Source: a bacterium
GTDB taxonomy: Bacteria > Patescibacteriota > Minisyncoccia > UBA6257 > JAGOQP01
Direction of reading: 5' to 3'
Assembly (NCBI GenBank): GCA_021844025.1
Contig: JAKBUF010000002.1
Coordinates: forward strand, 1 to 50,771
Length of the DNA: 50,771 nt
Shown: positions 1-50,771 of the stretch, piece after piece
How positions within the stretch are numbered: position 1 is the stretch's first letter
Layout of the letters: each line of letters starts with the position of its first letter
Notes under the pieces: generated by a model
Seen by the model: the letters and a program-made list of their open reading frames with translations, nothing else
Databases searched by the model: none
What the model was told of the DNA's origin: nothing
Made by a program: the position numbers and the translations under genes

Positions 1-813
1 TTTCACATGGCTGTTTTTTGAATACTGGTACGTGGCACCAGCCATCACTCTTGATGACTCAAATTTTGCAGGTACGATAGACTCATCGTTTGTCATGTAT
101 GACGCCTGCCACAAGAAATTCGCCTGTAACCAAACACTGAAATTGCTCATTATTATTGCCTGGTTCTGAATATAAAATTCAGCGATCATGTTTTCCATTT
201 TTTCTGGCCTTCTCACCACACCCCCCTCTAAATTTACTAGGGGATGGATTTTACCACGGGCTATTAATCCAAAACCCGTTTCGGTTCCGCGGGTTTGTAT
301 AAAAGCACCGAAAATTCCAAGCGCATCAATGGACGCAGATATGTTTCTTGTACCATTACAGTCAAAAACGGAAACATAAAATGTCATGGTTTGCTTTCCC
401 CTAAAATCACGAGTTACATAGGTAGCTCCAATACCATCATTTAACACAGTGAACGTATTCACTGACACCGGATACGATGTCTGAGACATGGTGTGTGGAG
501 CGGGATATAACCACCACACTGGATCTAAAAATCTCCCGGCGGTGATGGTTAGATCACCAAAAGTTTTCGAGACATTGGCAAGCTGTAACTTGCCACTTGA
601 AAAATCGTGGCGAAATTGAACTTTGATTTCAGAGTTTGATAGGTCTACATGCAAACGCATGTAGTCAAACTTGAATTGCTCTCTATCAACGTTTCTCGTC
701 GGGACATTCAACCCAGCAAAAACGTGAATGCCATCAATATTGGGGAGTTGGTTCTGGGCAGACAGTGAACCAGATACGAAAATTGCAAACAAAACCAGTA
801 ATACCTTTCTCAT
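1..813 (-). CDS. secreted beta-rich protein of unknown function (3' end outside window)
   Basis: Absent from the track because it runs off the window. I read all 271 codons from ATG 813..811 down to base 1 and found no stop. GGAG lies about 8 nt upstream. The N-terminus MRKVLLVLFAIFVSGSLSAQ looks like a signal peptide. Confidence 0.6.
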   Translation of the reverse strand, partial: MRKVLLVLFAIFVSGSLSAQNQLPNIDGIHVFAGLNVPTRNVDREQFKFDYMRLHVDLSNSEIKVQFRHDFSSGKLQLANVSKTFGDLTITAGRFLDPVWWLYPAPHTMSQTSYPVSVNTFTVLNDGIGATYVTRDFRGKQTMTFYVSVFDCNGTRNISASIDALGIFGAFIQTRGTETGFGLIARGKIHPLVNLEGGVVRRPEKMENMIAEFYIQNQAIIMSNFSVWLQANFLWQASYMTNDESIVPAKFESSRVMAGATYQYSKNSHVK

Positions 814-986
814 TTTTTTCTCCGTTGTTAATTTAGTTGTTGCGCGGGTGTACAGAACGAGTATAAACTCTTTCCACACAACCCCGTCACAACTAAATTG
901 TTTTTCAATGTTCTGTATGGGTATTATAGCATACAAATGTACTAAAGTCAATACCCTCTTTTTAGTAAGAAAAAGGCGTCTTTTTT

Positions 987-1289
987 CTAAAGGCGCCTTG
1001 GTGGCAGGGATGAATTAAATACCCTTTTTAGAAATTCTCGTTGGGGAATTTTGGTATTATCCCCCAGAAAAATTTTTCCTTGTTCTATATTCTTTCGAAC
1101 ACATTCGCGAATTCTTTTTTTCGTTGCATGTGCTTTAAGGAGAGATTCTAGACGCATCCACTCTCCCAAATATAAAATTCCAACTCGCCCTGTAATAAAA
1201 TCAGAAACAACCATTCCTTTTTGGCGAGAAGATATTTTCCCTTGAGATAGGATGAGAAATCTACGTTCCACTTTTTTTCTCGTATTCAC
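987..1289 (-). CDS. hypothetical protein (weak call)
   Basis: 100-aa ORF with no recognisable motif. An antisense 64-aa ORF competes with it. Confidence 0.3.
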   Translation of the reverse strand: MNTRKKVERRFLILSQGKISSRQKGMVVSDFITGRVGILYLGEWMRLESLLKAHATKKRIRECVRKNIEQGKIFLGDNTKIPQREFLKRVFNSSLPPRRL

Positions 1290-1421
1290 TTTTTACTCCT
1301 ACTTTGTTTAGAAAAGTCCTGCAAAAGATTATAGAAATAAATTAGTTTGAATACAATATATCTCCTGTGGATATCACGCTTTATCTTGTAGATCTGCTGT
1401 CCTATGTGATATAATTGAGGT

Positions 1422-2150
1422 ATGATTACATATACCGCATCAACTAAAAATAAGGTGGTTCATCTTAGAAAACAAGGACTTAGTTACGGAGAGATTCATA
1501 AGAGAACGGGAGTTTCTAAAAGTCTACTTAGTTCATGGTTAAAGAACATTCGTTTGTCTAAGACACAAAAGGAAAGGTTATATACAAAACAAATACAAAT
1601 TCTTTCCAAGGGAACCCAATCACAAAAAGAACGGAGAAAAAGAGAGGTAGAATCTATTATACAAGAAGCAAAAAAACAGATAATTTTACCTCCCTCCGAA
1701 CAGACCTTTTTATTGTTTGGTGCCGCTATTTATTGGGGAGAAGGATCAAAAAGCAATCTACTTCAAGTAACTAATTCTGATCCACGTCTAATACTATTTA
1801 TGGTCCGGTGGATAGAAAAAGTATTCAAAGTTTCAAGAACAAATCTGCACGCAAGACTAAATATATATCCCCAACAAAACGAATCTACTATAAAGAAGTT
1901 TTGGTCGGAGTTAACCGGAATTCCTACAAAAAATTTTGGAAAAAGTTATATAAAGCCGCTTAGTACCGGATACAGAAAAAATAATTTGTATTATGGAACC
2001 ATACGAATAGAAACTCCTCGGAGTGGGAATTTTTTACATACAGTGTACGGTTGGACACAAGCTATATTAGAACAAGAAGATGCCCGAGCAAAGAATATAG
2101 AGAAACGGTGGATTCGTTTGACAAAAAAGGTTCGCCCCGTTAACCTATAA
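1422..2150 (+). CDS. HTH plus LAGLIDADG-like homing-endonuclease-like protein (free-standing)
   Basis: N-terminal resolvase/Hin-type HTH (LRKQGLSYGEIHKRTGVSKSLLSSWLK). Then LLFGAAIYWGEGSKS ... VTNSDPRLILFMVRWI, which resembles a single LAGLIDADG motif plus the following helix. Confidence 0.5.
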   Translation: MITYTASTKNKVVHLRKQGLSYGEIHKRTGVSKSLLSSWLKNIRLSKTQKERLYTKQIQILSKGTQSQKERRKREVESIIQEAKKQIILPPSEQTFLLFGAAIYWGEGSKSNLLQVTNSDPRLILFMVRWIEKVFKVSRTNLHARLNIYPQQNESTIKKFWSELTGIPTKNFGKSYIKPLSTGYRKNNLYYGTIRIETPRSGNFLHTVYGWTQAILEQEDARAKNIEKRWIRLTKKVRPVNL

Positions 2151-2157
2151 AAATAAA

Positions 2158-2230
2158 GCCCTCATAACTCAACTGGTAGAGTAACGCCCTCTTAAGGCGA
2201 GAGTTCTAGGTTCAAATCCTAGTGGGGGCA
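2158..2230 (+). tRNA. tRNA-Lys (anticodon CTT), CCA not encoded
   Basis: Hand-folded 73-nt cloverleaf: acceptor GCCCTCA/TGGGGGC, D stem ACTC/GAGT, anticodon loop CTCTTAA, T arm CTAGG-TTCAAAT-CCTAG. Confidence 0.9.
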
Positions 2231-2258
2231 CAAGTTTTGAAAGTTTTTTACAATTAGT

Positions 2259-2333
2259 GCGGGTGTAGTACAGTGGTTAGTACGCGTGCTTGCCAAGCAC
2301 GATACGGCGGTTCGACTCCGCTCATCCGCTCCA
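2259..2333 (+). tRNA. tRNA-Gly (anticodon GCC), CCA encoded
   Basis: Hand-folded cloverleaf: acceptor GCGGGTG/CATCCGC, D stem GTAC/GTAC, anticodon stem CGTGC/GCACG with loop TTGCCAA, T arm GGCGG-TTCGACT-CCGCT, then T-CCA. Confidence 0.9.
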
Positions 2334-2339
2334 AGATTA

Positions 2340-2401
2340 GGCGGTCCGACGTGCCCCGTATACAACTTTGTTGTTATTCGGGGTTCCGCTTACCCGCTCC
2401 A
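2340..2401 (+). repeat. duplicate of the tRNA-Gly 3' end (T arm plus acceptor 3' strand plus CCA), interrupted by a 34-nt hairpin
   Basis: GGCGGTCCGAC[GTGCCCCGTATACAACTTTGTTGTTATTCGGGGT]TCCGCTTACCCGCTCCA compared with GGCGGTTCGAC-TCCGCTCATCCGCTCCA in the tRNA. Confidence 0.7.
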
Positions 2402-2479
2402 GATATATACAAAAATATCCCACCGTTATGGGATATTTTAATTAGTAATTACGAAACACGACTCACTCATCACTGATCT

Positions 2480-3304
2480 TTACCAATTCTGCGCTGGAAA
2501 TGCTCCCTTAATACCATTTTCTTCTTTATTTAGTTCCAAGACTTCATCCCCCTGAATGGTAATTTTACGAAATAGTGTATACATAGACGAAACATCTTTT
2601 TGCATGTTTTCAAGCGCAATACTCACATCATCTAGTGAAACAGCCACCGCAGGATCCTGCAGGGCATTTTGTAATTGATGTGCGGTGGTATCTATTTTTT
2701 GCATAAGAGTAACCGCTCCCGAAAATACTCCCTCAACAAAAGTGATGTCTTTGCCCTGATTTTTAGCGGCTATGATTTTATTTTGAATTGTTTGAAACCG
2801 AGAAGAGATTAATTGCTGAGTAGTGCGTTGAAAATATCCTATGTATACACTCAACACCGCTCGCTTGAGAGCAACTCCCTCAGTAGTACGGAAAGTATAT
2901 AAATTTGAAGCTAACGTACGTAAGTCCGCAGATGATTGAGCAGAAGCAATGTCGTTTTTATATCCGGTATACACTACCACATGTTGCGTAATACGATCCA
3001 ATAATGCACTCGCGATTGCTGGATTGAATATATCGGTTCTCTGTTCAATGGTGGTTTGTAATTGTGAAAGATATTCTAAAAAGGTATCTACTACCGAACC
3101 AAGAAATTGTTGCTGTTTAATAAATACAACCGGATTGGTGTCGGTTATTTGAGTGGCTACTGTGTCATTTATAGCTGGTTGTGATTGAGTTGGTACGGGA
3201 ACATACGCTGACTCCTGCGCAAAAACAGGAGTTCCTATTAAACCCAATAAACCAAAACCAACACTGTATATAATAATTGCTTTTGTTGAAATAATTTGTT
3301 TCAT
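2480..3304 (-). CDS. secreted hypothetical protein
   Basis: 274-aa ORF with a signal-peptide-like N-terminus ending VFAQES. No catalytic motif recognised. Confidence 0.7.
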   Translation of the reverse strand: MKQIISTKAIIIYSVGFGLLGLIGTPVFAQESAYVPVPTQSQPAINDTVATQITDTNPVVFIKQQQFLGSVVDTFLEYLSQLQTTIEQRTDIFNPAIASALLDRITQHVVVYTGYKNDIASAQSSADLRTLASNLYTFRTTEGVALKRAVLSVYIGYFQRTTQQLISSRFQTIQNKIIAAKNQGKDITFVEGVFSGAVTLMQKIDTTAHQLQNALQDPAVAVSLDDVSIALENMQKDVSSMYTLFRKITIQGDEVLELNKEENGIKGAFPAQNW

Positions 3305-3311
3305 GGTGTGT

Positions 3312-3611
3312 TTAAGGAGTTGTAGTGGCGTTTAGAGTTGAAGAAGATTCAAAATTCTTAAGCGACTGGTCAGCACTTTTGAGTGCTCGCTCGTTTGAGA
3401 TGTATGCGTTTACATCTTGTGCCGCTTTATGATTTTGTTGCTCTTCTTGCCCCATGGTGCGCAACTGCTCTACTTGATTCTGTTCCCGACTAAATGGGTT
3501 GGTTATTGACAGTACCACCCCCACTAAAACCGCTACCCCTAGTAACCATATATAAATGGCTCGTTTCTTGTTTTTCGGGGTTGCCTGAGTTTCCGAGGTC
3601 ATATGATCCAT
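3312..3611 (-). CDS. small membrane-anchored hypothetical protein
   Basis: 99-aa ORF with one TM segment (IYIWLLGVAVLVGVVLSI). Co-directional with its neighbours. Confidence 0.55.
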   Translation of the reverse strand: MDHMTSETQATPKNKKRAIYIWLLGVAVLVGVVLSITNPFSREQNQVEQLRTMGQEEQQNHKAAQDVNAYISNERALKSADQSLKNFESSSTLNATTTP

Positions 3612-3701
3612 AAAAGCTAGGAATTATGCGTGTTATTACACGCCAGGGTAGTATAGCACATAACAAGCTAAAAATCCATTCCCGGCGACTTGGGGCCATT
3701 T

Positions 3702-4655
3702 TTACAGAGCTTGGGTAATACGTAATAGATTTTGCTGTACATATGCCTTATAGGGCCAAATATCAGAAAAGTCTCCCGTGGGGTCCAAAACCACAATACG
3801 TCGGGCACTATCGGGGTATAGTTTCTTAATATCATCAAAGGGTAAACTAAGATCCCCCACCACTATAGCGCGCTTATGTTTTTTTAAATAATCGGCTATG
3901 GACGCAATAGATGCGATTTTTTCTTGAGCACTCTGAATAGGATCGATGGTTTGAACAATATGTCCATTATATTCGGTAATAACCTCCTGCCATCCATCTC
4001 CCCACGTAATAACAGGGGCTACCCGTAAGTTAGACATAGGGTCCTTTACCGAACCATACACATTGTCCAACTGATACGCCACCGCATATGCATTATTCAA
4101 ATATTCAACCTTATGAACTGGATCAGCTTCACTTAATATTTTTGCAATTGCCCGTGCTAAATCTTTTCCCCCTTGAGTAGAGAGCCAGTAGTACCCCTTA
4201 TCTGCTCCCATTATAACGGGAGGTGCTTGGGTAGAAGGAGCTTGGGGAGAATCTTGATCAATAGAAGTACCAATATATGAATCTAAAAATACTTTTATCG
4301 GAGTAGAATCACGTGATCCACATATTTCTTGTATCCATCCGTCTAGTTGCGTATTGAGTCCAAAAAATACCGACGATTTATCACAAAGAGTTAACGGCGT
4401 TTCATCTATTTGGGCGGGAGGAGGTAATACCACCGTAGTTACATATGACCCCCCTATCTCTTGAATGAGGTTTGCTAAAAACTGATGCGATGCTCCTATC
4501 CGTAAAATGGGAGCGGGCGCGTCAATGGGACCCACTACCGTCTCGGGTTGTGGAAATAAAAGATGCCACACCACGAATAACCCAAGCACTATTAAAAATA
4601 CGGCCCCAAAAAGAAGTCCATGATATACAACTCTTTTTGAAATGCGCTTAATCAT
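3702..4655 (-). CDS. membrane-anchored ZnuA/TroA-like solute-binding-fold protein (tentative, metal ligands not evident)
   Basis: N-terminal TM segment. ILRIGASHQFLANLIQEIGGSYV...FGLNTQLDGW resembles the start of cluster-9 metal-binding proteins, but I do not see the usual His ligands. Confidence 0.5.
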   Translation of the reverse strand: MIKRISKRVVYHGLLFGAVFLIVLGLFVVWHLLFPQPETVVGPIDAPAPILRIGASHQFLANLIQEIGGSYVTTVVLPPPAQIDETPLTLCDKSSVFFGLNTQLDGWIQEICGSRDSTPIKVFLDSYIGTSIDQDSPQAPSTQAPPVIMGADKGYYWLSTQGGKDLARAIAKILSEADPVHKVEYLNNAYAVAYQLDNVYGSVKDPMSNLRVAPVITWGDGWQEVITEYNGHIVQTIDPIQSAQEKIASIASIADYLKKHKRAIVVGDLSLPFDDIKKLYPDSARRIVVLDPTGDFSDIWPYKAYVQQNLLRITQAL

Positions 4656-5935
4656 AGTGTGGTTGATGAAGAAGCATCAATAGGAATAATTCCTGAAGAA
4701 AATAGTATTGGTAATGGATCTTCATATCCAAAATCGGTTGGGTTAGAACTCGTATACCCAATGCATTGTGTCTTTTTCCCAGAGGGCAATATACACTCGT
4801 TGGGAATTGGAGATGCAAGTATGGGTTTATCTTTAATTTCAAAATGTAAATGAATATCTGGGTCCCCAACCGCATTACATCCGTCATCTCCCACGTGCCA
4901 ATATGCACATCCATAACCCGTGTTGCCTATAGTTCCTAATATTTCTCCAGACGTAACTGTTTTGCCCGTATAGAGAATTGGGCTTATGGCTGCTAAATGC
5001 CCGTACAATGCGTAGCGTGTTACTCCCTGTAGTTCGTGTTTTATAATAACCACATTCCCCAGTCCCCCATCGTCTTCTCCATTATGAACCAGAAGCGCAA
5101 CGGTGCCCGACGCAATCGCATACGCAGAAAGGTCGGTTGCGTCTTGTTTGGGAGCAAAATCAACGCCGGTATGTTGTATGTAATTTTCTTGTTTATCTTC
5201 GTGCCATGTCCATTCTGTTTTTAGTGGAGAGTTAAATCGTTGTCGAATCCAAAACTGATTCGTATGTACGGGTGATGCTAAAGAATCTTGTGTGTGGGCA
5301 TCGTCTAATGACAAATATGACACCACCGCATCTGTGCGCTGTGCGGTAGTATAAAAATCTTGCGCCACTGGATCAGATAGTCGAATACAACCACCAGAGA
5401 ATTTGCTCGTAACCCGATCACCATTGGTGTAATACGGAATCGCATGAATAAAAAAATCTTCATATAATTGTACCGCATGCTCCATCCATACCGGAAAAAT
5501 AGACGACATAAATTTTTCTCGTTTTACCCCAATCTCAAAATATCCCGTGGGGGTTTGAAACCATTTACCATATGGCGCTTGATATGCAATGGGAAATGTT
5601 TTTTCCAATATACCATGCTGGAAAAAGAGAATGACATTATGAGTAAGGTCAATTTGAAACAATCGCAAACGATTTATAAGCGGTAGTTCTCCACACCACC
5701 GTTGGTCGGCAGTGTTATATAAAACCGTGTTTTGGTCACACACCCAGGGAATATATTGGACAGTAGTAGAGGCAAGATTTGTCGTTGTTGCGTGTGGTGG
5801 TAAAGTTACCGGAACCAAAACCGACGATCGTTGCCGTGACACAAGAGAAAAAATCACAAACGCACCAATACCCGCAACAGCTACGATTAAATACGGAACA
5901 ATGAATAGTGGGCGCTTGTGCATACGCTTTATCAT
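4652..5935 (-). CDS. L,D-transpeptidase (YkuD) domain fused to an M23 metallopeptidase domain
   Basis: FIHAIPY...KFSGGCIRLSD is a YkuD-type His/Cys motif. HTGVDFAP ... LYGHL ... GNTGYG ... HLHFEI are M23 motifs. N-terminal TM anchor. Confidence 0.8.
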   Translation of the reverse strand: MIKRMHKRPLFIVPYLIVAVAGIGAFVIFSLVSRQRSSVLVPVTLPPHATTTNLASTTVQYIPWVCDQNTVLYNTADQRWCGELPLINRLRLFQIDLTHNVILFFQHGILEKTFPIAYQAPYGKWFQTPTGYFEIGVKREKFMSSIFPVWMEHAVQLYEDFFIHAIPYYTNGDRVTSKFSGGCIRLSDPVAQDFYTTAQRTDAVVSYLSLDDAHTQDSLASPVHTNQFWIRQRFNSPLKTEWTWHEDKQENYIQHTGVDFAPKQDATDLSAYAIASGTVALLVHNGEDDGGLGNVVIIKHELQGVTRYALYGHLAAISPILYTGKTVTSGEILGTIGNTGYGCAYWHVGDDGCNAVGDPDIHLHFEIKDKPILASPIPNECILPSGKKTQCIGYTSSNPTDFGYEDPLPILFSSGIIPIDASSSTTL

Positions 5936-5962
5936 AAATGAATGTTTCTATGCCCGCAATAC

Positions 5963-7108
5963 TTATGGGATAACCGTTCCCGGATTTTTTTCTTGTGCCC
6001 ACTCTACCACACGAGAGAGCGGAGTAGTGATTGCATCAACCGAGAACGAAGGGGTTGAAGTTGCCGTATAAAGAGTTACTACAACCGGCGAAGGATTTGC
6101 GTGCAGCGCATCAACGGGAATTGCCACTGATGAAATGAGCCCCCCTACCATGCATAAACGCCACGGGGTTTGCGCGGGAGTATATTGCGTATAGACGGGC
6201 GATCCTAACAACGTCGACATGAGCGGAGCTAAAACATTAGATTGAAATATTATTTTGTATTCCCGATCACACGAAGAAGCAGGAGAAACAAATGGAGAAA
6301 GATTTGTGTATGGTGTTTGCGCTAAAGCAAATGATTGTATGGCGCGTAACGGATCTATCTGTGTAAATGAGTGAAATATTCCCAACGATAATACGGCATC
6401 ACTAAAGCCGAATGCGCGCAACAGATGCACCTCCGCTGGCGCGGTTGAAAATTGTATCCACCGATTGTAGAGAAATGGATAGGGTAACGGGCCCTGAGCA
6501 ATATACATATATAAGGTATCGTGGCTATCGTGCACAATTGTAAACTGCCATGGGATCAGAGAATTTTTCTGCAAGAACATATCTATGCTTGCCTGAGGAG
6601 TGGGCTTTGAAACTACAGCCCCTCGCGCCGATACGGTGAGTGTATCTGAATTTGGTAATGAGAAAGTAGTAGTTGCCACTTTGTATGCAAGCACCGGCAC
6701 TTGTGATAAAGAAGTGAGCGCGCGATTAACTTGAGTTGTGTCTGCGGTTTGATACGCCCCAATTCCGGCTCCCAATGCCACCAATAGACTTACGATACCA
6801 CCACCAATAGCAATCGCAGCGCGACGGTGAGTTTTTGCCCATATTCGTATTCGGGTGGTTTTTGAAATTTGTGCGGTTGTGGGAAGTGTTTGTTGTAACA
6901 GTAAATCTTTTACACTTTTAATCCCTGCTTGTTCCAATACCACCGAGGCATCACGAGTCAGTAATCCCGCGTAATATAATTCATTAAACACCCGCTCAAC
7001 ATCGGAGGTGCTATGTCCTTGAGAAACCAGTGAACGAACTATCTCTCCCCGAGCAATTCCCCGGTGAGCCATATTAATAATTAATTGGTGCAATGCTTCA
7101 TCGTTCAT
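5963..7108 (-). CDS. membrane-anchored hypothetical protein
   Basis: 381-aa ORF with a cytoplasmic helical N-terminus, one TM segment (AIAIGGGIVSLLVALGAGIGAY) and an extracytoplasmic remainder. Confidence 0.65.
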   Translation of the reverse strand: MNDEALHQLIINMAHRGIARGEIVRSLVSQGHSTSDVERVFNELYYAGLLTRDASVVLEQAGIKSVKDLLLQQTLPTTAQISKTTRIRIWAKTHRRAAIAIGGGIVSLLVALGAGIGAYQTADTTQVNRALTSLSQVPVLAYKVATTTFSLPNSDTLTVSARGAVVSKPTPQASIDMFLQKNSLIPWQFTIVHDSHDTLYMYIAQGPLPYPFLYNRWIQFSTAPAEVHLLRAFGFSDAVLSLGIFHSFTQIDPLRAIQSFALAQTPYTNLSPFVSPASSCDREYKIIFQSNVLAPLMSTLLGSPVYTQYTPAQTPWRLCMVGGLISSVAIPVDALHANPSPVVVTLYTATSTPSFSVDAITTPLSRVVEWAQEKNPGTVIP

Positions 7109-7126
7109 ATTACTGGTACGGTGGTA

Positions 7127-8155
<1,029 letters not shown>

Positions 8156-8218
8156 TTACACGTGTTGAGCAAAAAACCACCACAAATGACTGCGGGTGAT
8201 TTTAAAAATATACACATA

Positions 8219-8491
8219 CTATCTTCCGGTAGTTGTGCTTGTGGTAGGAGAAGTATTTTGAGTAATTCCCAATTTTGAAAGATCCCCTACATTAAACTGC
8301 ACCACTGAAGTTTGTTGCGCTTGGGTGTCAATCGCCGAGTTTACCGTTTGAGATAAAAATGAAATAGAACCAATGAATATCCATAGAACCACAATTAGTA
8401 GAACAACTCCGGTTCCCACAAATAATATATCGTTTTTCTTACGATGAAAAAATTCTTTATTAAAAATAATTGATTTCGGAAGAAATGACAT
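8219..8491 (-). CDS. small membrane protein, hypothetical
   Basis: Start moved to MSFLPKS so it does not overlap the upstream gene. One TM segment and a Thr-rich tail. Confidence 0.5.
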   Translation of the reverse strand: MSFLPKSIIFNKEFFHRKKNDILFVGTGVVLLIVVLWIFIGSISFLSQTVNSAIDTQAQQTSVVQFNVGDLSKLGITQNTSPTTSTTTGR

Positions 8492-8501
8492 AGTAAAACA
8501 A

Positions 8502-9041
8502 TTAGTCGTGGAAAAATACTTTACCCGACACAAAGAATCGTGAAACGGCCGCGTTATTAGTAATACCCGTAGTTAAGTCAAATGATTGAATTTGCAAAGC
8601 GTAGTACGATCGTTCAATTTCTTGTAAGAACAAAAGAATGTCTTTGGCGTTTCCTTCAAGGGTCGCCGAAAAACCAATTGAAGCAATGCCATTTTGTTGC
8701 GGAGTCGTTTCACCAGCGGCGTTAAATGAAAACGCAATAGATACATTGTCTTTAAGTGCGCGGGTTTGTAATTCCTTTGACAACAAAACAATATCATCTT
8801 TTTTGGGAACCAATGCTTGCACTTGGGTGCTGTATTGTTTGGCAACATCCCAATCTTTTATGAGCAGCGCGAGCCCCTGAGAGGCTTGCGTGTACGAATT
8901 GCGGCGCTGTGCTAATTCCTGAATAACTTGAGATTCATGATTAATGTTCGCGCGAAACAGCAGTAAAAAAACCGCCAACAACACGATCACTATTCCCGTA
9001 CTTACTCCGCTTCGTATGATGTGTTTCTTAAAATCCGACAT
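8502..9041 (-). CDS. membrane-anchored protein, PilO-like (tentative)
   Basis: One N-terminal TM segment, then a coiled region and a small alpha/beta domain, the layout of PilO/PilN-type pilus assembly proteins. No decisive motif. Confidence 0.5.
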   Translation of the reverse strand: MSDFKKHIIRSGVSTGIVIVLLAVFLLLFRANINHESQVIQELAQRRNSYTQASQGLALLIKDWDVAKQYSTQVQALVPKKDDIVLLSKELQTRALKDNVSIAFSFNAAGETTPQQNGIASIGFSATLEGNAKDILLFLQEIERSYYALQIQSFDLTTGITNNAAVSRFFVSGKVFFHD

Positions 9042-9093
9042 ATATTCCGTGTGTTACCTTACCAATTCATGTATACTAAGCAGTATATACCTC

Positions 9094-9987
9094 ATGCTAG
9101 AAAAAAACAATTTTCCTATACAGCATGCTGACTCATTAGAAACTTGTTTTCCTGTTTATTTGCGTTCGCTCACACGTCCAGTCGCTCGTTTGTATTGGCG
9201 TGGCGATTTATCTGCCACCTGTCCACGCATTGCTATAGTAGGAACGCGCAAAGCATCTCCCGAAGGTAAAAAAATGGCGTATCATATTGCCTACACACTT
9301 GCGCGGGCCGGGTGGTGTGTAGTAAGTGGACTTGCGTTTGGTATTGATGCGGCAGCTCATCAAGGAGCCTTGGCCGCAGGAGGAATTACCTGGGCAGTAT
9401 TGGCACATGGACTTGATACTATTCAACCCAAAAATAATGCCGCGCTTGCTCACACCATACTAAACCAAAATGGCTGTCTTATTTCTGAGTACCCCGCAGG
9501 GACACCACCTCTTCCTCATCGTTTTTTGGAACGCAACAGAATTGTGAGCGGGCTGTGCGAGGCGGTTATTGTTATTGAGGCACCACGAGCTTCAGGATCA
9601 CTTGCCACAGCGCACCACGCACACGAACAACACAAACCGGTATTTGTGTTTCCTGGCCCCGCGACCAGTCCCTTGTACGCGGGATCCCATGAACTTATTC
9701 GCCAGGGCGCCCGTTTGGTACGAAATAGCGATGACATTCTACAAGATCTTGCCTCATATACCACGCAGACCGCGCTCCCCTCTATTCAAAAACACCAGTC
9801 CACCGCTTCACTACAACCCCTTGAAGAAAAAATTTTAGCTCATTTACGCGCTCATAAAAAAACGTTATCCATTGATACTCTCATAGATGAACTGGGAATT
9901 GCTTACCATGAAATTCAACCCGCGCTTGCGTCTTTATGTTCCACGCAACACATAAAAGAAATTGGTCCACAACAATATGAGGCATAA
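9094..9987 (+). CDS. dprA: DNA processing protein DprA
   Basis: GTRKASPEGKKMAYHIAYTLARAGWCVVSGLAFGIDAAAHQGAL matches the DprA Rossmann-like core. Start moved to ATG 9094 because the track start overlaps the upstream minus-strand gene. Confidence 0.85.
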   Translation: MLEKNNFPIQHADSLETCFPVYLRSLTRPVARLYWRGDLSATCPRIAIVGTRKASPEGKKMAYHIAYTLARAGWCVVSGLAFGIDAAAHQGALAAGGITWAVLAHGLDTIQPKNNAALAHTILNQNGCLISEYPAGTPPLPHRFLERNRIVSGLCEAVIVIEAPRASGSLATAHHAHEQHKPVFVFPGPATSPLYAGSHELIRQGARLVRNSDDILQDLASYTTQTALPSIQKHQSTASLQPLEEKILAHLRAHKKTLSIDTLIDELGIAYHEIQPALASLCSTQHIKEIGPQQYEA

Positions 9988-10042
9988 TATCAATATTTGC
10001 CTATTACGCTGAAATACGATATAACCAATTTATCATCACCTC

Positions 10043-12244
10043 ATGAAACTACTTATTGTAGAAAGTCCCACAAAAGCAAAAACAATCACCAAATATTTGG
10101 GGAAAGAGTTTGAAGTGCGCGCGAGCATTGGACACATTCGCGATCTTCCAAAATCAAATAAAAACGCGGTTGATGTTGCCGCGGGGTTTGTTCCGCATTA
10201 TGAAATTCCTAAAGAAAAACAACCGGTTGTTCACGAACTACAACAATTAGCAAAAAAATCATCCGAGATTATTTTAGCAACCGACCCTGACCGAGAAGGA
10301 GAAGCAATTGCGTGGCATATAACACAAGCGCTTGCGCTTGCGAAGGAAAAAGAAGAAAGAAAAAAGGAGAAGGAGCCGATCGTGCACCGGATTGCATTCC
10401 ACGAAATAACTGAGTCGGCAATAAAAGATGCCCTCAAACATCCCCGAGATATAGATTCACATTTAGTAAAAGCTCAGGAGGCGCGCCGGGTGTTAGATAG
10501 ATTATTCGGGTACGATTTAAGCGGTTTATTGTGGAAAAAATTACGGTATGGACTTTCTGCTGGGCGCGTACAATCACCCGCTCTACGTATATTAGTTGAA
10601 CGCGAAAAAGAAATTCGCGCTTTTGTACCACAACCCTATTGGGTTATTACCGCAACTGGCATTACTCAAAAAAAGAAAAAAATTCCTCTTATCTGTGAAG
10701 AACAACCCACCACCCAAGAGACGACCGATGACATTGTAAAACATGCGCATACGGGAAGTTGGCATATTTCCGATATTACTACCACTCGTACTCGTCGAGC
10801 ACCACGAGCTCCCTTTACCACCTCTACCCTACAACAGGCCGCTTCATCACGGTTGGGATATTCTCCCAGTATTACCATGCGGCTTGCTCAAAAATTGTAT
10901 GAGGCGGGGCATATTACCTATATGCGCACCGACAGTACTACTATTAGTACTCAAGCACAACACGAATTACTTGATTACATTACTAAAAAATACGGGGGTT
11001 CCTATGCTACCGCGCGAGTGTACACCACAAAAGTCAAAAATGCACAGGAAGCGCATGAGGCAATTCGTCCCACCAATATTAAAAACGCCACGGCAGGATC
11101 AACCCCTCAAGAAAAGAAATTATACGCACTTATTACATCCCGCACACTCGCAAGTCAAATGAGCGATGCGGAATTAGAGAAAACAAAAATTATTGTGACT
11201 CATACCAAAGAAAAGCTTCCCGCTTTTGTTTCTCAGGGAGCTTATGTTCTATTTGATGGTTGGTTGCGAATTGATCCTGAGTCACACGATGAAGAAGTTA
11301 TTTTACCTGAGGTATCAAAACATGATTCGGTAACACTTACCAATATTGAAGCGCAACGCAAAGAGACTGAGCCACCGCATCGGTACTCGGAAGCGGGGCT
11401 TATTAAAGAACTGGAAAAACGAGGTATTGGTAGACCAAGCACCTATGCTTCTATTATTAAAACAATCATTGATCGGGGGTATGTTGAAAAAGAAAGCCGT
11501 TCATTACGCCCAACTCAAACCGGTGAGGTGGTAACCGATTTCCTGCAAAAATATTTTGCTTCATATATCAGTGATTCATTCACGGCAGAAATGGAAGATG
11601 AGCTTGATGATATTGCAAATGGAAAACGAGAATACACCACCACCCTTACCTCATTTTATAAACCCTTTAGTAAAGACATTTCGTCTAAAAAAGACATTCC
11701 TAAATTAACAAATTTGGGAGATGCCCCAGATCATATTGTGTGTCCGGTGTGCAATGGACCCATGATTATTAAACTGGGGCGTGGCGGAAGTTTTTATAGT
11801 TGTGCTCGATTTCCCGAGTGCTTAGGCGCCCGCACTTTGGAAGGCACTGTTTTAGAAGCCCCAAAAGAAATTGGAGAAGATTGCCCCAAGTGTAAAGAGG
11901 GAAAGCTGGTACAACGAGAAGGCAAATTTGGCACCTTTATTGCGTGCAGTCGGTATCCGAAATGTAAGTTTATTAAAAAAGATCCAAATGGGGAGCAAAA
12001 AAATGACACCGGTGTTCCCTGCCCCGTGTGTAAAAAGGGAACTATGCTTGAGCGGCGCGGAAGGTTTGGACCATTTTATAGTTGCTCACAATACCCCGAT
12101 TGCACCTATATTATTAAATCAAAACCAACTGGAAATATTTGTTCGCTTTGTGGATCACTTATGATGCAAGGTACAAAAACAATTCCCGAACGATGCTCAA
12201 ATAAAAAGTGTCCCAATCACAATCCGCATAAATTAAAAAAATAA
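10043..12244 (+). CDS. topA: DNA topoisomerase I with C-terminal zinc ribbons
   Basis: Toprim start MKLLIVESPTKAKTI, active-site region ITYMRTDS, and four CxxC...CxxC zinc-ribbon repeats at the C-terminus. Confidence 0.95.
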   Translation: MKLLIVESPTKAKTITKYLGKEFEVRASIGHIRDLPKSNKNAVDVAAGFVPHYEIPKEKQPVVHELQQLAKKSSEIILATDPDREGEAIAWHITQALALAKEKEERKKEKEPIVHRIAFHEITESAIKDALKHPRDIDSHLVKAQEARRVLDRLFGYDLSGLLWKKLRYGLSAGRVQSPALRILVEREKEIRAFVPQPYWVITATGITQKKKKIPLICEEQPTTQETTDDIVKHAHTGSWHISDITTTRTRRAPRAPFTTSTLQQAASSRLGYSPSITMRLAQKLYEAGHITYMRTDSTTISTQAQHELLDYITKKYGGSYATARVYTTKVKNAQEAHEAIRPTNIKNATAGSTPQEKKLYALITSRTLASQMSDAELEKTKIIVTHTKEKLPAFVSQGAYVLFDGWLRIDPESHDEEVILPEVSKHDSVTLTNIEAQRKETEPPHRYSEAGLIKELEKRGIGRPSTYASIIKTIIDRGYVEKESRSLRPTQTGEVVTDFLQKYFASYISDSFTAEMEDELDDIANGKREYTTTLTSFYKPFSKDISSKKDIPKLTNLGDAPDHIVCPVCNGPMIIKLGRGGSFYSCARFPECLGARTLEGTVLEAPKEIGEDCPKCKEGKLVQREGKFGTFIACSRYPKCKFIKKDPNGEQKNDTGVPCPVCKKGTMLERRGRFGPFYSCSQYPDCTYIIKSKPTGNICSLCGSLMMQGTKTIPERCSNKKCPNHNPHKLKK

Positions 12245-12248
12245 TAGT

Positions 12249-13964
12249 ATGAATGAGAGCGCGTTTCTAAACGCCATTATTCAAGAATACAAAAAGTATC
12301 ACACACTCAACGCCCAAGACGATCGTTTGATACGTGAGGCGTTTGCGTTTGCTCAAAAATCTCACCATAACCAGAAACGGGCGAGTGGAGATCCATACAT
12401 GACTCATGTAGCGTCCACTGCTCTACAACTTGCTCGTTGGAAACTAGACATTCCCTCAATTGTATCGGGGTTGCTACATGATGTTATTGAAGATTGCGGG
12501 ATTAGCCCCCAGATTATTCAAAGAGATTTTGGAGCTGAAATATTATTTTTAATAGAAGGGGTCACTAAGCTAGGAACCTTACAATATCAGGGTACGCAAC
12601 GCACCATTGAGTCCTTACGAAAAATGATGCTTGCTATTACTCACGACCTACGTGTGTTATTTATAAAACTTGCCGACCGATTGCATAATATGAAAACCTT
12701 GGGGCACTTACCTCAGGCAAAACAGCACCGTATCGCCTTAGAAACAACTGAAATATATGCTCCCCTTGCCTCACGACTGGGCATGCAGAGTCTTGCGGGA
12801 GAATTGGAGGATTTAGCATTCCCTTATTTACACCCAACTCAATATCAGTGGATACGAAAAAATATTACGAGCTCATATGAGGAACGTTTGCGATACGTGC
12901 AACGAGTACAACACGAAATTGAATCTCAGTTACATGCGGCACGTATTTATCCTATTCAAGTAGACAGTCGCGCCAAACGGATTTCCAGTTTATACAAAAA
13001 ACTACTCCGTAATGACATGGATATTGACCGCATTTACGATCTGGTTGCCTTGCGCATTATGGTGCGTACCGTTGAAGAGTGTTACTTGGTACTGGGAATT
13101 ATTCATCATATCTGGAAACCGCTTCCGGGACGTATTAAAGATTACATTGCGCTTCCGAAAATGAATGGGTATCAGAGTTTACACACTACTGTGTTTTGTA
13201 TTGATAACCGCCCCACTGAGTTTCAAATTCGCACCCAAGACATGCATGAGCAAGCAGAAAACGGTGCGGCGGCTCATTGGTTCTATGAAACACAAAAGCA
13301 GTCTCGTTTATATCAACAACATAAAGTAGGAGTTGCCGACCAGAAAGAAACATCTATTGTGAAACAATTACAAGAGTGGCAAAAGCAATTTCCGGGTTCT
13401 CAAGAATTTGTAGATGCGCTTAAACTAGATGTGTTTTCTGATCGTATTTTCGTACTTACTCCCAAGGGAGAAGTTATTGATCTTCCCGCCGAATCAACGC
13501 CGGTTGATTTTGCGTATCGCATTCACACACAAGTAGGAGATTCTTGCGTGGGAGCAAAAGTAAACGCCAAAATCGTGCACCTGGATTATTCCTTACAATC
13601 AGGAGATATAGTTGAGATTCTTACTCAAAAAAATAAAAAACCCTCTGAATCATGGATGCATTTTGTGAAAACTCGGTACGCCATGAAAAAGATAAAAAAT
13701 GCCATGCGTAAAAAGATGGCCATCCCTCAAAAAACCGAGTACCGTATTATCTGCCAAAATCGTATTGGTATGGCAAAAGATATTCTCGCAATGCTTTCAC
13801 GCAACCATATCTCTGTTATTAATATTTCCATGACTGAAAATGGACACTTTGCAACGATTCGCTTGGTAGTAGCTATTACCACCCGAGAACGCGCAGAACA
13901 GGTGTTTCTGAAACTTCGTAAAATAGAGGGAGTAAAGGAGATTAGTTTTAAGCTTATTGGTTAA
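12249..13964 (+). CDS. rel: RelA/SpoT-family (p)ppGpp synthetase/hydrolase
   Basis: HD motif LLHDVIED, synthetase region IKDYIALPKMNGYQSLHTTV, a TGS segment (FVLTPKGEVIDLP...GDIVEI) and an ACT-like C-terminus. Confidence 0.9.
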   Translation: MNESAFLNAIIQEYKKYHTLNAQDDRLIREAFAFAQKSHHNQKRASGDPYMTHVASTALQLARWKLDIPSIVSGLLHDVIEDCGISPQIIQRDFGAEILFLIEGVTKLGTLQYQGTQRTIESLRKMMLAITHDLRVLFIKLADRLHNMKTLGHLPQAKQHRIALETTEIYAPLASRLGMQSLAGELEDLAFPYLHPTQYQWIRKNITSSYEERLRYVQRVQHEIESQLHAARIYPIQVDSRAKRISSLYKKLLRNDMDIDRIYDLVALRIMVRTVEECYLVLGIIHHIWKPLPGRIKDYIALPKMNGYQSLHTTVFCIDNRPTEFQIRTQDMHEQAENGAAAHWFYETQKQSRLYQQHKVGVADQKETSIVKQLQEWQKQFPGSQEFVDALKLDVFSDRIFVLTPKGEVIDLPAESTPVDFAYRIHTQVGDSCVGAKVNAKIVHLDYSLQSGDIVEILTQKNKKPSESWMHFVKTRYAMKKIKNAMRKKMAIPQKTEYRIICQNRIGMAKDILAMLSRNHISVINISMTENGHFATIRLVVAITTRERAEQVFLKLRKIEGVKEISFKLIG

Positions 13965-14934
13965 GATAAACTCCCCGCTTGCTATCATGTTGATCAAATG
14001 TCTCACTAAAGTGGGTTTCTTTCGTTTGTGGATCGGTTAAATAATATACATATGGGCTTGTTTGCGGATTAAATGCCGCCTGCAATGATTCACGAGAAGG
14101 AGTGGCAATGGGAGTCGGGGGAAGTCCTTTATGTAGGTAGGTGTTGTAGGGACCGTCTGTCTTGAAATCATTTTTGGTGAGTACGCATGAACCCGTATCA
14201 CGCACACATGCTCCATATAAAACCGATGCATCAATTTGTAGAGGCATACCCATTGCTAAACGTTTATATATAATTCCCGCAACGAGTTGTTTGTCATGGT
14301 ATGTAGTCACTTCTTTTTCTAGCAAAGAAGCAATAATTATTTTTTTATACATATCTGCATCCGTATATATACTTCCTTTTGAAAATTCAACTAGCCAACT
14401 TTCAAACTCACGTGCCATAGTTTGCGCAACCGCATATGCGTTACTCCCCCGATAAAACCGATACGTATCTGGAGCCAATATACCCTCCAACGTAGTCGCA
14501 CGAGAACACACCGAACACACCAGCCGTAGTGACTGGGGAAGAATTTTTACAAGATCCCCAGAGGTAATTATTCCACTTTGCGCGAGTCGCGCGTCTATAT
14601 CCTGAACGCGCATACCTGGAACTATGGTGACCAATACTTCCTGTGGGCCTGCCACCAACATATGAATTAAACTAGCGTTTGATCTAGGAGTAAATTGATA
14701 CAACCCTGGTTTTAAATTATGCAATTCTCCCATAAAGAGCGTTTGCACAAAAAATAACAACGGAGAACGAATAATGTGTTGCTGAGAAAGTGTTTGTGCA
14801 ATGTCCCATGCACCTTGTCCCTTTTGAATCTCAACCGAGGCTTGTTGATGCAAGGGAACCGCTTGTGCGTATGCTAAAACACCAACGGTAATAGCAACCA
14901 TGCTTATAAATACAATGATAATAAATGGACGCAT
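13954..14934 (-). CDS. mltG: endolytic murein transglycosylase MltG (YceG family)
   Basis: N-terminal TM segment and a YceG-type core (ASLLEKE... LQIDASVLYG ... YNTYLHKGLPPTPIA). Start taken at MRPFIII (14934). Confidence 0.85.
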   Translation of the reverse strand: MRPFIIIVFISMVAITVGVLAYAQAVPLHQQASVEIQKGQGAWDIAQTLSQQHIIRSPLLFFVQTLFMGELHNLKPGLYQFTPRSNASLIHMLVAGPQEVLVTIVPGMRVQDIDARLAQSGIITSGDLVKILPQSLRLVCSVCSRATTLEGILAPDTYRFYRGSNAYAVAQTMAREFESWLVEFSKGSIYTDADMYKKIIIASLLEKEVTTYHDKQLVAGIIYKRLAMGMPLQIDASVLYGACVRDTGSCVLTKNDFKTDGPYNTYLHKGLPPTPIATPSRESLQAAFNPQTSPYVYYLTDPQTKETHFSETFDQHDSKRGVYLNQ

Positions 14935-15041
14935 AATAATTGAATGGTTAGCGGTTAGCGTTGAGCGATTAGTGGTACATAGTATGCAAGACAACGTAAC
15001 CAACGCATATCACGAGCCACTAATCACTATTCACTGAGTAA

Positions 15042-16145
15042 CTATTTTTTTACATAAAAAGACTGGATAACTCCGACCAGCATGAGATTTACCAGTATAC
15101 TTGAACCCCCATAACTTACAAACGGAAACGTTACTCCCACCACTGGTAGCACCCCAACAACCGATCCCACATTTAATATAAACTGAATGAGAAACAAAAC
15201 CACAGTTCCCAAACATAAAAACTTTGCTACGTTTCCGTCAACTAACATGCCAATGCGCAATAATCGTATTATCAGCCATAGAAACGCTCCCAGCACCACT
15301 ACTGCCGCAATTGCGCCTCCCTCTTCGGTAATGGCGGCAAAAATAAAATCGGTCTGTGCTTCGGGTAAGAACCCAAGTTGTGTTTGGGTTCCTTGTCCAA
15401 AGCCCCGTCCAGTAAGTCCTCCTGCGCCTATAGCTATTTTTGATTGAATCACATTATAATTTGCTCCCAAGGGGTCTTGCTGTGGCTGAAACAAACCAAT
15501 AATACGATCTTTTTGATACTCCTTGAATACCGACGTCCACAATAAAGCAAAAGCTATAACAAAAAATAATCCCGCAATAATCAGTCGCCGCAGTGGAATA
15601 CCAGACACCAACAAAAACCCAAGCCATATTCCCATAATAATAAGAGCTGATCCCATGTCAGGTTGTGCCGCAATAATTAATGCGGGCAAGACAGCATACA
15701 ATAACGATCCAATAATAATTTTCCAGCGCGCAATACCAATGTGTCGCTTAGCAAAAAATACCGCGAGCACCGCAATAAGAGCAAGTTTTGCCAGCTCAGA
15801 AGGCTGAAATTGAAATGGGCCCAATAATAACCATGCACGGTTTCCATTAATACGCGGAGCAATAACAAAGGTAATAAGTAGCAGAGCAATAGTAATACTG
15901 TATATGATGTTACTTACACTCGCGTGCCCAAAAAATGACCGTAGATCTAACACGGTAAATAATGCCACAAACCCAAGCCCAATCACTATCCACAATAATT
16001 GTTTATAAAATAACTCTGGTCGCGCGCTCGCAAGCGAAAGTAGGCCCGCGCTTAATAAAATTCCCAGCGCAGCCCATAATTTCCAATCAATATTTCTTAT
16101 GGTAGAGCGAATAAAAGACATAATATTAAAATTTACAGTTTCCAA
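15042..16145 (-). CDS. SEDS-family peptidoglycan polymerase (FtsW/RodA)
   Basis: Multi-pass membrane protein with SEDS signatures (LGPFQFQPSELAK, PEAQTDFIFA, SYGGSS). Confidence 0.85.
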   Translation of the reverse strand: METVNFNIMSFIRSTIRNIDWKLWAALGILLSAGLLSLASARPELFYKQLLWIVIGLGFVALFTVLDLRSFFGHASVSNIIYSITIALLLITFVIAPRINGNRAWLLLGPFQFQPSELAKLALIAVLAVFFAKRHIGIARWKIIIGSLLYAVLPALIIAAQPDMGSALIIMGIWLGFLLVSGIPLRRLIIAGLFFVIAFALLWTSVFKEYQKDRIIGLFQPQQDPLGANYNVIQSKIAIGAGGLTGRGFGQGTQTQLGFLPEAQTDFIFAAITEEGGAIAAVVVLGAFLWLIIRLLRIGMLVDGNVAKFLCLGTVVLFLIQFILNVGSVVGVLPVVGVTFPFVSYGGSSILVNLMLVGVIQSFYVKK

Positions 16146-16184
16146 TTATCAATGATCAATATATTTAAAAATTGAAAATTAAAT

Positions 16185-16234
16185 GAAAATTGGAAATTGC
16201 CGTGCCCTGTAGAGAATTTATTCTTCTACTGGGG
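16185..16234. repeat. GAAAATTGGAAATTG plus hairpin repeat (intergenic copy 1)
   Basis: GAAAATTGGAAATTGCCGTGCCCTGTAGAGAATTTATTCTTCTACTGGGG. It differs at a single base (T/C) from the 49 nt of 28640-28688. Confidence 0.85.
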
Positions 16235-16287
16235 TTGAAAGTTATCAAGTAATTTCTTTATAACTTTAGAACTTTCAACTTGATAAC

Positions 16288-17505
16288 TCATAGGTTCATT
16301 GTTCCATCCGCTTGTAGTGGATACATGTTTTGTGACGACTGATGCCGTATTCCTGCCGCTAACGCAATCATTGCCGCGTTATCTTGGCAATACATAAGCG
16401 GAGGTACTATAACAGTAGCCTGGGGAAGCGCAACTTGCAATAATTCGGAAAGTTTTTTATTTGCCGCTACTCCCCCACCCACACACACGGTTTGCGCTTG
16501 GTATTCTTGCGCGGCACGCGCAACTTTTGCAACCAATGGCGCAAACGCCGCTTCTTGAAATGATGCGGAAATATCTTTTTGTAATTGAATGGGAATTTTT
16601 TTCTTTTTGAAAACCGCGGAAGGTGAATAATTATCTACATTCACTCCCTGCGAGCGTAGGTAATATAATACGGCGGTTTTTAGCCCCGCGTAACTAAAAT
16701 TATAATTTTTTTGATGTATCATGGGGCGAGGAAATTGGATTGCTTCTTTATTTCCTTCCTGCGCCAACTGTTCAATAAGCGCTCCCCCAGGATACGGCAA
16801 ACCTAATAAACGCGCCACCTTATCAAATGACTCCCCCACCGCATCGTCAACCGTTTCCCCTAACTTTTCGTATTTGGTAAGTGAATGCAATACCCCTAAA
16901 ATGGTATGCCCGCCACTCACGATAAGAGAAATCATGGGAAATAAGTGGTTAGTGGTTTTCTCTTTTTTGAGATTTTGAGTTTCGGATTTAATTGAAAATT
17001 GGAAATTGCTGCCCCCTGTAGTGAACTTTGTTCTACTACTGGGGAAAATTGGAAATTCAGTTTTCTCTGCTAAGAGAAAACTGTAGAGATGTCCCTCTAA
17101 ATGGTTCGCTCCCACCAGAGGAATGCTCTTTTTAAAATATGTCTCGTGAATTTCTTGCGCAAATTGAATTCCTGTCCACAGTGCCGGCTCAAGTCCGGGA
17201 CCAACCGTCACTGCCAATAAGTCAATCTCTTTATTTTTTACCTCTTTTATTTTTTGCATCTGTCTCCATAAAATCGGCAAATTTTTAATATGCTCTCGTT
17301 TTGCCAATGTAGGGACCACACCCCCAAACGGCGCGTGTAACTTTATTTGTGATGCCACTAAATTTTTCTCCACCGTAACTATAGGTAAAATATATTTTCC
17401 TTCTTTGTCCGCTTTTATCCGCGTTGCATCCGCATGCATCTGCGTCACTTGTACAAGTGAGAAAGAAGTCTCATCACAACTCGTCTCTATGGCCAAAATC
17501 CTCAT
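16288..17505 (-). CDS. tsaD: tRNA N6-adenosine threonylcarbamoyltransferase TsaD, carrying an in-frame repeat insertion
   Basis: MRILAIETSCDETS, HLEGH and SGGHT motifs. Start taken at ATG 17505; the track's 57-aa N-terminal extension has no TsaD counterpart. Confidence 0.9.
   Translation of the reverse strand: MRILAIETSCDETSFSLVQVTQMHADATRIKADKEGKYILPIVTVEKNLVASQIKLHAPFGGVVPTLAKREHIKNLPILWRQMQKIKEVKNKEIDLLAVTVGPGLEPALWTGIQFAQEIHETYFKKSIPLVGANHLEGHLYSFLLAEKTEFPIFPSSRTKFTTGGSNFQFSIKSETQNLKKEKTTNHLFPMISLIVSGGHTILGVLHSLTKYEKLGETVDDAVGESFDKVARLLGLPYPGGALIEQLAQEGNKEAIQFPRPMIHQKNYNFSYAGLKTAVLYYLRSQGVNVDNYSPSAVFKKKKIPIQLQKDISASFQEAAFAPLVAKVARAAQEYQAQTVCVGGGVAANKKLSELLQVALPQATVIVPPLMYCQDNAAMIALAAGIRHQSSQNMYPLQADGTMNL
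16994..17057. repeat. repeat element inside the tsaD coding frame
   Basis: GAAAATTGGAAATTGC-TGCCCCCTGTAGTGAACTTTGTTCTACTACTGGGG-AAAATTGGAAATTC. A hairpin core flanked by 13-nt direct repeats, translated as EFPIFPSSRTKFTTGGSNFQFS. Confidence 0.8.
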
Positions 17506-17600
17506 ATCAGTAGCATACAACGCTAAAACCAAAAACTCAAAAAGAGCCCCGGCAAATTTTTCGGATGTACCTAGAAAATTTGCACAAAGCTTAATCATCA

Positions 17601-17640
17601 ACTCCACACAATGCACGCCATGGCGTGCATTGTGTGGAGT
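17601..17640. repeat. perfect 40-bp palindrome between mnmA and tsaD
   Basis: ACTCCACACAATGCACGCCATGGCGTGCATTGTGTGGAGT equals its own reverse complement (checked base by base). Confidence 0.95.
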
Positions 17641-17695
17641 ACTACAATCGGGATTAAAATATATTCCCCTAAGCAACTTCCAAGATATAAAATAA

Positions 17696-18862
17696 CTACC
17701 GTATCACCCCTCCCCCCAGTACTGCCCCCTTTTTATCATAAAACACCACCGACTGACCTTCAGTTGGGAAAAGTTTATATTGGCTCTTTTTTTCTGGGTA
17801 TATAGTTAATACCTCCTCACGCATAATTACCCGTGCCTTAAATAAGGGCTGACGATACCGCACACGAGCAAACACAAAAACCTCTTCCCTGTTTTGTAAT
17901 TTATTTTTAAAATTCTCGTCTAAGAAATTTATTTGCTTGGCAGTAAAAATACTTGTATACAATGCCACATCTCCTTCCGGAGCCACCGTAATGGTATTTT
18001 TGTGCACGTCACGTGCTACTACAAACAACTCATGCCCCGTTGCATTATGAAATCCGTGCCGTTGCCCTAAGGTGTATAAAACTGCTCCCTCATGTGTACC
18101 AATTTTTTTCCCGCTAGTATCTATTACATCTCCCTGGCCATAGGGAATGTGTTGTTTAAGAAAATCAACAAACGAAAATTTTCCTAAAAAACAAACTCCC
18201 TGTGAATCTTTTTTGGTTGCGGTAAATAGCCCCGCCTTTTTTGCCAACGCGCGAACACGAGATTTTTTCAGTCCGCCAATTGGGAATAGTATCTTAGAAA
18301 ATCGCTCTCGAGGTATTTGCCATAGAAAGTATGACTGATCCTTGTTTGCATCCTTCCCCGCCTGTAATTTATATTTCGGTCCAATTGAAAATTGCCTCTC
18401 TGTGGGAGGTCTACCAAAGGGAGAAAAATTGAAAATTGAAAATTCGCGACAAAGTCGCGCATAGTGCCCCGACGCAATCGCATCCGCACCTAGCTTTATA
18501 GCTGCCTCATACAACAATCCAAATTTAATTTCACTATTACATACCACGTCCGGGTTTGGCGTAATTCCCTGCGCATATCCGTCTAATAAATATTTTACCA
18601 CCCGATTATAGTATTCTTGTTCAAAATCTAAAACATAAAAAGGGGTGTGTAGGGTTTCTGCCACCCGCCGCGCGTCGTGCGCTTCTCTGTCTTGGCATCC
18701 ATCTACATTATACCCCCGTATAAAAACCCCAAAAACCTCATACCCTTGCTTTTTGAGCAGATACGCAGCCACCGACGAATCCACTCCGCCTGATAACGCA
18801 ACGAAGACTTTAGGTTTAAGAGTGGTATCGGTATTCTTGTGTTTTGTCCAAATTCTTTCCAT
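17696..18862 (-). CDS. mnmA: tRNA 2-thiouridine(34) synthase MnmA; native 5' end displaced by the insertion
   Basis: PP-loop VALSGGVDSSVAA and KDQSYFLW motifs. The upper coordinate is the first in-frame ATG upstream of the PP-loop and is element-derived. The frame stays open further up into the recombinase. Confidence 0.85.
   Translation of the reverse strand: MERIWTKHKNTDTTLKPKVFVALSGGVDSSVAAYLLKKQGYEVFGVFIRGYNVDGCQDREAHDARRVAETLHTPFYVLDFEQEYYNRVVKYLLDGYAQGITPNPDVVCNSEIKFGLLYEAAIKLGADAIASGHYARLCREFSIFNFSPFGRPPTERQFSIGPKYKLQAGKDANKDQSYFLWQIPRERFSKILFPIGGLKKSRVRALAKKAGLFTATKKDSQGVCFLGKFSFVDFLKQHIPYGQGDVIDTSGKKIGTHEGAVLYTLGQRHGFHNATGHELFVVARDVHKNTITVAPEGDVALYTSIFTAKQINFLDENFKNKLQNREEVFVFARVRYRQPLFKARVIMREEVLTIYPEKKSQYKLFPTEGQSVVFYDKKGAVLGGGVIR
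18383..18445. repeat. degenerate repeat element inside the mnmA coding frame
   Basis: AATTGAAAATTGCC-TCTCTGTGGGAGGTCTACCAAAGGGAGA-AAAATTGAAAATTGAAAATTCG, translated as EFSIFNFSPFGRPPTERQFSIG. Confidence 0.65.
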
Positions 18863-20548
18863 TTTTGTTTGATTAATCGGACCGAGCGTGGCACCCGCAT
18901 TAAAGGTTCCGGGAAGGTCTTTTCTGCTGATTTCCCGTTCCTCAATTTTGTTGGGGAATGGTATTGTGGCAAAAATCTTGATCTTCTCGCCTTCTATGAC
19001 CACCTCATCGATTATAAGTTTGATAATATCTTTTTTTAGCCGTTCTGTCACGATTTTTGGATCGTTTATCTTACTCAAAAATCTATGGCAAGTTCCTTGA
19101 AAAAGGTCTATTTTGGCATTTACATTGTGTTGGACATTTAGTTTGTTCATCAAACCATCTCTTTCACTGATCAACTTTTCCTCACTTAGCTCAATGTCAG
19201 TTTTCTCTTTTCTGAATTCCGGAAGCGTCATAGCTTCAGCTTTGAACGCTTCGGTGATTCTTTTCTTGGCTACTTCAAGTTTGTTAATAGCACTGTTGAT
19301 ATAATCCAATCTTCCCTCTATGCTTTTTGCCCGATCTTCGTTTAGGACCGACTCATCTCGAAAAGCATTGAATACTTCCTCCGGACTGCTCAAAATTGAT
19401 TTGACCGCATTCCAGACTATTGGCTCTATTTGATCGGCTCGCACATATGGACTATGGCAGTTTTCCTGCGGAGTATTATTCATGCGACTTTTGCAGTAGT
19501 AATAAATAACACCGCTTTTTTCTTGATGACCGCGATAAACAAGCCCGTCTTTACCGCAACGGATCAGCCCTTGCAGTAAATAGGTTTGTTTGGTGCATCG
19601 TTTGGCAAACATCAGATTTTTTCTAGCCTGAAGCAAAGCTTTTTTATGCTGTTCCTCCGACACAATCTTTGGTATTGCTATGGGAAACCATTCCTCCCTC
19701 GGTCTTTTCAGTTGTCTGACTTTTGGCTTGCCTGTTCGTAAGTTGGCTACTTCAAGCTTCATTGTGTAATTCTTGCAACAATGCCAGCTTCCGGTATATG
19801 CCTCATTGGCCAAAACATTTCTTATTGTTACCTCGCTCCACCAGCCAATTGGGTATTTCTTCAAGCCTTTCATTTTCTTATTCTTTTCGGTGTTTTTCAG
19901 ACCGTCATATTTGGTTGGGATTTTTAGCTCGAAGAGTTTTGCTTGGATTTGCCGGATATTCAGCTTATCCTCGGTATACCAGTCATAGATCATTTTTACG
20001 ACTTTGGACTCGTTATCATCGAGTTCGTGTTTACCTTGTGCATAATTATATTTATAACCGAAAAGCGGCCGACCGCCGTTAAACTTCCCAGACTCAATTC
20101 TTCTTTTCATTCCTCGATGGGTTCGCTCCATAATTTTTGCTCGTTCAAATTCGCTGAATGCGCTCAGGATCGTAAAGAGTAGCTTGTCATTTGGTGTCGT
20201 ACCCAATTCTCCGGTCTTGAAGTGAATGGTGATATTTTTCTTCTTCAGTTCCTCAAGAATAATAAGCTGGTTGTATGTGTCTCGACCGATTCGATCGGCA
20301 TCATATACCAAAAAATACCCGACATCATCATGGGTTTTTATGTAATCCCGTAAAGCAGTAAGAGCTGGACGAATTAGAGTCGCTCCAGAGAATCCATCAT
20401 CAATAAAAACCATAGATTCATCTGGGACCGGTAACTTGTGGTTGTTGGCATACTGCAACATTCCACCAATGCCGTGAATTTGAGTATCTATGGTTTGATT
20501 ATTCTTTTGTTCCTCGGTGGATACCCGAGCGTATAGTACTGATTTCAT
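18821..20548 (-). CDS. large serine recombinase (integrase); no stop codon of its own, frame continues into mnmA
   Basis: Resolvase catalytic start MKSVLYARVSTEEQ, recombinase and zinc-ribbon region (CGKDG...YYYCKS), coiled-coil region, about 576 aa. A GTG start at 20581 is also possible. Confidence 0.9.
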
Positions 20549-20630
20549 ATTCTTATACTTATTTTTTGATTCACAACACACCCTACTCTATTTTTGACAA
20601 CAAGCTAAGTGTTAGTTGCCCACAGGTGCT

Positions 20631-21173
20631 TTACCGACTTTTTCCCGTCGCCACCCAGTCCAAAATCTTTTCCTCAGCTTCTTTTGGGTATTGATCTCTG
20701 GAAAGCTGTAACCGCATTTCATAGGGAATAATGTTCCAGCGATCCTCAACGGACAACTCAGCCAATTCTTCTTCACTGACGTGAATAGTTTCTTTCGGCT
20801 TGCCCTCGACCCGATCCAGTATTTCTTTTATCGCAGCTAATTTTACGGTATCGTTTGAGCTTCCCATAAGGGCAATGAGCATTTCGTTGGCTAGGCGGAA
20901 ATTTTGCTCTCTGACTCTGGCTCCGGCACGGCGGATGATAGACATTGTCTCAATATGAACCTTGTCCATTTCGGCTTCATAAAGGCGATAATCCTCACAA
21001 AGTGTTCCTGATTCCTTGAACCAATCTTTGATATTTTGTTCGCTAAATATGCCATTTCTACTTTTTGGCCACTTCTTGTTTAGAGTTTCAGCAATGCTTT
21101 GATATGAATTACCCTTATATTTCAACTCCAAAGCTAGTTTATGACTCGGTGATAAGTGTTTAATTTTTGGCAT
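20631..21173 (-). CDS. HTH protein, small-terminase-like or regulatory (tentative)
   Basis: N-terminal HTH-like segment (KLALELKYKGNSYQSIAETL). The internal motif VKLAAIKEILDRVEGKP is shared with the next ORF. Confidence 0.55.
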   Translation of the reverse strand: MPKIKHLSPSHKLALELKYKGNSYQSIAETLNKKWPKSRNGIFSEQNIKDWFKESGTLCEDYRLYEAEMDKVHIETMSIIRRAGARVREQNFRLANEMLIALMGSSNDTVKLAAIKEILDRVEGKPKETIHVSEEELAELSVEDRWNIIPYEMRLQLSRDQYPKEAEEKILDWVATGKSR

Positions 21174-21185
21174 AAAAAAGTGGAG

Positions 21186-21395
21186 TTAAGTAGAGTTTTT
21201 CTGACCTCTTTTTGGCACGATTATTGCCGGCTTTCCGTATACCCGATCAAGAATGTAGATCGCCGCCTCAAGCTTCACCATGTCGTCTTTGCTTTTTAGA
21301 AGTGAGACCAGAACCTCGGCCGCTTTTACGACATTTCTCTTGAACATATTTATGGCGTTTTCCATTTCTTCGCTGTATTTATTGTTTTTATTCAT
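21186..21395 (-). CDS. small protein sharing the VKLxA...ILDRVxGKP motif
   Basis: MVKLEAAIYILDRVYGKP parallels the motif in the product of 20631..21173. Confidence 0.5.
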   Translation of the reverse strand: MNKNNKYSEEMENAINMFKRNVVKAAEVLVSLLKSKDDMVKLEAAIYILDRVYGKPAIIVPKRGQKNST

Positions 21396-21397
21396 GG

Positions 21398-21886
21398 TTA
21401 TATTTTCATTGAATTTATTAATACTTCTTTATCCCTCACCAACGCATCAAAGGACTCGGTCTCGTGTTCTTCTGCACAAGTTCGTAGATATCGAAGTTCG
21501 TCTAAGGCACTTTGTCTGTTGCACCAATCCTCGTATGTCTTGAGATTGGGACCGACCGCCCAATACGCACCGGGAATATTGTGTTTTACATATCGGCGAG
21601 ATATAGCTCGAGTTTCCAGTAAGTGTTGAACTATACCGGCGTCGGTCAGTCCGGTAACGTTGTTGTATACTCGTCTGGGATTTTGGCTTTCTGGAAATTC
21701 TCGGCCACCCATTCTGAAGGTTTTTATTATTAGTTTTGGTTCGCCATAATACTCCAACGAGTTTTTAAGTGGCACAGTTTTTAACTGTTCAAGCAAAGTC
21801 TCAAAATCTCTGATCTCTTTTCTAAACTTAGGATTATCCAGATCACATCCGCTTTTTATATTCTCTTGTTTTTCAGTGTATTTCAT
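21398..21886 (-). CDS. hypothetical protein (element)
   Basis: 162-aa ORF whose start overlaps the upstream gene's stop by 4 nt. No motif recognised. Confidence 0.6.
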   Translation of the reverse strand: MKYTEKQENIKSGCDLDNPKFRKEIRDFETLLEQLKTVPLKNSLEYYGEPKLIIKTFRMGGREFPESQNPRRVYNNVTGLTDAGIVQHLLETRAISRRYVKHNIPGAYWAVGPNLKTYEDWCNRQSALDELRYLRTCAEEHETESFDALVRDKEVLINSMKI

Positions 21887-22650
21887 ACGATGAATTTAAA
21901 GAGGGTTTCCAGAGTATATTTCTTAAGCCAGCCGGCTTTGACTGCTTCTTGGATTTTCTTAAATCCCTCGATCAGTCGTTTATCCTCAAAGGGTTCAAGG
22001 TTCTTGGCTGGTCTGACATTTCGTCTGATAAAAGCCTCCCACTGATTTTTGGTTTGAAAATCCGGTTCGATCGTATCTGCCCAGTTGCCAATAATGCGAA
22101 TATGTTTATGGGGGCTTGTCTCGCACCATTTCACAAATTCTTTGAGTGTCATCGGGACCTCGGCGATCTGTGCTTTAACTTCTTCTTTCTTCTTCAAGGG
22201 TTCTTCTTTGTGCTCAATGGTTGAACGCTTATCGTTCACCAGTTGCGCGCTTTCATTCATTGGTTGAATGCTTAAAGGTAAGCGTTCACCATTTGAACGC
22301 TTTGATTTTTCCTCGTAATGCCTGATATTCAAAGACCACAAATCAATGATCCGGTATTCGATCGTCTGCTGATTTGTCTCTCCGGTGGCTCTTTTACCGA
22401 TAACCTCAATCCAACCTCGCTCGACCAGCTTTTTCTGATACTTGGCTACGGTGTTTCTTGAGCAATCCAATCTTTTAGCAATTTCCATCGCCGACATCCA
22501 GCACGTGCCTTCTTCGCCAGCCACGCGCTTCATGTATAAATAAATGGCCTGTTCGTAGACCGTCGAATGATTGACGATGTAGTTCGGGATAATCGTGAAG
22601 TATTTCCGGTCTCCGCTTTTGTCTATGATCTTGAATGGGTCGTTTCGCAT
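21883..22650 (-). CDS. winged-HTH protein, replication-initiator or organiser-like (tentative)
   Basis: FTIIPNYIVNH...YLYMKRVAGEEGTCWMSAMEIAKRLDCSRNTVAKYQKKLVERGWIEV is a typical N-terminal wHTH of plasmid and phage replication proteins. Confidence 0.6.
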   Translation of the reverse strand: MRNDPFKIIDKSGDRKYFTIIPNYIVNHSTVYEQAIYLYMKRVAGEEGTCWMSAMEIAKRLDCSRNTVAKYQKKLVERGWIEVIGKRATGETNQQTIEYRIIDLWSLNIRHYEEKSKRSNGERLPLSIQPMNESAQLVNDKRSTIEHKEEPLKKKEEVKAQIAEVPMTLKEFVKWCETSPHKHIRIIGNWADTIEPDFQTKNQWEAFIRRNVRPAKNLEPFEDKRLIEGFKKIQEAVKAGWLKKYTLETLFKFIV

Positions 22651-22654
22651 AGAT

Positions 22655-22915
22655 TTATTTTGACTCGTGCAAAAGAGCCTTGAGTTTACGGATAGCGGAA
22701 ATGAAATCCCTCACACTGACTTCAGCATCCTCGGCAAAGTTATATTCATCAGTGAGTATCTGTCGGCTTGGCGAGTCAATAAACACAAAGGACCGACGAT
22801 CTAAATCATCGGTTTGATCTAAACCAACCAGCTGGATACCTTTGGCCAACAAAAAACAGCTCAAATAGAAGCTGGTGGTGCTATATGTTGGCGTGTTTGA
22901 TTTTTTGGTTTTCAT
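22655..22915 (-). CDS. small phage/plasmid-type protein (DUF5659-like, from memory)
   Basis: Start taken at MKTKKSN. FYLSCFLLAKGIQLVGLD...FVFIDS resembles the DUF5659 pattern and needs HMM confirmation. Confidence 0.45.
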   Translation of the reverse strand: MKTKKSNTPTYSTTSFYLSCFLLAKGIQLVGLDQTDDLDRRSFVFIDSPSRQILTDEYNFAEDAEVSVRDFISAIRKLKALLHESK

Positions 22916-23069
22916 AGTTATTTTTATTGTTAATTTGATTATTTTTATTGTTTTCCGGTTCTGGTAATGCAAGCAATAGATCCCACAGCTGACGCAGTCG
23001 GTCTTTCTTGTCTGGCGATTCCCTATAAATAAATTCCGTTTGGAATTTAGGAAATCTTTTTATTCTCAT
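22881..23069 (-). CDS. small ORF at the head of the replication/regulatory operon (weak)
   Basis: 62 aa with a low-complexity Asn/Lys tail. It overlaps the next start. Confidence 0.3.
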   Translation of the reverse strand: MRIKRFPKFQTEFIYRESPDKKDRLRQLWDLLLALPEPENNKNNQINNKNNYENQKIKHANI

Positions 23070-23089
23070 CTTGATTTTTTTACATAAAA

Positions 23090-23139
23090 CGCAAAAAGCT
23101 CGCGATCGATTACCACAAATGTGATATCCAATCGCGAGC
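23090..23139 (-). terminator. putative terminator after the envelope-protein operon
   Basis: 9-bp stem GCTCGCGAT/ATCGCGAGC (23098-23139), followed on the minus strand by TTTTTGCGTTTTATG. The 24-nt loop is long for an intrinsic terminator. Confidence 0.4.
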
Positions 23140-23262
23140 CCTTGAACTCGGAATCCCTTTCAGGTCTGCCCCGTGAGGCAAAAATTTATTTAGTTGTTAC
23201 AGTTATTATAACATTGTCTGAAAATTCTTTGCAAGAAGATCGGCTGTGTATAAATATCATAA

Positions 23263-23979
23263 TTAGAAAATATCGTCAGGAGAACTTTTGGCTAATTCAC
23301 TTATTTCATTCTCCAACCTAGAATATTCTTCCTTAGCTTGTTCTTTGGAAATATCCTGCTCCCATTGGGAGTGCAAAAGCCCTTCAATAAAAGGACTTTT
23401 GCTTTTAAGTCTATCCTGGTGAATCCTTTCCAAAACTAAAAGTTTTTTAGTCCATTCATTTAGCTTTGGTAAATCATTGTTTAGAAGATAGTCCATCTTA
23501 CTTGCAAGAAAAGTAAAATTTACAGGCACTACGGGCTGACCATTTATATATAAATCCTCAAGGCGTGTCAGCGTGTGGTTGGTAGAAATTATATTGAAAT
23601 TCAGTCGGTCTATACTCATCCGATATGAAAAAACTTTGTTAGTTAAATCCAAACTACCTAACTCCATTTCGATTTCTTCAGGTATAGCAAACGTACTTAA
23701 TCTATTGCTAGTAGTGTGATTCTTTTTTAGAGATGCTGAAGTATCTTTTATTACAGTTTCAATAACACCAAACTCGTGAAGGTGTTTCATTAGTACTCTA
23801 TCCAACTTAACTAAAGTATTTTTATGCTGAACAAAACGTTCGCGCCGTTTGGTTATCCAGTATGCAATAAGCCCAAAAACAAAAGCAAAAAAGGCACCGG
23901 CAAACGCACCCCAGAAACTTGAAAGGCCTGCTGAATCGTTAGAATGATTAAGGAAGTGGTGGTAATAATAAAAATCCAT
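23263..23979 (-). CDS. N-terminally anchored membrane protein, unknown function (element cargo)
   Basis: One TM segment (FWGAFAGAFFAFVFGLIAYWI) followed by KRRERF, which suggests a cytoplasmic C-terminal domain. Confidence 0.7.
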   Translation of the reverse strand: MDFYYYHHFLNHSNDSAGLSSFWGAFAGAFFAFVFGLIAYWITKRRERFVQHKNTLVKLDRVLMKHLHEFGVIETVIKDTSASLKKNHTTSNRLSTFAIPEEIEMELGSLDLTNKVFSYRMSIDRLNFNIISTNHTLTRLEDLYINGQPVVPVNFTFLASKMDYLLNNDLPKLNEWTKKLLVLERIHQDRLKSKSPFIEGLLHSQWEQDISKEQAKEEYSRLENEISELAKSSPDDIF

Positions 23980-23985
23980 AAAGCA

Positions 23986-24786
23986 TTACTGCGTCAGCTT
24001 ATAGGCTTTCTGTTCTTCATAGGTTTGAAATGTGAGACTTAATTGAAGAACTTTTGCCGCCAAAAGGTAGGTATTCTTATTGTAATCATTGAGAGAAGAT
24101 CCGAACGCTCTCTGAATTTCGCTAATGAGATCCTGTCGTTGGCTTGACGACAATGAGTATTTAATTGGACCCGTGGCCTCGCCTTGCTCAACAGGTAACT
24201 GAATCAAACCTTTGGTAATGACGAGAAGGATTTTGTTTTGGAACAGATCTTTTTGAAGTGTATCCTGTGCCGCGGCGTATTGTGCAATATCGTACTTTAT
24301 TTGTTGTGGATTAAGCGTATCTGGTGTTGCGGTACGCAATGCTTCACTGATCTTTTGATTAGCGTTTTTTAATGTAAGAACATCAGCGTAAAGTAAAGTC
24401 GTGACAGACTTAATGCTGTCATCTTTATCATTAACATATGACTGCAAAGAAGACACTGCACCCATGAGGTCTGAGTCAATCCCTAACATTGCTGTTGTTT
24501 GTTGTATATCCTGTGAAGACGTGGGGTATCTAGTCTGAGCGTCAGTCAATTCTTGAGTTGTAAGATAAAGACTATGTAGTACATTAATTATCGAGGATAA
24601 ATAGGAATACATGTGATCCGCAGACGCACTTACTTGCCCATTCGTCTTATTTTCTACAGCAGAAACATTTCCATTTGTAGTTGAGGATTGAGTTGCAGAA
24701 TTGCTAGAACTTTGCCAAGAAAAATAAATAATCGCTAAAATGATAATAATGATAACTGCTATTCCAACTGATGTTTGTTTTTTCAT
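23986..24786 (-). CDS. anchored or secreted protein, unknown function (element cargo)
   Basis: N-terminal TM or signal segment (VGIAVIIIIILAIIYF), a Ser/Thr-rich linker and a helical remainder. Confidence 0.7.
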   Translation of the reverse strand: MKKQTSVGIAVIIIIILAIIYFSWQSSSNSATQSSTTNGNVSAVENKTNGQVSASADHMYSYLSSIINVLHSLYLTTQELTDAQTRYPTSSQDIQQTTAMLGIDSDLMGAVSSLQSYVNDKDDSIKSVTTLLYADVLTLKNANQKISEALRTATPDTLNPQQIKYDIAQYAAAQDTLQKDLFQNKILLVITKGLIQLPVEQGEATGPIKYSLSSSQRQDLISEIQRAFGSSLNDYNKNTYLLAAKVLQLSLTFQTYEEQKAYKLTQ

Positions 24787-24793
24787 AAGTTTT

Positions 24794-25738
24794 TTATGGG
24801 GTAGAAATTTTATTTGTATCTAAATGAACAGTCAAAGAGGGGCCCGAATTCGCTGAATTAATATGGACAGTACTTAAATCGACAAATGCAATGTCTGTCG
24901 GCCATTCATACATATCGGATGGAACATAGAGGATAAAATACTTACCTTGCGTCTTATCAAGACCAACAACCACTCCTTTGAAGTACGAGACGAATTTATA
25001 ATTGTTGTTTTCTAGCGAACCAGTGACTGTCGTCCCGTTCCATTGGTCGAACAAATTTGTGTCATAGTAAGTAAACTTCACCGGTACGGCGTAGTTCATC
25101 ATGGCAGTCCAAATGTTTTCGTTATCGAGTTGCCATTTTTGAACGGCATTATCAGCGGAATTTACATCCAAATTTTGCTGACTAGTATGGGCAATCTTAG
25201 GTGATTCTGCTATTTGCTGAGTGAGATAATCATATACAGCTTTATTGCTCTGTACGTCGCTATTTACCTGACCGGGTTGATTTATATTTCCATTTCCACC
25301 TGAAACACTCATGCTGTACAGGTGTGCCTGTGATGGCGAAAAAAGATTAAATGCAACTGTTCCAGCCGCACTTCCATAACTTTCCGTTACGAAGTAAATA
25401 TAATACGAACCACCGAGCTTAACTTTCTTTGCATCTGACGGACATTCTAGTGTTCCACAAACAATTTGGACCGATTCTGATTGTTCTTGCCATAAATCCG
25501 CAACTTGTTTCAAAACCAAAAGCCGTGACTCGTTATATTTACCATCAGCAATACTTCCAACAATGTAATAATCGCCGTTATCTCGGACCGCAATAGAGAA
25601 CGTTGGATTTTTTACATATTGATGTTGGACAATTTGAGCCGCTTCTTGATCCGACATCGTTGGCTTTTCATAAAAAGCAAAAAATGCACCGACAGCAACT
25701 ATGACGATAACTATTCCGATCCAGCTTTGTTTATTCAT
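24794..25738 (-). CDS. anchored or secreted protein, unknown function (element cargo)
   Basis: N-terminal TM or signal segment (WIGIVIVIVAVGAFFAF) and a beta-rich remainder. Confidence 0.7.
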   Translation of the reverse strand: MNKQSWIGIVIVIVAVGAFFAFYEKPTMSDQEAAQIVQHQYVKNPTFSIAVRDNGDYYIVGSIADGKYNESRLLVLKQVADLWQEQSESVQIVCGTLECPSDAKKVKLGGSYYIYFVTESYGSAAGTVAFNLFSPSQAHLYSMSVSGGNGNINQPGQVNSDVQSNKAVYDYLTQQIAESPKIAHTSQQNLDVNSADNAVQKWQLDNENIWTAMMNYAVPVKFTYYDTNLFDQWNGTTVTGSLENNNYKFVSYFKGVVVGLDKTQGKYFILYVPSDMYEWPTDIAFVDLSTVHINSANSGPSLTVHLDTNKISTP

Positions 25739-25743
25739 AAAAT

Positions 25744-26919
25744 TTATTTAAATAACCAGCTAAACATTCTCTGATACCACGGTATATTGTTTCCTGCCCC
25801 TGAACCAGATTGAGTAGTGGTTGCGTCTTTTTTGACCGATAAAGTAGGAGTAATTACTTTGGTCTCTGTTTTAGGCGGAGTCGGTGTTGAGATTGTTGGT
25901 GGCGGAATACATGCTGTTCTTGCACTATTCCATACATAGTTGGTTTTACAATTGCAGTTTAAGTTTCCATCATTCGTCTTTGTGCCGTCCCAGCTAACAT
26001 TTACTCCAAAATCATCTTGGCAGAGTTGGTCATTTGATTTAATTGGGACAACAGGTTCAATTATGCAACTTGTCCTCTGGGTATTCCAAATGTAGCCGGT
26101 TTTGCAACTGCATCCCAATCCTTTTTCAACAGTGCCAGTTCCATCCCAATTACTATTTATTCCAAATTCATCATTACACCTTTGATCATTTGTTTTGTTG
26201 GGAACAGGGACGCAACCATCGTTCGTTGTATTAGGCTGATATCCAGTATTACATTGGCACTTGGTTGAGTCGGTGACTGAGGTATGTGAATTAATCGGAC
26301 AGGTATTTTGAGGTGCTGAATATGCTGATGTGTTTGAATAAGAAGTTCCTTGATATACACAGCTTGAACCACTTACCACATAGCCATAATTACATTTGCA
26401 CGATGATACCCCATCATAATAAGAATTGAGTGGGCATGTGGGCGTTGTGGGAGCAGTATAAGTTCCAGTATAAACACAACTTGTCTTGTTGTAATTTACG
26501 CTATAGCCGTAATTACATGAGCATTTACCAGACGAATTAGCAGAAGAATTCGCTGGACAAGTGCTGTATGTATTTCCACTTCCGTATGTCGTATTGCCGA
26601 TAGATTGATAGCTACTACCATCGCTTCCATATATTGAATTTCCTATGCTTTGATAAGAAGTGCCGTTGCTACTATAAGTCGTATTACCGATCTGTTGATA
26701 GGATGTTCCGTCATTGCCGTATGTTGTATTTCCGATGGTCTGGTAACTACTTCCGTCACTCCCATATATCGAGTTACCGATTTGCTGATAACTAGTCCCA
26801 TCATCGCAATATGTTGAATTTCCTATTCTTTGACAACTTGAGGCAATAACATCATTTGCGTTGAATGCAAACAGAGTAAGAAAAAATAAAATTGGTATAA
26901 AAAATATTATCTTTTTCAT
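25744..26919 (-). CDS. secreted repeat protein: 15-aa tandem repeats plus EGF-like Cys-rich modules
   Basis: Signal peptide. Then (SYQxIGNxxYGxDGx) six times, then CPxNS...CxCNYGY...C three times and NDQxC.DxFG.N..WDG....C.CKT.Y.WN...T.CI twice. ATG 26919 follows a GAGG; the track used a GTG at 26928. Confidence 0.75.
   Translation of the reverse strand: MKKIIFFIPILFFLTLFAFNANDVIASSCQRIGNSTYCDDGTSYQQIGNSIYGSDGSSYQTIGNTTYGNDGTSYQQIGNTTYSSNGTSYQSIGNSIYGSDGSSYQSIGNTTYGSGNTYSTCPANSSANSSGKCSCNYGYSVNYNKTSCVYTGTYTAPTTPTCPLNSYYDGVSSCKCNYGYVVSGSSCVYQGTSYSNTSAYSAPQNTCPINSHTSVTDSTKCQCNTGYQPNTTNDGCVPVPNKTNDQRCNDEFGINSNWDGTGTVEKGLGCSCKTGYIWNTQRTSCIIEPVVPIKSNDQLCQDDFGVNVSWDGTKTNDGNLNCNCKTNYVWNSARTACIPPPTISTPTPPKTETKVITPTLSVKKDATTTQSGSGAGNNIPWYQRMFSWLFK
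26566..26835 (-). repeat. 45-bp (15-codon) tandem repeats inside the secreted-protein gene
   Basis: Period read from the translation: S46, S61, S76, S91 and S106 each begin SYQ.IGN..Y. Confidence 0.7.
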
Positions 26920-26924
26920 AAACC

Positions 26925-27146
26925 TCACTTAATAAAATAGTTGATGTCTTTGTTGTAGATTTTCGCAAAAGTTTGGAGTTCAACAACGTCAACCCTTTGC
27001 TGTCCCGACTCAACATTAGAAATGTGCGATTGTGGTCGCCTCAATTTCTTAGCGACTTGCACCTGAGTCAATCCTGCCTCTTCACGAGCCTTTCGCAGTC
27101 GCTCGACAAAATAGGCGTATTCCTTTGTTCTTATTGACCTAGTCAT
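26925..27146 (-). CDS. XRE-family HTH transcriptional regulator
   Basis: LTQVQVAKKLRRPQSHISNVESGQQRVDVVEL is a typical Cro/CI-type HTH. Its stop lies 5 nt before the next start. Confidence 0.85.
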   Translation of the reverse strand: MTRSIRTKEYAYFVERLRKAREEAGLTQVQVAKKLRRPQSHISNVESGQQRVDVVELQTFAKIYNKDINYFIK

Positions 27147-27216
27147 ATACTACTATGTTCTATCTAAATATTCAATATCCAAAGTTTAGATATTGTGTAT
27201 ATGAGCCAAAAACGCT

Positions 27217-27258
27217 AACTTTATAAAGTTCTAGCATTTTGCATAACTTTATAAAGTT
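27217..27258. promoter_or_regulatory. two identical 14-bp palindromes (AACTTTATAAAGTT) in the divergent XRE/Fic intergenic region
   Basis: Copies at 27217-27230 and 27245-27258, 28 bp centre to centre. Each is a perfect palindrome. Confidence 0.6.
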
Positions 27259-27301
27259 TGGTAATATGGTAAATATCCATTACAAGCTAAATTGAGCTTT
27301 T

Positions 27302-28234
27302 ATGAATACACGTCAAAAACTAGAAGTAATTCAAAGAATGTTGGGTTTGACCCAGACAAAGCTAGCTGAAAGGTTTGGCGTGTCTTTCGCCGCTTTCAAC
27401 AGTTGGTGGACCGGTAAATCCAATCCCCGACCAAAAATGCAGGCTTCCATTGATGAGCTGTTTTTGGAAGTGACCGGACAAAAAACAATTCCCTCTGATC
27501 AACTGACAGCTAAAAAACAAGCCCTCCAACAAAAGTCCGGAGAATATAAAAGTGTTATAAATGAAATTTTAAATAACCCCGATATTCGTGACCAGTTTAT
27601 TTTGAAACTCACCTACCACAGTAACAGTATTGAAGGCAGTACACTTACCGAGCCGGACACTGCCGCAATCCTTTTTGACAACGCAGCTTTACCGAATAAA
27701 AGTCTGACCGAGCAACTAGAAGCAAAAAATCACCAGACGGCTTTAAATTATTTATTTGATCATATCGCCAAGAAAGAAAAAGTTGACGAGGCACTTGTGC
27801 TCAAACTCCACAGCATTCTCATGAACGGCGTTCGTCCGGACGCCGGTGTATATCGCAATCATGGTGTCAGAATCACCGGCGTTAATTTGCCAACAGCGAA
27901 CTACATGAGTGTTCCGAAATTGATACCAGAGGTTATGGCTCGCATCACTGAAAAAACTAAGGATATTGTGGCCTTATCCGCTGGCGTTCACAGTAAGTTT
28001 GAACAAATCCACCCATTCGGAGACGGCAACGGTCGTGTTGGTCGTTTGCTTATGAATGCCATGCTACTTAGTGCAAACTTTACTCCGGCCATCATTCGTC
28101 AGGAACAAAAACAGCTTTACTACACCTATCTTTATAAAGCTCAGACCAAAGAAGATCAGAGCCAATTGGAGGATTTTCTCTGTGAAGCAATTATGGACGG
28201 ATTCAAAATCTTGGACCGGACGGATATTCGGTAA
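27302..28234 (+). CDS. HTH-Fic protein (probable AMPylase, class II-like with an N-terminal inhibitory motif)
   Basis: Fic motif HPFGDGNGRVGR (28010-28045). Upstream SNSIEG fits [ST]xxxE[GN]. N-terminal HTH LGLTQTKLAERFGVSFAAFNSWW. Confidence 0.9.
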   Translation: MNTRQKLEVIQRMLGLTQTKLAERFGVSFAAFNSWWTGKSNPRPKMQASIDELFLEVTGQKTIPSDQLTAKKQALQQKSGEYKSVINEILNNPDIRDQFILKLTYHSNSIEGSTLTEPDTAAILFDNAALPNKSLTEQLEAKNHQTALNYLFDHIAKKEKVDEALVLKLHSILMNGVRPDAGVYRNHGVRITGVNLPTANYMSVPKLIPEVMARITEKTKDIVALSAGVHSKFEQIHPFGDGNGRVGRLLMNAMLLSANFTPAIIRQEQKQLYYTYLYKAQTKEDQSQLEDFLCEAIMDGFKILDRTDIR

Positions 28235-28391
28235 TTAATACCAGTCATATTTGCTTAAGTTAAGCAAATCGTCCCAAGCTCTCAAAATTCGGTCACAATC
28301 GTTTTCAGTTTCCGAATCGGTACAAATCTCTTACTCTTGATATAAAGCTCGTCACACGGGCACCTAAAGGATAATAAACTAAATACAAAAA

Positions 28392-28411
28392 CGCCCGAGT
28401 GGGCGATTTTT
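28392..28411. terminator. bidirectional hairpin terminator at the right end of the element
   Basis: AAAAA-CGCCC-GAGT-GGGCG-ATTTTTG. An A-run precedes the GC stem and a T-run follows it. Confidence 0.6.
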
Positions 28412-28432
28412 GTTTAAACTTTCTTTTCTTGT

Positions 28433-28537
28433 TTATCTGTTGACTAAAGCATGGTCAATCCCTAGCTGAATCTTTAACCCTTCATTTGTGTATGTCACTA
28501 CGCAGATTTTAAGTTTTTTCTGCCTAAAAAACGCCAT
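28433..28537 (-). pseudogene. displaced 5' end of mnmA (first 10 codons) fused to element sequence
   Basis: ATG GCG TTT TTT AGG CAG AAA AAA CTT AAA | ATC TGC GTA ... TAA. The CTT AAA is in the same frame as at the left junction. Confidence 0.6.
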
Positions 28538-28639
28538 GCGAACACTATATCAAAATTTAGGCATAAGAAAAGCCACACCAAAAAACAGCCATTCCAGCTG
28601 TCTTTTTATATTTGAAAATTAAATAATTAAAAATTTATT

Positions 28640-28688
28640 GAAAATTGGAAATTGCCGTGCCCCGTAGAGAATTTATTCTTCTACTGGG
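28640..28688. repeat. GAAAATTGGAAATTG plus hairpin repeat (intergenic copy 2)
   Basis: GAAAATTGGAAATTGCCGTGCCCCGTAGAGAATTTATTCTTCTACTGGG, followed by ATAATTGGAAATTG. Confidence 0.85.
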
Positions 28689-28708
28689 ATAATTGGAAAT
28701 TGAAAGAG

Positions 28709-29269
28709 TTACGCTCTTTCCGCATATTCCCCCGTCTCTGTGTTCACGCGCACCATATCTCCTTCATTTACAAACATAGGAGTATTAATAACCGCTCCAG
28801 TTTCTAGTGTTACCTGTTTTGTGCCCCCCGATGCGGTACTTCCTTTTATAGAAGGCGGCGCCTCAACTACTTTTAGATCCATTTTAATAGGTAGTTGCAC
28901 GGTTATGATTTTCTCTCCAAACTTTACGGTAGTTACCTCACCGTTGGATTTTAAAAATTGGGCAGACATTCCTAAATCTCCCTCGGGAATCATAAATCGG
29001 TTTTTTGGATTTCCTTTTTCACAGAACCAACACTCACCTTTATTTTTGTATAAAAATACGGTGGGTACGCGATCTAGTTCGGCTTCCTCAAATTCATCAC
29101 TGGGCTGGAATGAGGTTTCTTTAACCTTACCAGTGGCGAGTTCGCGCATTTTTACTTTCATGACCGGTTTTCGTTGTTGCATACGCAAAAAATCAGCGGT
29201 CAGTATTTCGTACGCCGATCCCTCATATACAATCACGTGTCCTTTGCGGACTTCATTATAAGATAACAT
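28709..29269 (-). CDS. efp: elongation factor P
   Basis: 186 aa. The EF-P N-terminal KOW-like region is VRKGHVIVYEGSAYEILTADFLRMQQRKPVMKVKMRELATGK. Confidence 0.93.
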   Translation of the reverse strand: MLSYNEVRKGHVIVYEGSAYEILTADFLRMQQRKPVMKVKMRELATGKVKETSFQPSDEFEEAELDRVPTVFLYKNKGECWFCEKGNPKNRFMIPEGDLGMSAQFLKSNGEVTTVKFGEKIITVQLPIKMDLKVVEAPPSIKGSTASGGTKQVTLETGAVINTPMFVNEGDMVRVNTETGEYAERA

Positions 29270-29385
29270 AGGTTTGGAAATTTTAAATTTTGAGTTTTAA
29301 ATTTTAAATGAATTCTTCAATATTAAAAATTAACTCATTTATACATTAAATTAAAACTTGAAATTTGAAATTGAATAATTTATTT

Positions 29386-30873
29386 CTATTTCTCCTTCTT
29401 CTCCTCTCCTGGTTTTTGTAGTGACGTTCGTATTAAATCTTTGAGCGCATCTACGTTCAATCGTTGTTCAACTGGGGGCTTTTTCTCTCTTGGCTGCTGA
29501 TCATTTTTTACTCGTTCCGTGTGCTGGTGAGTTTCTCTTCGTAATGTTTCGCCTAATGAGCGCTCATCGCGACGAGATATCATTTCCTGGGCTTTTTCCT
29601 GAACCGCATAATAGTCCGAGCGGATTTTTTCATCCACCTTTTCTTTTGCGAGTGAATATTTCTCCCGAGATGATTGAAGAATAATATCAAATAATGAGGG
29701 CTGCGGCAAGGGCGGCGGCGGAAGCGTACGCGCCGAAAACGGACGTGAGGAAATACCATCTACCATAATACGGGCATAAATATGCGCATTGGGTAGATTT
29801 ACGAAATCACTTGATAAAAACTCTTCAAAGAATTCTTTTTCCAAAAACTCAGCGTCGTCCGCTCCCACCCGAAACACAATCATGGTTCCCACGTTTCCAA
29901 AAATTGCCGAACGTACTTTTTCATCTAATTGATCAATGTATTGATGCGCCACTATTAACGATAATCGGTATTTACGCGCCTCAGATAAAATAGTAGCAAA
30001 TGATTCAGTTGCAAAGTTCTGAAACTCGTCTACATACAGGAAAAAGTCTTTACGCTGCCCCATGGGAATATCCACCCGCGACATAGCCGCTAACTGCAAT
30101 TTGGTAATAAGCATGGCGCCCAACAAATTTGAATTATCTTCTCCTATTTTTCCTTTAGACAGGTTCACAATAATAATTTTTCCTTCGTCCATTGCCTTAC
30201 GAAAATCAAAAGATGAATGTACCTGACCAATAATATTACGAATAAGTGGATTTGCCACAAACTGCCCAATCTTGTTTTGAATTGCGGCGACTCCTTCGGT
30301 TTCTAAGCGTTGGGTATATTTGGCAAATTCATCAATCCAGAAGGATTTTACAATTGGGTCTTGTAAATCATTCACAATTTTGCGGCGAAACTCTTTATCT
30401 GAAAACATTTTCATGATTCCCAATAAAGTAGAATTAGGATACTCCAATAACGCTAACAGTGTGTTATTTAAAATATATTCCATACGAGCGCTCCATGCGT
30501 CGGGCCAGATTTTTTTAAACACCGACATGAGTCCTGATGCCACCAAATGACGCATTTCAAAACTGACACGCTCCAATGGATTAAATGCTATTGGGAAATC
30601 AATATCTGCCGGATTAATAAAAATAACATCATCGGCTCGATCCTCGGGAATAAAGTGTAAAATTTCTTCCGCGGTTTCTCCGTGCGGGTCAACAAAACAA
30701 ACTCCGTGTCCCGCGCGAACATCGGCAATTACCATATTCAAAAGCAGGGTACTTTTCCCCGTACCTGATTTTCCAATAACATACGTGTGCTGGCGTCGAT
30801 CGGCTAATTTAATACCAAACACCCGCTCTTGGTTTCTAAAATTTGTTTTTCCTAAATAGAGAATGTCGTCCAT
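29386..30873 (-). CDS. TraD/VirD4-like P-loop ATPase (T4SS coupling-protein-like DNA-binding domain family)
   Basis: Walker A GKSGTGKST, Walker B-like FFLYVDEFQNF and a basic low-complexity C-terminal tail. Confidence 0.75.
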   Translation of the reverse strand: MDDILYLGKTNFRNQERVFGIKLADRRQHTYVIGKSGTGKSTLLLNMVIADVRAGHGVCFVDPHGETAEEILHFIPEDRADDVIFINPADIDFPIAFNPLERVSFEMRHLVASGLMSVFKKIWPDAWSARMEYILNNTLLALLEYPNSTLLGIMKMFSDKEFRRKIVNDLQDPIVKSFWIDEFAKYTQRLETEGVAAIQNKIGQFVANPLIRNIIGQVHSSFDFRKAMDEGKIIIVNLSKGKIGEDNSNLLGAMLITKLQLAAMSRVDIPMGQRKDFFLYVDEFQNFATESFATILSEARKYRLSLIVAHQYIDQLDEKVRSAIFGNVGTMIVFRVGADDAEFLEKEFFEEFLSSDFVNLPNAHIYARIMVDGISSRPFSARTLPPPPLPQPSLFDIILQSSREKYSLAKEKVDEKIRSDYYAVQEKAQEMISRRDERSLGETLRRETHQHTERVKNDQQPREKKPPVEQRLNVDALKDLIRTSLQKPGEEKKEK

Positions 30874-31006
30874 AATATAAAATAATTTTCAATTTACAAT
30901 TTTACAATTTTCATTGAATTTTCAATAAAATAATTTTAAAAATTTATTCATTGGAAAATTAAGCAATTAACTGGAAATTGACGGCTGAAAATTGATACTT
31001 TCAACG

Positions 31007-32257
31007 CTACGCAAACGGAAGATTAGGTGGCGGGCTCCCTTTGCGCGAATCAATCTTTTGCAACCGCGGCGCGCGTACAACGTTGGCTGGAAAATGAAAT
31101 AGGGTAGCCAGTTCTTCAGTGTTAAGTATTGGAAATTTTTCTTCTCCCATACGGTTTGCCACCCCAAAAGAACGTGCTACATATAAATCATAAATTAGTC
31201 TCTTTTTTGAAAGCACCTTCGCCTTTTTATACCAGGGAAACAACTTTGCAGTAATGCCTCCATACAACGGAAGCATAGTTGGTTTAAATGAGTTAAGATT
31301 CTGGGTATTAAATTGTTGCATGGCCGCCAAGATCGATGTCCAATTCTGCGCACTGAATGTGTCTTTATTATCCACATACATAAACCGAATGGTTACCTCA
31401 AAAATATGTTTAGATGTTTTGTTTTCAATCGCTTTAATAATATCTTTGGTACCCATTGAGGTCCCCGATATATTTAACCCCCCTGTTTCACTCGCTTTTA
31501 CGCCCTTTTTCTCTAAGAGGTCTTTTATTTCTTTCTCGGCATCCTTTTGAATATCAACTCCACTTCCTTTGCCTGTGGGGCTTACTAAAATTTGAAACCA
31601 GATCTGCTCCTCTCCTTTTAGTTTAGACATAACTTCAAATAATGGAGCTAAAGAGTCAACACTTTTTTCATTATGTATGTCGTTTCTTTCCTCAAAGAAT
31701 TCATAGGTACGAATAGGAAATGGACTCGGACGTGCTAAATCAAACGCTCCCCCAAATATATCAGTGGTGTCGTTGGGAAGCATAGAAGGAAAGTCCGCGG
31801 TATAATCGTATCCCGGAATAATTTCTGCCTCGGGGTATTGCGCATACAATGCCGCCTCAACCATATTACGTCGTTCAGCGGGTAAGCGTACAAAGAAATG
31901 AATACCATCTGCGCGCCCCACCATTTCAAACGATATCCATAATTCTACTTTTCCATCTAAATATTTATCAAGCGGCTTAACTCCAAATGAATACATACCA
32001 AAAACAGTAGCAAACACATGTTCCATTGATTTTGGGGTGCGCACATTGTTTGCCGGAAAACGCACTTCAATTATTTCCCATTTTTGTTTTTTAAGAAACT
32101 CGGTACGAATATAAAACAAGCGCATTTTCAAAAAAAGCGCTACGCAAAAAACCGGTATCATAAACCAGATAACCGCTCCCAATGTTTGAGAAAAACTAAT
32201 TAACGCAATAGATACAAATGAGCTCATGGTATAAGAAAGTCGTGCTATCATTGGCAC
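31007..32257 (-). CDS. membrane protein partner of the ATPase, unknown function
   Basis: Two N-terminal TM segments, then a ~340-aa soluble domain. No motif recognised. Sits immediately upstream of the ATPase on the same strand. Confidence 0.7.
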   Translation of the reverse strand: MPMIARLSYTMSSFVSIALISFSQTLGAVIWFMIPVFCVALFLKMRLFYIRTEFLKKQKWEIIEVRFPANNVRTPKSMEHVFATVFGMYSFGVKPLDKYLDGKVELWISFEMVGRADGIHFFVRLPAERRNMVEAALYAQYPEAEIIPGYDYTADFPSMLPNDTTDIFGGAFDLARPSPFPIRTYEFFEERNDIHNEKSVDSLAPLFEVMSKLKGEEQIWFQILVSPTGKGSGVDIQKDAEKEIKDLLEKKGVKASETGGLNISGTSMGTKDIIKAIENKTSKHIFEVTIRFMYVDNKDTFSAQNWTSILAAMQQFNTQNLNSFKPTMLPLYGGITAKLFPWYKKAKVLSKKRLIYDLYVARSFGVANRMGEEKFPILNTEELATLFHFPANVVRAPRLQKIDSRKGSPPPNLPFA

Positions 32258-32298
32258 ACATCTTGTATGCGTATTATACCACGCTGCTCTAATTCTTT

Positions 32299-33336
32299 CT
32301 ATGCCAAATGATAGTGTCCGTTCTGCTTCTTAAAGTATTTTTTGTTTTGCAAATTCAAAAAGATGGTATTGTGCTTTAATACTCGCTCTTGAGAAACTAG
32401 TTTTACAATTTTATCTAGCGGCATCGCACCGTGCTTTTTAAGCAAACGGAGTAATACGTCTCGCGTAGTTCCTGGTTCAATACCAAATTCACGCAATGAA
32501 TACAACCCCCGTCCAACCAACACAAATCGCTTGTCGTTCTTAATTAATTCATTGTGCACTGTTTGCGGGTGCGCCTTTTTGGCGTCAAATTTTACTTTGT
32601 TAATCTCTTGCGCAATTTCTCTAAAATGCATAGGAGATTTTCGTTTCTTTAACACTAGATATGCTTTGTCGCGCACGGTTTTGGGAGCGATTTCTGCCCA
32701 CTCAACCAATCCAAAGTCACCATACGGATTTACTGAAAACTTCTTTGAGTTTAATAAAAAGTTCAATGCCACAAATTCTTTAATAGCGTGTTGTTTTGTT
32801 ACCTGAGCAAATAAGGCGTCAAACTCTCCTCGTTCAATAAGCGCTTCTTTTTTATTTTTCAAAAATTGCGCCACCTTTTGAGTAAATTGTTTTACTTCTC
32901 GCAACGCTTCGGGGGAGGTGTACCAAAACGCAAAGAGGTCTTCCCCTTCCGGTTCGTATGCAGGAGTTTTAAAAATAGAAAATAACAAGGTAACGTATGA
33001 ATCGCTTAAGGTTTTATCTTGAAATACCAATTTTAAATCATCAACCAAAAAGTCCGCTCGGCGTGCGCCCCCTAGTGAGGTAATATGATCAACTGCTTTT
33101 TTGTAGAGTGTGTGAATTTCAGAATTGTCTTGCGCGCTCTTTGCGAGCATGCGTAATGATGCCGCTTCAATCTGACGAACTCGTTCGCGAGTAATGCCAT
33201 ATTTGTTTCCTAAAAAGGCTAGGGTTCGCGTACGCAAAGATCCCAAACCGAATCGTTGGGTAATAATATCTTTTTGCCTTTTGGGAAGCAGTGAGACGAC
33301 CGAGTCAAGCAAGACTTTAAGTGTTGAATTGTTCAT
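32299..33336 (-). CDS. sigma-70 region-4-like HTH plus C-terminal HARE-HTH DNA-binding protein
   Basis: N-terminus LGNKYGITRERVRQIEAASLRML is sigma region 4.2-like. C-terminus HFREIAQEINK...HPQTVHNELIKNDKRFVLVGRGLYSL matches a HARE-HTH / delta-subunit-like fold. Confidence 0.6.
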   Translation of the reverse strand: MNNSTLKVLLDSVVSLLPKRQKDIITQRFGLGSLRTRTLAFLGNKYGITRERVRQIEAASLRMLAKSAQDNSEIHTLYKKAVDHITSLGGARRADFLVDDLKLVFQDKTLSDSYVTLLFSIFKTPAYEPEGEDLFAFWYTSPEALREVKQFTQKVAQFLKNKKEALIERGEFDALFAQVTKQHAIKEFVALNFLLNSKKFSVNPYGDFGLVEWAEIAPKTVRDKAYLVLKKRKSPMHFREIAQEINKVKFDAKKAHPQTVHNELIKNDKRFVLVGRGLYSLREFGIEPGTTRDVLLRLLKKHGAMPLDKIVKLVSQERVLKHNTIFLNLQNKKYFKKQNGHYHLA

Positions 33337-33428
33337 ACGTTTAAAATTATATAAATCATGGTACGCAGGTTGATAATGCGTATTAATGAGTATGTATACT
33401 ATACCACATTTCCAAACAACAATGCAAG

Positions 33429-34343
33429 TTATTTGGCTGATTTATTTGTATCAAATTTATGCCACAAAGTCAAGAGGGGGCTTGCCACAAATATTGAAGA
33501 GTAGGTTCCCGCAATAGTCCCGATGAGTAAAACCCCAGAGAATATGCGTAGATTTGGCGCTCCAAAGATAATCATAGCCACCAGTACCAACACCAACGTA
33601 AGAGAAGTATTTATAGATCGTGCCATGGTTTGCACAATACTTTCGTTTACGGTTTCATCAAATGGTTTCTTGCTACCCCGATGCACCATAAGATTTTCTC
33701 GAATACGATCAAATACCACAATAGTGTCGTGAACCGAGAATCCCATAATAACCAGCAGCGCTACCACAAAATTTGTATCAATTTCAATGCCGTTTGTTTT
33801 TCCTAAGATTGCCAATACTCCCATAGGAATAATGACATCATGAAATAATGCTATAAGTGTTGCAATTCCATATTTCCACGAAGAAACTGGGTATGAAACT
33901 TTACGAAACGAAAAAGCAATATATAACGAAATACCAAATAATACTAAAATTCCCGCCCAAATGGCGCGTGAGCGCAGTTGATCTCCAATAGTCGGTCCAA
34001 TTGATTGAAACTGTAATTCCTCCACACTACCAAACGTGCCCCGCAACACTCCGGCTAACCGTTGGTGGTCTGTTTCGGTTAACGGTTGTGTTTTAATTAA
34101 GAATGAGTCTGGGGTAAGTTCCCTATATACTACGGGGCTTGCTACTCCCCCCGTTGTGTGTAGCACATCTGCTATATGTTGTTCGGTTACATTTGTTCCG
34201 TTTATTTTTACTTGCCATAATGTTCCTCCGGTAAAATCAATCGCTGGGCGAAATCCAAACACAAACAAACATACAATACTTGCAAGTACCAATGTCCCCG
34301 ACACAGAAAGAAAGATGGCTCGATGAGAAATAATATTTTTCAT
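33429..34343 (-). CDS. secF: protein translocase subunit SecF
   Basis: Six-TM layout with IDFTGG and HDTIVVFDRIRE motifs. Confidence 0.9.
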   Translation of the reverse strand: MKNIISHRAIFLSVSGTLVLASIVCLFVFGFRPAIDFTGGTLWQVKINGTNVTEQHIADVLHTTGGVASPVVYRELTPDSFLIKTQPLTETDHQRLAGVLRGTFGSVEELQFQSIGPTIGDQLRSRAIWAGILVLFGISLYIAFSFRKVSYPVSSWKYGIATLIALFHDVIIPMGVLAILGKTNGIEIDTNFVVALLVIMGFSVHDTIVVFDRIRENLMVHRGSKKPFDETVNESIVQTMARSINTSLTLVLVLVAMIIFGAPNLRIFSGVLLIGTIAGTYSSIFVASPLLTLWHKFDTNKSAK

Positions 34344-34354
34344 GGTAGTAATAA

Positions 34355-35605
34355 TTACACAGTTTTAGATTTTGAAAATACCGTGAGAAGCCCCCGGGTA
34401 ACCGTGATCGCGGTAAACATGCTCACTAATACACCGAGAAATAGCGTGAGGGCAAGCCCTTTAACAAATCCGGAAGTAATATTAAACAGAATCAAGGTAG
34501 TAATAATAGTACTCACATTTGAGTCACGAATGGCAGTCCACGCGCGACGGAAACCTTCTCGGGTTGCCGCGCCTACTTCAAGGCCCTTCTTTAATTCTTC
34601 TTTGGTGCGTTCAAAAATAAGTACGTTTGCATCCACTGCCATACCAATAGAAAGCAAGAACCCCGCAATACCCGCAAGCGACATGGTCACAAACAACTTA
34701 AATATAATCAAAGAAATAACAATATATACCACAAGAGCAACAGAGGCTAAAAACCCCCGCCAGTGGTAATACAACATCATAAAGAGCATAACCAGCAGGG
34801 TTCCAATTAATCCGGCCCATAGTGATGATTGTAATGAATTAGTTCCCAAACTTGCTCCTACAGTTTGTTGATTCACCAACGTAATAGGAGCGGGCAGTGC
34901 TCCCGCGTTAATATTTTGTGCAAGTTTTTTTGCTTCATCTACACTGAATCGTCCACTAATAACTGCATTTCCCGAAGGAATTTTTTCATTTACGACCGGT
35001 GCACTAATGAGATTATTATCCACAAAAATACCAATTTGTTTTCCTACATTTTGTTCGGTTAATTTTGCAAACAAATCAGTTCCCTCACCAGTAAACTGCA
35101 GTTGTACCTCCGGTTGTGAAGTTCGTTGATCAAATGACAAGCTCGCTGATTGTATGTATTGTCCCTTGAGTTCGGTGGGAACCCATACTGGTGTTCCCGA
35201 AGCATCGGTGGTAGTTCCTACAGTACGAAAATCCAAAAATGGTGTCTGCCCAATTTGTTTTATAGCTTCTTGTACGTCTGAAATACCCGCTAAATCAATT
35301 ACTAAATAATTTTCTCCCTGGGTTTGCGAAATGGCTACCTGTGGCTCGCGTACTCCAAACGCGTTTACTCGTTTTTCAATCACATCACGAAGTCCTGCAA
35401 GCGTGTCTGATACCCGAGAACTATCAAGGGCAGAGGTGTCTATTTTATAGGTTAGGTGAGATCCTCCCACTAAGTCCAATCCTAGTTTCCAGGGGCTCCA
35501 TGAACTTATTGCTGCTGACCAAGAGGCCGGATAAATAAAAAAAATACCCACCACGGTTACTATGGCGACCAAAAACAATAAAAGCGACGCATTTCTTTTT
35601 GTCAT
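34355..35605 (-). CDS. secD: protein translocase subunit SecD
   Basis: LGLDLVGGSHL start of the periplasmic domain, and C-terminal TM bundle with SIGMAVDANVLIFERTKEE. Confidence 0.9.
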   Translation of the reverse strand: MTKRNASLLLFLVAIVTVVGIFFIYPASWSAAISSWSPWKLGLDLVGGSHLTYKIDTSALDSSRVSDTLAGLRDVIEKRVNAFGVREPQVAISQTQGENYLVIDLAGISDVQEAIKQIGQTPFLDFRTVGTTTDASGTPVWVPTELKGQYIQSASLSFDQRTSQPEVQLQFTGEGTDLFAKLTEQNVGKQIGIFVDNNLISAPVVNEKIPSGNAVISGRFSVDEAKKLAQNINAGALPAPITLVNQQTVGASLGTNSLQSSLWAGLIGTLLVMLFMMLYYHWRGFLASVALVVYIVISLIIFKLFVTMSLAGIAGFLLSIGMAVDANVLIFERTKEELKKGLEVGAATREGFRRAWTAIRDSNVSTIITTLILFNITSGFVKGLALTLFLGVLVSMFTAITVTRGLLTVFSKSKTV

Positions 35606-35640
35606 ATCAAAAACAGCATATCACAAAAAAACAAAAAAGC

Positions 35641-35669
35641 AATCAAAAAGAGCGCATACGCGCCCTCTT
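35641..35669 (-). terminator. putative intrinsic terminator downstream of ileS
   Basis: On the minus strand, AAGAGGGCGC-GTAT-GCGCTCTT is followed by TTTGATTGCTTTTTTG. Confidence 0.55.
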
Positions 35670-35801
35670 CTTTTTCGTTCCCGCCCTCACCGCGGAAACG
35701 TATGGAAATAGTATAACAGAGTTATTTAAAAAATCAAAATATGAAGCGCCACAAATAAATACATAGTATATTAGTTGGTGCGCGGATAGTTTTTTATAAT
35801 A

Positions 35802-38800
35802 CTACACCTTCCCCATTTTTCGTACTGCCATCCATAACCGTTTGCCGTCTAGTTTTGTTTCAATCTCAGCATCAAACTTATCCATCTTTCCTACGGTAAT
35901 CGCGTGCGCGCCCACTTCTTTGCGCAAAAATGATTCGTGTGTCTGAACCATGGCCTCAATATCTGCGGTACTGGAAAGAGATAAAATAATAGTATCCTTG
36001 GGTACATATCCTGCATCTTGCCGTAAGTCTTGAATTGCACGGGTAAGTTCGCGTAGCAATCCTTCAGTTTTTAATTCGGGGGTAATGGTAGTGTCCAGCA
36101 CAAATTGTTCCTCAAGCGATTCTGAGAATACTAACTCTTTTACATTCACCTCATCACAAATAATATTAATTATATCGGGTACAAATGATCCTTTTGGTTT
36201 TTTTCCTTTCACTGTTAGCCGCGCTAAGGGCTGACGTACTTTAATTTGTAATTCTGCTCGTTTTGCAAGCGCTCCACTGGCAAGTTCCCGCGCCCATTGC
36301 ATAACTTCCAATAAAGCTTTGTCTGACGCATTTGTTTTGGTGCGCGGCCATACCTCCAAATGAACGGAATCTTTTCCGGGAAATGTATATTCTTTATGTA
36401 GCGATTGATATATGCTCTCTGCAAAAAATGGCACAAACGGAGCAAGCACCTTTGAAAAATCAAGGAGCACCGAAGCAAGCACACTCGATACTGTTTTTAG
36501 TTCTGTAGCATTTTCTGGCTTTTGAAAACGACGCCGCGACCGGCGAATATACCAACGAGACAAATCATCTACAAATGTTTCTATGTGGCTGGTGGCGCGT
36601 GTAATATCATATGAATCCATAGCTCCCTCCACCTCACGAGCCATGCCTGCGCACCTGGCTATAATCCATCGATCCAAAACCGACAATGAGCCGTTTGTTT
36701 TGTATAAAGAAAGTTTTTTTGCGCCATACAACCCCAAGAATGCATACGAATTATATGCCACCATTAAAAATCGCCGGAACGCTTTTACCAATTCCGCCTC
36801 ATCAAAGTTTTTTGGCTCTCCGGGAGGATTCACGGTGTAAAAATACCAGCGAATAGGATCGGCTCCGTATTTTTGCATAAGCATCCACGGGTCAACTACA
36901 TTTCCTTTTGACTTTGACATTTTCTGCCCGTTTTTATCGTGAATCAGTCCCAAACAAATCACATTTTTATAGGGAGTTTCTAGTCCTAATGCAGTTGCCA
37001 CAGCTAACAAGGTATAAAACCATCCGCGAGTTTGGTCTACCGCTTCCGAAATGTAATCTGCTGGGTATCTAATTTTTTTAATTGCATTTTTAAATTCGTT
37101 TTCTCTTTTTTGTTTTAAATTTTCAGATTTATTCGGAAATTGGAAATTGGAAATTGGAAATTGCGCAAATGGAAAATACATTTGCGCGTACGGCATTGCT
37201 CCCGAATCAAACCATACATCGGCAACTTCTTTTACCCGCTTCATTTCTGTTCCACACGTTTCGCAGGTAAAGGTGAGCTCATCAATATACGGACGGTGTA
37301 GATCTCCCATACCTCGCTGATCACGCGACAACGCCGCATAGGAAACAACATCAATATGAGCGGTTTTAAGAAAATCATCACCTCGTTTATTTTTTTCTGC
37401 AACACTTTCTTCCTGACTCCATCCTTTCAGCACGGTTTCTAACATCCATAATGGATAATCATGACTTACTACTAAAATAGTTTTCCCCGCATGGGTTTTT
37501 TCTATTTCTTTTACAAAATCAAACATACGACTTGCTACATCCGTAAGTGTTTCTCCTTTTGCGGGTGCTTTGGAAAAGCGATCGTCGTAGGTTGGGAATA
37601 GCGCATCATATCTGCTTACTGACTGGCCATCCAGCTCTCCTAAAAAGATTTCGCGTAATCGTTTGTCTATTTTTACTTTCATACCCAACGCTTCTCCCAC
37701 CATGTTTGCGGTTTGGTGGGTTCGATATAAATCCGAACATAGAATCAGATCAACCTTTTTTGTTTTTAGATCTTTGATAGTCCTACGCACCTGCGCTTCT
37801 CCTTTTTTAGTAAGTGGAAATTGTTCACTCTTTTTTACATCTCCACTAATAATATTTTTTACATTATGGAGCGCTCCCCCGTGGCGCATGAGTATATAGG
37901 TATTGGTGGATTGGGGTTGAGTAGATTCCAGTTCCGCACGAGAACCAATCACTCGCGTGTGTCCCTGCGCGCAACGCCATATAGGTAGGGGGGTACCCCA
38001 ATATCGTTCCCGTGAAAAATTCCAATCTTTAACATCTTTTAACCATTCTCCAAAACGACCCTCCTTAATATGAGCGGGAACCCAATTTACTTCATTATTT
38101 GACTGTAATAATTTTTCTTTTAGTCGCGTCATTTCTACAAACCACGATGATCGGGCATAGTATAAAAGCGGCGTGGAACAACGCCAACAAAACGGGTATT
38201 CGTGTTCATAGGGCACCTGCGCTAAGAGCGCGTTGTGTTCACTTAAGTATGCTAAAATCTGTTTTTCGGTTTCTACACCTTTTACAAATTTACCCCCTAA
38301 ACCCGGCACTTCTGTTTTAAACTTCCCCGCTTCATCAACGGTGTGGTGTTGTGGTAGCCCAATTTTTTTTCCTAACTGATAGTCATCGTCTCCATACATA
38401 ACTGCGGTATGTACTATTCCGGTTCCATCGGTCGTAGTCACAAAGTCTGCCGCATATACTTTATACGCAGTTTCGGTTTGTAATTTTGGAATATCAAACA
38501 ACGGCTCGTACTCCAATCCAATCAAATCTTTGCCCTTAATATTATCCTGGACTACCTCAAAAGGTTTGTTGGGGAAAATTGAGTTTGTTAAATCAGACGC
38601 TAAGATATAATTTTCATACTTTCCACTTTCAACTTTTAACTTTATAACTTTATAACTAATATTCCCCCCCACCGCCAACGCCACATTTCCAGGCAACGTC
38701 CATGGAGTTGTAGTCCATGATAGTATATAAGTATCTTTCCCAATTTTGAGTTTTGAGTTTTGAGTTTTGAGTTTAAACTTAATGTACACCGATGTGTCCG

Positions 38801-39407
38801 TTACTGTTTTATATCCTTGCGCAAGTTCGTGAGAAGAAAGCGCGGTCCCGCACCGCGGGCACCATGGTACCACCTTATGTCCTTCATACAACAGTCCCTT
38901 ATTATGAAACTGCTGAATAATCCACCACAAGCTTTCAATATATTCATTGTGGTACGTTACATACGGATGCTCCATGTCTAACCAATATCCCATGCGTTCG
39001 GTTAGTTTTTCCCATTCGGTTTTATAGGTCCATACCGATTCTTTGCATTTTTGGTTGAATGCCGCAATACCATATTTTTCAATATCTTTTTTTGAAGTAA
39101 GTTCTAGTTGTTTTTCTACCTGTAGTTCAACGGGGAGCCCATGAGTATCCCATCCTCCTTTGCGGGGTACGACAAACCCCTGCATGGTTTTATAGCGTAA
39201 AATCACGTCTTTAAACGAGCGTGCTAATATATGATGAATTCCCGGTCTGCCATTTGCAGTTGGCGGGCCTTCCCAAAAGTTAAAATGTTTTACCTTTTTT
39301 CCTTTTGGAGGGGTGATTGATTTTTGAAAAATAGATCGTTCTTTCCACAATGAAAGCACTTTTTCTTCTATTTCGGGAAGGTTGAAAGACTTAATATTTC
39401 GTAGCAT
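35802..39407 (-). CDS. ileS: isoleucine--tRNA ligase (type 2 architecture) with an inserted histidine-phosphatase domain and two repeat-derived inserts
   Basis: HIGH-type PTANGRPGIHH, editing-domain WTTTPWTLPGN, and KMSKS. 1201 aa. Confidence 0.95.
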   Translation of the reverse strand: MLRNIKSFNLPEIEEKVLSLWKERSIFQKSITPPKGKKVKHFNFWEGPPTANGRPGIHHILARSFKDVILRYKTMQGFVVPRKGGWDTHGLPVELQVEKQLELTSKKDIEKYGIAAFNQKCKESVWTYKTEWEKLTERMGYWLDMEHPYVTYHNEYIESLWWIIQQFHNKGLLYEGHKVVPWCPRCGTALSSHELAQGYKTVTDTSVYIKFKLKTQNSKLKIGKDTYILSWTTTPWTLPGNVALAVGGNISYKVIKLKVESGKYENYILASDLTNSIFPNKPFEVVQDNIKGKDLIGLEYEPLFDIPKLQTETAYKVYAADFVTTTDGTGIVHTAVMYGDDDYQLGKKIGLPQHHTVDEAGKFKTEVPGLGGKFVKGVETEKQILAYLSEHNALLAQVPYEHEYPFCWRCSTPLLYYARSSWFVEMTRLKEKLLQSNNEVNWVPAHIKEGRFGEWLKDVKDWNFSRERYWGTPLPIWRCAQGHTRVIGSRAELESTQPQSTNTYILMRHGGALHNVKNIISGDVKKSEQFPLTKKGEAQVRRTIKDLKTKKVDLILCSDLYRTHQTANMVGEALGMKVKIDKRLREIFLGELDGQSVSRYDALFPTYDDRFSKAPAKGETLTDVASRMFDFVKEIEKTHAGKTILVVSHDYPLWMLETVLKGWSQEESVAEKNKRGDDFLKTAHIDVVSYAALSRDQRGMGDLHRPYIDELTFTCETCGTEMKRVKEVADVWFDSGAMPYAQMYFPFAQFPISNFQFPNKSENLKQKRENEFKNAIKKIRYPADYISEAVDQTRGWFYTLLAVATALGLETPYKNVICLGLIHDKNGQKMSKSKGNVVDPWMLMQKYGADPIRWYFYTVNPPGEPKNFDEAELVKAFRRFLMVAYNSYAFLGLYGAKKLSLYKTNGSLSVLDRWIIARCAGMAREVEGAMDSYDITRATSHIETFVDDLSRWYIRRSRRRFQKPENATELKTVSSVLASVLLDFSKVLAPFVPFFAESIYQSLHKEYTFPGKDSVHLEVWPRTKTNASDKALLEVMQWARELASGALAKRAELQIKVRQPLARLTVKGKKPKGSFVPDIINIICDEVNVKELVFSESLEEQFVLDTTITPELKTEGLLRELTRAIQDLRQDAGYVPKDTIILSLSSTADIEAMVQTHESFLRKEVGAHAITVGKMDKFDAEIETKLDGKRLWMAVRKMGKV
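37135..37162. repeat. (GGAAATT)x4 tandem heptamer inside ileS
   Basis: Read directly from the sequence. Translated on the minus strand as QFPISNFQFP. Confidence 0.9.
37315..37925 (-). other. histidine phosphatase (phosphoglycerate-mutase-like) domain inserted in IleRS
   Basis: YILMRHGG (RHG motif), SDLYRTHQTA, LREIFLGELDG and LVVSHDYP. It lies between IGSRAELE and DLHRPYIDE. Confidence 0.75.
38744..38771. repeat. (TTTTGAG)x4 tandem heptamer inside ileS
   Basis: Read directly from the sequence. Translated on the minus strand as LKTQNSKLK. Confidence 0.9.
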
Positions 39408-39584
39408 ACCCCGTAATTTTACTTTATTTTAGATAATAAATAAAAAATATTACCAACAATAACAATGCCCAATAATAAAATTATACAATATCTCCTTTAT
39501 CGCCTACGGCGTATAAAGTAATATTACGGGGCATAGTTCTGTAATAGTACTTTATTTTAGGCAATAAGTGAAGTAATAAAAAGA

Positions 39585-39650
39585 CCCGGTAGTGAAATTC
39601 GCTTGTTGCGTAGCAACTATTACAACGTACGCGAATTTCTACTATCCGGG
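39585..39650. repeat. long imperfect hairpin with CCCGGTAG...CTACTATCCGGG ends
   Basis: CCCGGTAGTGAAATTCGC ... GCGAATTTCTACTATCCGGG with an inner GTTGC-GTA-GCAAC hairpin. Confidence 0.7.
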
Positions 39651-39665
39651 AAAAACATGTGAAAA

Positions 39666-39698
39666 GTAAAAAACGGGAGTTAAAATATTAACTCCCGT
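39666..39698 (-). terminator. intrinsic terminator of the 93-aa gene
   Basis: Perfect 11-bp stem ACGGGAGTTAA/TTAACTCCCGT with a 4-nt loop, followed on the minus strand by TTTTTAC. Confidence 0.75.
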
Positions 39699-39728
39699 AT
39701 CTTGCGACACTCGGTGTCGTAAGATAGA

Positions 39729-40010
39729 TTATTGAGGCTTGGGATGTGCATCAAACTTAAATGCACACACCAAATTTTTCAGCCAGTCTACCACTGCCAT
39801 TTTTGCAGTGTCTCCTTTTCCGGATATATCAGCTCCAGCCGAAGAATTATCTGGAAAATATTGTGGAACTAATTTCTGAACTTTCCACGAATCACTCTCC
39901 CCGAGATTAGCAATAACCTCTTCATTCACAAAGCACTCGATGCCGTGCTTATTGGGAAGGGTGATAGCGATTGGATCATCGGATATTATTAACACAACGC
40001 ATTTCTTCAT
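39729..40010 (-). CDS. small hypothetical protein
   Basis: 93 aa, GGAG about 9 nt upstream of the ATG, and its own terminator. Confidence 0.6.
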   Translation of the reverse strand: MKKCVVLIISDDPIAITLPNKHGIECFVNEEVIANLGESDSWKVQKLVPQYFPDNSSAGADISGKGDTAKMAVVDWLKNLVCAFKFDAHPKPQ

Positions 40011-40150
40011 AACACTCTCCGTTGTTATATTAAAAGTATGATTCTAAATGTTCTTGAAAGCTAATTTTAATAAACCACAAAATATACATACTTGCAAGTT
40101 GATAAAGATTCACCACAGCGCCAGCAGGGCGAGCACATTTCTACCACTGG

Positions 40151-40184
40151 AAATAAAAAATCCGCCTCAACCAGAAGCGGATTT
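40151..40184 (-). terminator. putative minus-strand terminator with no annotated gene upstream
   Basis: On the minus strand, AAATCCGC-(11 nt)-GCGGATTT is followed by TTTTTTATTT. Confidence 0.5.
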
Positions 40185-40247
40185 GAAAATTATATCCTCT
40201 CCCCGGCCATACGGGGGGAATATTTTAAAAATTTTATGCTGAATTCA

Positions 40248-40323
40248 CCCGGTAACTCTGTATTGGTTGTGTTTCGCAAGAAAACACACCCGCCACGTAG
40301 TGGTCTAATACAGAGTTACTGGG
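40248..40323. repeat. 76-nt hairpin element with 17-nt terminal inverted repeats
   Basis: CCCGGTAACTCTGTATT ... AATACAGAGTTACTGGG, with one G-T position. The inner part has two smaller hairpins. Confidence 0.8.
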
Positions 40324-40516
40324 TTGACTTATCCTCTATAATCCTCTACCCTAGCCTTATCCCCTAAGGGGGTTATTTTGTTGAGAATTAATTTTTATAA
40401 TTTTTGAATTTTTAAATAATAATTTAATGTTTTAATTTTTAAACATTTGGATTTAAGATTTATTTATAAAATTACAAAATTAAAAATTTTCCTAACTCCT
40501 TATTCCTTACTCCACT

Positions 40517-42331
40517 ATGTCTATTCGCTCCGACTTACGCAACATCGCCATCATCGCCCACGTGGACCATGGTAAAACAACGCTCGTTGATGCGTTGCTT
40601 AAACAATCCGAAGATTTTAAATTGAAAACCGACGATGTAAAAGAGTTAATTATGGACTCCAATGAATTAGAGCGTGAACGGGGTATTACCATTTTTTCTA
40701 AAAACGCCTCTATTCATTACCAGGGAACAAAAATAAATATCGTAGACACTCCCGGACACGCTGACTTTGGTGGAGAAGTAGAGCGTATTATGCGTATGGT
40801 AGATGGAGTTTTATTACTCGTAGATGCCAAAGAAGGCCCCATGCCTCAAACCAAATTTGTGCTTCGAAAAGCTATTCAAGCAGGGCATAAAATTATTGTG
40901 GTGGTAAATAAAATAGACAAACCCGACGCGCGGCCACTCTGGGCGCTTGATAAAACGTTTGATTTATTTATAGAACTGGGCGCAAGCGAAGAACAAGCAA
41001 ATTTCCCGGTCATTTATGCGGCCGGGTCATTGGGAAAAGCAGGTCTTGAACCCGATTTAACCACCATGCAAAATGTAGAGCCGCTGTTTCATGCAATAAT
41101 AAAATATATTCCGGGGCCCTCCATACACGACGATACTCCCCTACAAATGCTCACCGTTAATTTGGTGTATGATAACTACAAAGGAAAAATTGCAGTGGGA
41201 CGATTATATGCCGGTACTCTTGCCAAGGGCTCTCGAGTTTTACACATAGACAGAACTGGCGCGCAAAAACCAACCACCATAAGCGCTGTTATGTTATTTG
41301 ATGGACTGAAGCGTATTGACGCGCAAGAAGCCACCGCGGGAGAAATTGTGGCAATTGCGGGTATTCCCGATATTTCAATTGGAGAAACAATCACCGATAT
41401 TGAAAAGCCGCTTGCTCTTCCTCCTATTCATATTGATGAGCCGACTATTAAAATGATGTTTGGGGTAAATACCTCTCCTTTTATGGGACAAGACGGAGAA
41501 TATACCACCTCTCGCAATTTACGTGAACGATTATTCAAAGAACTAGACACCGATGTGGCGCTTCATGTAGAAGACACCGCTACTCCCGAAAAATTTATTG
41601 TTTCGGGACGTGGAGAATTACACTTATCTATTTTAATAGAAAAAATGCGCCGCGAAGGATACGAATTAGAAGTTTCAAAACCGCAGGTAATTTTTAAAGA
41701 AGAAAATGGAAACAAACAAGAACCTATGGAATTGGTTTCGTTTGAGGTGCCCGAGCAATATTCCGGCACGGTCATTGAACTTATGGGTAAACGATTGGGA
41801 GTCATGAAAGATATGCGCGTAGACAGAGGCGTTGCGTTTTTTGACTTTGTTATTCCGACTCGTGGATTAATTGGGATTCGGAATTCATTTATGACCGCCA
41901 CTCGTGGGCAAGGTATTATGAATTCTTTGTTTTTGGGTTATGAATCATATAAGGGAGATTTGCCGCCTGATTCACACGGATCTATTATTGCGTCTGAGTC
42001 GGGAACTTCAAATAGTTATGGGCTTATGACCGCGCAAGGCAGAGGAGAATTATTTATTGGCGCCGCGGTTCCGGTATATGAAGGCATGGTGGTTGGACAA
42101 AATGCAAAATCAGGAGATATTCCCGTAAATGTTTGTAAAACTAAAGAACTGAGTAACATGCGCTCCAAAAACCAGGGAATTCAAGAAACACTTGATGTGC
42201 CCCGCACTCTTTCCTTGGAAGACGCGCTTGATTATATTGGCGATGATGAGTTGGTAGAAATCACTCCGCTCAATATTCGTATTAGAAAAATGTATCTGAC
42301 GGAATTAGATAGAAAACGCTCTCAACGTTAG
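40517..42331 (+). CDS. typA: translational GTPase TypA/BipA
   Basis: G1 [10 protein letters not shown]3 DTPGHADF, G4 NKIDK. 604 aa with an EF-G-like domain order. Confidence 0.93.
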
Positions 42332-42398
42332 TAATTAATATATAAAAAGCAAAAACCGCCTTATTCAGGCGGTCTTTTGTCCGTAAAAATTTCAGTGG

Positions 42399-42647
42399 TT
42401 AGTTCTTTTTTATTTTTATCATTCCCCCAAATAAACTTTGCATAATCTCAGAAAAAACATCTTCAATTTTTCTTGATGAGGTCGGCGGGGTAAAAGTAAA
42501 CGGTTCATTATATTTCATATTATCCAACTTTATATCAAATCTTTTCATAGTTGTCTTTCGTTGTGCGGAATCTGGTGACTGCATTGATGCTGGATCAAGA
42601 GAAACAACGATTGATCTAAAGTCATGAGTATTTTCGTCAATCCACAT
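42399..42647 (-). CDS. hypothetical small protein or gene remnant
   Basis: 82-aa ORF. The frame stays open 41 codons upstream of the ATG without another ATG, which may indicate a decayed gene. Confidence 0.35.
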   Translation of the reverse strand: MWIDENTHDFRSIVVSLDPASMQSPDSAQRKTTMKRFDIKLDNMKYNEPFTFTPPTSSRKIEDVFSEIMQSLFGGMIKIKKN

Positions 42648-42916
42648 ATCAAAAGATTTTATATGAAACTGAGTACTTGATGCGGTTTCCGTTGGAGCCG
42701 TTGAACCAGTAAGTCCACCTATCTCTTCCAGTGCGCGCCTATTCCTATTTTTATATACATAATCTAATGATTAATTATAAAATAAAATTTGAACATACTA
42801 ATCAAAAAAAATGATTATACCGTAGTGGCAAGTTCTCTTCTCTTGGTTTTGTGGTTGTTTGAAAATTGAGTCATTAAAAATTTATTAGAAATTAGTTATT
42901 GGAAATTGAAAATTTT

Positions 42917-43945
42917 TTAAAAAAGTTCTTTCTCCTTTGAAACTCCCAGGTGTTTATAGGTTTCCGGAGTTGCTATGCGACCCGAAGCGGTACGCGCCAA
43001 CAGCCCCATTTTAATTAGATAGGGTTCATATACATCTTCAATAGTTCCCTTGTCTTCACTAATTGCAGCTGCAAGGGTAGAAAGTCCCACTGGCCCCCCA
43101 TTAAATTTTTCCACCAGCGCTTTTAATAATCTTCTGTCGTGGTCCTCTAATCCCAACTCATCAATTTCAAACATATCCAACGCGGTCTGTGCCACCTCTA
43201 CGTCTATTTCTTGTTTCTCTTCTATTTGCATTACATCTCGTACTCGGCGCAGTAAACGGTTTGCGGTACGCGGCGTATAGCGCGACGCGCGCGCAATTAG
43301 TTCTATTGCTTCTTGATTTATCGTAAGCCCCATTAGGCGCGCTGAACGCTCAATTATTTGTTCAATATCTTTTTGCGCATAATAATCAATCCGGAATGTT
43401 GCGCCAAACCGCGAACGCAATGGGTTTGAGAGTAAATTCACTCTTGTGGTTGCGGCAATCAAGGTAAAGGGAGGAAGATCAATAGAAATCATGCGTGCCG
43501 CAGGGCCTTTTCCAATAACCAAATGTAAGACCCGTGACTCCATAGCCGGGTAAAGCATTTCTTCAATCATTTTATTTAACCGATGAATCTCGTCTATAAA
43601 AAGCACATCTCCTTGTTCTAGCCCCGAAAGTATGGTTGCGAGATCTGCTGCCTTTTCTATAGAAGGCCCCGAGGTCATGCGCAAATGCGAGTTCATTTCT
43701 TTTGCAATAAGCATTGCAAGTGTTGTTTTTCCTAACCCCGCTTGCCCATATAAGAGAATATGGTCAATCACCTCTCCTCGTTTTTGCGCCGCGCCAATAA
43801 TGGTCTGTAGGTTCGTTTTGATTTTGTCTTGCCCCACATAGTCAGCGAATGTGTTGGGGCGCACCAATTGATCCAACGACACATCATCACGAGAAAAGTC
43901 TGGTTGTGTGTTTTGAGAAATGGGAGGAGTCGGAGATTTGAACAT
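42917..43945 (-). CDS. ruvB: Holliday junction branch migration helicase RuvB
   Basis: Walker A GQAGLGKTT, Walker B VLFIDEIH and sensor regions typical of RuvB. Confidence 0.95.
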   Translation of the reverse strand: MFKSPTPPISQNTQPDFSRDDVSLDQLVRPNTFADYVGQDKIKTNLQTIIGAAQKRGEVIDHILLYGQAGLGKTTLAMLIAKEMNSHLRMTSGPSIEKAADLATILSGLEQGDVLFIDEIHRLNKMIEEMLYPAMESRVLHLVIGKGPAARMISIDLPPFTLIAATTRVNLLSNPLRSRFGATFRIDYYAQKDIEQIIERSARLMGLTINQEAIELIARASRYTPRTANRLLRRVRDVMQIEEKQEIDVEVAQTALDMFEIDELGLEDHDRRLLKALVEKFNGGPVGLSTLAAAISEDKGTIEDVYEPYLIKMGLLARTASGRIATPETYKHLGVSKEKELF

Positions 43946-44150
43946 GGGTTCATTCTATCTTAAAGACACGACTAATTCAAAATTGTAGAAGAGTATTAGG
44001 GAATAAGTAGTATGCATTAAGGAGAATGAAATCACCTCCAAATCCACCATAATACTTAATACATAATACTAAATACTTCATATTTTTCCTCACTTTTAAA
44101 CCATAATAGAATCGCGTCCCTACATCAAACTGCGTTGTAGTGTGGTGGTT

Positions 44151-44236
44151 GCCCAGTAACTCTACACTAGATAATTTCAATTATTTATTGAAATTGTAAT
44201 GCATTCTCAAAATACAACTAGTGTAGAGTTACTGGG
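44151..44236. repeat. 86-nt hairpin element with perfect 19-bp terminal inverted repeats
   Basis: CCCAGTAACTCTACACTAG ... CTAGTGTAGAGTTACTGGG(G). The loop holds a nested 9-bp inverted repeat AATTTCAAT/ATTGAAATT. Confidence 0.9.
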
Positions 44237-44265
44237 GTTGACTTTTATGCTGTAGTATGATATAA
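44237..44265 (+). promoter_or_regulatory. near-consensus sigma-70-type promoter
   Basis: TTGACT (44237-44242), a 17-nt spacer, then TATAAT (44260-44265). It lies about 125 nt upstream of the 44391 start. Confidence 0.65.
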
Positions 44266-44390
44266 TTCGCTTAGACACTTAAAAACCGTTATTCATCTGA
44301 TTTTATGGGTAATAAACTTCCCCATACACATTCCCCATGGAATCAGATGCGTAACTAAATAAAATCTAAAAACAATTTAAGGGAGGCAAG

Positions 44391-44801
44391 ATGTTCATTC
44401 AAACAGCACAAATGTATGCCACATTTTTGCGGAGATGGATAAAAAACATATCTAAAAAAACTGGTGATTTTATAGGGGCAGCCATTATGACTATTCTATT
44501 CATTCTCGCTTCAGGGGCGGTTGCTTTCCTTCTTGGAACTATATCATCCATACTTATAGTTGGAGGGTTAATACTTTCCCTGGCAATGGCATTTCTTATC
44601 CAGGTGTTTAGAGGTATCGGAGGAATTGCTCCTATGCTTTTCGGTTTTTATTGGTTTGGTTGTAGCCTATGTGGTTATATGACCTCACTCATAAAGGATT
44701 TTGGATTTTCTCTCGGCGCAGCGAATACCTTTGGAGCTCTCTATATTGCTTGCTGTGCTGGTATGTTTTTTGCAGCATGGCTTAGAGAAAAGAAATTTTA
44801 A
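44391..44801 (+). CDS. small multi-pass membrane protein, unknown function
   Basis: 136 aa with three to four hydrophobic segments. GGGAGG lies 6 nt upstream of the ATG. Confidence 0.7.
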   Translation: MFIQTAQMYATFLRRWIKNISKKTGDFIGAAIMTILFILASGAVAFLLGTISSILIVGGLILSLAMAFLIQVFRGIGGIAPMLFGFYWFGCSLCGYMTSLIKDFGFSLGAANTFGALYIACCAGMFFAAWLREKKF

Positions 44802-44827
44802 AAACTAAAAAATCTTAGGAGTATAAA

Positions 44828-45166
44828 ATGAAGCCTCATAATTTGATAATAGTTGTACTAGTCGTACTCGCTGTTATTGCGGCCGCCGTTATAATATTCA
44901 ATGGTGGAGAAATGGGTCGTGAACGGAAACAAATCACCACCGAACAGTTTCAAAACGTTCGAGCTGGTGACTTCGCTCTTTCAAAGACATACACCGGTTT
45001 CTGGTGTCCAGTAAAGCAAAAAGGAAATGGGTGGGTTACAATAAGAATTCATGAAGATATTGTAACTCTCCACCAAAAAGACATTGATTCCATTATTTTC
45101 GCGCCCAGAGATATGGACTCAAATAAGTGGCAAAAAATGGCACTTGAATATCTCGCCACTCATTAA
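44828..45166 (+). CDS. small N-terminally anchored protein, unknown function
   Basis: 112 aa with TM segment LIIVVLVVLAVIAAAVIIF. AGGAG lies upstream. Confidence 0.65.
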   Translation: MKPHNLIIVVLVVLAVIAAAVIIFNGGEMGRERKQITTEQFQNVRAGDFALSKTYTGFWCPVKQKGNGWVTIRIHEDIVTLHQKDIDSIIFAPRDMDSNKWQKMALEYLATH

Positions 45167-45194
45167 AAGTTTGTATGTTTTCTACAAAACATAT

Positions 45195-45220
45195 TCCCGA
45201 CCTTGTGTCGGGATTTTTTT
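45195..45220 (+). terminator. intrinsic terminator
   Basis: TCCCGAC-CTTGT-GTCGGGA followed by TTTTTTT. Confidence 0.8.
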
Positions 45221-45341
45221 ATTACAAATTCTCATCCTTTCATACTCCCACCTTCACATAAAGTTTCGGACGGGCAAGTAAATATGTAAGGATGGGAATT
45301 TTTCGCGACATTCGCGTAGAATTCGCATTGTTCGCATCGGA

Positions 45342-46385
45342 TTACTTTTTTGCGTTAAAATACTTCTCTATTTTCTCTTTTTGTTCCTCTATAACATTCC
45401 GTGATCCAATTTTATTTACCTCGTTAGAAACAGAATTGGTTCTCATGGGGTCAACAATTTTTTCTAAGATTTTTAACTTTACTTCCTGCGCATACAGTTT
45501 TACCGGCCCTCCGGGAGGGCACCCTTTTGCGTGCCATTGTTCGTGGGCTTTTTTAACCTCAGCACACGTGATTGGTACGGTTACCAATAATACATCGTCT
45601 ACCTGTGTGCGAATTCCTTTGTGTAAACTTTTGTCTATTTTATTTTGCTTTACCTTAAGATCATCCTCTTTCCACTTGAGAGTAAATTGAATACCAAATA
45701 CCGAATCATCTCCCAAAACCTTTTCCTCTTCTTCTACCTGCACTCCGCGGTGATGTTCATGAATCTTTACAATAAAATCAATTTTTTCATCCATATCTTG
45801 CACCACGTTCACTTCTTCTACCTCAACGCCCAGCTCCGGTATATCAAACTGTATTTGTTTTAATAAATGCACCGCGTCTTGTTCAAATTGTTTTCCTGCA
45901 TGCGTTTCGGTTCCTTTTTCTTTTGCATCTAGATCTTTTAGGGCTTCTTCAAAATATCCGGCGCGAGTGAGTTTTCCCCCTTGTTCACTTTTCTCTTTTT
46001 CTTGTAAGGCAACCTGCCGATTATATAACTGTTGTATACGTGTCTTTGCGCGTGCTAATACATATTGTTTTGCTAACTCAGGCGGAACGGAATCAAGCGA
46101 TAGAGTATATTCAGACCCCAATGACACATCGGCAATCAAGTCTCCCAGTGTGGCTGACCCTAGTGTTCCTTCGCAATTTACCAAAAAGGTATTGTGGCGC
46201 GCATCATATATAGCTTCCCGGTTCAATGTTCCCTGCCCGCGAATAATTCCTTTTTTCTCCGCGACCATACGCAACTCCTCTTGTAGTTGATCGGTGATTT
46301 GGTCTTTATATTCTTGCAGTACCGCAATTTCACGTTGTTCTTGTGTAAGGGCGGCTGCTTGTTTGGGTGGTTGTTCGTTCTTCAT
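45342..46385 (-). CDS. hypothetical protein
   Basis: 347 aa, charged and helical N-terminal half. No motif recognised. Confidence 0.7.
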   Translation of the reverse strand: MKNEQPPKQAAALTQEQREIAVLQEYKDQITDQLQEELRMVAEKKGIIRGQGTLNREAIYDARHNTFLVNCEGTLGSATLGDLIADVSLGSEYTLSLDSVPPELAKQYVLARAKTRIQQLYNRQVALQEKEKSEQGGKLTRAGYFEEALKDLDAKEKGTETHAGKQFEQDAVHLLKQIQFDIPELGVEVEEVNVVQDMDEKIDFIVKIHEHHRGVQVEEEEKVLGDDSVFGIQFTLKWKEDDLKVKQNKIDKSLHKGIRTQVDDVLLVTVPITCAEVKKAHEQWHAKGCPPGGPVKLYAQEVKLKILEKIVDPMRTNSVSNEVNKIGSRNVIEEQKEKIEKYFNAKK

Positions 46386-46390
46386 ATATT

Positions 46391-46516
46391 ATGGAGCGTC
46401 ACAGGCAAGCCTGTAAATATTTTGTATTATCTTGTGAGATGATGGTTTGCTTGTGGCGCGGAATCCCGCACCGAAAACATTTATTCATGGGTAAGCTTAT
46501 GTTTTCTGGTGCGTGG
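46391..46516. repeat. left copy of the inverted repeat flanking mrdA (includes the last mrdA codons)
   Basis: Its reverse complement aligns with 48517-48638. There is an exact 16-mer CCACGCACCAGAAAAC, and overall roughly 70 percent identity by hand alignment. Confidence 0.75.
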
Positions 46517-48398
46517 ATAACGTTGGGGTTGTACTGACTGTTTTCATAATTCTATGTTCATAATACCACGAAAGCACGTCGCGCACGACCGGCACCGCGT
46601 TTAAACTTCCTTCCCGCGCATCTTCAATAAGTACTAATATAGCAATTTGCGGATTTGGTACTGGTGCATACGCAACCACAAACGCGTTTGTCTTTGCATT
46701 ATTTTGAATCTGCGCGCTTCCAGTTTTTGCCGCAATCACCATAGGAATAGTGTGTAACATATATGCGGTTCCATAATCTTTTGCTACAGAGGCTAACATA
46801 CCCTGCTCCACTTCATTTAAATCGTTTGGATTTTTCATTTCTAATGTATCAAATGAAGGGGTTTTTTCATACACTATTTTCCCACTGTTTGTTTTTGCAT
46901 CTTTTACTACAAACGGAACCGGAAGTTTTCCTTTACTGGCAACCCCACTAATGTACCGTAATAATTCTATAGGAGTAATCATTAAATCTCCTTGTCCGAT
47001 TGCTACGTTATAGGTATCTCCAATACGCCAAATTTGTCCGGTGCGTTTTTCTTTTTCATCGGGGTTAGGAAGTGATCCGTAATTTTCCCCTGGCAAATCA
47101 ATACCTGTTTTTTTGTCTAATAGGAATTTACGCCAATATACATTTAATAAATCAATTCCCAGACCCTTTTGATCCTGAAACCCTCCCCCCACTTCATAAA
47201 AATATACATTACTGGAGCGGGCAAGCGCCGAATACATATTCACCCACCCTTGCGGCTTCCAATCTAAAAACTTTGACGGCTTGTCGGGACTATACGGATT
47301 TGGTAATTCAATGTATCCCGCTGAATAAATTGATTTGAGCGGGTCAATAACGTGTTCTTCTAAGGCACCAAAAGCAACCAGAGGTTTTATAGTTGAACCA
47401 GGACTATACACCCCCGAAATAGTTCTATTAAACGTAGGGTGCGCTGGATCAGAAAAAAGTGAGGCGGTTAAATTATTATTATCAAAATCAGGAAAGTTTA
47501 TTAATGAAAGCACTTCTCCGGTTTGAGGGTTGAGCGCAAGCCCTACGCCCGATGTTCTATCTAAATCTTTCAAACGGGTTTGTAGAGTAGTAAAAAATAC
47601 TTTCTGTAATTCAGCATCTAGGGTGGTATCTAAACGAGCACCACTAATGGGTTCTTGTGTCCGCTCGGGCGCGATATCGTTTCCTTTTGCGTCTCGAAAT
47701 TGTATTTTTGCGCCGTTGGTTCCTCGTAATAATGCGTCGTATTGAGCTTCAATGCCCATTTTTCCAATGTCATCATTTAATTGCAAAGACGGGTCTGCTG
47801 CTAAATCATCTTGGGTGACCAGTCCAATAAATCCTAACACATGTGAAAACATGGGTCCGTCTATATATTCACGCGCATACCCGTCTTCAATAGTAACGGC
47901 GCGATTATCTAATTTTTTAAGAGCAATCACCGCATCAAGTGAAATATTTTTTACCAGTGGTACATATGCCTGACGCTCTAGGTCTGCTTTTCTGATTTGT
48001 TCTTTGGTGGTAGTGGCATCAAATGGAACAATTGCTTGTATTGCCGCTAGTGTAGCATCTACCGATTCAGGGTGGCGCAATATTTCAGACAAATTTATAC
48101 TCACATCAAACGTTGGCTTGTTGGTTACTAACGGAATACCATATCGATCATATATAATTCCTCGGGGAGCTTTGAGAATAGTCCCCTGCCCGGCATTTGC
48201 AATAGCGCGCGCGCTATATTCTTGCGCATGAAATACATCAAAATAAGCCACTCGTCCTGCTACAATAAGCACGCCAAGTGTAATAATAACCCCTAAAACC
48301 CTAAACAATTTATCAGAAAGCGGGCGTTCTACTACGTCTAATCCGTTTGAAAAATCATCCAAAGCAATATCCTCTAAGAAAAAGTCTTTTTTACTCAT
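46497..48398 (-). CDS. mrdA: penicillin-binding protein 2 (elongation transpeptidase)
   Basis: SxxK (GSTIKP), SxN (RSSN) and KTG (AKTGSA). N-terminal TM anchor. Next to the mre genes (mreB, mreC and the putative mreD). Confidence 0.9.
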   Translation of the reverse strand: MSKKDFFLEDIALDDFSNGLDVVERPLSDKLFRVLGVIITLGVLIVAGRVAYFDVFHAQEYSARAIANAGQGTILKAPRGIIYDRYGIPLVTNKPTFDVSINLSEILRHPESVDATLAAIQAIVPFDATTTKEQIRKADLERQAYVPLVKNISLDAVIALKKLDNRAVTIEDGYAREYIDGPMFSHVLGFIGLVTQDDLAADPSLQLNDDIGKMGIEAQYDALLRGTNGAKIQFRDAKGNDIAPERTQEPISGARLDTTLDAELQKVFFTTLQTRLKDLDRTSGVGLALNPQTGEVLSLINFPDFDNNNLTASLFSDPAHPTFNRTISGVYSPGSTIKPLVAFGALEEHVIDPLKSIYSAGYIELPNPYSPDKPSKFLDWKPQGWVNMYSALARSSNVYFYEVGGGFQDQKGLGIDLLNVYWRKFLLDKKTGIDLPGENYGSLPNPDEKEKRTGQIWRIGDTYNVAIGQGDLMITPIELLRYISGVASKGKLPVPFVVKDAKTNSGKIVYEKTPSFDTLEMKNPNDLNEVEQGMLASVAKDYGTAYMLHTIPMVIAAKTGSAQIQNNAKTNAFVVAYAPVPNPQIAILVLIEDAREGSLNAVPVVRDVLSWYYEHRIMKTVSTTPTLSTHQKT

Positions 48399-48516
48399 GC
48401 CAAATAATAGAATTGCGAGTGTTATTCCAACATAGATCGGAATAAGTTAGTTTTTATAATTATATAACCTCTCTTATATTACCTAAAAATCACTAATTGT
48501 ATAGCCCGTAATTTGT

Positions 48517-48638
48517 CCACGCACCAGAAAACCGTGAGTTTACCTATGAATGGTTTGGGTACGGGACTGCGCACCCCAAGCAAGCCATTAGCTTGCGAGG
48601 TATGAGAAGATATTATGGGTTTGCCCGTGGTGCTTCAT
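48517..48638. repeat. right copy of the inverted repeat flanking mrdA
   Basis: See 46391-46516. Confidence 0.75.
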
Positions 48639-48675
48639 TTTCTCGCAGTTCACTACTTGGCATTCCCAGAGATAT

Positions 48676-49146
48676 TTAAATAGATTTGCTACCTTTTTTG
48701 AAAATACGGAGAAGCACAATTATTACCAATAATATAAGTACATTATAGAAAAACTCCATTAAGAACGATAATCCAAATGACTGATGAGAAGCAAAAAAAC
48801 TCCAAAACACCACCTGCATGATCAGAACTCCAATTCCCATAAGTAGTGGTTGTGTTTCTCGAATAAACATTTTGCGTACTATGAATAATACGACACCACT
48901 TATACCTAACACTATGAGTTCTGGGGTTGCTGCTGGCATATATTTTGCTAAACCCAAAGTTGCTAAGACAAATGCACCAAATAGAAGTGGCTCATGTATA
49001 CTAAACACAAACATAACAATCCCCACTAAATATATATTTGGTTTTATAGGGAGTGGAAAGGAAACAAGAATAGACAATACTATCAGAAGGGCAAAAATAA
49101 TGAGCCCTTGTTTTATTTCATTTTGCATCTGCTGTTGCATGACCAA
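48676..49146 (-). CDS. MreD-like multi-pass membrane protein (by position and topology)
   Basis: 156 aa with about five hydrophobic segments, directly after mreC. Confidence 0.55.
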   Translation of the reverse strand: MVMQQQMQNEIKQGLIIFALLIVLSILVSFPLPIKPNIYLVGIVMFVFSIHEPLLFGAFVLATLGLAKYMPAATPELIVLGISGVVLFIVRKMFIRETQPLLMGIGVLIMQVVFWSFFASHQSFGLSFLMEFFYNVLILLVIIVLLRIFKKGSKSI

Positions 49147-49149
49147 GTA

Positions 49150-49839
49150 TTATTTATCAATACGCACCTTAATAGTGCGTAGGTCATTGATGGTGTAGGG
49201 GGTATCAATGGTTGCTTCTAAAAACGCGCCCAAAGAGTCTTCATGAGATTCGCGAACCGTGCCAATGGTAAGGCCGTAGGGCATGTCTTTTGAGGCGCTC
49301 ACAATAATATCTCCGGTTTGTACTTTTTTTGTTTTATCAATGAGTGTAATACGCGGGCTCACTCCTCCTTGTAACAAGCCGTTTACCTCACTTGATCCTA
49401 TACGTACCGGAATGGTAAGGCCTCCATCAAATATAGTTGCGGCCTCTGCTGTATTTTTAGTAACAGAAACTACCTGTCCTATTAATACTCTATCAGAAAA
49501 TAACACCGCGTTTCCTACAGCAAGATTTGCATCAGATCCCTTGTCTAAAAACAGACGATTTTTAGTATTAAATGGATACAGCGAAAATACCTTTGCATCA
49601 ACAACTTGTCCTTCATGAGGAACAATCATGTGTTGTTGTGCGTACAATTCATTTTTTAAATCTTCATTTTGTTTAATGAGTTCTCGTTGCTGGTCAACCG
49701 ATACACTTGAGAACAGTGCCTGAACGTCACCTAATAGAAAGTGGGGTTTTGAAACAAAGAATGAAGTGGCAAACACACTCGTGCCAATCACCAGACATAC
49801 CATAATCAAAATTCCTTGTATATATCGAGCGTGTGTCAT
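49150..49839 (-). CDS. mreC: rod shape-determining protein MreC
   Basis: N-terminal TM segment, a coiled segment (QQRELIKQNEDLKNEL) and a beta-barrel-type C-terminal part with GLTIGTV. Confidence 0.8.
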   Translation of the reverse strand: MTHARYIQGILIMVCLVIGTSVFATSFFVSKPHFLLGDVQALFSSVSVDQQRELIKQNEDLKNELYAQQHMIVPHEGQVVDAKVFSLYPFNTKNRLFLDKGSDANLAVGNAVLFSDRVLIGQVVSVTKNTAEAATIFDGGLTIPVRIGSSEVNGLLQGGVSPRITLIDKTKKVQTGDIIVSASKDMPYGLTIGTVRESHEDSLGAFLEATIDTPYTINDLRTIKVRIDK

Positions 49840-49845
49840 GTTGTA

Positions 49846-50771
49846 TTAATCGAGCACAATCGGTTTAACCGAAAGTGAAAAGATGTTTTTATATTCATCA
49901 ATGTGTTCTGCCGCAATACCAGTTCCCCGTACTACACACGTGAGCGGATCATCAACTAAAATTGTCTTAACTCCTAATTCTTTTTCTGTTAATAGTGTCA
50001 GCCCGCGTAACAAGCTTCCCCCTCCCGAAAAATAAATACCATGACGCAAAATATCTCCCGATAATTCCGGTGGAGTATGTTCAATAATTTCACGAATTGA
50101 TTCAATGAGTTGTTTGAGTAGCGGCAGCAACACGGAACGAATCTGTATATCGCGCACAAGTACTTCGCGAGGTAAACCGCTTGCTAAATCACGGCCAGAT
50201 GCGTTTGTTTCAAATTTTTCAGTCCCCGCCATTGCCGAACCAATTTCAATTTTAATACGCTCAGCAGTCGGTTCACCCACCACCAACTTAAATTCATCGC
50301 GCATAAAGCGTATGATTTCTTCATTGAATTTGTCCCCGGCAATTTTAAGACTTTTTGAAACTACCACCCCTCCCATAGAAATAATGGCAATTTCTGTAGT
50401 TCCCCCACCAATATCAACAATCATGCTCGCGGTTGGTTCTTGAATAGGAAGTCGCGCCCCCAACACCGCCGCGATCGGTTCTTCTAACAAATAAACATTT
50501 GAAACTCCTGATGAAATAACCGCGTCCTCAACCGACTTACGTTCCACCTCGGTGAGATTGGTTGGAATTGCCACCACAGCGCGCACGTATTTAAACAATG
50601 AATCATCTTTTACGCGCTTTAAATAGTGTTTTAAAATCTCTTGTGTCATCACAAAGTCAGAAATAACTCCGTTTACCAACGGACGCACCACCGAAATATG
50701 AGAGGGGGTTCTTCCCATCATACGTTTTGCTTCATCTCCCACCGCTAATGTTTGACCTGTTTTTTCGTTTA
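49846..50771 (-). CDS. mreB: rod shape-determining protein MreB (5' end outside window)
   Basis: Actin-fold motifs DIGGGTTEIA and YFSGGGSLLRGL. The frame stays open to the window edge beyond the track's Met. Confidence 0.93.
   Translation of the reverse strand, partial: NEKTGQTLAVGDEAKRMMGRTPSHISVVRPLVNGVISDFVMTQEILKHYLKRVKDDSLFKYVRAVVAIPTNLTEVERKSVEDAVISSGVSNVYLLEEPIAAVLGARLPIQEPTASMIVDIGGGTTEIAIISMGGVVVSKSLKIAGDKFNEEIIRFMRDEFKLVVGEPTAERIKIEIGSAMAGTEKFETNASGRDLASGLPREVLVRDIQIRSVLLPLLKQLIESIREIIEHTPPELSGDILRHGIYFSGGGSLLRGLTLLTEKELGVKTILVDDPLTCVVRGTGIAAEHIDEYKNIFSLSVKPIVLD

Follow-up and report, generated by a model that had tools for sequence, protein, structure and literature searches.

The segment at 16994-17057 inside the essential gene tsaD is very probably composed of two parts, an (AATTTYC)n array with a 7-nt period and a small palindromic mobile element of 36 nt that was inserted in the middle of this array. 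It lies in a stretch of 50,771 nucleotides from a member of Patescibacteriota, which was analysed as a whole and is further termed the window. In the best reading the hairpin is a new selfish palindromic element of a REP/RPE-like type, that was recently active. The first-pass annotation described a host repeat, i.e., a hairpin between AAAATTGGAAATT flanks, which sits in frame in tsaD and has relatives at 16185-16234 and 28640-28700. The segment reads as it was quoted there and both relatives are homologous to it (covariance model, E approximately 5e-9 each). The host gene and the parts of its insert are:

16288..17505, minus strand: tsaD coding sequence, the host gene (405 aa from MRILAIE; Pfam TsaD, PF00814, 7e-75)
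17044..17057, minus strand: heptamer pair 5′ of the tsaD hairpin (sense GAATTTCC AATTTTC; peptide EFPIF)
17008..17043, minus strand: 36-nt hairpin unit within tsaD, located with the covariance model (sense CCCAGTAGTAGAACAAAGTTCACTACAGGGGGCAGC; peptide PSSRTKFTTGGS, TsaD residues 155-166)
16994..17007, minus strand: heptamer pair 3′ of the tsaD hairpin (sense AATTTCC AATTTTC), belonging to the older 7-nt tandem array and lying outside the insert
16958..16993, minus strand: A/T-rich tail in which a 7-nt period decays (sense AATTAAATCCGAAACTCAAAATCTCAAAAAAGAGAA; peptide IKSETQNLKKEK)

The covariance-model match for the tsaD hairpin spans 17006-17048 (53 bits, E 5e-9). The hairpins of the window fold as expected, the tsaD copy with -16.7 kcal/mol (z = -6.2). 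The insert falls between the HLEGH and SGGHT motifs, which are 57 residues apart, as was originally counted, and the 42 residues at this place of the protein correspond to about 5 in Thermotoga TsaD (6NAK). The PF00814 match on the tsaD product is broken into two stretches at the insert, as are the matches to TsaD entries of the PDB. When the insert was mapped on the AF2 model, residues 148-185 showed no secondary structure and a pLDDT of 27-33 (about 90 in the core); the insert is thus predicted to form a disordered surface loop between well-predicted core elements, compatible with the fold. Because they lie 50 nt apart, the two flanking 14-nt repeats fall, as had been pointed out, into different reading frames (EFPIF and SNFQFSI).

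Comparison with relatives separates the hairpin from the array. In L001 and L002, whose TsaDs are 71-72% identical to this one, tsaD contains the array alone, with four unbroken heptamers at the insert site in L001 and (AATTTCC)x4 in L002. The hairpin peptide is missing in 22 of 22 other TsaDs that were aligned, the distant ones as well as those 71-72% identical, and it is retained in frame, with the ORF intact, in all seven near-identical (at least 97%) proteins from separate assemblies; tsaD of strain L189 also has the hairpin. The absence in L001 and L002, the homology to intergenic copies and the retention in 7/7 near-identical proteins bear out the proposal of a nucleotide-level in-frame insertion. 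The insert could instead be regarded as an ordinary lineage-specific TsaD loop under protein selection, whose likeness to intergenic DNA is secondary, and the HLEGH-SGGHT loop is indeed hypervariable among Parcubacteria TsaDs. This is highly improbable, since the peptide is missing from the 22 other TsaDs, unrelated genes contain the same 36 nt, in either orientation and in differing frames, the stem pairs covary and the loop is predicted to be disordered. The lineage-specific loop is effectively refuted by three of these observations taken together (tsaD of L001 and L002 without the hairpin, copies in unrelated genes, stem covariation). The 12 residues, we infer, are tolerated by TsaD rather than useful to it.

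Further copies of the hairpin, as well as heptamer arrays, are present elsewhere in the window:

16199..16234, minus strand: hairpin copy in the spacer that separates the tsaD stop from ftsW/rodA (sense (C)CCCAGTAGAAGAATAAATTCTCTACAGGGCACGGC, then AATTTCC AATTTTC at 16185-16198; covariance model 53.5 bits)
28654..28687, minus strand: 34-nt hairpin copy directly past the efp stop (sense CCAGTAGAAGAATAAATTCTCTACGGGGCACGGC; covariance model 52.3 bits)
28640-28653 and 28688-28701: older heptamer pairs around the efp hairpin
18380..18446, minus strand: hairpin-like architecture inside mnmA, (AATTTTC)n, a 30-nt core and AATTTTC (peptide EFSIFNFSPFGRPPTERQFSIG)
37131..37163, minus strand: in-frame heptamer array of ileS, (AATTTCC)x4 (peptide QFPISNFQFP)

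The covariance model that was built from copies of other genomes scored the three window loci at 52-53.5 bits (E 4e-9 to 7e-9), and a scan of the whole window with it gave no further match above 17 bits. The similarity exceeds chance also against shuffled controls, as GAAAATTGGAAATTGC occurs exactly three times in the window and not once in 100 dinucleotide-preserving shuffles; with up to two mismatches the 13-mer occurs 26 times, against 9.1 ± 3.4 expected. A repeat search grouped the three loci into a 71-nt family, in which the tsaD locus is 66% and the efp locus 92% identical to the tsaD-ftsW reference copy. The efp copy and the copy at 16199-16234, approximately 12.4 kb apart, are identical at 33 of 34 positions, and both stand in sense orientation in the spacers right behind the efp and tsaD stop codons. 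Behind the efp copy stands a classical terminator that is distinct from it. The copy at 16199-16234 is identical in strain L189 and missing at that position in L001 and L002. The mnmA insert was missed by the covariance model and has no detectable homology to the hairpin, and the model found no hairpin unit in the ileS array. The A/T-rich tail of tsaD with the adjoining heptamer pair (16958-17008) is 76% identical to 37099-37149 of ileS, in the same frame (NFQFPNKSENLKQKRE), and a peptide homologous to the tail was found in P0002. A 9-bp inverted repeat in ileS falls within the conserved PYAQ..FPF coding motif.

Direct evidence of mobility comes from the efp locus. In at least seven sister strains (L190, L192, L193, L194, L196, L197, L198) the site is empty and both heptamer pairs are adjacent, whereas it is filled in L191 and the window alone, and the strains compared encode identical EF-P. 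The filled site equals the empty one plus exactly 34 bases, a clean presence/absence polymorphism; the efp copy is a recent insertion, polymorphic among strains. No target-site duplication was found at efp, where the empty site already holds both heptamer pairs, nor were flanking direct repeats found around genic copies in other CPR; it was thereby shown that the element enters new sites precisely and without target-site duplication. The AAAATTGGAAATT flanks were also considered as a target duplication or as part of the insert, and this was rejected on account of the uninterrupted array at the empty efp site of the sister strains. Because that site shows the array first, the AAAATTGGAAATT flanks in tsaD are a pre-existing heptamer array, and the initial view of the flanks as part of the element did not hold, neither for efp nor for tsaD (L001 and L002). 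Since the flanks predate the insertion, the mobile piece consists of the hairpin and its 5-6-nt tail only, i.e., 34-36 nt, a unit length supported by the empty and filled efp sites, by an insert in TopA and by a 36-nt tandem period.

The conserved form of the hairpin is CCCC-A-GTAGN-A-GAAN-loop-N'TTC-N'CTAC-GGGG with a short tail (CAGGC, CTYCGC or CACGGC), in which the stem has 13 bp and two bulged A's. Distribution was established with an exact-pattern scan, so that patchiness and copy counts reflect pattern matches: 52 loci in species-representative genomes, against approximately one expected by chance from the 21 specified bases of the pattern and the size of the collection, more than 120 loci among the metagenome matches listed, and 154 non-redundant copies from many Patescibacteria lineages among the matches listed. 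Viral contigs gave 0 matches to the pattern. Stem positions that were left free in the search clearly covary: at one pair the copies have TA 93, CG 44, AT 5 and GC 1 times, the apical pair is CG in 109, TA in 17, AT in 7 and GC in 6, and the outermost pair varies between CCC..GGGG (94) and TCC..GGGA (18). The flanking sequences vary among the other genomes, and in a Falkowbacteria genome the copies likewise lie among heptamers (AAATTAC). A literature search by DNA and peptide sequence, and for palindromic repeats, REPs or MITEs of CPR, retrieved no relevant description of the hairpin. As judged by these pattern matches, the hairpin is not peculiar to the species of the window and is scattered over many CPR lineages, in many other housekeeping genes, thus the initial notion of a host-specific repeat was abandoned.

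Among the copies listed, 33 (open frames of at least 180 aa) to 44 (gene calls, which at the fetched loci are ORF heuristics) of 154 lie within genes, i.e., approximately 21-29%. Hosts confirmed by Pfam include GyrA, TopA, RsmA, GrpE, Tmk and GT4 genes; in TopA, comparison with two other TopAs shows a clean insert of 12 aa, and GluRS of L098 contains at least three identical tandem 36-nt units in frame. Every genic copy that was found leaves the reading frame open and the clean cases measure 36 nt, which answers the question of frame and length raised in the first-pass annotation. The copies encode about 12 hydrophilic residues (PRSExxS[AT]TG, PSSRTxFxTG or PVVEQSSLRG), and, counted from the listed peptides, 19 of the 24 antisense copies in frames of at least 180 aa read PRSExxS[AT]TG or a one-residue variant. 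No case was found in which the hairpin separates two halves of one gene, as ribosomal bypass or split genes would show. With all genic copies in frame and no split gene, the genic inserts are most likely translated, and for tsaD translation is likewise suggested by frame conservation.

Between co-directional genes 34 intergenic copies are sense and 15 antisense (p = 0.009), with a median of 76 nt past the upstream stop, and the genic copies lean in the opposite way, 16:28 (Fisher test against the intergenic ones, p = 0.002). The bias hints at a role at the RNA level, and a purely selfish model needs none. Is the hairpin then primarily a functional RNA, i.e., a stabiliser of mRNA 3′ ends, a processing or a termination signal, with its genic copies accidental? 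Both orientation counts, the short distance to the stop and the two sense copies just behind the tsaD and efp stops speak for such a role, which makes this reading possible, yet rather doubtful. Many copies are antisense or stand in divergent-promoter contexts, and intergenic ones occur in either orientation. The stem has no U-tract behind it, as an intrinsic terminator would, G-U wobbles show no strand asymmetry (12 vs 8), and the patchy CPR distribution and the presence/absence variation within a species speak against a primarily functional RNA. At gathering and E-value thresholds Rfam gave just two tRNAs in the window and no family match at the hairpins of the window or of 8 loci. An RNA role and the reading as a selfish element are compatible and not mutually exclusive, as for REPs.

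The genus carries (AATTTYC)n arrays in frame in the variable surface loop of TsaD, in IleRS and MnmA as well as in intergenic DNA. Under the preferred reading of a selfish element, the hairpin would spread as selfish DNA whose frame-breaking insertions are purged, and sense intergenic copies just downstream of genes may also serve as RNA 3′ hairpins. Candidates for the copying step are an HUH/Y1-type single-strand hairpin transposase acting in trans, and hairpin-primed template switching or gene conversion. No mobilising enzyme was found, and no gene family recurs beside the hairpins in an all-against-all clustering of 987 neighbouring ORFs.

Copying could proceed with no enzyme of its own, by gene conversion or template switching between dispersed heptamer arrays through homology of the AATTTCCAATTTTC flank. 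All three window copies abut AATTTCCAATTTTC on one and the same side, where they have GC-AATTTCC-AATTTTC-A in common, the new efp copy landed inside a heptamer array and matches a nearby copy at 33 of 34 positions, and the Falkowbacteria copies are surrounded by heptamers; these observations favour such copying. However, homology is negligible at the opposite flank of the efp insertion, the genic copies in other CPR (TopA, GyrA, RsmA and others) lack repeat flanks as well as flanking direct repeats, and near-identity over distant lineages would be hard to keep without a sequence-specific agent, which renders enzyme-free spread improbable. As to the shared flank of the window copies, homology-driven copying, a sequence-specific target and transposition fit it alike and cannot be told apart by it.

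It was also considered that the hairpin is a REP-like substrate, moved in trans as ssDNA by domesticated Y1 (HUH) transposases, which are abundant in CPR. Traits of the hairpin agree with this (34-36 nt, imperfect palindrome, GTAG in the conserved stem, precise insertion without target duplication), at least 7750 matches to the Y1_Tnp family occur in Patescibacteria (the top 120 with 55-81% identity, mostly about 60%) and the best NCBIfam match of CPR Y1 proteins is the REP-associated tyrosine transposase, though with scores under the curated cutoff. Six Y1 genes are found in approximately 1.1 Mb of hairpin-flanking DNA, and at the P0127 and P0128 loci hairpins lie 140-430 nt upstream of a Y1 gene, not adjacent to it. 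Yet Y1 genes are flanked on both sides by their own, different palindromes (CCAAGGGnnnCCCTTGG, ACGAGACCCGGnCTCGT, CATAGGGTTACCCTATG and others) in all but one examined locus, the Y1 gene of L184, where a palindrome is evident upstream only; none of those examined is flanked by the tsaD-type hairpin, and the covariance model detected no hairpin near 5 of the 6 Y1 homologues examined. Furthermore, the window is without a Y1 gene, no replication or transcription orientation bias was found over all copies (GC-skew sign 33:22), and the intragenic share of the listed copies (21-29%) is unlike that of REPs. Mobilisation by such Y1 proteins is therefore unlikely.

TIGR systems have 36-nt units in stem-loop arrays and occur in Patescibacteria (bioRxiv 10.64898/2026.09.09.750476), and the unit length, the hairpin, the CPR host range and the one tandem array (L098) resemble them. 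That the hairpins are guide-RNA units of a TIGR-Tas-like system is nevertheless scarcely credible. The arrays of TIGR-Tas are defined by tandem units, variable dual spacers and an adjoining tas gene with a Nop domain (bioRxiv 10.64898/2026.09.09.750476), whereas the hairpin copies are solitary, dispersed and near-invariant, have no variable spacers, and their sole array, which lies in frame within GluRS, is built of identical units; since no neighbouring gene is recurrent, there is no tas gene.

Quite possibly, although this is put forward tentatively, the hairpin, at 34-36 nt, is the smallest active mobile element known from bacteria, shared across much of CPR probably via horizontal spread or a conserved trans enzyme, a general source of the short lineage-specific loop insertions in CPR housekeeping proteins, with intergenic copies co-opted as RNA 3′ hairpins. 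It would explain, in a concrete and testable way, where short insertions in essential CPR proteins come from, and it would provide a compact signature of sequence and structure for tracing the mobilising machinery. Annotators are cautioned to treat such inserts as repeats rather than as features of the protein.

How does the element compare with known systems? REPs are extragenic and flank their own RAYT gene. The hairpin resembles REPs and REPINs as an imperfect palindrome of approximately 35 nt, which is multi-copy, often just downstream of genes and free of target duplication, in organisms where RAYT-like Y1 genes are abundant; it differs from them by its genic share among the listed copies and by the CPR Y1 genes standing beside other palindromes. 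IS200/IS605 elements show an orientation bias towards the lagging-strand template and a fixed target of 4-5 nt. Hairpin-defined ends and precise insertion without target-site duplication recall their 'peel and paste' mode, but the hairpin has no evident orientation bias, no evident fixed target and no adjacent TnpA. GC clusters of yeast mitochondria and byp elements are mobile hairpins of approximately 27-55 nt that invade protein-coding genes, as does the very short hairpin described here; byps, which the ribosome skips, may lie out of frame, whereas the genic copies of the hairpin are all in frame and split no gene. MITEs carry IS-derived terminal inverted repeats and produce target-site duplications. 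In bacteria they (Correia, ERIC, RUP and others) are small and non-autonomous, sometimes intragenic and in frame (PMC10969869). The empty site of the hairpin is without duplication, the unit is several-fold smaller and no IS-like neighbour recurs among the 987 neighbouring ORFs.

The RPEs of Rickettsia, to which the tsaD insert was first likened, measure approximately 100-150 bp, with about 30-50 encoded residues, and occur in a single genus only; self-inserting, protein-coding selfish palindromes have so far been essentially a one-genus curiosity. RPEs are palindromic, lie in frame in unrelated housekeeping genes as well as in intergenic DNA, encode peptides compatible with the fold and have no known transposase (PMC10969869). 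The likeness stands as far as a palindromic repeat in frame is concerned (in tsaD, TopA, GyrA, RsmA, GrpE, GluRS and GT4 genes, plus intergenic copies), but the hairpin does not belong to the RPE families, from which it is set apart by its length and its Parcubacteria-type CPR host, and no relationship in sequence is to be expected: it has 34-36 nt and 12 residues, occurs in either orientation and in many CPR lineages. It would thus represent the same process with a far smaller unit, of 12 codons, readable both ways and amplifiable in tandem, that is spread over a vast and little understood section of the bacterial tree, and whose recent activity inside one species is directly evidenced.

The window comes from a Parcubacteria/Paceibacterota-type bacterium of the candidate phyla radiation (CPR), and the nearest named homologues of its TsaD belong to MAGs of such type. 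The features on which the argument rests are as follows:

16288-17505, minus strand: tsaD (Pfam TsaD, 7e-75)
17008-17043: 36-nt hairpin unit in tsaD, PSSRTKFTTGGS
16199-16234: hairpin copy in the tsaD-ftsW spacer
28654-28687: hairpin copy after efp
37131-37163 and 38741-38774: 7-nt periodic arrays translated in ileS, (AATTTCC)x4 at 37131-37163
18380-18446: 7-nt periodic array translated in mnmA, (AATTTTC)n

A first-pass annotation, made from sequence alone, had placed a repeat in frame within tsaD; the segment it quoted (16994-17057) is exact on re-reading, both intergenic relatives match its description, and the spacing between the HLEGH and SGGHT motifs is 57 residues as it held. At the insert region the window protein has 42 residues vs. 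about 5 in Thermotoga TsaD. The repeat similarity is not random, since the 16-mer GAAAATTGGAAATTGC occurs three times in the window and never in 100 dinucleotide-preserving shuffles. A repeat search of the window grouped the three loci as a single 71-nt family, and a covariance model trained on hairpin copies from other genomes scored them at 52–53.5 bits (E about 5e-9), with no further match in the window. Predicted folds of the window copies agree with the consensus structure, the tsaD copy reaching -16.7 kcal/mol (z = -6.2).

Read along the coding strand, the insert in tsaD consists of GAATTTCC AATTTTC, then the hairpin CCCAGTAGTAGAACAAAGTTCACTACAGGGGGCAGC, then AATTTCC AATTTTC AATTAAATCCGAAACTCAAAATCTC. 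Two tsaD genes from other genomes carry unbroken heptamers at the insert site and no hairpin: AATTTCT AATTTCT AATTTTC AATTTCC in L001 (TsaD 72% identical) and (AATTTCC)x4 in L002 (71% identical). The tsaD hairpin thus sits mid-way in a pre-existing array; most TsaDs at 64–67% identity have no such region at all. The heptamer inserts of ileS and mnmA are unmatched by the hairpin covariance model. A tandem array (AAACTCA)x4 is also translated in ileS, where array coordinates include 38618-38643; like the others, it is A/T-rich. A 7-nt unit is odd in coding DNA of such essential genes, since gain or loss of one unit shifts the frame.

The mobile unit is delimited by the site after efp. Strains with identical EF-P, among them L189, whose TsaD is 98% identical to that of the window, have an empty site in which TTTCAATTTCCAATTATC is directly followed by AATTTCCAATTTTCAATAAAT; the window and the L191 contig carry exactly 34 additional bases at this junction, CCAGTAGAAGAATAAATTCTCTACGGGGCACGGC, 33 of which are identical to the tsaD-ftsW copy. 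The site is empty in at least seven contexts and filled in the window lineage only. The efp copy is a recent, precise copy-in event, and insertion occurred with no target duplication: both "direct repeats" are already present in the empty site, which rules them out as a target-site duplication and as part of the mobile unit. The RPE-like (Rickettsia palindromic element-like) in-frame insertion proposed earlier is supported as an interpretation, but the boundaries had to be redrawn without the flanking heptamers and the host range widened to the CPR. AATTTCCAATTTTC adjoins all three copies of the window species, on the same side each time. Right after the tsaD stop and directly adjoining the intergenic hairpin, 16236-16290 holds rearranged inverted repeats, GTTATCAAGT-TGAAAGTT ... 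ACTTGATAAC-TTTCAAC, whose arms run A B ... A' B' instead of A B ... B' A'.

Scanning a single genome for each species with the exact pattern returned 52 hairpin loci, where about one is expected by chance according to our own estimate from the 21 specified pattern bases and the collection size. The hosts include Falkow-, Moran-, Sacchari-, Doudna-, Wolfe-, Nealson-, Lloyd- and Levyi-bacteria, Kazan, Paceibacterota and unclassified Patescibacteria, and a few contigs bear non-CPR labels. At least 120 loci were found in a metagenome pattern scan and none in viral contigs; Rfam has no matching family, and neither the DNA strings nor the encoded peptide strings were found in the literature searched. 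The structure comprises a 13-bp stem with two single-A bulges on one arm, a variable 2–4-nt loop and a short tail (CAGGC, CTYCGC, CACGGC or TAAA). Over 154 non-redundant copies, at positions that the pattern left free, the stem covaries: the GTAG[N]..[N']CTAC pair is TA in 93, CG in 44, AT in 5 and GC in 1, the apical pair CG in 109, TA in 17, AT in 7 and GC in 6, and the outermost pair CCC..GGGG in 94 and TCC..GGGA in 18. G-U wobbles have no strand preference (12 vs. 8). Two observations suggest that the hairpin is spreading and is not an old signal of the host: copies from distant lineages are almost the same, although only a small fraction of CPR species gave a match, and hairpin positions are unconserved between close relatives. 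The tsaD copy is of the subtype common in CPR (GTAGT/ACTAC, GAAC/GTTC) and both intergenic copies belong to a rarer one (GTAGA/TCTAC, GAAT/ATTC), so the genome holds two lineages of the element.

Composite forms were also seen at six loci (L106, L129, L139, L144, L151 and L159), with an outer stem CCCCAGTAGNAGAGC ... GCTCNCTACGGGG and a full inner copy in its loop, representing either self-insertion or a two-tier subfamily. Contigs labelled Verrucomicrobiota/Kiritimatiellae (L008, L037, L043, L105) carry a perfect-stem version with another, related hairpin behind it; the L037 pair begins at the 3' CCA terminus of a tRNA-Asn gene.

Of the 154 copies, 33 are enclosed by open frames 180 aa or longer under a strict criterion, and greedy gene calls place 44 within genes. 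Genes around hairpins include, per Pfam, GyrA, TopA, RsmA/KsgA, GrpE, thymidylate kinase and GT4 glycosyltransferases; compared with TopA of the window and of L002, that of contig L030 is longer by a clean insert of 12 residues, AEPRSERSSTTG (36 nt). Antisense genic copies nearly always encode [AK][EKA]PRSExxS[AT]TG (19 of 24, by our count from the listed peptides), and sense copies PSSRTxFxTG, the tsaD type, or PVVEQSSLRG. Genic copies have the 6-nt tail CTYCGC, so that the unit is exactly 36 nt; intergenic copies have mostly 5-nt or other tails. One contig carries at least three tandem 36-nt units in frame at the GluRS C-terminus, one 410-aa ORF contains two copies, and among the hairpin loci examined no gene was split into halves separated by the hairpin. 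Insertions that break the frame are probably eliminated, and genic inserts are probably translated, not bypassed; in-frame insertion is, judging from the copies compared, a general property of the element.

In an AlphaFold2 model of the window TsaD (pTM 0.80, core confident) the entire insert, residues 148–185, is bordered by the helix that follows HLEGH and the strand that precedes SGGHT, with pLDDT 27–33 and no secondary structure. Seven proteins of 97% identity or more, each from a different assembly, all keep it in frame, with one variable tail codon (G/R). A second lineage-specific, low-confidence insert of varying length among relatives, ADATRIKADKEGKY, occupies residues 24–38 near the N-terminus (about 17392-17436), and two strains (proteins P0123 and P0124) have an additional 7-residue duplication, NHLPLTA, beside the main insert.

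A relationship to REP/RAYT systems was tested and is unsupported: clustering of 987 ORFs neighbouring hairpins gave no recurrent partner gene, and hairpin copies had no GC-skew orientation bias. One small cluster was a Y1/RAYT-like transposase, of a conserved family with at least 7750 matches in Patescibacteria (best matches mostly around 60% identical), but the Y1 genes examined have their own distinct palindromes on both sides (L184 upstream only), not this hairpin, and the window has no Y1 gene. Y1 loci (L175-L188, L080, L118, L138, L151, L170) often adjoin a small TPR-like gene and carry a clade-specific short palindrome, e.g., TATCCAAGGGnnnCCCTTGGATA. Copying could be carried out by a trans-acting single-strand hairpin transposase or by hairpin- or homology-driven template switching. 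Intergenic copies with co-directional genes on both sides are 34 sense vs. 15 antisense (p = 0.009), their median distance from the upstream stop being 76 nt, and genic copies are 16 vs. 28 (Fisher p = 0.002), counts that depend on heuristic gene calls; this differing orientation to transcription suggests an additional RNA-level effect of the sense hairpin.

The window also contains a mobile element of ~9.7 kb (18818-28500), integrated at about codon 12 of mnmA. Its large serine recombinase (Resolvase + Recombinase + Zn ribbon) continues in frame into MnmA as a 961-aa fusion ORF (17696-20581, minus strand); strain L193 has the empty site, with efp followed directly by intact mnmA, and the junctions share a 17-nt overlap. 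The element carries a Fic gene (27302-28234) and a 394-aa ORF (25744-26928) in which a 45-nt (15-codon) repeat occurs five times in tandem (26577-26836; 64–74% identical to the reference copy). The IleRS gene (35802-39407, minus strand) has a complete histidine-phosphatase domain (His_Phos_1, 4.6e-34) inserted in frame at residues about 505–667, in the catalytic domain between the conserved 'IWRC..G..IGS' and 'DLHRPYID' segments. Strain L189, which belongs to the window species, carries a diversity-generating-retroelement-like cassette (7070-9910; bAvd + RVT_1 reverse transcriptase) in its mnmA-tsaD interval; the window lacks this cassette, and its two genes are separated by 190 nt.

The tsaD insert is one instance of a CPR-wide, apparently active and apparently undescribed 34–36-nt element that adds 12-residue loops to essential proteins, which makes the finding more interesting than the first-pass annotation stated. 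Byps of yeast mitochondria are bypassed rather than translated, unlike the hairpin insert, which is probably translated. Identity of the units with a TIGR array was rejected, and the element differs from MITEs by having no MITE-type target duplication. Rickettsia palindromic elements are known to enter housekeeping genes in frame (PMC10969869), as the hairpin does, yet the latter is several-fold smaller and found in a different phylum; REPs are similar to it in size and form, but the hairpin is not strictly extragenic and flanks no RAYT gene, and it is a member of neither family.

Follow-up and report, generated by a model that had tools for sequence, protein, structure and literature searches.

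A serine-recombinase element of Patescibacteria whose recombinase gene spans attP and runs in frame into the interrupted mnmA gene

Genes and features of the locus

Comparison of the whole stretch of DNA that was analysed (50,771 nucleotides, referred to here as the window) with related sequences identified positions 18801-28499 as a 9,699-bp integrative element. It splits codon 13 of mnmA, the tRNA-thiolation gene of a candidate-phyla-radiation bacterium, a short way 5' of the segment encoding the PP-loop motif SGGVDSS. The remainder of the host gene, which begins with the last base of codon 13 and includes the stop, occupies 17696..18800 on the minus strand, and its PP-loop, PRC-barrel and C-terminal domains are complete (Pfam). 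The native 5' end was displaced to 28500..28537 on the minus strand; this piece runs from the ATG through codon 12 to the GT of codon 13, contains the host B arm of attL and is near-identical to the start of the intact mnmA of the close relative L010. These codons open a stub ORF of 34 codons, 28537..28433(-), MAFFRQKKLKICVVTYTNEG..., already reported in the first-pass annotation, which runs into the terminator of the recombinase tail. The native upstream region of mnmA (28538..28600, minus strand) carries a TATAGT box and the probable terminator hairpin of efp; this region is kept in the element-free relatives L010 and L014. The sole terminator-like prediction in this region is a plus-strand hairpin at 28585-28601; read on the minus strand and followed by a T run, it probably terminates efp. 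The TATAGT box, 7 nt before the native ATG, may serve as the promoter of a leaderless mRNA.

The 961-aa ORF 17696..20581(-), 950 aa when counted from the ATG at 20548, encodes a complete large serine recombinase (LSR) that continues in frame into MnmA. The first-pass annotation had read it as a recombinase running into MnmA, and both domain sets were indeed found by Pfam in this one ORF: Resolvase, Recombinase and Zn_ribbon_recom at residues 15-394, and all three MnmA domains from residue 591 on, beginning at profile position 2/202. The recombinase part up to the crossover (18801..20548, minus strand) comprises 583 codons instead of the roughly 576 residues estimated earlier. It has a resolvase-type catalytic domain (PF00239, E = 1.7e-29, residues 15-166 of the 961-aa ORF) with the nucleophile Ser10 in YARVSTEEQ, as well as the Recombinase (PF07508, E = 2e-12) and zinc-ribbon (PF13408, E = 1.4e-13) domains, and it matches the catalytic domains of gamma-delta resolvase and TP901-1 integrase in the PDB. 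AlphaFold modelled the LSR part with low confidence (mean pLDDT 60), including long helices at residues 410-494, while the MnmA fold begins at residue 580 (pLDDT about 90) after a low-confidence linker (529-577). In the model, LSR::MnmA is thus predicted to consist of two modules joined by a linker.

A conserved core is encoded at 20631..23199 on the minus strand: a 62-aa ORF, a DUF5659 protein (22655-22915), a Rep-like protein (21883-22650), a 162-aa ORF, a small HTH protein (21186-21395) and a 180-aa ORF. It is collinear in DNA with L015, L018, L019, L021, L024, L026, L027 and L029. The Rep-like protein carries HTH_36/DnaD_N (Pfam) and also matches PHROG replication initiators, and the small HTH protein weakly matches a small terminase subunit (PHROG). 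In the family as a whole the core, about 4.4 kb, consists of the replication-initiator-like protein, small HTH proteins and the LSR, and the cargo is variable. The cargo in the window comprises a Fic-domain protein with an N-terminal HTH (27302..28234, plus strand; PF02661, E = 7.6e-19), an XRE-family HTH protein (26925..27146, minus strand; Pfam HTH_31, HTH_3) and an operon for four predicted secreted or membrane proteins of 394, 314, 266 and 238 aa (23263..26928, minus strand). The latter have hydrophobic N-terminal segments, as read from their translations, and gave no significant Pfam or PHROG family. The operon is partly common to the element of the Taylorbacteria contig L024, and restriction-modification genes are the cargo of related elements elsewhere. 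The accessory content described before (Rep-like HTH, XRE, Fic and four envelope-type proteins) was therefore confirmed by Pfam and the translations. The host repeat GAAAATTG, which had been reported as missing from the element, occurs 13 times in the window and not once inside it against 2.5 expected, a weakly significant deficit. Apart from the weak terminase-like match, no capsid, packaging, relaxase or T4SS genes and no directionality factor were recognised in the element with Pfam and PHROG, so that its gene content is not that of a prophage or a conjugative element. Its DNA had no match in phage or plasmid collections.

Crossover and empty site

Comparison of the left junction, the right junction and the empty site located the crossover at a GT dinucleotide, which lies at 28500..28501 in attL and at 18801..18802 in attR (both minus strand). 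In the three-way comparison the two junctions and the empty site shared only CGT; there are no long direct repeats at the element ends, which have the short shared att core of LSR elements. The attB sequence is AAAATCTGCGTTGCGTTATC and the reconstructed attP is AAAGTCTTCGTAGTGACATAC, where the GT is centred in the dyad GTC-N3-GT-N3-GAC. The GT keeps the same aligned position in each of the 10 distinct attL and 17 distinct attR sequences, which also show conservation of the P and P' arms. On sequence grounds, the 9,699-bp element was probably inserted by an LSR, strands being exchanged at this GT.

The empty site is present in L010 as ...AAAAAACTTAAAATCTGCGT/TGCGTTATCAGGCGG; it carries ...CTTAAAATCTGCGTTGCG..., which encodes KLKICVAL. 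When the window flanks were joined at the GT, 119 of 122 nt were identical to it. The joined flanks restore the MnmA N-terminus MAFFRQKKLKICVALSGG, in agreement with the orthologues, which start MFF.KQKKLKICVALSGG (e.g. MFFKKQKKLKICVALSGG), and genomes with identical EF-P have an uninterrupted mnmA adjoining efp. Thus the L010 site and the orthologue N-termini bear out the earlier claim of an approximately 9.7-kb serine-recombinase element that splits mnmA near its 5' end and whose flanks, once joined, rebuild the gene with its own upstream region; the split, however, falls in codon 13 and not in codon 10. An unrelated mnmA 5' end in relatives, compared with 28508-28537, had been named as the finding that would speak against an insertion. 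The relatives' 5' ends proved to be related, which favours the element.

The recombinase gene across attP and the mnmA 5' end

The attP site lies inside the 3' end of the LSR gene. Its P arm is the last approximately 30 nt of the LSR part, conserved in the 17 distinct attR. In the reconstructed attP the ORF of the excised form would be 604 aa and would end 21 codons past the crossover, right before a terminator. The P' arm together with this tail (...V VTYTNEGLKIQLGIDHALVNR, stop TAA at 28436-28434) occupies 28434..28499 on the minus strand, and the terminator hairpin CGCCCACTCGGGCG with a T run follows the tail stop directly (28392..28405, minus strand; the opposite strand also matches). The hairpin sequence was found again 3' of the tail in L030 and L037. 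Integration swaps the 21 tail codons for the whole MnmA, and the 950-aa LSR::MnmA ORF results. Tails from other genomes (12 of 12 distinct ones) have an open frame of 22-39 codons and then a stop; among the 12 distinct variants, nine of the 15 pairs of equal length had at least as many synonymous as non-synonymous codon changes. The conservation of the first 10 or so tail codons could reflect protein-DNA recognition instead of coding. The attP junction was not found in IMG/VR or the JGI metagenomes, where all 15 P'-arm matches were attL, and the exact 604-aa protein was absent from a collection of 15 billion proteins.

The mnmA gene of the window is about 97% identical in nucleotides to those of L009 and L010, with a dN/dS of 0.095 versus L009; by this ratio it is not decaying. 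The recombinase tail contains what looks like a spare mnmA 5' end, a Met (ATG 18862-18860) with 19 further codons, MERIWTKHKNTDTTLKPKVF, at 18803..18862 on the minus strand. This Met is invariant in 30 fusions. The element-side arm beside the crossover encodes ...LK(P/R)KVFV and resembles the usual Paceibacteria MnmA start M..KKVFV; in the window ...LKPKVFV reads in frame into ALSGGVDSS, i.e. the N-terminus of the integrated gene is encoded by the element. The element-free MnmA genes P0119, P0050 and P0086 begin exactly at the tail Met (M-x-RIW...KVFV). P0050 has efp-mnmA synteny without the element, P0119 begins 12 nt past the stop of a UvrD-like gene, and the scar DNA of both is close to that of intact elements. 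Since the tail Met is the only possible start in these element-free scars, the tail appears to be a working mnmA 5' end. Thus the last 20 LSR codons probably act as a spare 5' end, and some MnmA proteins of ordinary length evidently keep the N-terminus left by a departed element.

No Shine-Dalgarno-like run was seen in the sequences upstream of the internal Met, and promoter-like matches in the LSR 3' part upstream of it were at chance level only. The mnmA gene may be transcribed from the LSR promoter. Since there are no clear start signals at the internal Met, we infer the route of MnmA translation in the integrated state: the product would be either the full LSR::MnmA fusion or a shorter protein from the internal Met.

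Distribution, alternative explanations and significance

Fusions of the LSR::MnmA type make up at least 34 protein clusters, drawn from many lineages of Patescibacteria, and about 20 remnant forms were found in addition. The hosts of fusions include Zambryski-, Ryan-, Taylor-, Doudna- and Uhrbacteria, and a remnant form is present in Azambacteria. The fusions are 733-958 aa long, all at least 884 aa except P0149 (733 aa), which stops short of the MnmA C-terminal domains. The mean pairwise identity was 0.90 for the LSR halves and 0.47 for the MnmA halves, and the two were not correlated (r = 0.02), a pattern indicating that the LSR spread horizontally between hosts. No LSR more than 33% identical was seen in any context other than the MnmA fusion. 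Judged from this distribution, the fusion is a conserved, widespread design and not the accident of one genome. Site-specific recombination with an attP of this design makes the in-frame fusion automatic, so that the large number of copies does not count as independent support for selection on the frame. Since the chimera recurs in dozens of unrelated hosts, the element seems to be built to keep the interrupted gene in use. That the ORF crosses attP, that the fusion is conserved and widespread and that the tail is a putative replacement mnmA 5' end are points beyond the first-pass annotation.

Very probably, then, we are dealing with an LSR element that has its attP inside the recombinase gene, whose tail is a replacement 5' end keeping MnmA made, and whose insertion is reversible. 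The resident element would maintain MnmA production through this built-in 5' end, and the reverse reaction, with a directionality factor, would restore both the recombinase gene and mnmA.

The first-pass annotation had placed the recombination at the hexamer CTTAAA in codon 10, with a restored gene starting MAFFRQKKLKPKVFVALSGG, and had predicted the empty site AAAAAACTTAAACCTAAAGTCTTC, the circular junction ACCACTCTTAAAATCTGCGTAG and the N-terminus MAFFRQKKLKPKVF.... The hexamer does lie in frame at both element ends (28513-28508 and 18820-18815), as had been stated, and CTCTTAAA is a conserved portion of the element P arm, but the GT crossover is 12 nt downstream of it and the predicted sequences do not match the L010 empty site, which encodes KLKICVAL where KLKPKVFVAL would be expected. 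Furthermore, (I)CVALSGG is found in the six closest full-length orthologues (P0001, P0002, P0005, P0007-P0009), the B arms of other hosts lack CTTAAA, the close relative L009 has TTGAAA where the window host arm has CTTAAA, and two 45-nt stretches of the same composition share an in-frame hexamer in about 6.5% of shuffles. A crossover at the hexamer is refuted by the L010 empty site and keeps next to no probability. Since the window comes from a metagenome-assembled genome, a chimeric contig could also have joined an LSR element to mnmA; the junction, however, is base-identical in independent NCBI, JGI, ENA and Logan assemblies from many samples and hosts, and both junctions fit a single empty site, which makes the chance of an assembly or binning artefact practically nil.

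It is improbable that the element is a gene-intervening switch of the skin/sigK, SPbeta/spsM or comK type, which would leave mnmA off until regulated excision and the fusion functionless. Gene-splitting LSR elements that restore their genes on excision are well established, neither a promoter nor a ribosome-binding site is evident at the internal Met, and an N-terminal extension of 580 aa might impair MnmA; yet the complete MnmA catalytic core is in frame and without decay in every copy (at least 34 clusters), the dN/dS of mnmA is low, and the scars, with the tail Met as their only start, point to a working 5' end. Remnants that have lost the catalytic domain, and hence are unable to excise, still keep the frame. 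A fixed, domesticated chimera, i.e. an immobile copy in which LSR::MnmA has become either simply an extended MnmA or a bifunctional protein that has taken on a new function, would account for the failure to detect the excised form in IMG/VR, the JGI metagenomes and the protein collection, for the decayed remnants fused to MnmA in many lineages and for the absence of a recognised directionality factor. This reading is, if anything, slightly more improbable still, since the element is polymorphic in presence between genomes with identical EF-P and about 97% identical mnmA, the window LSR is full length with all its domains, both att arms fit the family consensus, and LSRs about 90% identical, in hosts with MnmA more than 50% different, must have moved horizontally in the recent past.

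More speculative, and in our opinion rather unlikely as a whole, is the extension that the swap of the recombinase C-terminus is a control device, that polarity shields the LSR and that the family is a main gene-exchange vehicle of Patescibacteria. In that case the free form with its tail of 21-39 residues would be the integration-competent enzyme and the MnmA-tethered recombinase would have altered activity, stability or directionality, in parallel with Mx8 IntX and the engineered fusions of integrases with directionality factors. As ribosomes would enter mnmA by way of the recombinase ORF, any nonsense or frameshift mutation in the latter would exert a polar effect on a housekeeping enzyme; such polarity would protect the selfish gene from decay, a translational addiction, and the family would be a main route of gene exchange in the phylum.

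A full-text literature search found no paper describing such elements in Patescibacteria. The sequences define a family of mobile elements that have exact att sites, share a conserved core, differ in cargo (Fic, restriction-modification) and occur in a wide range of hosts. The recombinase design is unusual: the gene extends across its own attP and is fused in frame to its target, and the element brings along a probable spare 5' end for the latter. An LSR with a defined attB/attP pair, the target motif of which is conserved across a phylum now without genetic tools, is also a possible tool.

The LSR resembles the integrases of phiC31, Bxb1, A118 and TP901-1 and SprA of SPbeta in its three domains and the nucleophilic Ser near the N-terminus. 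As in these systems, attP and attB appear to be exchanged at a central non-palindromic dinucleotide, the att sites are short with imperfect dyad symmetry and the recombinase gene adjoins attP. Unlike them, the element has an ORF that spans attP, so that two states would give two proteins (604-aa LSR and approximately 950-aa LSR::MnmA), it targets the start of the Patescibacteria mnmA gene, where the PP loop is encoded, and its LSR shares no more than 33% identity with the next LSRs.

The myxophage Mx8 targets tRNA genes, and the new C-terminus of its integrase is a short unrelated peptide. In Mx8 IntP/IntX, and also in SSV-type integrases, the coding sequence of the enzyme contains attP, and the gene acquires a new 3' end on integration (PMC6070905, PMC4383910); Mx8 Int is a tyrosine recombinase according to Van Houdt et al., as cited in PMC4383910. 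The present element likewise has attP inside the integrase ORF, so integration alters the C-terminus of the enzyme. However, the enzyme is a serine recombinase without homology to Mx8 Int, the new C-terminus is an entire in-frame housekeeping enzyme, and the likeness is one of layout only.

In the skin element (SpoIVCA), SPbeta in spsM, the Listeria comK prophage and the Anabaena fdxN element (XisF), an LSR element sits in a coding gene and excision rebuilds the gene. Those insertions inactivate their target until excision, whereas here the MnmA core, in frame in all copies and with a dN/dS of 0.095 in the window, stands behind an apparently usable start and would not be dead while the element is integrated. 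The scars suggest, in addition, that the tail is able to serve as a permanent 5' end, unlike in gene-intervening LSR elements.

The SXT and dusA elements have tyrosine integrases, and the new 5' end comes from a separate promoter and start outside the integrase ORF. In SXT/R391 (prfC) and the dusA elements (IMEVchUSA3), integration at the 5' end supplies a new promoter and a replacement N-terminus that keep the gene expressed (PMC8409611). The element described here is similarly inserted at the 5' end of a housekeeping gene that is conserved, dusA and mnmA both being tRNA-modification genes, but here the recombinase ORF itself provides the replacement 5' end, in its last 20 codons. By analogy, Mx8 may thus be regarded as the precedent for attP inside int, and the SXT and dusA elements as that for the replacement 5' end.

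Fusion frame, empty site and crossover

The 961-aa open reading frame at 17696..20581 (-), 950 aa when counted from the ATG at 20548, had been read in the first-pass annotation as a large serine recombinase (LSR) running into MnmA, and the Pfam domains bear this out. Resolvase, Recombinase and Zn_ribbon_recom lie at residues 15-394, and three MnmA domains follow from residue 591, the profile being entered at position 2 of 202. Judged from this domain layout, the frame links a complete LSR to an MnmA that is almost complete. The mnmA part is full length and without decay; its dN/dS was 0.095 against the close relative L009 and 0.49 against L010, another close relative, the latter value being noisier and the L010 fragment shorter. 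The relatives of this MnmA are annotated as Paceibacterota or Patescibacteria. In an AlphaFold model made from 30 fusions MnmA was confident from residue 580 and was preceded by a low-confidence stretch (529-577), a pattern that would fit two modules with a linker between them; the LSR part, built on 30 near-identical LSR halves, was poor.

In contigs encoding an identical EF-P the host genes run TraG-like ATPase, efp, mnmA, with tsaD and ftsW farther along, and mnmA is intact directly after efp. The empty site of L010 (GCA_023474645.1) reads ATGGCGTTTTTTAGACAAAAAAAACTTAAAATCTGCGT followed directly by TGCGTTATCAGGCGGAGTGGATTCG, and the left flank of the element to 28500 together with the right flank from 18800 downward matched it at 119 of 122 nt. 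The left junction tracks the empty site through TCTGCGT and diverges after it, the right junction tracks it from CGTTGCG onward, and only CGT is common to the left junction, the right junction and the empty site. Serine recombinases typically exchange at 2 nt. Since nothing beyond CGT is shared and CG is palindromic, the exchange most likely took place at GT, 28501-28500 and 18802-18801 (- strand). With one GT counted, the element occupies 18801-28499 (9,699 bp), the window attB (empty host site) is CTTAAAATCTGCGTTGCGTTATCAGG and the attP (excised element site) is CCTAAAGTCTTCGTAGTGACATACACAAATG. In the reconstructed attP the sequence around the central GT reads GTC-TTC-GT-AGT-GAC, which has the symmetry GTC-N3-GT-N3-GAC. 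This is the symmetric feature of the site, and an attP dyad of CTTAAACC and GGGTTAAAG was rejected because these motifs stand at unequal distances from the crossover, 10 and 19 nt.

The first-pass annotation had placed the joint at a CTTAAA hexamer shared by the two ends, in mnmA codon 10. Both hexamers, and the short frame of 34 codons at 28537..28433 (-), are where it located them, so that its observations were confirmed in part and its interpretation holds for the element, not for the joint, which lies 12 nt too far upstream of the true crossover, as the GT in the L010 empty site shows. A shared in-frame hexamer is not rare in stretches of this composition (6.5% of shuffles), and L009 reads TTGAAA where the window has CTTAAA. 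The empty-site and circle sequences derived from the hexamer do not exist, and the restored N-terminus predicted from it (..LKPKVFVAL..) is two residues too long; the restored MnmA N-terminus is MAFFRQKKLKICVALSGGVDSS, which agrees with the closest orthologues, for instance MFFKKQKKLKICVALSGG and MFFFKQEKLKICVALSGG.

The host repeat, of which the same annotation had found no copy by eye inside the element, is indeed absent there (all 13 GAAAATTG copies lie outside it). This repeat, CAATTTCCAATT / GAAAATTG, stands in frame inside mnmA (18383-18440) and tsaD (16990-17050) and occurs also at 28640-28700. The peptide it encodes in the window MnmA is REFSIFNFSPFGRPPTERQFSI, a similar stretch is present in TsaD, and in the proteins P0002 and P0174, from other Patescibacteria, this MnmA loop is REFPISNFQFP. 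The spacer between efp and mnmA carries a 34-nt insert, CCAGTAGAAGAATAAATTCTCTACGGGGCACGG, at about 28668-28701 (-), with the inverted repeat GTAGAGAAT/ATTCTCTAC; it is absent from all four relatives spanning this point.

The attP within the recombinase gene and a proposed spare mnmA 5' end

When the element ends are joined, the LSR frame runs 21 codons beyond the crossover (KPKVFV followed by VTYTNEGLKIQLGIDHALVNR) to a TAA at 28436-28434, giving a reconstructed excised-form LSR of 604 aa, and a hairpin terminator (28405-28392) lies after this stop. The element-side P' arm matched 15 loci in JGI metagenomes, all of them attL (left junctions) and none attP, and IMG/VR gave no match; by exact look-up the 604-aa LSR and the restored MnmA were both absent from the protein collection, and the excised form was not found in any collection searched. 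Each of the 15 loci runs from a host mnmA start through GT into the same P' arm and a short open tail, and the N-termini of these starts differ (MKGKITKKVLV, MRKGDKKKKVFV, MPRAKKIKVFV and others). Together with the window and the loci L028 and L030 from other genomes they yielded 12 distinct tails of two types; the right junction of L028 was left out of the frame analysis because of a scaffold gap (Ns) in the 3' part of its LSR. All 12 tails are open, with a stop within 22-39 codons, and synonymous codon differences equalled or exceeded non-synonymous ones in 9 of the 15 equal-length tail pairs (for example 10 vs 5 and 11 vs 4). Since the tails are open and synonymous differences are often in the majority or equal, translation of the tail in the excised state is suggested, the signal being confounded in that the first ten codons are also the DNA site of the recombinase.

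At the native mnmA start, 28538-28560 (-), a TATAGT box lies 7 nt before the ATG and there is no Shine-Dalgarno sequence, which suggests that the native mRNA may be leaderless. Once the element is integrated, a promoter at this box would serve the 34-codon stub alone, transcription ending at the hairpin terminator.

On the other side of the crossover, native Paceibacteria MnmA proteins start as M..KK(V/I)(F/L)V[AG][LM]SGGVDSS, and the P arm of the element likewise encodes KVFV, in a matching frame. A Met 20 codons upstream (Met563) is invariant in 30 of 30 aligned fusions, and several MnmA proteins of ordinary length start exactly there (P0119, MARIWNKHKQINAPLKRKVFVAMSGG; P0050, MNRIWNRYTTLKPKVLVALSGG; P0086, MERIWTKNKKVNSAIAARVFVGMSGG), the element being absent from their loci. 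In the loci L056 and L057 mnmA begins 110 nt after efp and the host gene order is kept; in L054 a UvrD-like gene precedes it, with 12 nt between the stop of that gene and the mnmA start. Compared by eye, the tails of L054 and of the L020 element show about 4 differences in the 62 bases shown, and upstream of the ATG their homology ends within a few bases. These loci are deletion scars, in which the element was lost and the last 20 recombinase codons were left as the mnmA 5' end, and since such element-free genes start at the tail Met, this codon is a usable start. Promoter scans at the internal Met gave chance-level matches only, and no clear ribosome-binding site was evident there.

In other lineages 113-400 residues of LSR remnant remain in frame, with the catalytic domain lost. 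The remnant fusions P0172, P0173, P0182 and P0188 carry 20-60 extra residues in frame, inserted into the linker on one side or the other of the tail Met (PTSPRLRRAG...GGSALGGNATN is one such insert), and are still open into MnmA.

The site, the crossover, both att sites, the attP-spanning frame, two state-specific products, recurrence, horizontal spread and scars can all be traced in the DNA itself. In the mechanism proposed, MnmA would be active in element-carrying cells, either in its fused form or with translation beginning at the internal Met, the element would still excise with the help of a directionality factor, and the tail would have evolved, or been captured, as a replacement 5' end. 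The negative searches for an excised form, the chance-level promoter matches and missing ribosome-binding site at the internal Met, and the dependence among in-frame copies speak against a stronger reading.

Element content, recurrence and spread

DNA homology among loci delimits a core from about 23199 to 18801. It comprises a 62-aa frame, a DUF5659 protein, a replication-initiator-like HTH_36/DnaD_N protein (PHROG replication initiation), a 162-aa frame, a small HTH frame at 21186-21395 (-) (69 aa in the ORF listing, 59 aa as called elsewhere), a 180-aa frame and the LSR. The small HTH frame has a weak PHROG match to small terminase subunits (E = 3e-8, in an HTH-like region); the match might point to packaging by a helper phage, or the protein may simply bind DNA or act in directionality. 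The cargo differs among elements: Fic, XRE and four proteins with hydrophobic N-terminal segments in the window, HsdR, Vsr, a cytosine methylase and an ATPase in L018, and an AlwI-type restriction-modification system in L019. Part of the window cargo is shared by a Taylorbacteria contig (L024). One cargo protein of 394 aa, 25744-26928 (-), has a signal peptide, tandem GN(S/T)xYGSDG(S/T)SYQxI repeats and Cys-rich modules, with only faint EGF/TIL-like Pfam matches; it probably serves at the cell surface. Genes for a capsid, a relaxase or secretion were not found in the element, and the core module had no blastn match in phage and plasmid collections. Within 10 kb upstream of the L015, L018 and L019 fusions no left end was detected by blastn, short-word blastn or tblastn with the tail peptide; either these elements are longer than the 10-kb flank or their left end has been lost.

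Searching with the LSR part gave at least 34 clusters (90% identity) whose proteins combine the full set of LSR domains with the catalytic domain of MnmA. These proteins are 733-958 aa long, 884 or longer in all but one, and most also have the C-terminal MnmA domains; about 20 more clusters keep a C-terminal LSR remnant still in frame with MnmA. The nearest other LSRs reach no more than 33% identity, and outside the MnmA context no close homologues were seen except contig-end fragments and P0156, a variant with a divergent C-terminus. Among species-representative genomes the hosts are Zambryski-, Ryan-, Taylor-, Doudna- and Uhrbacteria and other Paceibacterota. At all junctions LK(P/R/K)KVFV is followed by [AG][LMV]SGGVDS, and an alignment of 10 distinct attL and 17 distinct attR (right junctions) places GT at the junction, with conservation of both the P and the P' arm. 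Mean pairwise identity over 30 full-length fusions was 90% (82-99%) for the LSR halves and 47% (34-76%) for the MnmA halves, and the two were uncorrelated (r = 0.02). Such similar LSR halves on divergent MnmA halves, with no correlation between them, show that the recombinase moved horizontally among hosts with old, divergent mnmA genes. The in-frame copies are not independent votes for selection, because the attP design makes the in-frame state automatic in every copy.

Between mnmA and tsaD the relatives L001 (12771-14186) and L009 (13538-14953) carry a diversity-generating retroelement, consisting of bAvd and a reverse transcriptase and adjoining a 291-aa frame; the window is without it, tsaD following mnmA directly (corresponding interval 17677-17695). 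Retroelement cassettes lie also between attL and the LSR remnant in the decayed mnmA elements of L052 (5907-9588) and L050 (4258-7913). That of L052 has frames of 330 aa (Pfam RVT_1), 115 aa (bAvd) and 613 aa, and L050 has frames of matching size, assigned by size from the ORF listing alone. It seems that the former site of the element now serves other mobile DNA as a place to insert. L050 and L042 were rejected as minimal intact elements, the ORF listing showing them to be decayed copies with a diversity-generating retroelement.

Comparison with known systems

Literature searches on LSRs together with MnmA, Patescibacteria or CPR gave no account of this system, and MnmA goes unmentioned in a large survey of LSRs from isolate genomes. 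One paper reports Erysipelothrix elements that integrate near mnmA, with nothing further on the point. In the tests run here the element showed the domains and att logic of large serine recombinases, its recombination being predicted from sequence. In Mx8 the attP lies inside int and the integrase receives a new 3' end on integration (PMC6070905, PMC4383910); Mx8 Int is a tyrosine recombinase whereas the present enzyme is a serine recombinase, and both have attP inside the integrase gene. The switch-type gene-intervening elements (skin, SPbeta, the comK phage) are also LSR elements in a coding gene, but here, unlike in those, the target stays in frame. The element is thus a variation on known kinds, in a phylum where literature searches gave no description of such elements, and its interest lies in an attP spanned by the recombinase gene, in a conserved recombinase::MnmA chimera whose two halves are discordant, and in the N-termini left behind as scars.

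Follow-up and report, generated by a model that had tools for sequence, protein, structure and literature searches.

In the window (the whole 50,771-nt stretch of contig JAKBUF010000002.1 that was analysed), the 5' end of mnmA, the gene for the tRNA-modifying enzyme tRNA 2-thiouridine(34) synthase, is occupied by an integrated element of 9,699 bp (18803..28501, minus strand, counting one copy of the crossover GT). The explanation that we favor, and consider probable as a whole, is that this is a plasmid-like integrative element of a CPR (Parcubacteria) bacterium, inserted by its own large serine recombinase (LSR) at a GT dinucleotide. Insertion fuses the LSR frame to mnmA; the free form of the LSR would end in a tail that now lies at the opposite end of the element, and the last LSR codons would provide a surrogate 5' end that keeps MnmA.

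Besides the LSR, the element carries a DnaD-like/HTH_36 replication initiator (21883-22650), a DUF5659 protein (22655-22972), an HTH-Fic protein that is its sole plus-strand gene (27302-28234), and six proteins of unknown function. Several small ORFs of the element have no known function, and no candidate for a recombination directionality factor that would act in excision was identified. No phage structural genes were found between the two junctions. The product of the first gene of the minus-strand array (25744-26928), 394 aa long and rich in cysteine, has weak EGF/TIL-like matches and is an unusual cargo for a small integrative element. The locus lies between efp and tsaD. At the corresponding locus of a sister genome (L032) the element is absent and the order reads efp-mnmA. 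The two genomes differ also downstream of mnmA: where the window has tsaD, L032 has at 5771-7176 a 291-aa unannotated ORF, a 68-aa ORF, a bAvd gene and a reverse transcriptase, a set that looks like a diversity-generating retroelement.

The fused gene and the crossover site

The LSR and mnmA form a single ORF of 961 codons (17696-20581, minus strand), the translation of which runs stop-free from the recombinase domains into a complete MnmA, as had been proposed in a preliminary description of this DNA. Pfam matches in the recombinase half are Resolvase at residues 15-166 (1.7e-29), Recombinase at 190-319 (2e-12) and Zn_ribbon_recom at 335-394 (1.4e-13), and the N-terminus carries YARVSTEEQ, the catalytic serine motif of resolvase-type domains. 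The LSR arrangement of a Recombinase domain and a zinc ribbon with an inserted coiled coil is seen in the Pfam matches and in the long helices of the structural model. The MnmA end matches tRNA_Me_trans at 591-801 (PF03054, 3.9e-66) followed by the M and C domains (PF20259, PF20258), corresponding to HUP (tRNA_Me_trans), PRC-barrel and C-terminal barrel domains.

Translation of the LSR probably starts at the ATG at 20548-20546, since all homologues start there with MKSVLYARVS. Counted from this ATG, the protein of the integrated state would have 950 amino acids. The element encodes its first 583 codons (18801..20548, minus strand, from the ATG to the crossover GT), and this part has no stop codon of its own. 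The host part of mnmA (17696..18800, minus strand) extends from the third base of Val13 via ALSGGVDSS... to the stop at 17696-17698. It contains the PP-loop motif SGGVDS and both catalytic cysteine motifs (PDVVCN and SQGVCF) that identify MnmA, is 97% identical to the uninterrupted sister protein P0121, and gives a pN/pS of 0.09 against the sister gene.

An AlphaFold (AF2) model of the fusion was built with 134 aligned sequences. In this model the LSR is folded to about residue 528, with a coiled coil at 389-494 (helices 389-436 and 442-494), and is followed by a low-confidence linker (residues 532-576, pLDDT below 50). From residue 580 the pLDDT is about 97, and KVFVA (580-584) forms the first strand (beta1) of the MnmA PP-loop domain. 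The peptide that bridges linker and MnmA is IWTKHKNTDTTLKPK. At the DNA level, synonymous conservation is elevated over the last 90 or so LSR codons, in a comparison of six sequences only. A lineage-specific insert in the host MnmA, FSIFNFSPFGRPPTERQFSIG (model residues 705-722), is modeled with low confidence, and close relatives vary at this position.

Three independent lines, i.e., the left junctions, the right junctions and the empty site, place the crossover at the dinucleotide GT in mnmA codon 13 (Val), just before the PP-loop motif SGGVDS. At the left junctions of nine CPR loci, identity of the element DNA continues through ...CTCTTAAA(CCT/AGA)AA(A/G)GTCTTCGT and ends directly after GT, which in the window is the pair of first bases of the Val codon GTT (attL, 18801..18802, minus strand). 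The bases past this GT vary with the host (GTT GCG TTA, GTC GGG CTT, GTC GGA ATG, and so on). For the right side, a metagenome scan with the P' arm gave 15 additional junctions, which together with those of L009, L011 and the window represent ten distinct host arms (..KIC, ..KVF, ..KVFF, ..KVL, ..KVI, ..RVF, ..LVF and others). Each of these arms abuts GTAG(T/C)(G/A)ACATACAC, with the crossover GT of attR at 28500..28501 on the minus strand, so that attL and attR have only GT in common. The empty site agrees: the uninterrupted mnmA P0121 at L032 starts MFFKKQKKLKICVALSGGVDSS and reads MFFKKQKKLKICV^ALSGG (caret, position of the crossover), with the DNA ...AAA ATT TGT GTT GCT TTA TCG.

Read from these junctions, the sites have what is expected for a serine integrase, a non-palindromic 2-bp core with little other identity between the att sites. 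The predicted junction of the circle is AAAGTCTTCGT^AGTGACATACAC and that of the empty site AAAATCTGCGT^TGCGTTATCAGG. The native MnmA reconstructed in this way has 380 amino acids and begins MAFFRQKKLKIC-V-ALSGG, i.e., MAFFRQKKLKICV^ALSGG. Dyad symmetry in the in-silico attP is weak (GTC...GT...GAC) and uninformative.

The hexamer CTTAAA, which had been put forward as the core, was rejected. Its distance to the breakpoint is 12 nt on the left side versus 6 nt on the right, and it is absent from the attR of L011 and from the sister attB, where the empty site has TTGAAA. Being out of register, it is best seen as a coincidence of Lys-rich codons. The crossover thus maps elsewhere than first described, which had been named in advance as an outcome that might disconnect the two frames, yet the frames still connect. 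The assignment of PKVF to the host, in a native N-terminus ...KKLK^PKVFV, was also mistaken, as PKVF is element sequence.

The displaced mnmA start and the candidate integrase tail

At the far end of the element, the minus strand from 28537 to 28433 translates as MAFFRQKKLKICVVTYTNEGLKIQLGIDHALVNR followed by a stop: the first 12 codons of mnmA run in frame into a tail of 21 codons. The displaced native start (28502..28537, minus strand; ATG at 28537-28535, MAFFRQKKLKIC) is still joined to its promoter, and the intact gene of the sister genome starts MFFKKQKKLKICVALSGG. As putative promoter we identified an extended -10 box, TGATATAGT (28544..28552, minus strand), located 6 nt before the ATG in an arrangement that would be of the leaderless type. 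The same layout of -10 box and ATG precedes several other genes in the window. A Shine-Dalgarno-like motif was found for only 2 of the 37 likely genes in the window and in several genes a TATAAT-like box precedes the start codon by 6-10 nt, which suggests that translation in this host is mostly leaderless or independent of Shine-Dalgarno sequences.

The segment 28433..28499 (minus strand) is the P' arm of attP and would also encode the tail of the free-form LSR; it comprises the third base of the Val codon, VTYTNEGLKIQLGIDHALVNR and the stop TAA (28435-28433). About 27 nt beyond this stop lies the hairpin CGCCC-GAGT-GGGCG (28392..28405) with an A-run and a T-run, which scores as an intrinsic terminator on both strands. 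Its folding energy is -15.6 kcal/mol (z = -3.7), and none of 200 shuffled sequences folded as well. The hairpin is kept in L011 and L018. The short tail, its stop and the terminator are present at the opposite end of the element, as the preliminary description had it, and would complete the LSR once the element is circularised. The further suggestion that the hairpin also serves the convergent fic gene is only plausible, since fic ends at 28234, at a distance of 158 nt, and has its own palindrome at 28253-28271.

Two families of tails were found. One, VVTYTNEGLKIQLGIDHALVNR followed by a stop, occurs in the window, L011 and L018, with the same terminator after each; the other, VATYTNEGLKFQMVLGPLKFE[PR]SKRG...PVATI and a stop, occurs in seven other hosts. 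The pN/pS values of the tails are 0.30 and 0.26 in the two families, calculated beyond the first nine codons because these belong to the P' arm and are constrained as DNA, and obtained from a small sample as sums over non-independent pairs. The tail indels, 3 and 4 codons long, preserve the frame, and neither the C-terminal PVATI motif nor the stop is lost. This pattern is that of a sequence evolving as translated coding sequence, which supports the earlier proposal that the tail belongs to the LSR; the only sizeable protein able to own it is the integrase of the circular form.

The non-coding block 28250-28390, between the terminator of the tail and the stop of fic, shows 85-90% conservation when the window is compared with L018 and L011. 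It holds the perfect palindrome TTTGCTTAAgTTAAGCAAA (28253-28271), and it is conserved although L011 has lost fic. The block may serve as an origin or an operator, or encode a small RNA, and a search of it for RNA structure or an Rfam family revealed nothing exceptional. In the Taylorbacteria relic L011 (6100-10000), other cargo now stands between attR and the LSR fragment: a 717-aa fusion of an AEP-TOTE primase and a ResIII/DEAD helicase, and an AAA_14/DUF4143 ATPase, both of the conflict-system type. A GC-rich insert of 170 nt follows the terminator there.

In an excised circle, the LSR frame would continue for 21 codons to the TAA at 28433-28435, giving a free form of 604 amino acids that ends in ...MERIWTKHKNTDTTLKPKVF-V-VTYTNEGLKIQLGIDHALVNR, and the terminator would end the integrase transcript. 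Integration would replace the 21-codon tail by about 367 amino acids of MnmA; the exchange of the tail for MnmA had been recognized before, with a length of 24 residues where 21 follow the shared Val. At the same time mnmA would be severed from its own promoter and first 12 codons. The native promoter would then drive only a stub of 34 codons that ends at the same terminator, which would keep transcription of this stub out of the element.

The free form was sought in several ways. Among the best 120 hits of a search of 5.8 billion proteins there was no free LSR of about 600 amino acids, only fusions or fragments at contig ends. A scan of viral contigs for free attP gave no hits, and all 15 metagenome hits were attR. 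The 10,965-bp contig L007, considered as a circular copy, has no terminal overlap and is not circular. Because protein, viral and metagenome searches did not return the attP form, we infer from the open frame and the in-frame coding tail, and not from an observed free form, that the recombinase gene straddles attP, as had been claimed at the outset. One LSR homologue of 558 amino acids (P0036) departs after ...ATIPLPNKIH into PVREKSLQRLKSRPQAQRSLTG and probably represents a copy with a frameshift or a gene call at the end of a contig, not a free form. Matches of the tail peptide GIEHALVN obtained by tblastn in L007 and L008 were spurious, as they lie out of frame inside a membrane-protein gene.

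The surrogate mnmA 5' end and the LSR-MnmA family

When the in-silico free-form LSR was used as the query, nearly all hits were LSR-MnmA fusions 915-958 amino acids long. Their hosts include Zambryski-, Ryan-, Taylor-, Doudna-, Azam- and Uhrbacteria and other CPR bins. About 57 database proteins share the junction M[EATK]RIW.KHK...LK[PRK]KVFV^[AG][MLV]SGGVDS, and an open junction was also found at nine genome loci. It had been considered that homologues might all end upstream of the junction, with a stop missing here only through an error; instead all are fused, and the occurrence of the same junctions in dozens of independent assemblies excludes a stop lost by sequencing error. Among 30 complete fusions, the LSR part has a mean identity of 90% (minimum 82%) and the MnmA part one of 47% (minimum 34%), and locus L005 has a 98%-identical LSR in a host with a very different MnmA. 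These data exclude a vertically inherited fused gene.

Several members of the family deserve separate mention. In L006, L008 and L010, attR was not found within 10 kb upstream of the LSR, and these elements presumably carry more cargo. The public records of P0002, P0009, P0013, P0014, P0017 and others omit the recombinase half, although the proteins are integrase-MnmA chimeras. The metagenome contig L030 (1558-4853) has a right junction at 1558, a truncated left-junction copy near 3170 (..TPLKRKVFV^ALSGGVDSSV, then divergent) and a separate full-length mnmA at 3753-4853 with the start MKRSQEAGEKKVFVALSGG; it may be a decayed element that carries a piece of mnmA beside an intact gene.

The segment 18803..18862 (minus strand), which is the P arm of attP, contains an ATG (18862-18860) and encodes MERIWTKHKNTDTTLKPKVF, the last 20 codons of the LSR. 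The Met and 19 codons up to KVF are joined in frame to V-ALSGGVDSS, so that an intact mnmA ORF is regenerated across the junction. All of the approximately 57 fusion and relic proteins have the KVFV motif and a Met 20 codons ahead of the crossover, and every indel between this Met and MnmA is in frame. In the window the nested Met is Met563, and an MnmA product starting there would have 388 amino acids. Since KVFVA is the first strand of MnmA in the AF2 model, residues encoded by the element are predicted to complete the fold of the host enzyme.

Stand-alone genes and relics carry the same piece. Two mnmA genes of normal size start at the homologous ATG: P0176, located 110 bp after efp, starts MNRIWNRYTTLKPKVLVALSGG (MNRIWNRYTTLKPKVLV...), and P0208 starts MERIWTKNKKVNSAIAARVFVGMSGG (MERIWTK...). 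In both, DNA homology to the element begins at the ATG, and a recombinase remnant was not found upstream of either. The nearest relatives of P0176 (74-79% identical) have ordinary N-termini, e.g., MGIFSKKTVVV, which makes the scar of a lost element the best reading of its start. MnmA is also intact in relics whose LSR is truncated or frameshifted (L011, L031/L009 and L008). In L011 only LSR residues 452-578 remain, and in a Uhrbacteria relic present on seven contigs the LSR is frameshifted, leaving only 94 in-frame codons before SGGVDS.

On these sequence comparisons, the best-supported reason for the architecture is that the last 20 LSR codons (Met-ERIWTKHKNTDTTLKPKVF) act as a replacement mnmA 5' end. 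MnmA of the integrated state would be made from element-derived transcripts, by initiation at the nested Met (388 aa), as the LSR-MnmA fusion with its flexible linker, or both. Because an intact MnmA could still be made after integration, the element would not knock out its target gene. Neither a Shine-Dalgarno motif nor a convincing conserved promoter was found just upstream of the nested Met; two promoter-like matches lie farther upstream (19051-19023 and 18972-18945). The surrogate 5' end could have arisen by capture of host sequence or by convergence. A candidate native source of the P arm, MINIWPIKQNT... in L018 and L029, proved to be an artefact, as its ATG falls within the YceG gene that lies upstream and belongs to a different frame.

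Alternative readings and comparison with known systems

The location of attP inside an integrase gene has a precedent in phage Mx8, where, as PMC6070905 (citing Tojo 1996 and Magrini 1999) and PMC4383910 describe, attP lies within int and integration gives the gene a new 3' end, so that the prophage integrase has a different C-terminus and altered properties. Modeled on this case, the main effect of the present arrangement might be on the integrase itself, with a 604-aa form that integrates, a 950-aa form altered in activity, stability or directionality, and MnmA rescue as a secondary matter. The C-terminus of the LSR does change upon integration, the tail is under purifying selection as a protein, and the Mx8 IntP/IntX pair is a precedent (PMC6070905); this reading is also compatible with the explanation that we favor. 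In the AF2 model, however, the folded LSR stops about 50 residues before the crossover and a low-confidence linker follows, so a bulky C-terminal domain need not matter and the exchange of the tail is not needed to explain the data. An effect on the integrase would also leave unexplained why the P arm mimics an mnmA start, with its Met and KVFV strand, and why stand-alone mnmA genes retain exactly that piece. We regard it as possible, while leaning clearly against it as the main function. A stronger version, in which the swap between a free 604-aa form and an MnmA-joined 950-aa form is a state sensor that tunes integration versus excision while the nested start keeps the host gene alive, appears doubtful. 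If true, it would be the first case of a serine-integrase system with different integrase proteins in its free and integrated states.

The source of MnmA in the integrated state can be read differently as well. The frame is continuous in all complete copies, no Shine-Dalgarno motif or promoter was found before the nested Met, and the linker, modeled as disordered, would let both halves fold, all of which is consistent with MnmA activity coming solely from the full fusion and the nested Met never serving as a start. The widespread Uhrbacteria relic has an intact MnmA behind a frameshifted LSR and 94 in-frame codons, and in P0176 and P0208 the gene begins with this Met and nothing of the LSR precedes it, which makes such exclusive use of the fusion unlikely. 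Large serine recombinases often have dispensable C-terminal extensions, and drift could have brought the att site within the 3' end of the LSR gene, leaving an open frame and a tail without function and a hybrid MnmA that is tolerated or inactive. Against such a neutral by-product stand the retention of Met, frame and KVFV in some 57 proteins despite several indels, the pN/pS of about 0.3 in the tail and 0.09 in MnmA relative to the sister gene, and the observation that the MnmA part is never disrupted, old relics included; we consider it quite improbable. A missing stop or a chimeric junction produced by sequencing or assembly has practically no probability, being refuted by identical junctions in dozens of independent assemblies from NCBI, ENA, JGI and Logan.

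The likeness to Mx8 IntP/IntX is one of architecture only, namely attP inside an integrase coding sequence: as in the Mx8 and SSV types, the integrase ORF lacks a stop before the crossover, which holds for every family member, and it would continue across attP into the in-frame tail. Unlike the enzyme described here, a large serine recombinase to which it is not homologous, Mx8 Int belongs to the tyrosine recombinases and targets tRNA genes. The new 3' end in Mx8 is short, whereas here the LSR gains the entire target-gene product as its tail, and the 3' end of the integrase gene doubles as the replacement 5' end of that target. Archaeal integrases of the SSV1 type also have an ORF that extends over attP and is altered by integration (PMC4383910; PMC8371274), but these are tyrosine recombinases of archaeal viruses with tRNA targets, in which int is split in two and inactivated without an in-frame host fusion. 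As a serine recombinase, the present enzyme is not a homologue of the Mx8 or SSV integrase. The preliminary description had drawn an analogy to mycobacteriophage repressors; in the integration-dependent immunity of the mycobacteriophages BPs and Brujita, the repressor gene contains attP, and its product acquires a different C-terminus upon integration (PMC4557955; PMC3694055). There a tyrosine integrase acts and integration removes a degradation tag from the repressor, whereas in our case the straddling gene is the integrase itself. No repressor straddles attP here, and the tails, which end in ...HALVNR or ...PVATI, are by inspection unlike ssrA-type tags.

Restoration of a target gene by an integrating element is familiar from phage 21 and e14 in icd. 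Such elements share with the present one that the target is split, that element sequence regenerates the gene and that the displaced fragment is found at the other end. Restoring a split target by island sequence is also the rule for tDNA islands (PMC4383910). Classical restoration concerns the 3' end of a tRNA or protein gene and relies on sequence identity, whereas here it would be the 5' end including the start codon, with a replacement that is non-identical (MERIW...KVF versus MAFFRQKKLKIC) and nested in frame inside the integrase ORF. LSR elements that insert in protein-coding genes at a 2-bp crossover include SPbeta (SprA/spsM), skin (SpoIVCA/sigK) and A118 (comK), as covered in part by PMC6957869 and PMC5025042. 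In these systems attP lies outside the recombinase ORF and insertion inactivates the gene until excision. Full-text literature searches gave no report of a serine recombinase that is fused to mnmA or another target, or that straddles attP in one. From this comparison and the lack of a matching full-text report, we conclude that the novelty lies in an Mx8-type architecture in a serine integrase, combined with an apparent 5'-end gene restoration nested in the integrase ORF.

Integrases are known to break their target (comK, sigK, spsM) or to restore its 3' end; in the system described here the 5' end is apparently restored. As far as could be found in the literature, this is the first serine integrase with an ORF that crosses attP, and LSR discovery pipelines that expect attP outside the integrase gene would misplace the attP of the LSR-MnmA family. 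The LSR family is 90% conserved and moves among very different CPR bacteria via the nearly universal coding sequence of the PP-loop. Given this conservation and spread, it is possibly a candidate integration tool for CPR bacteria, organisms for which no genetics is available.
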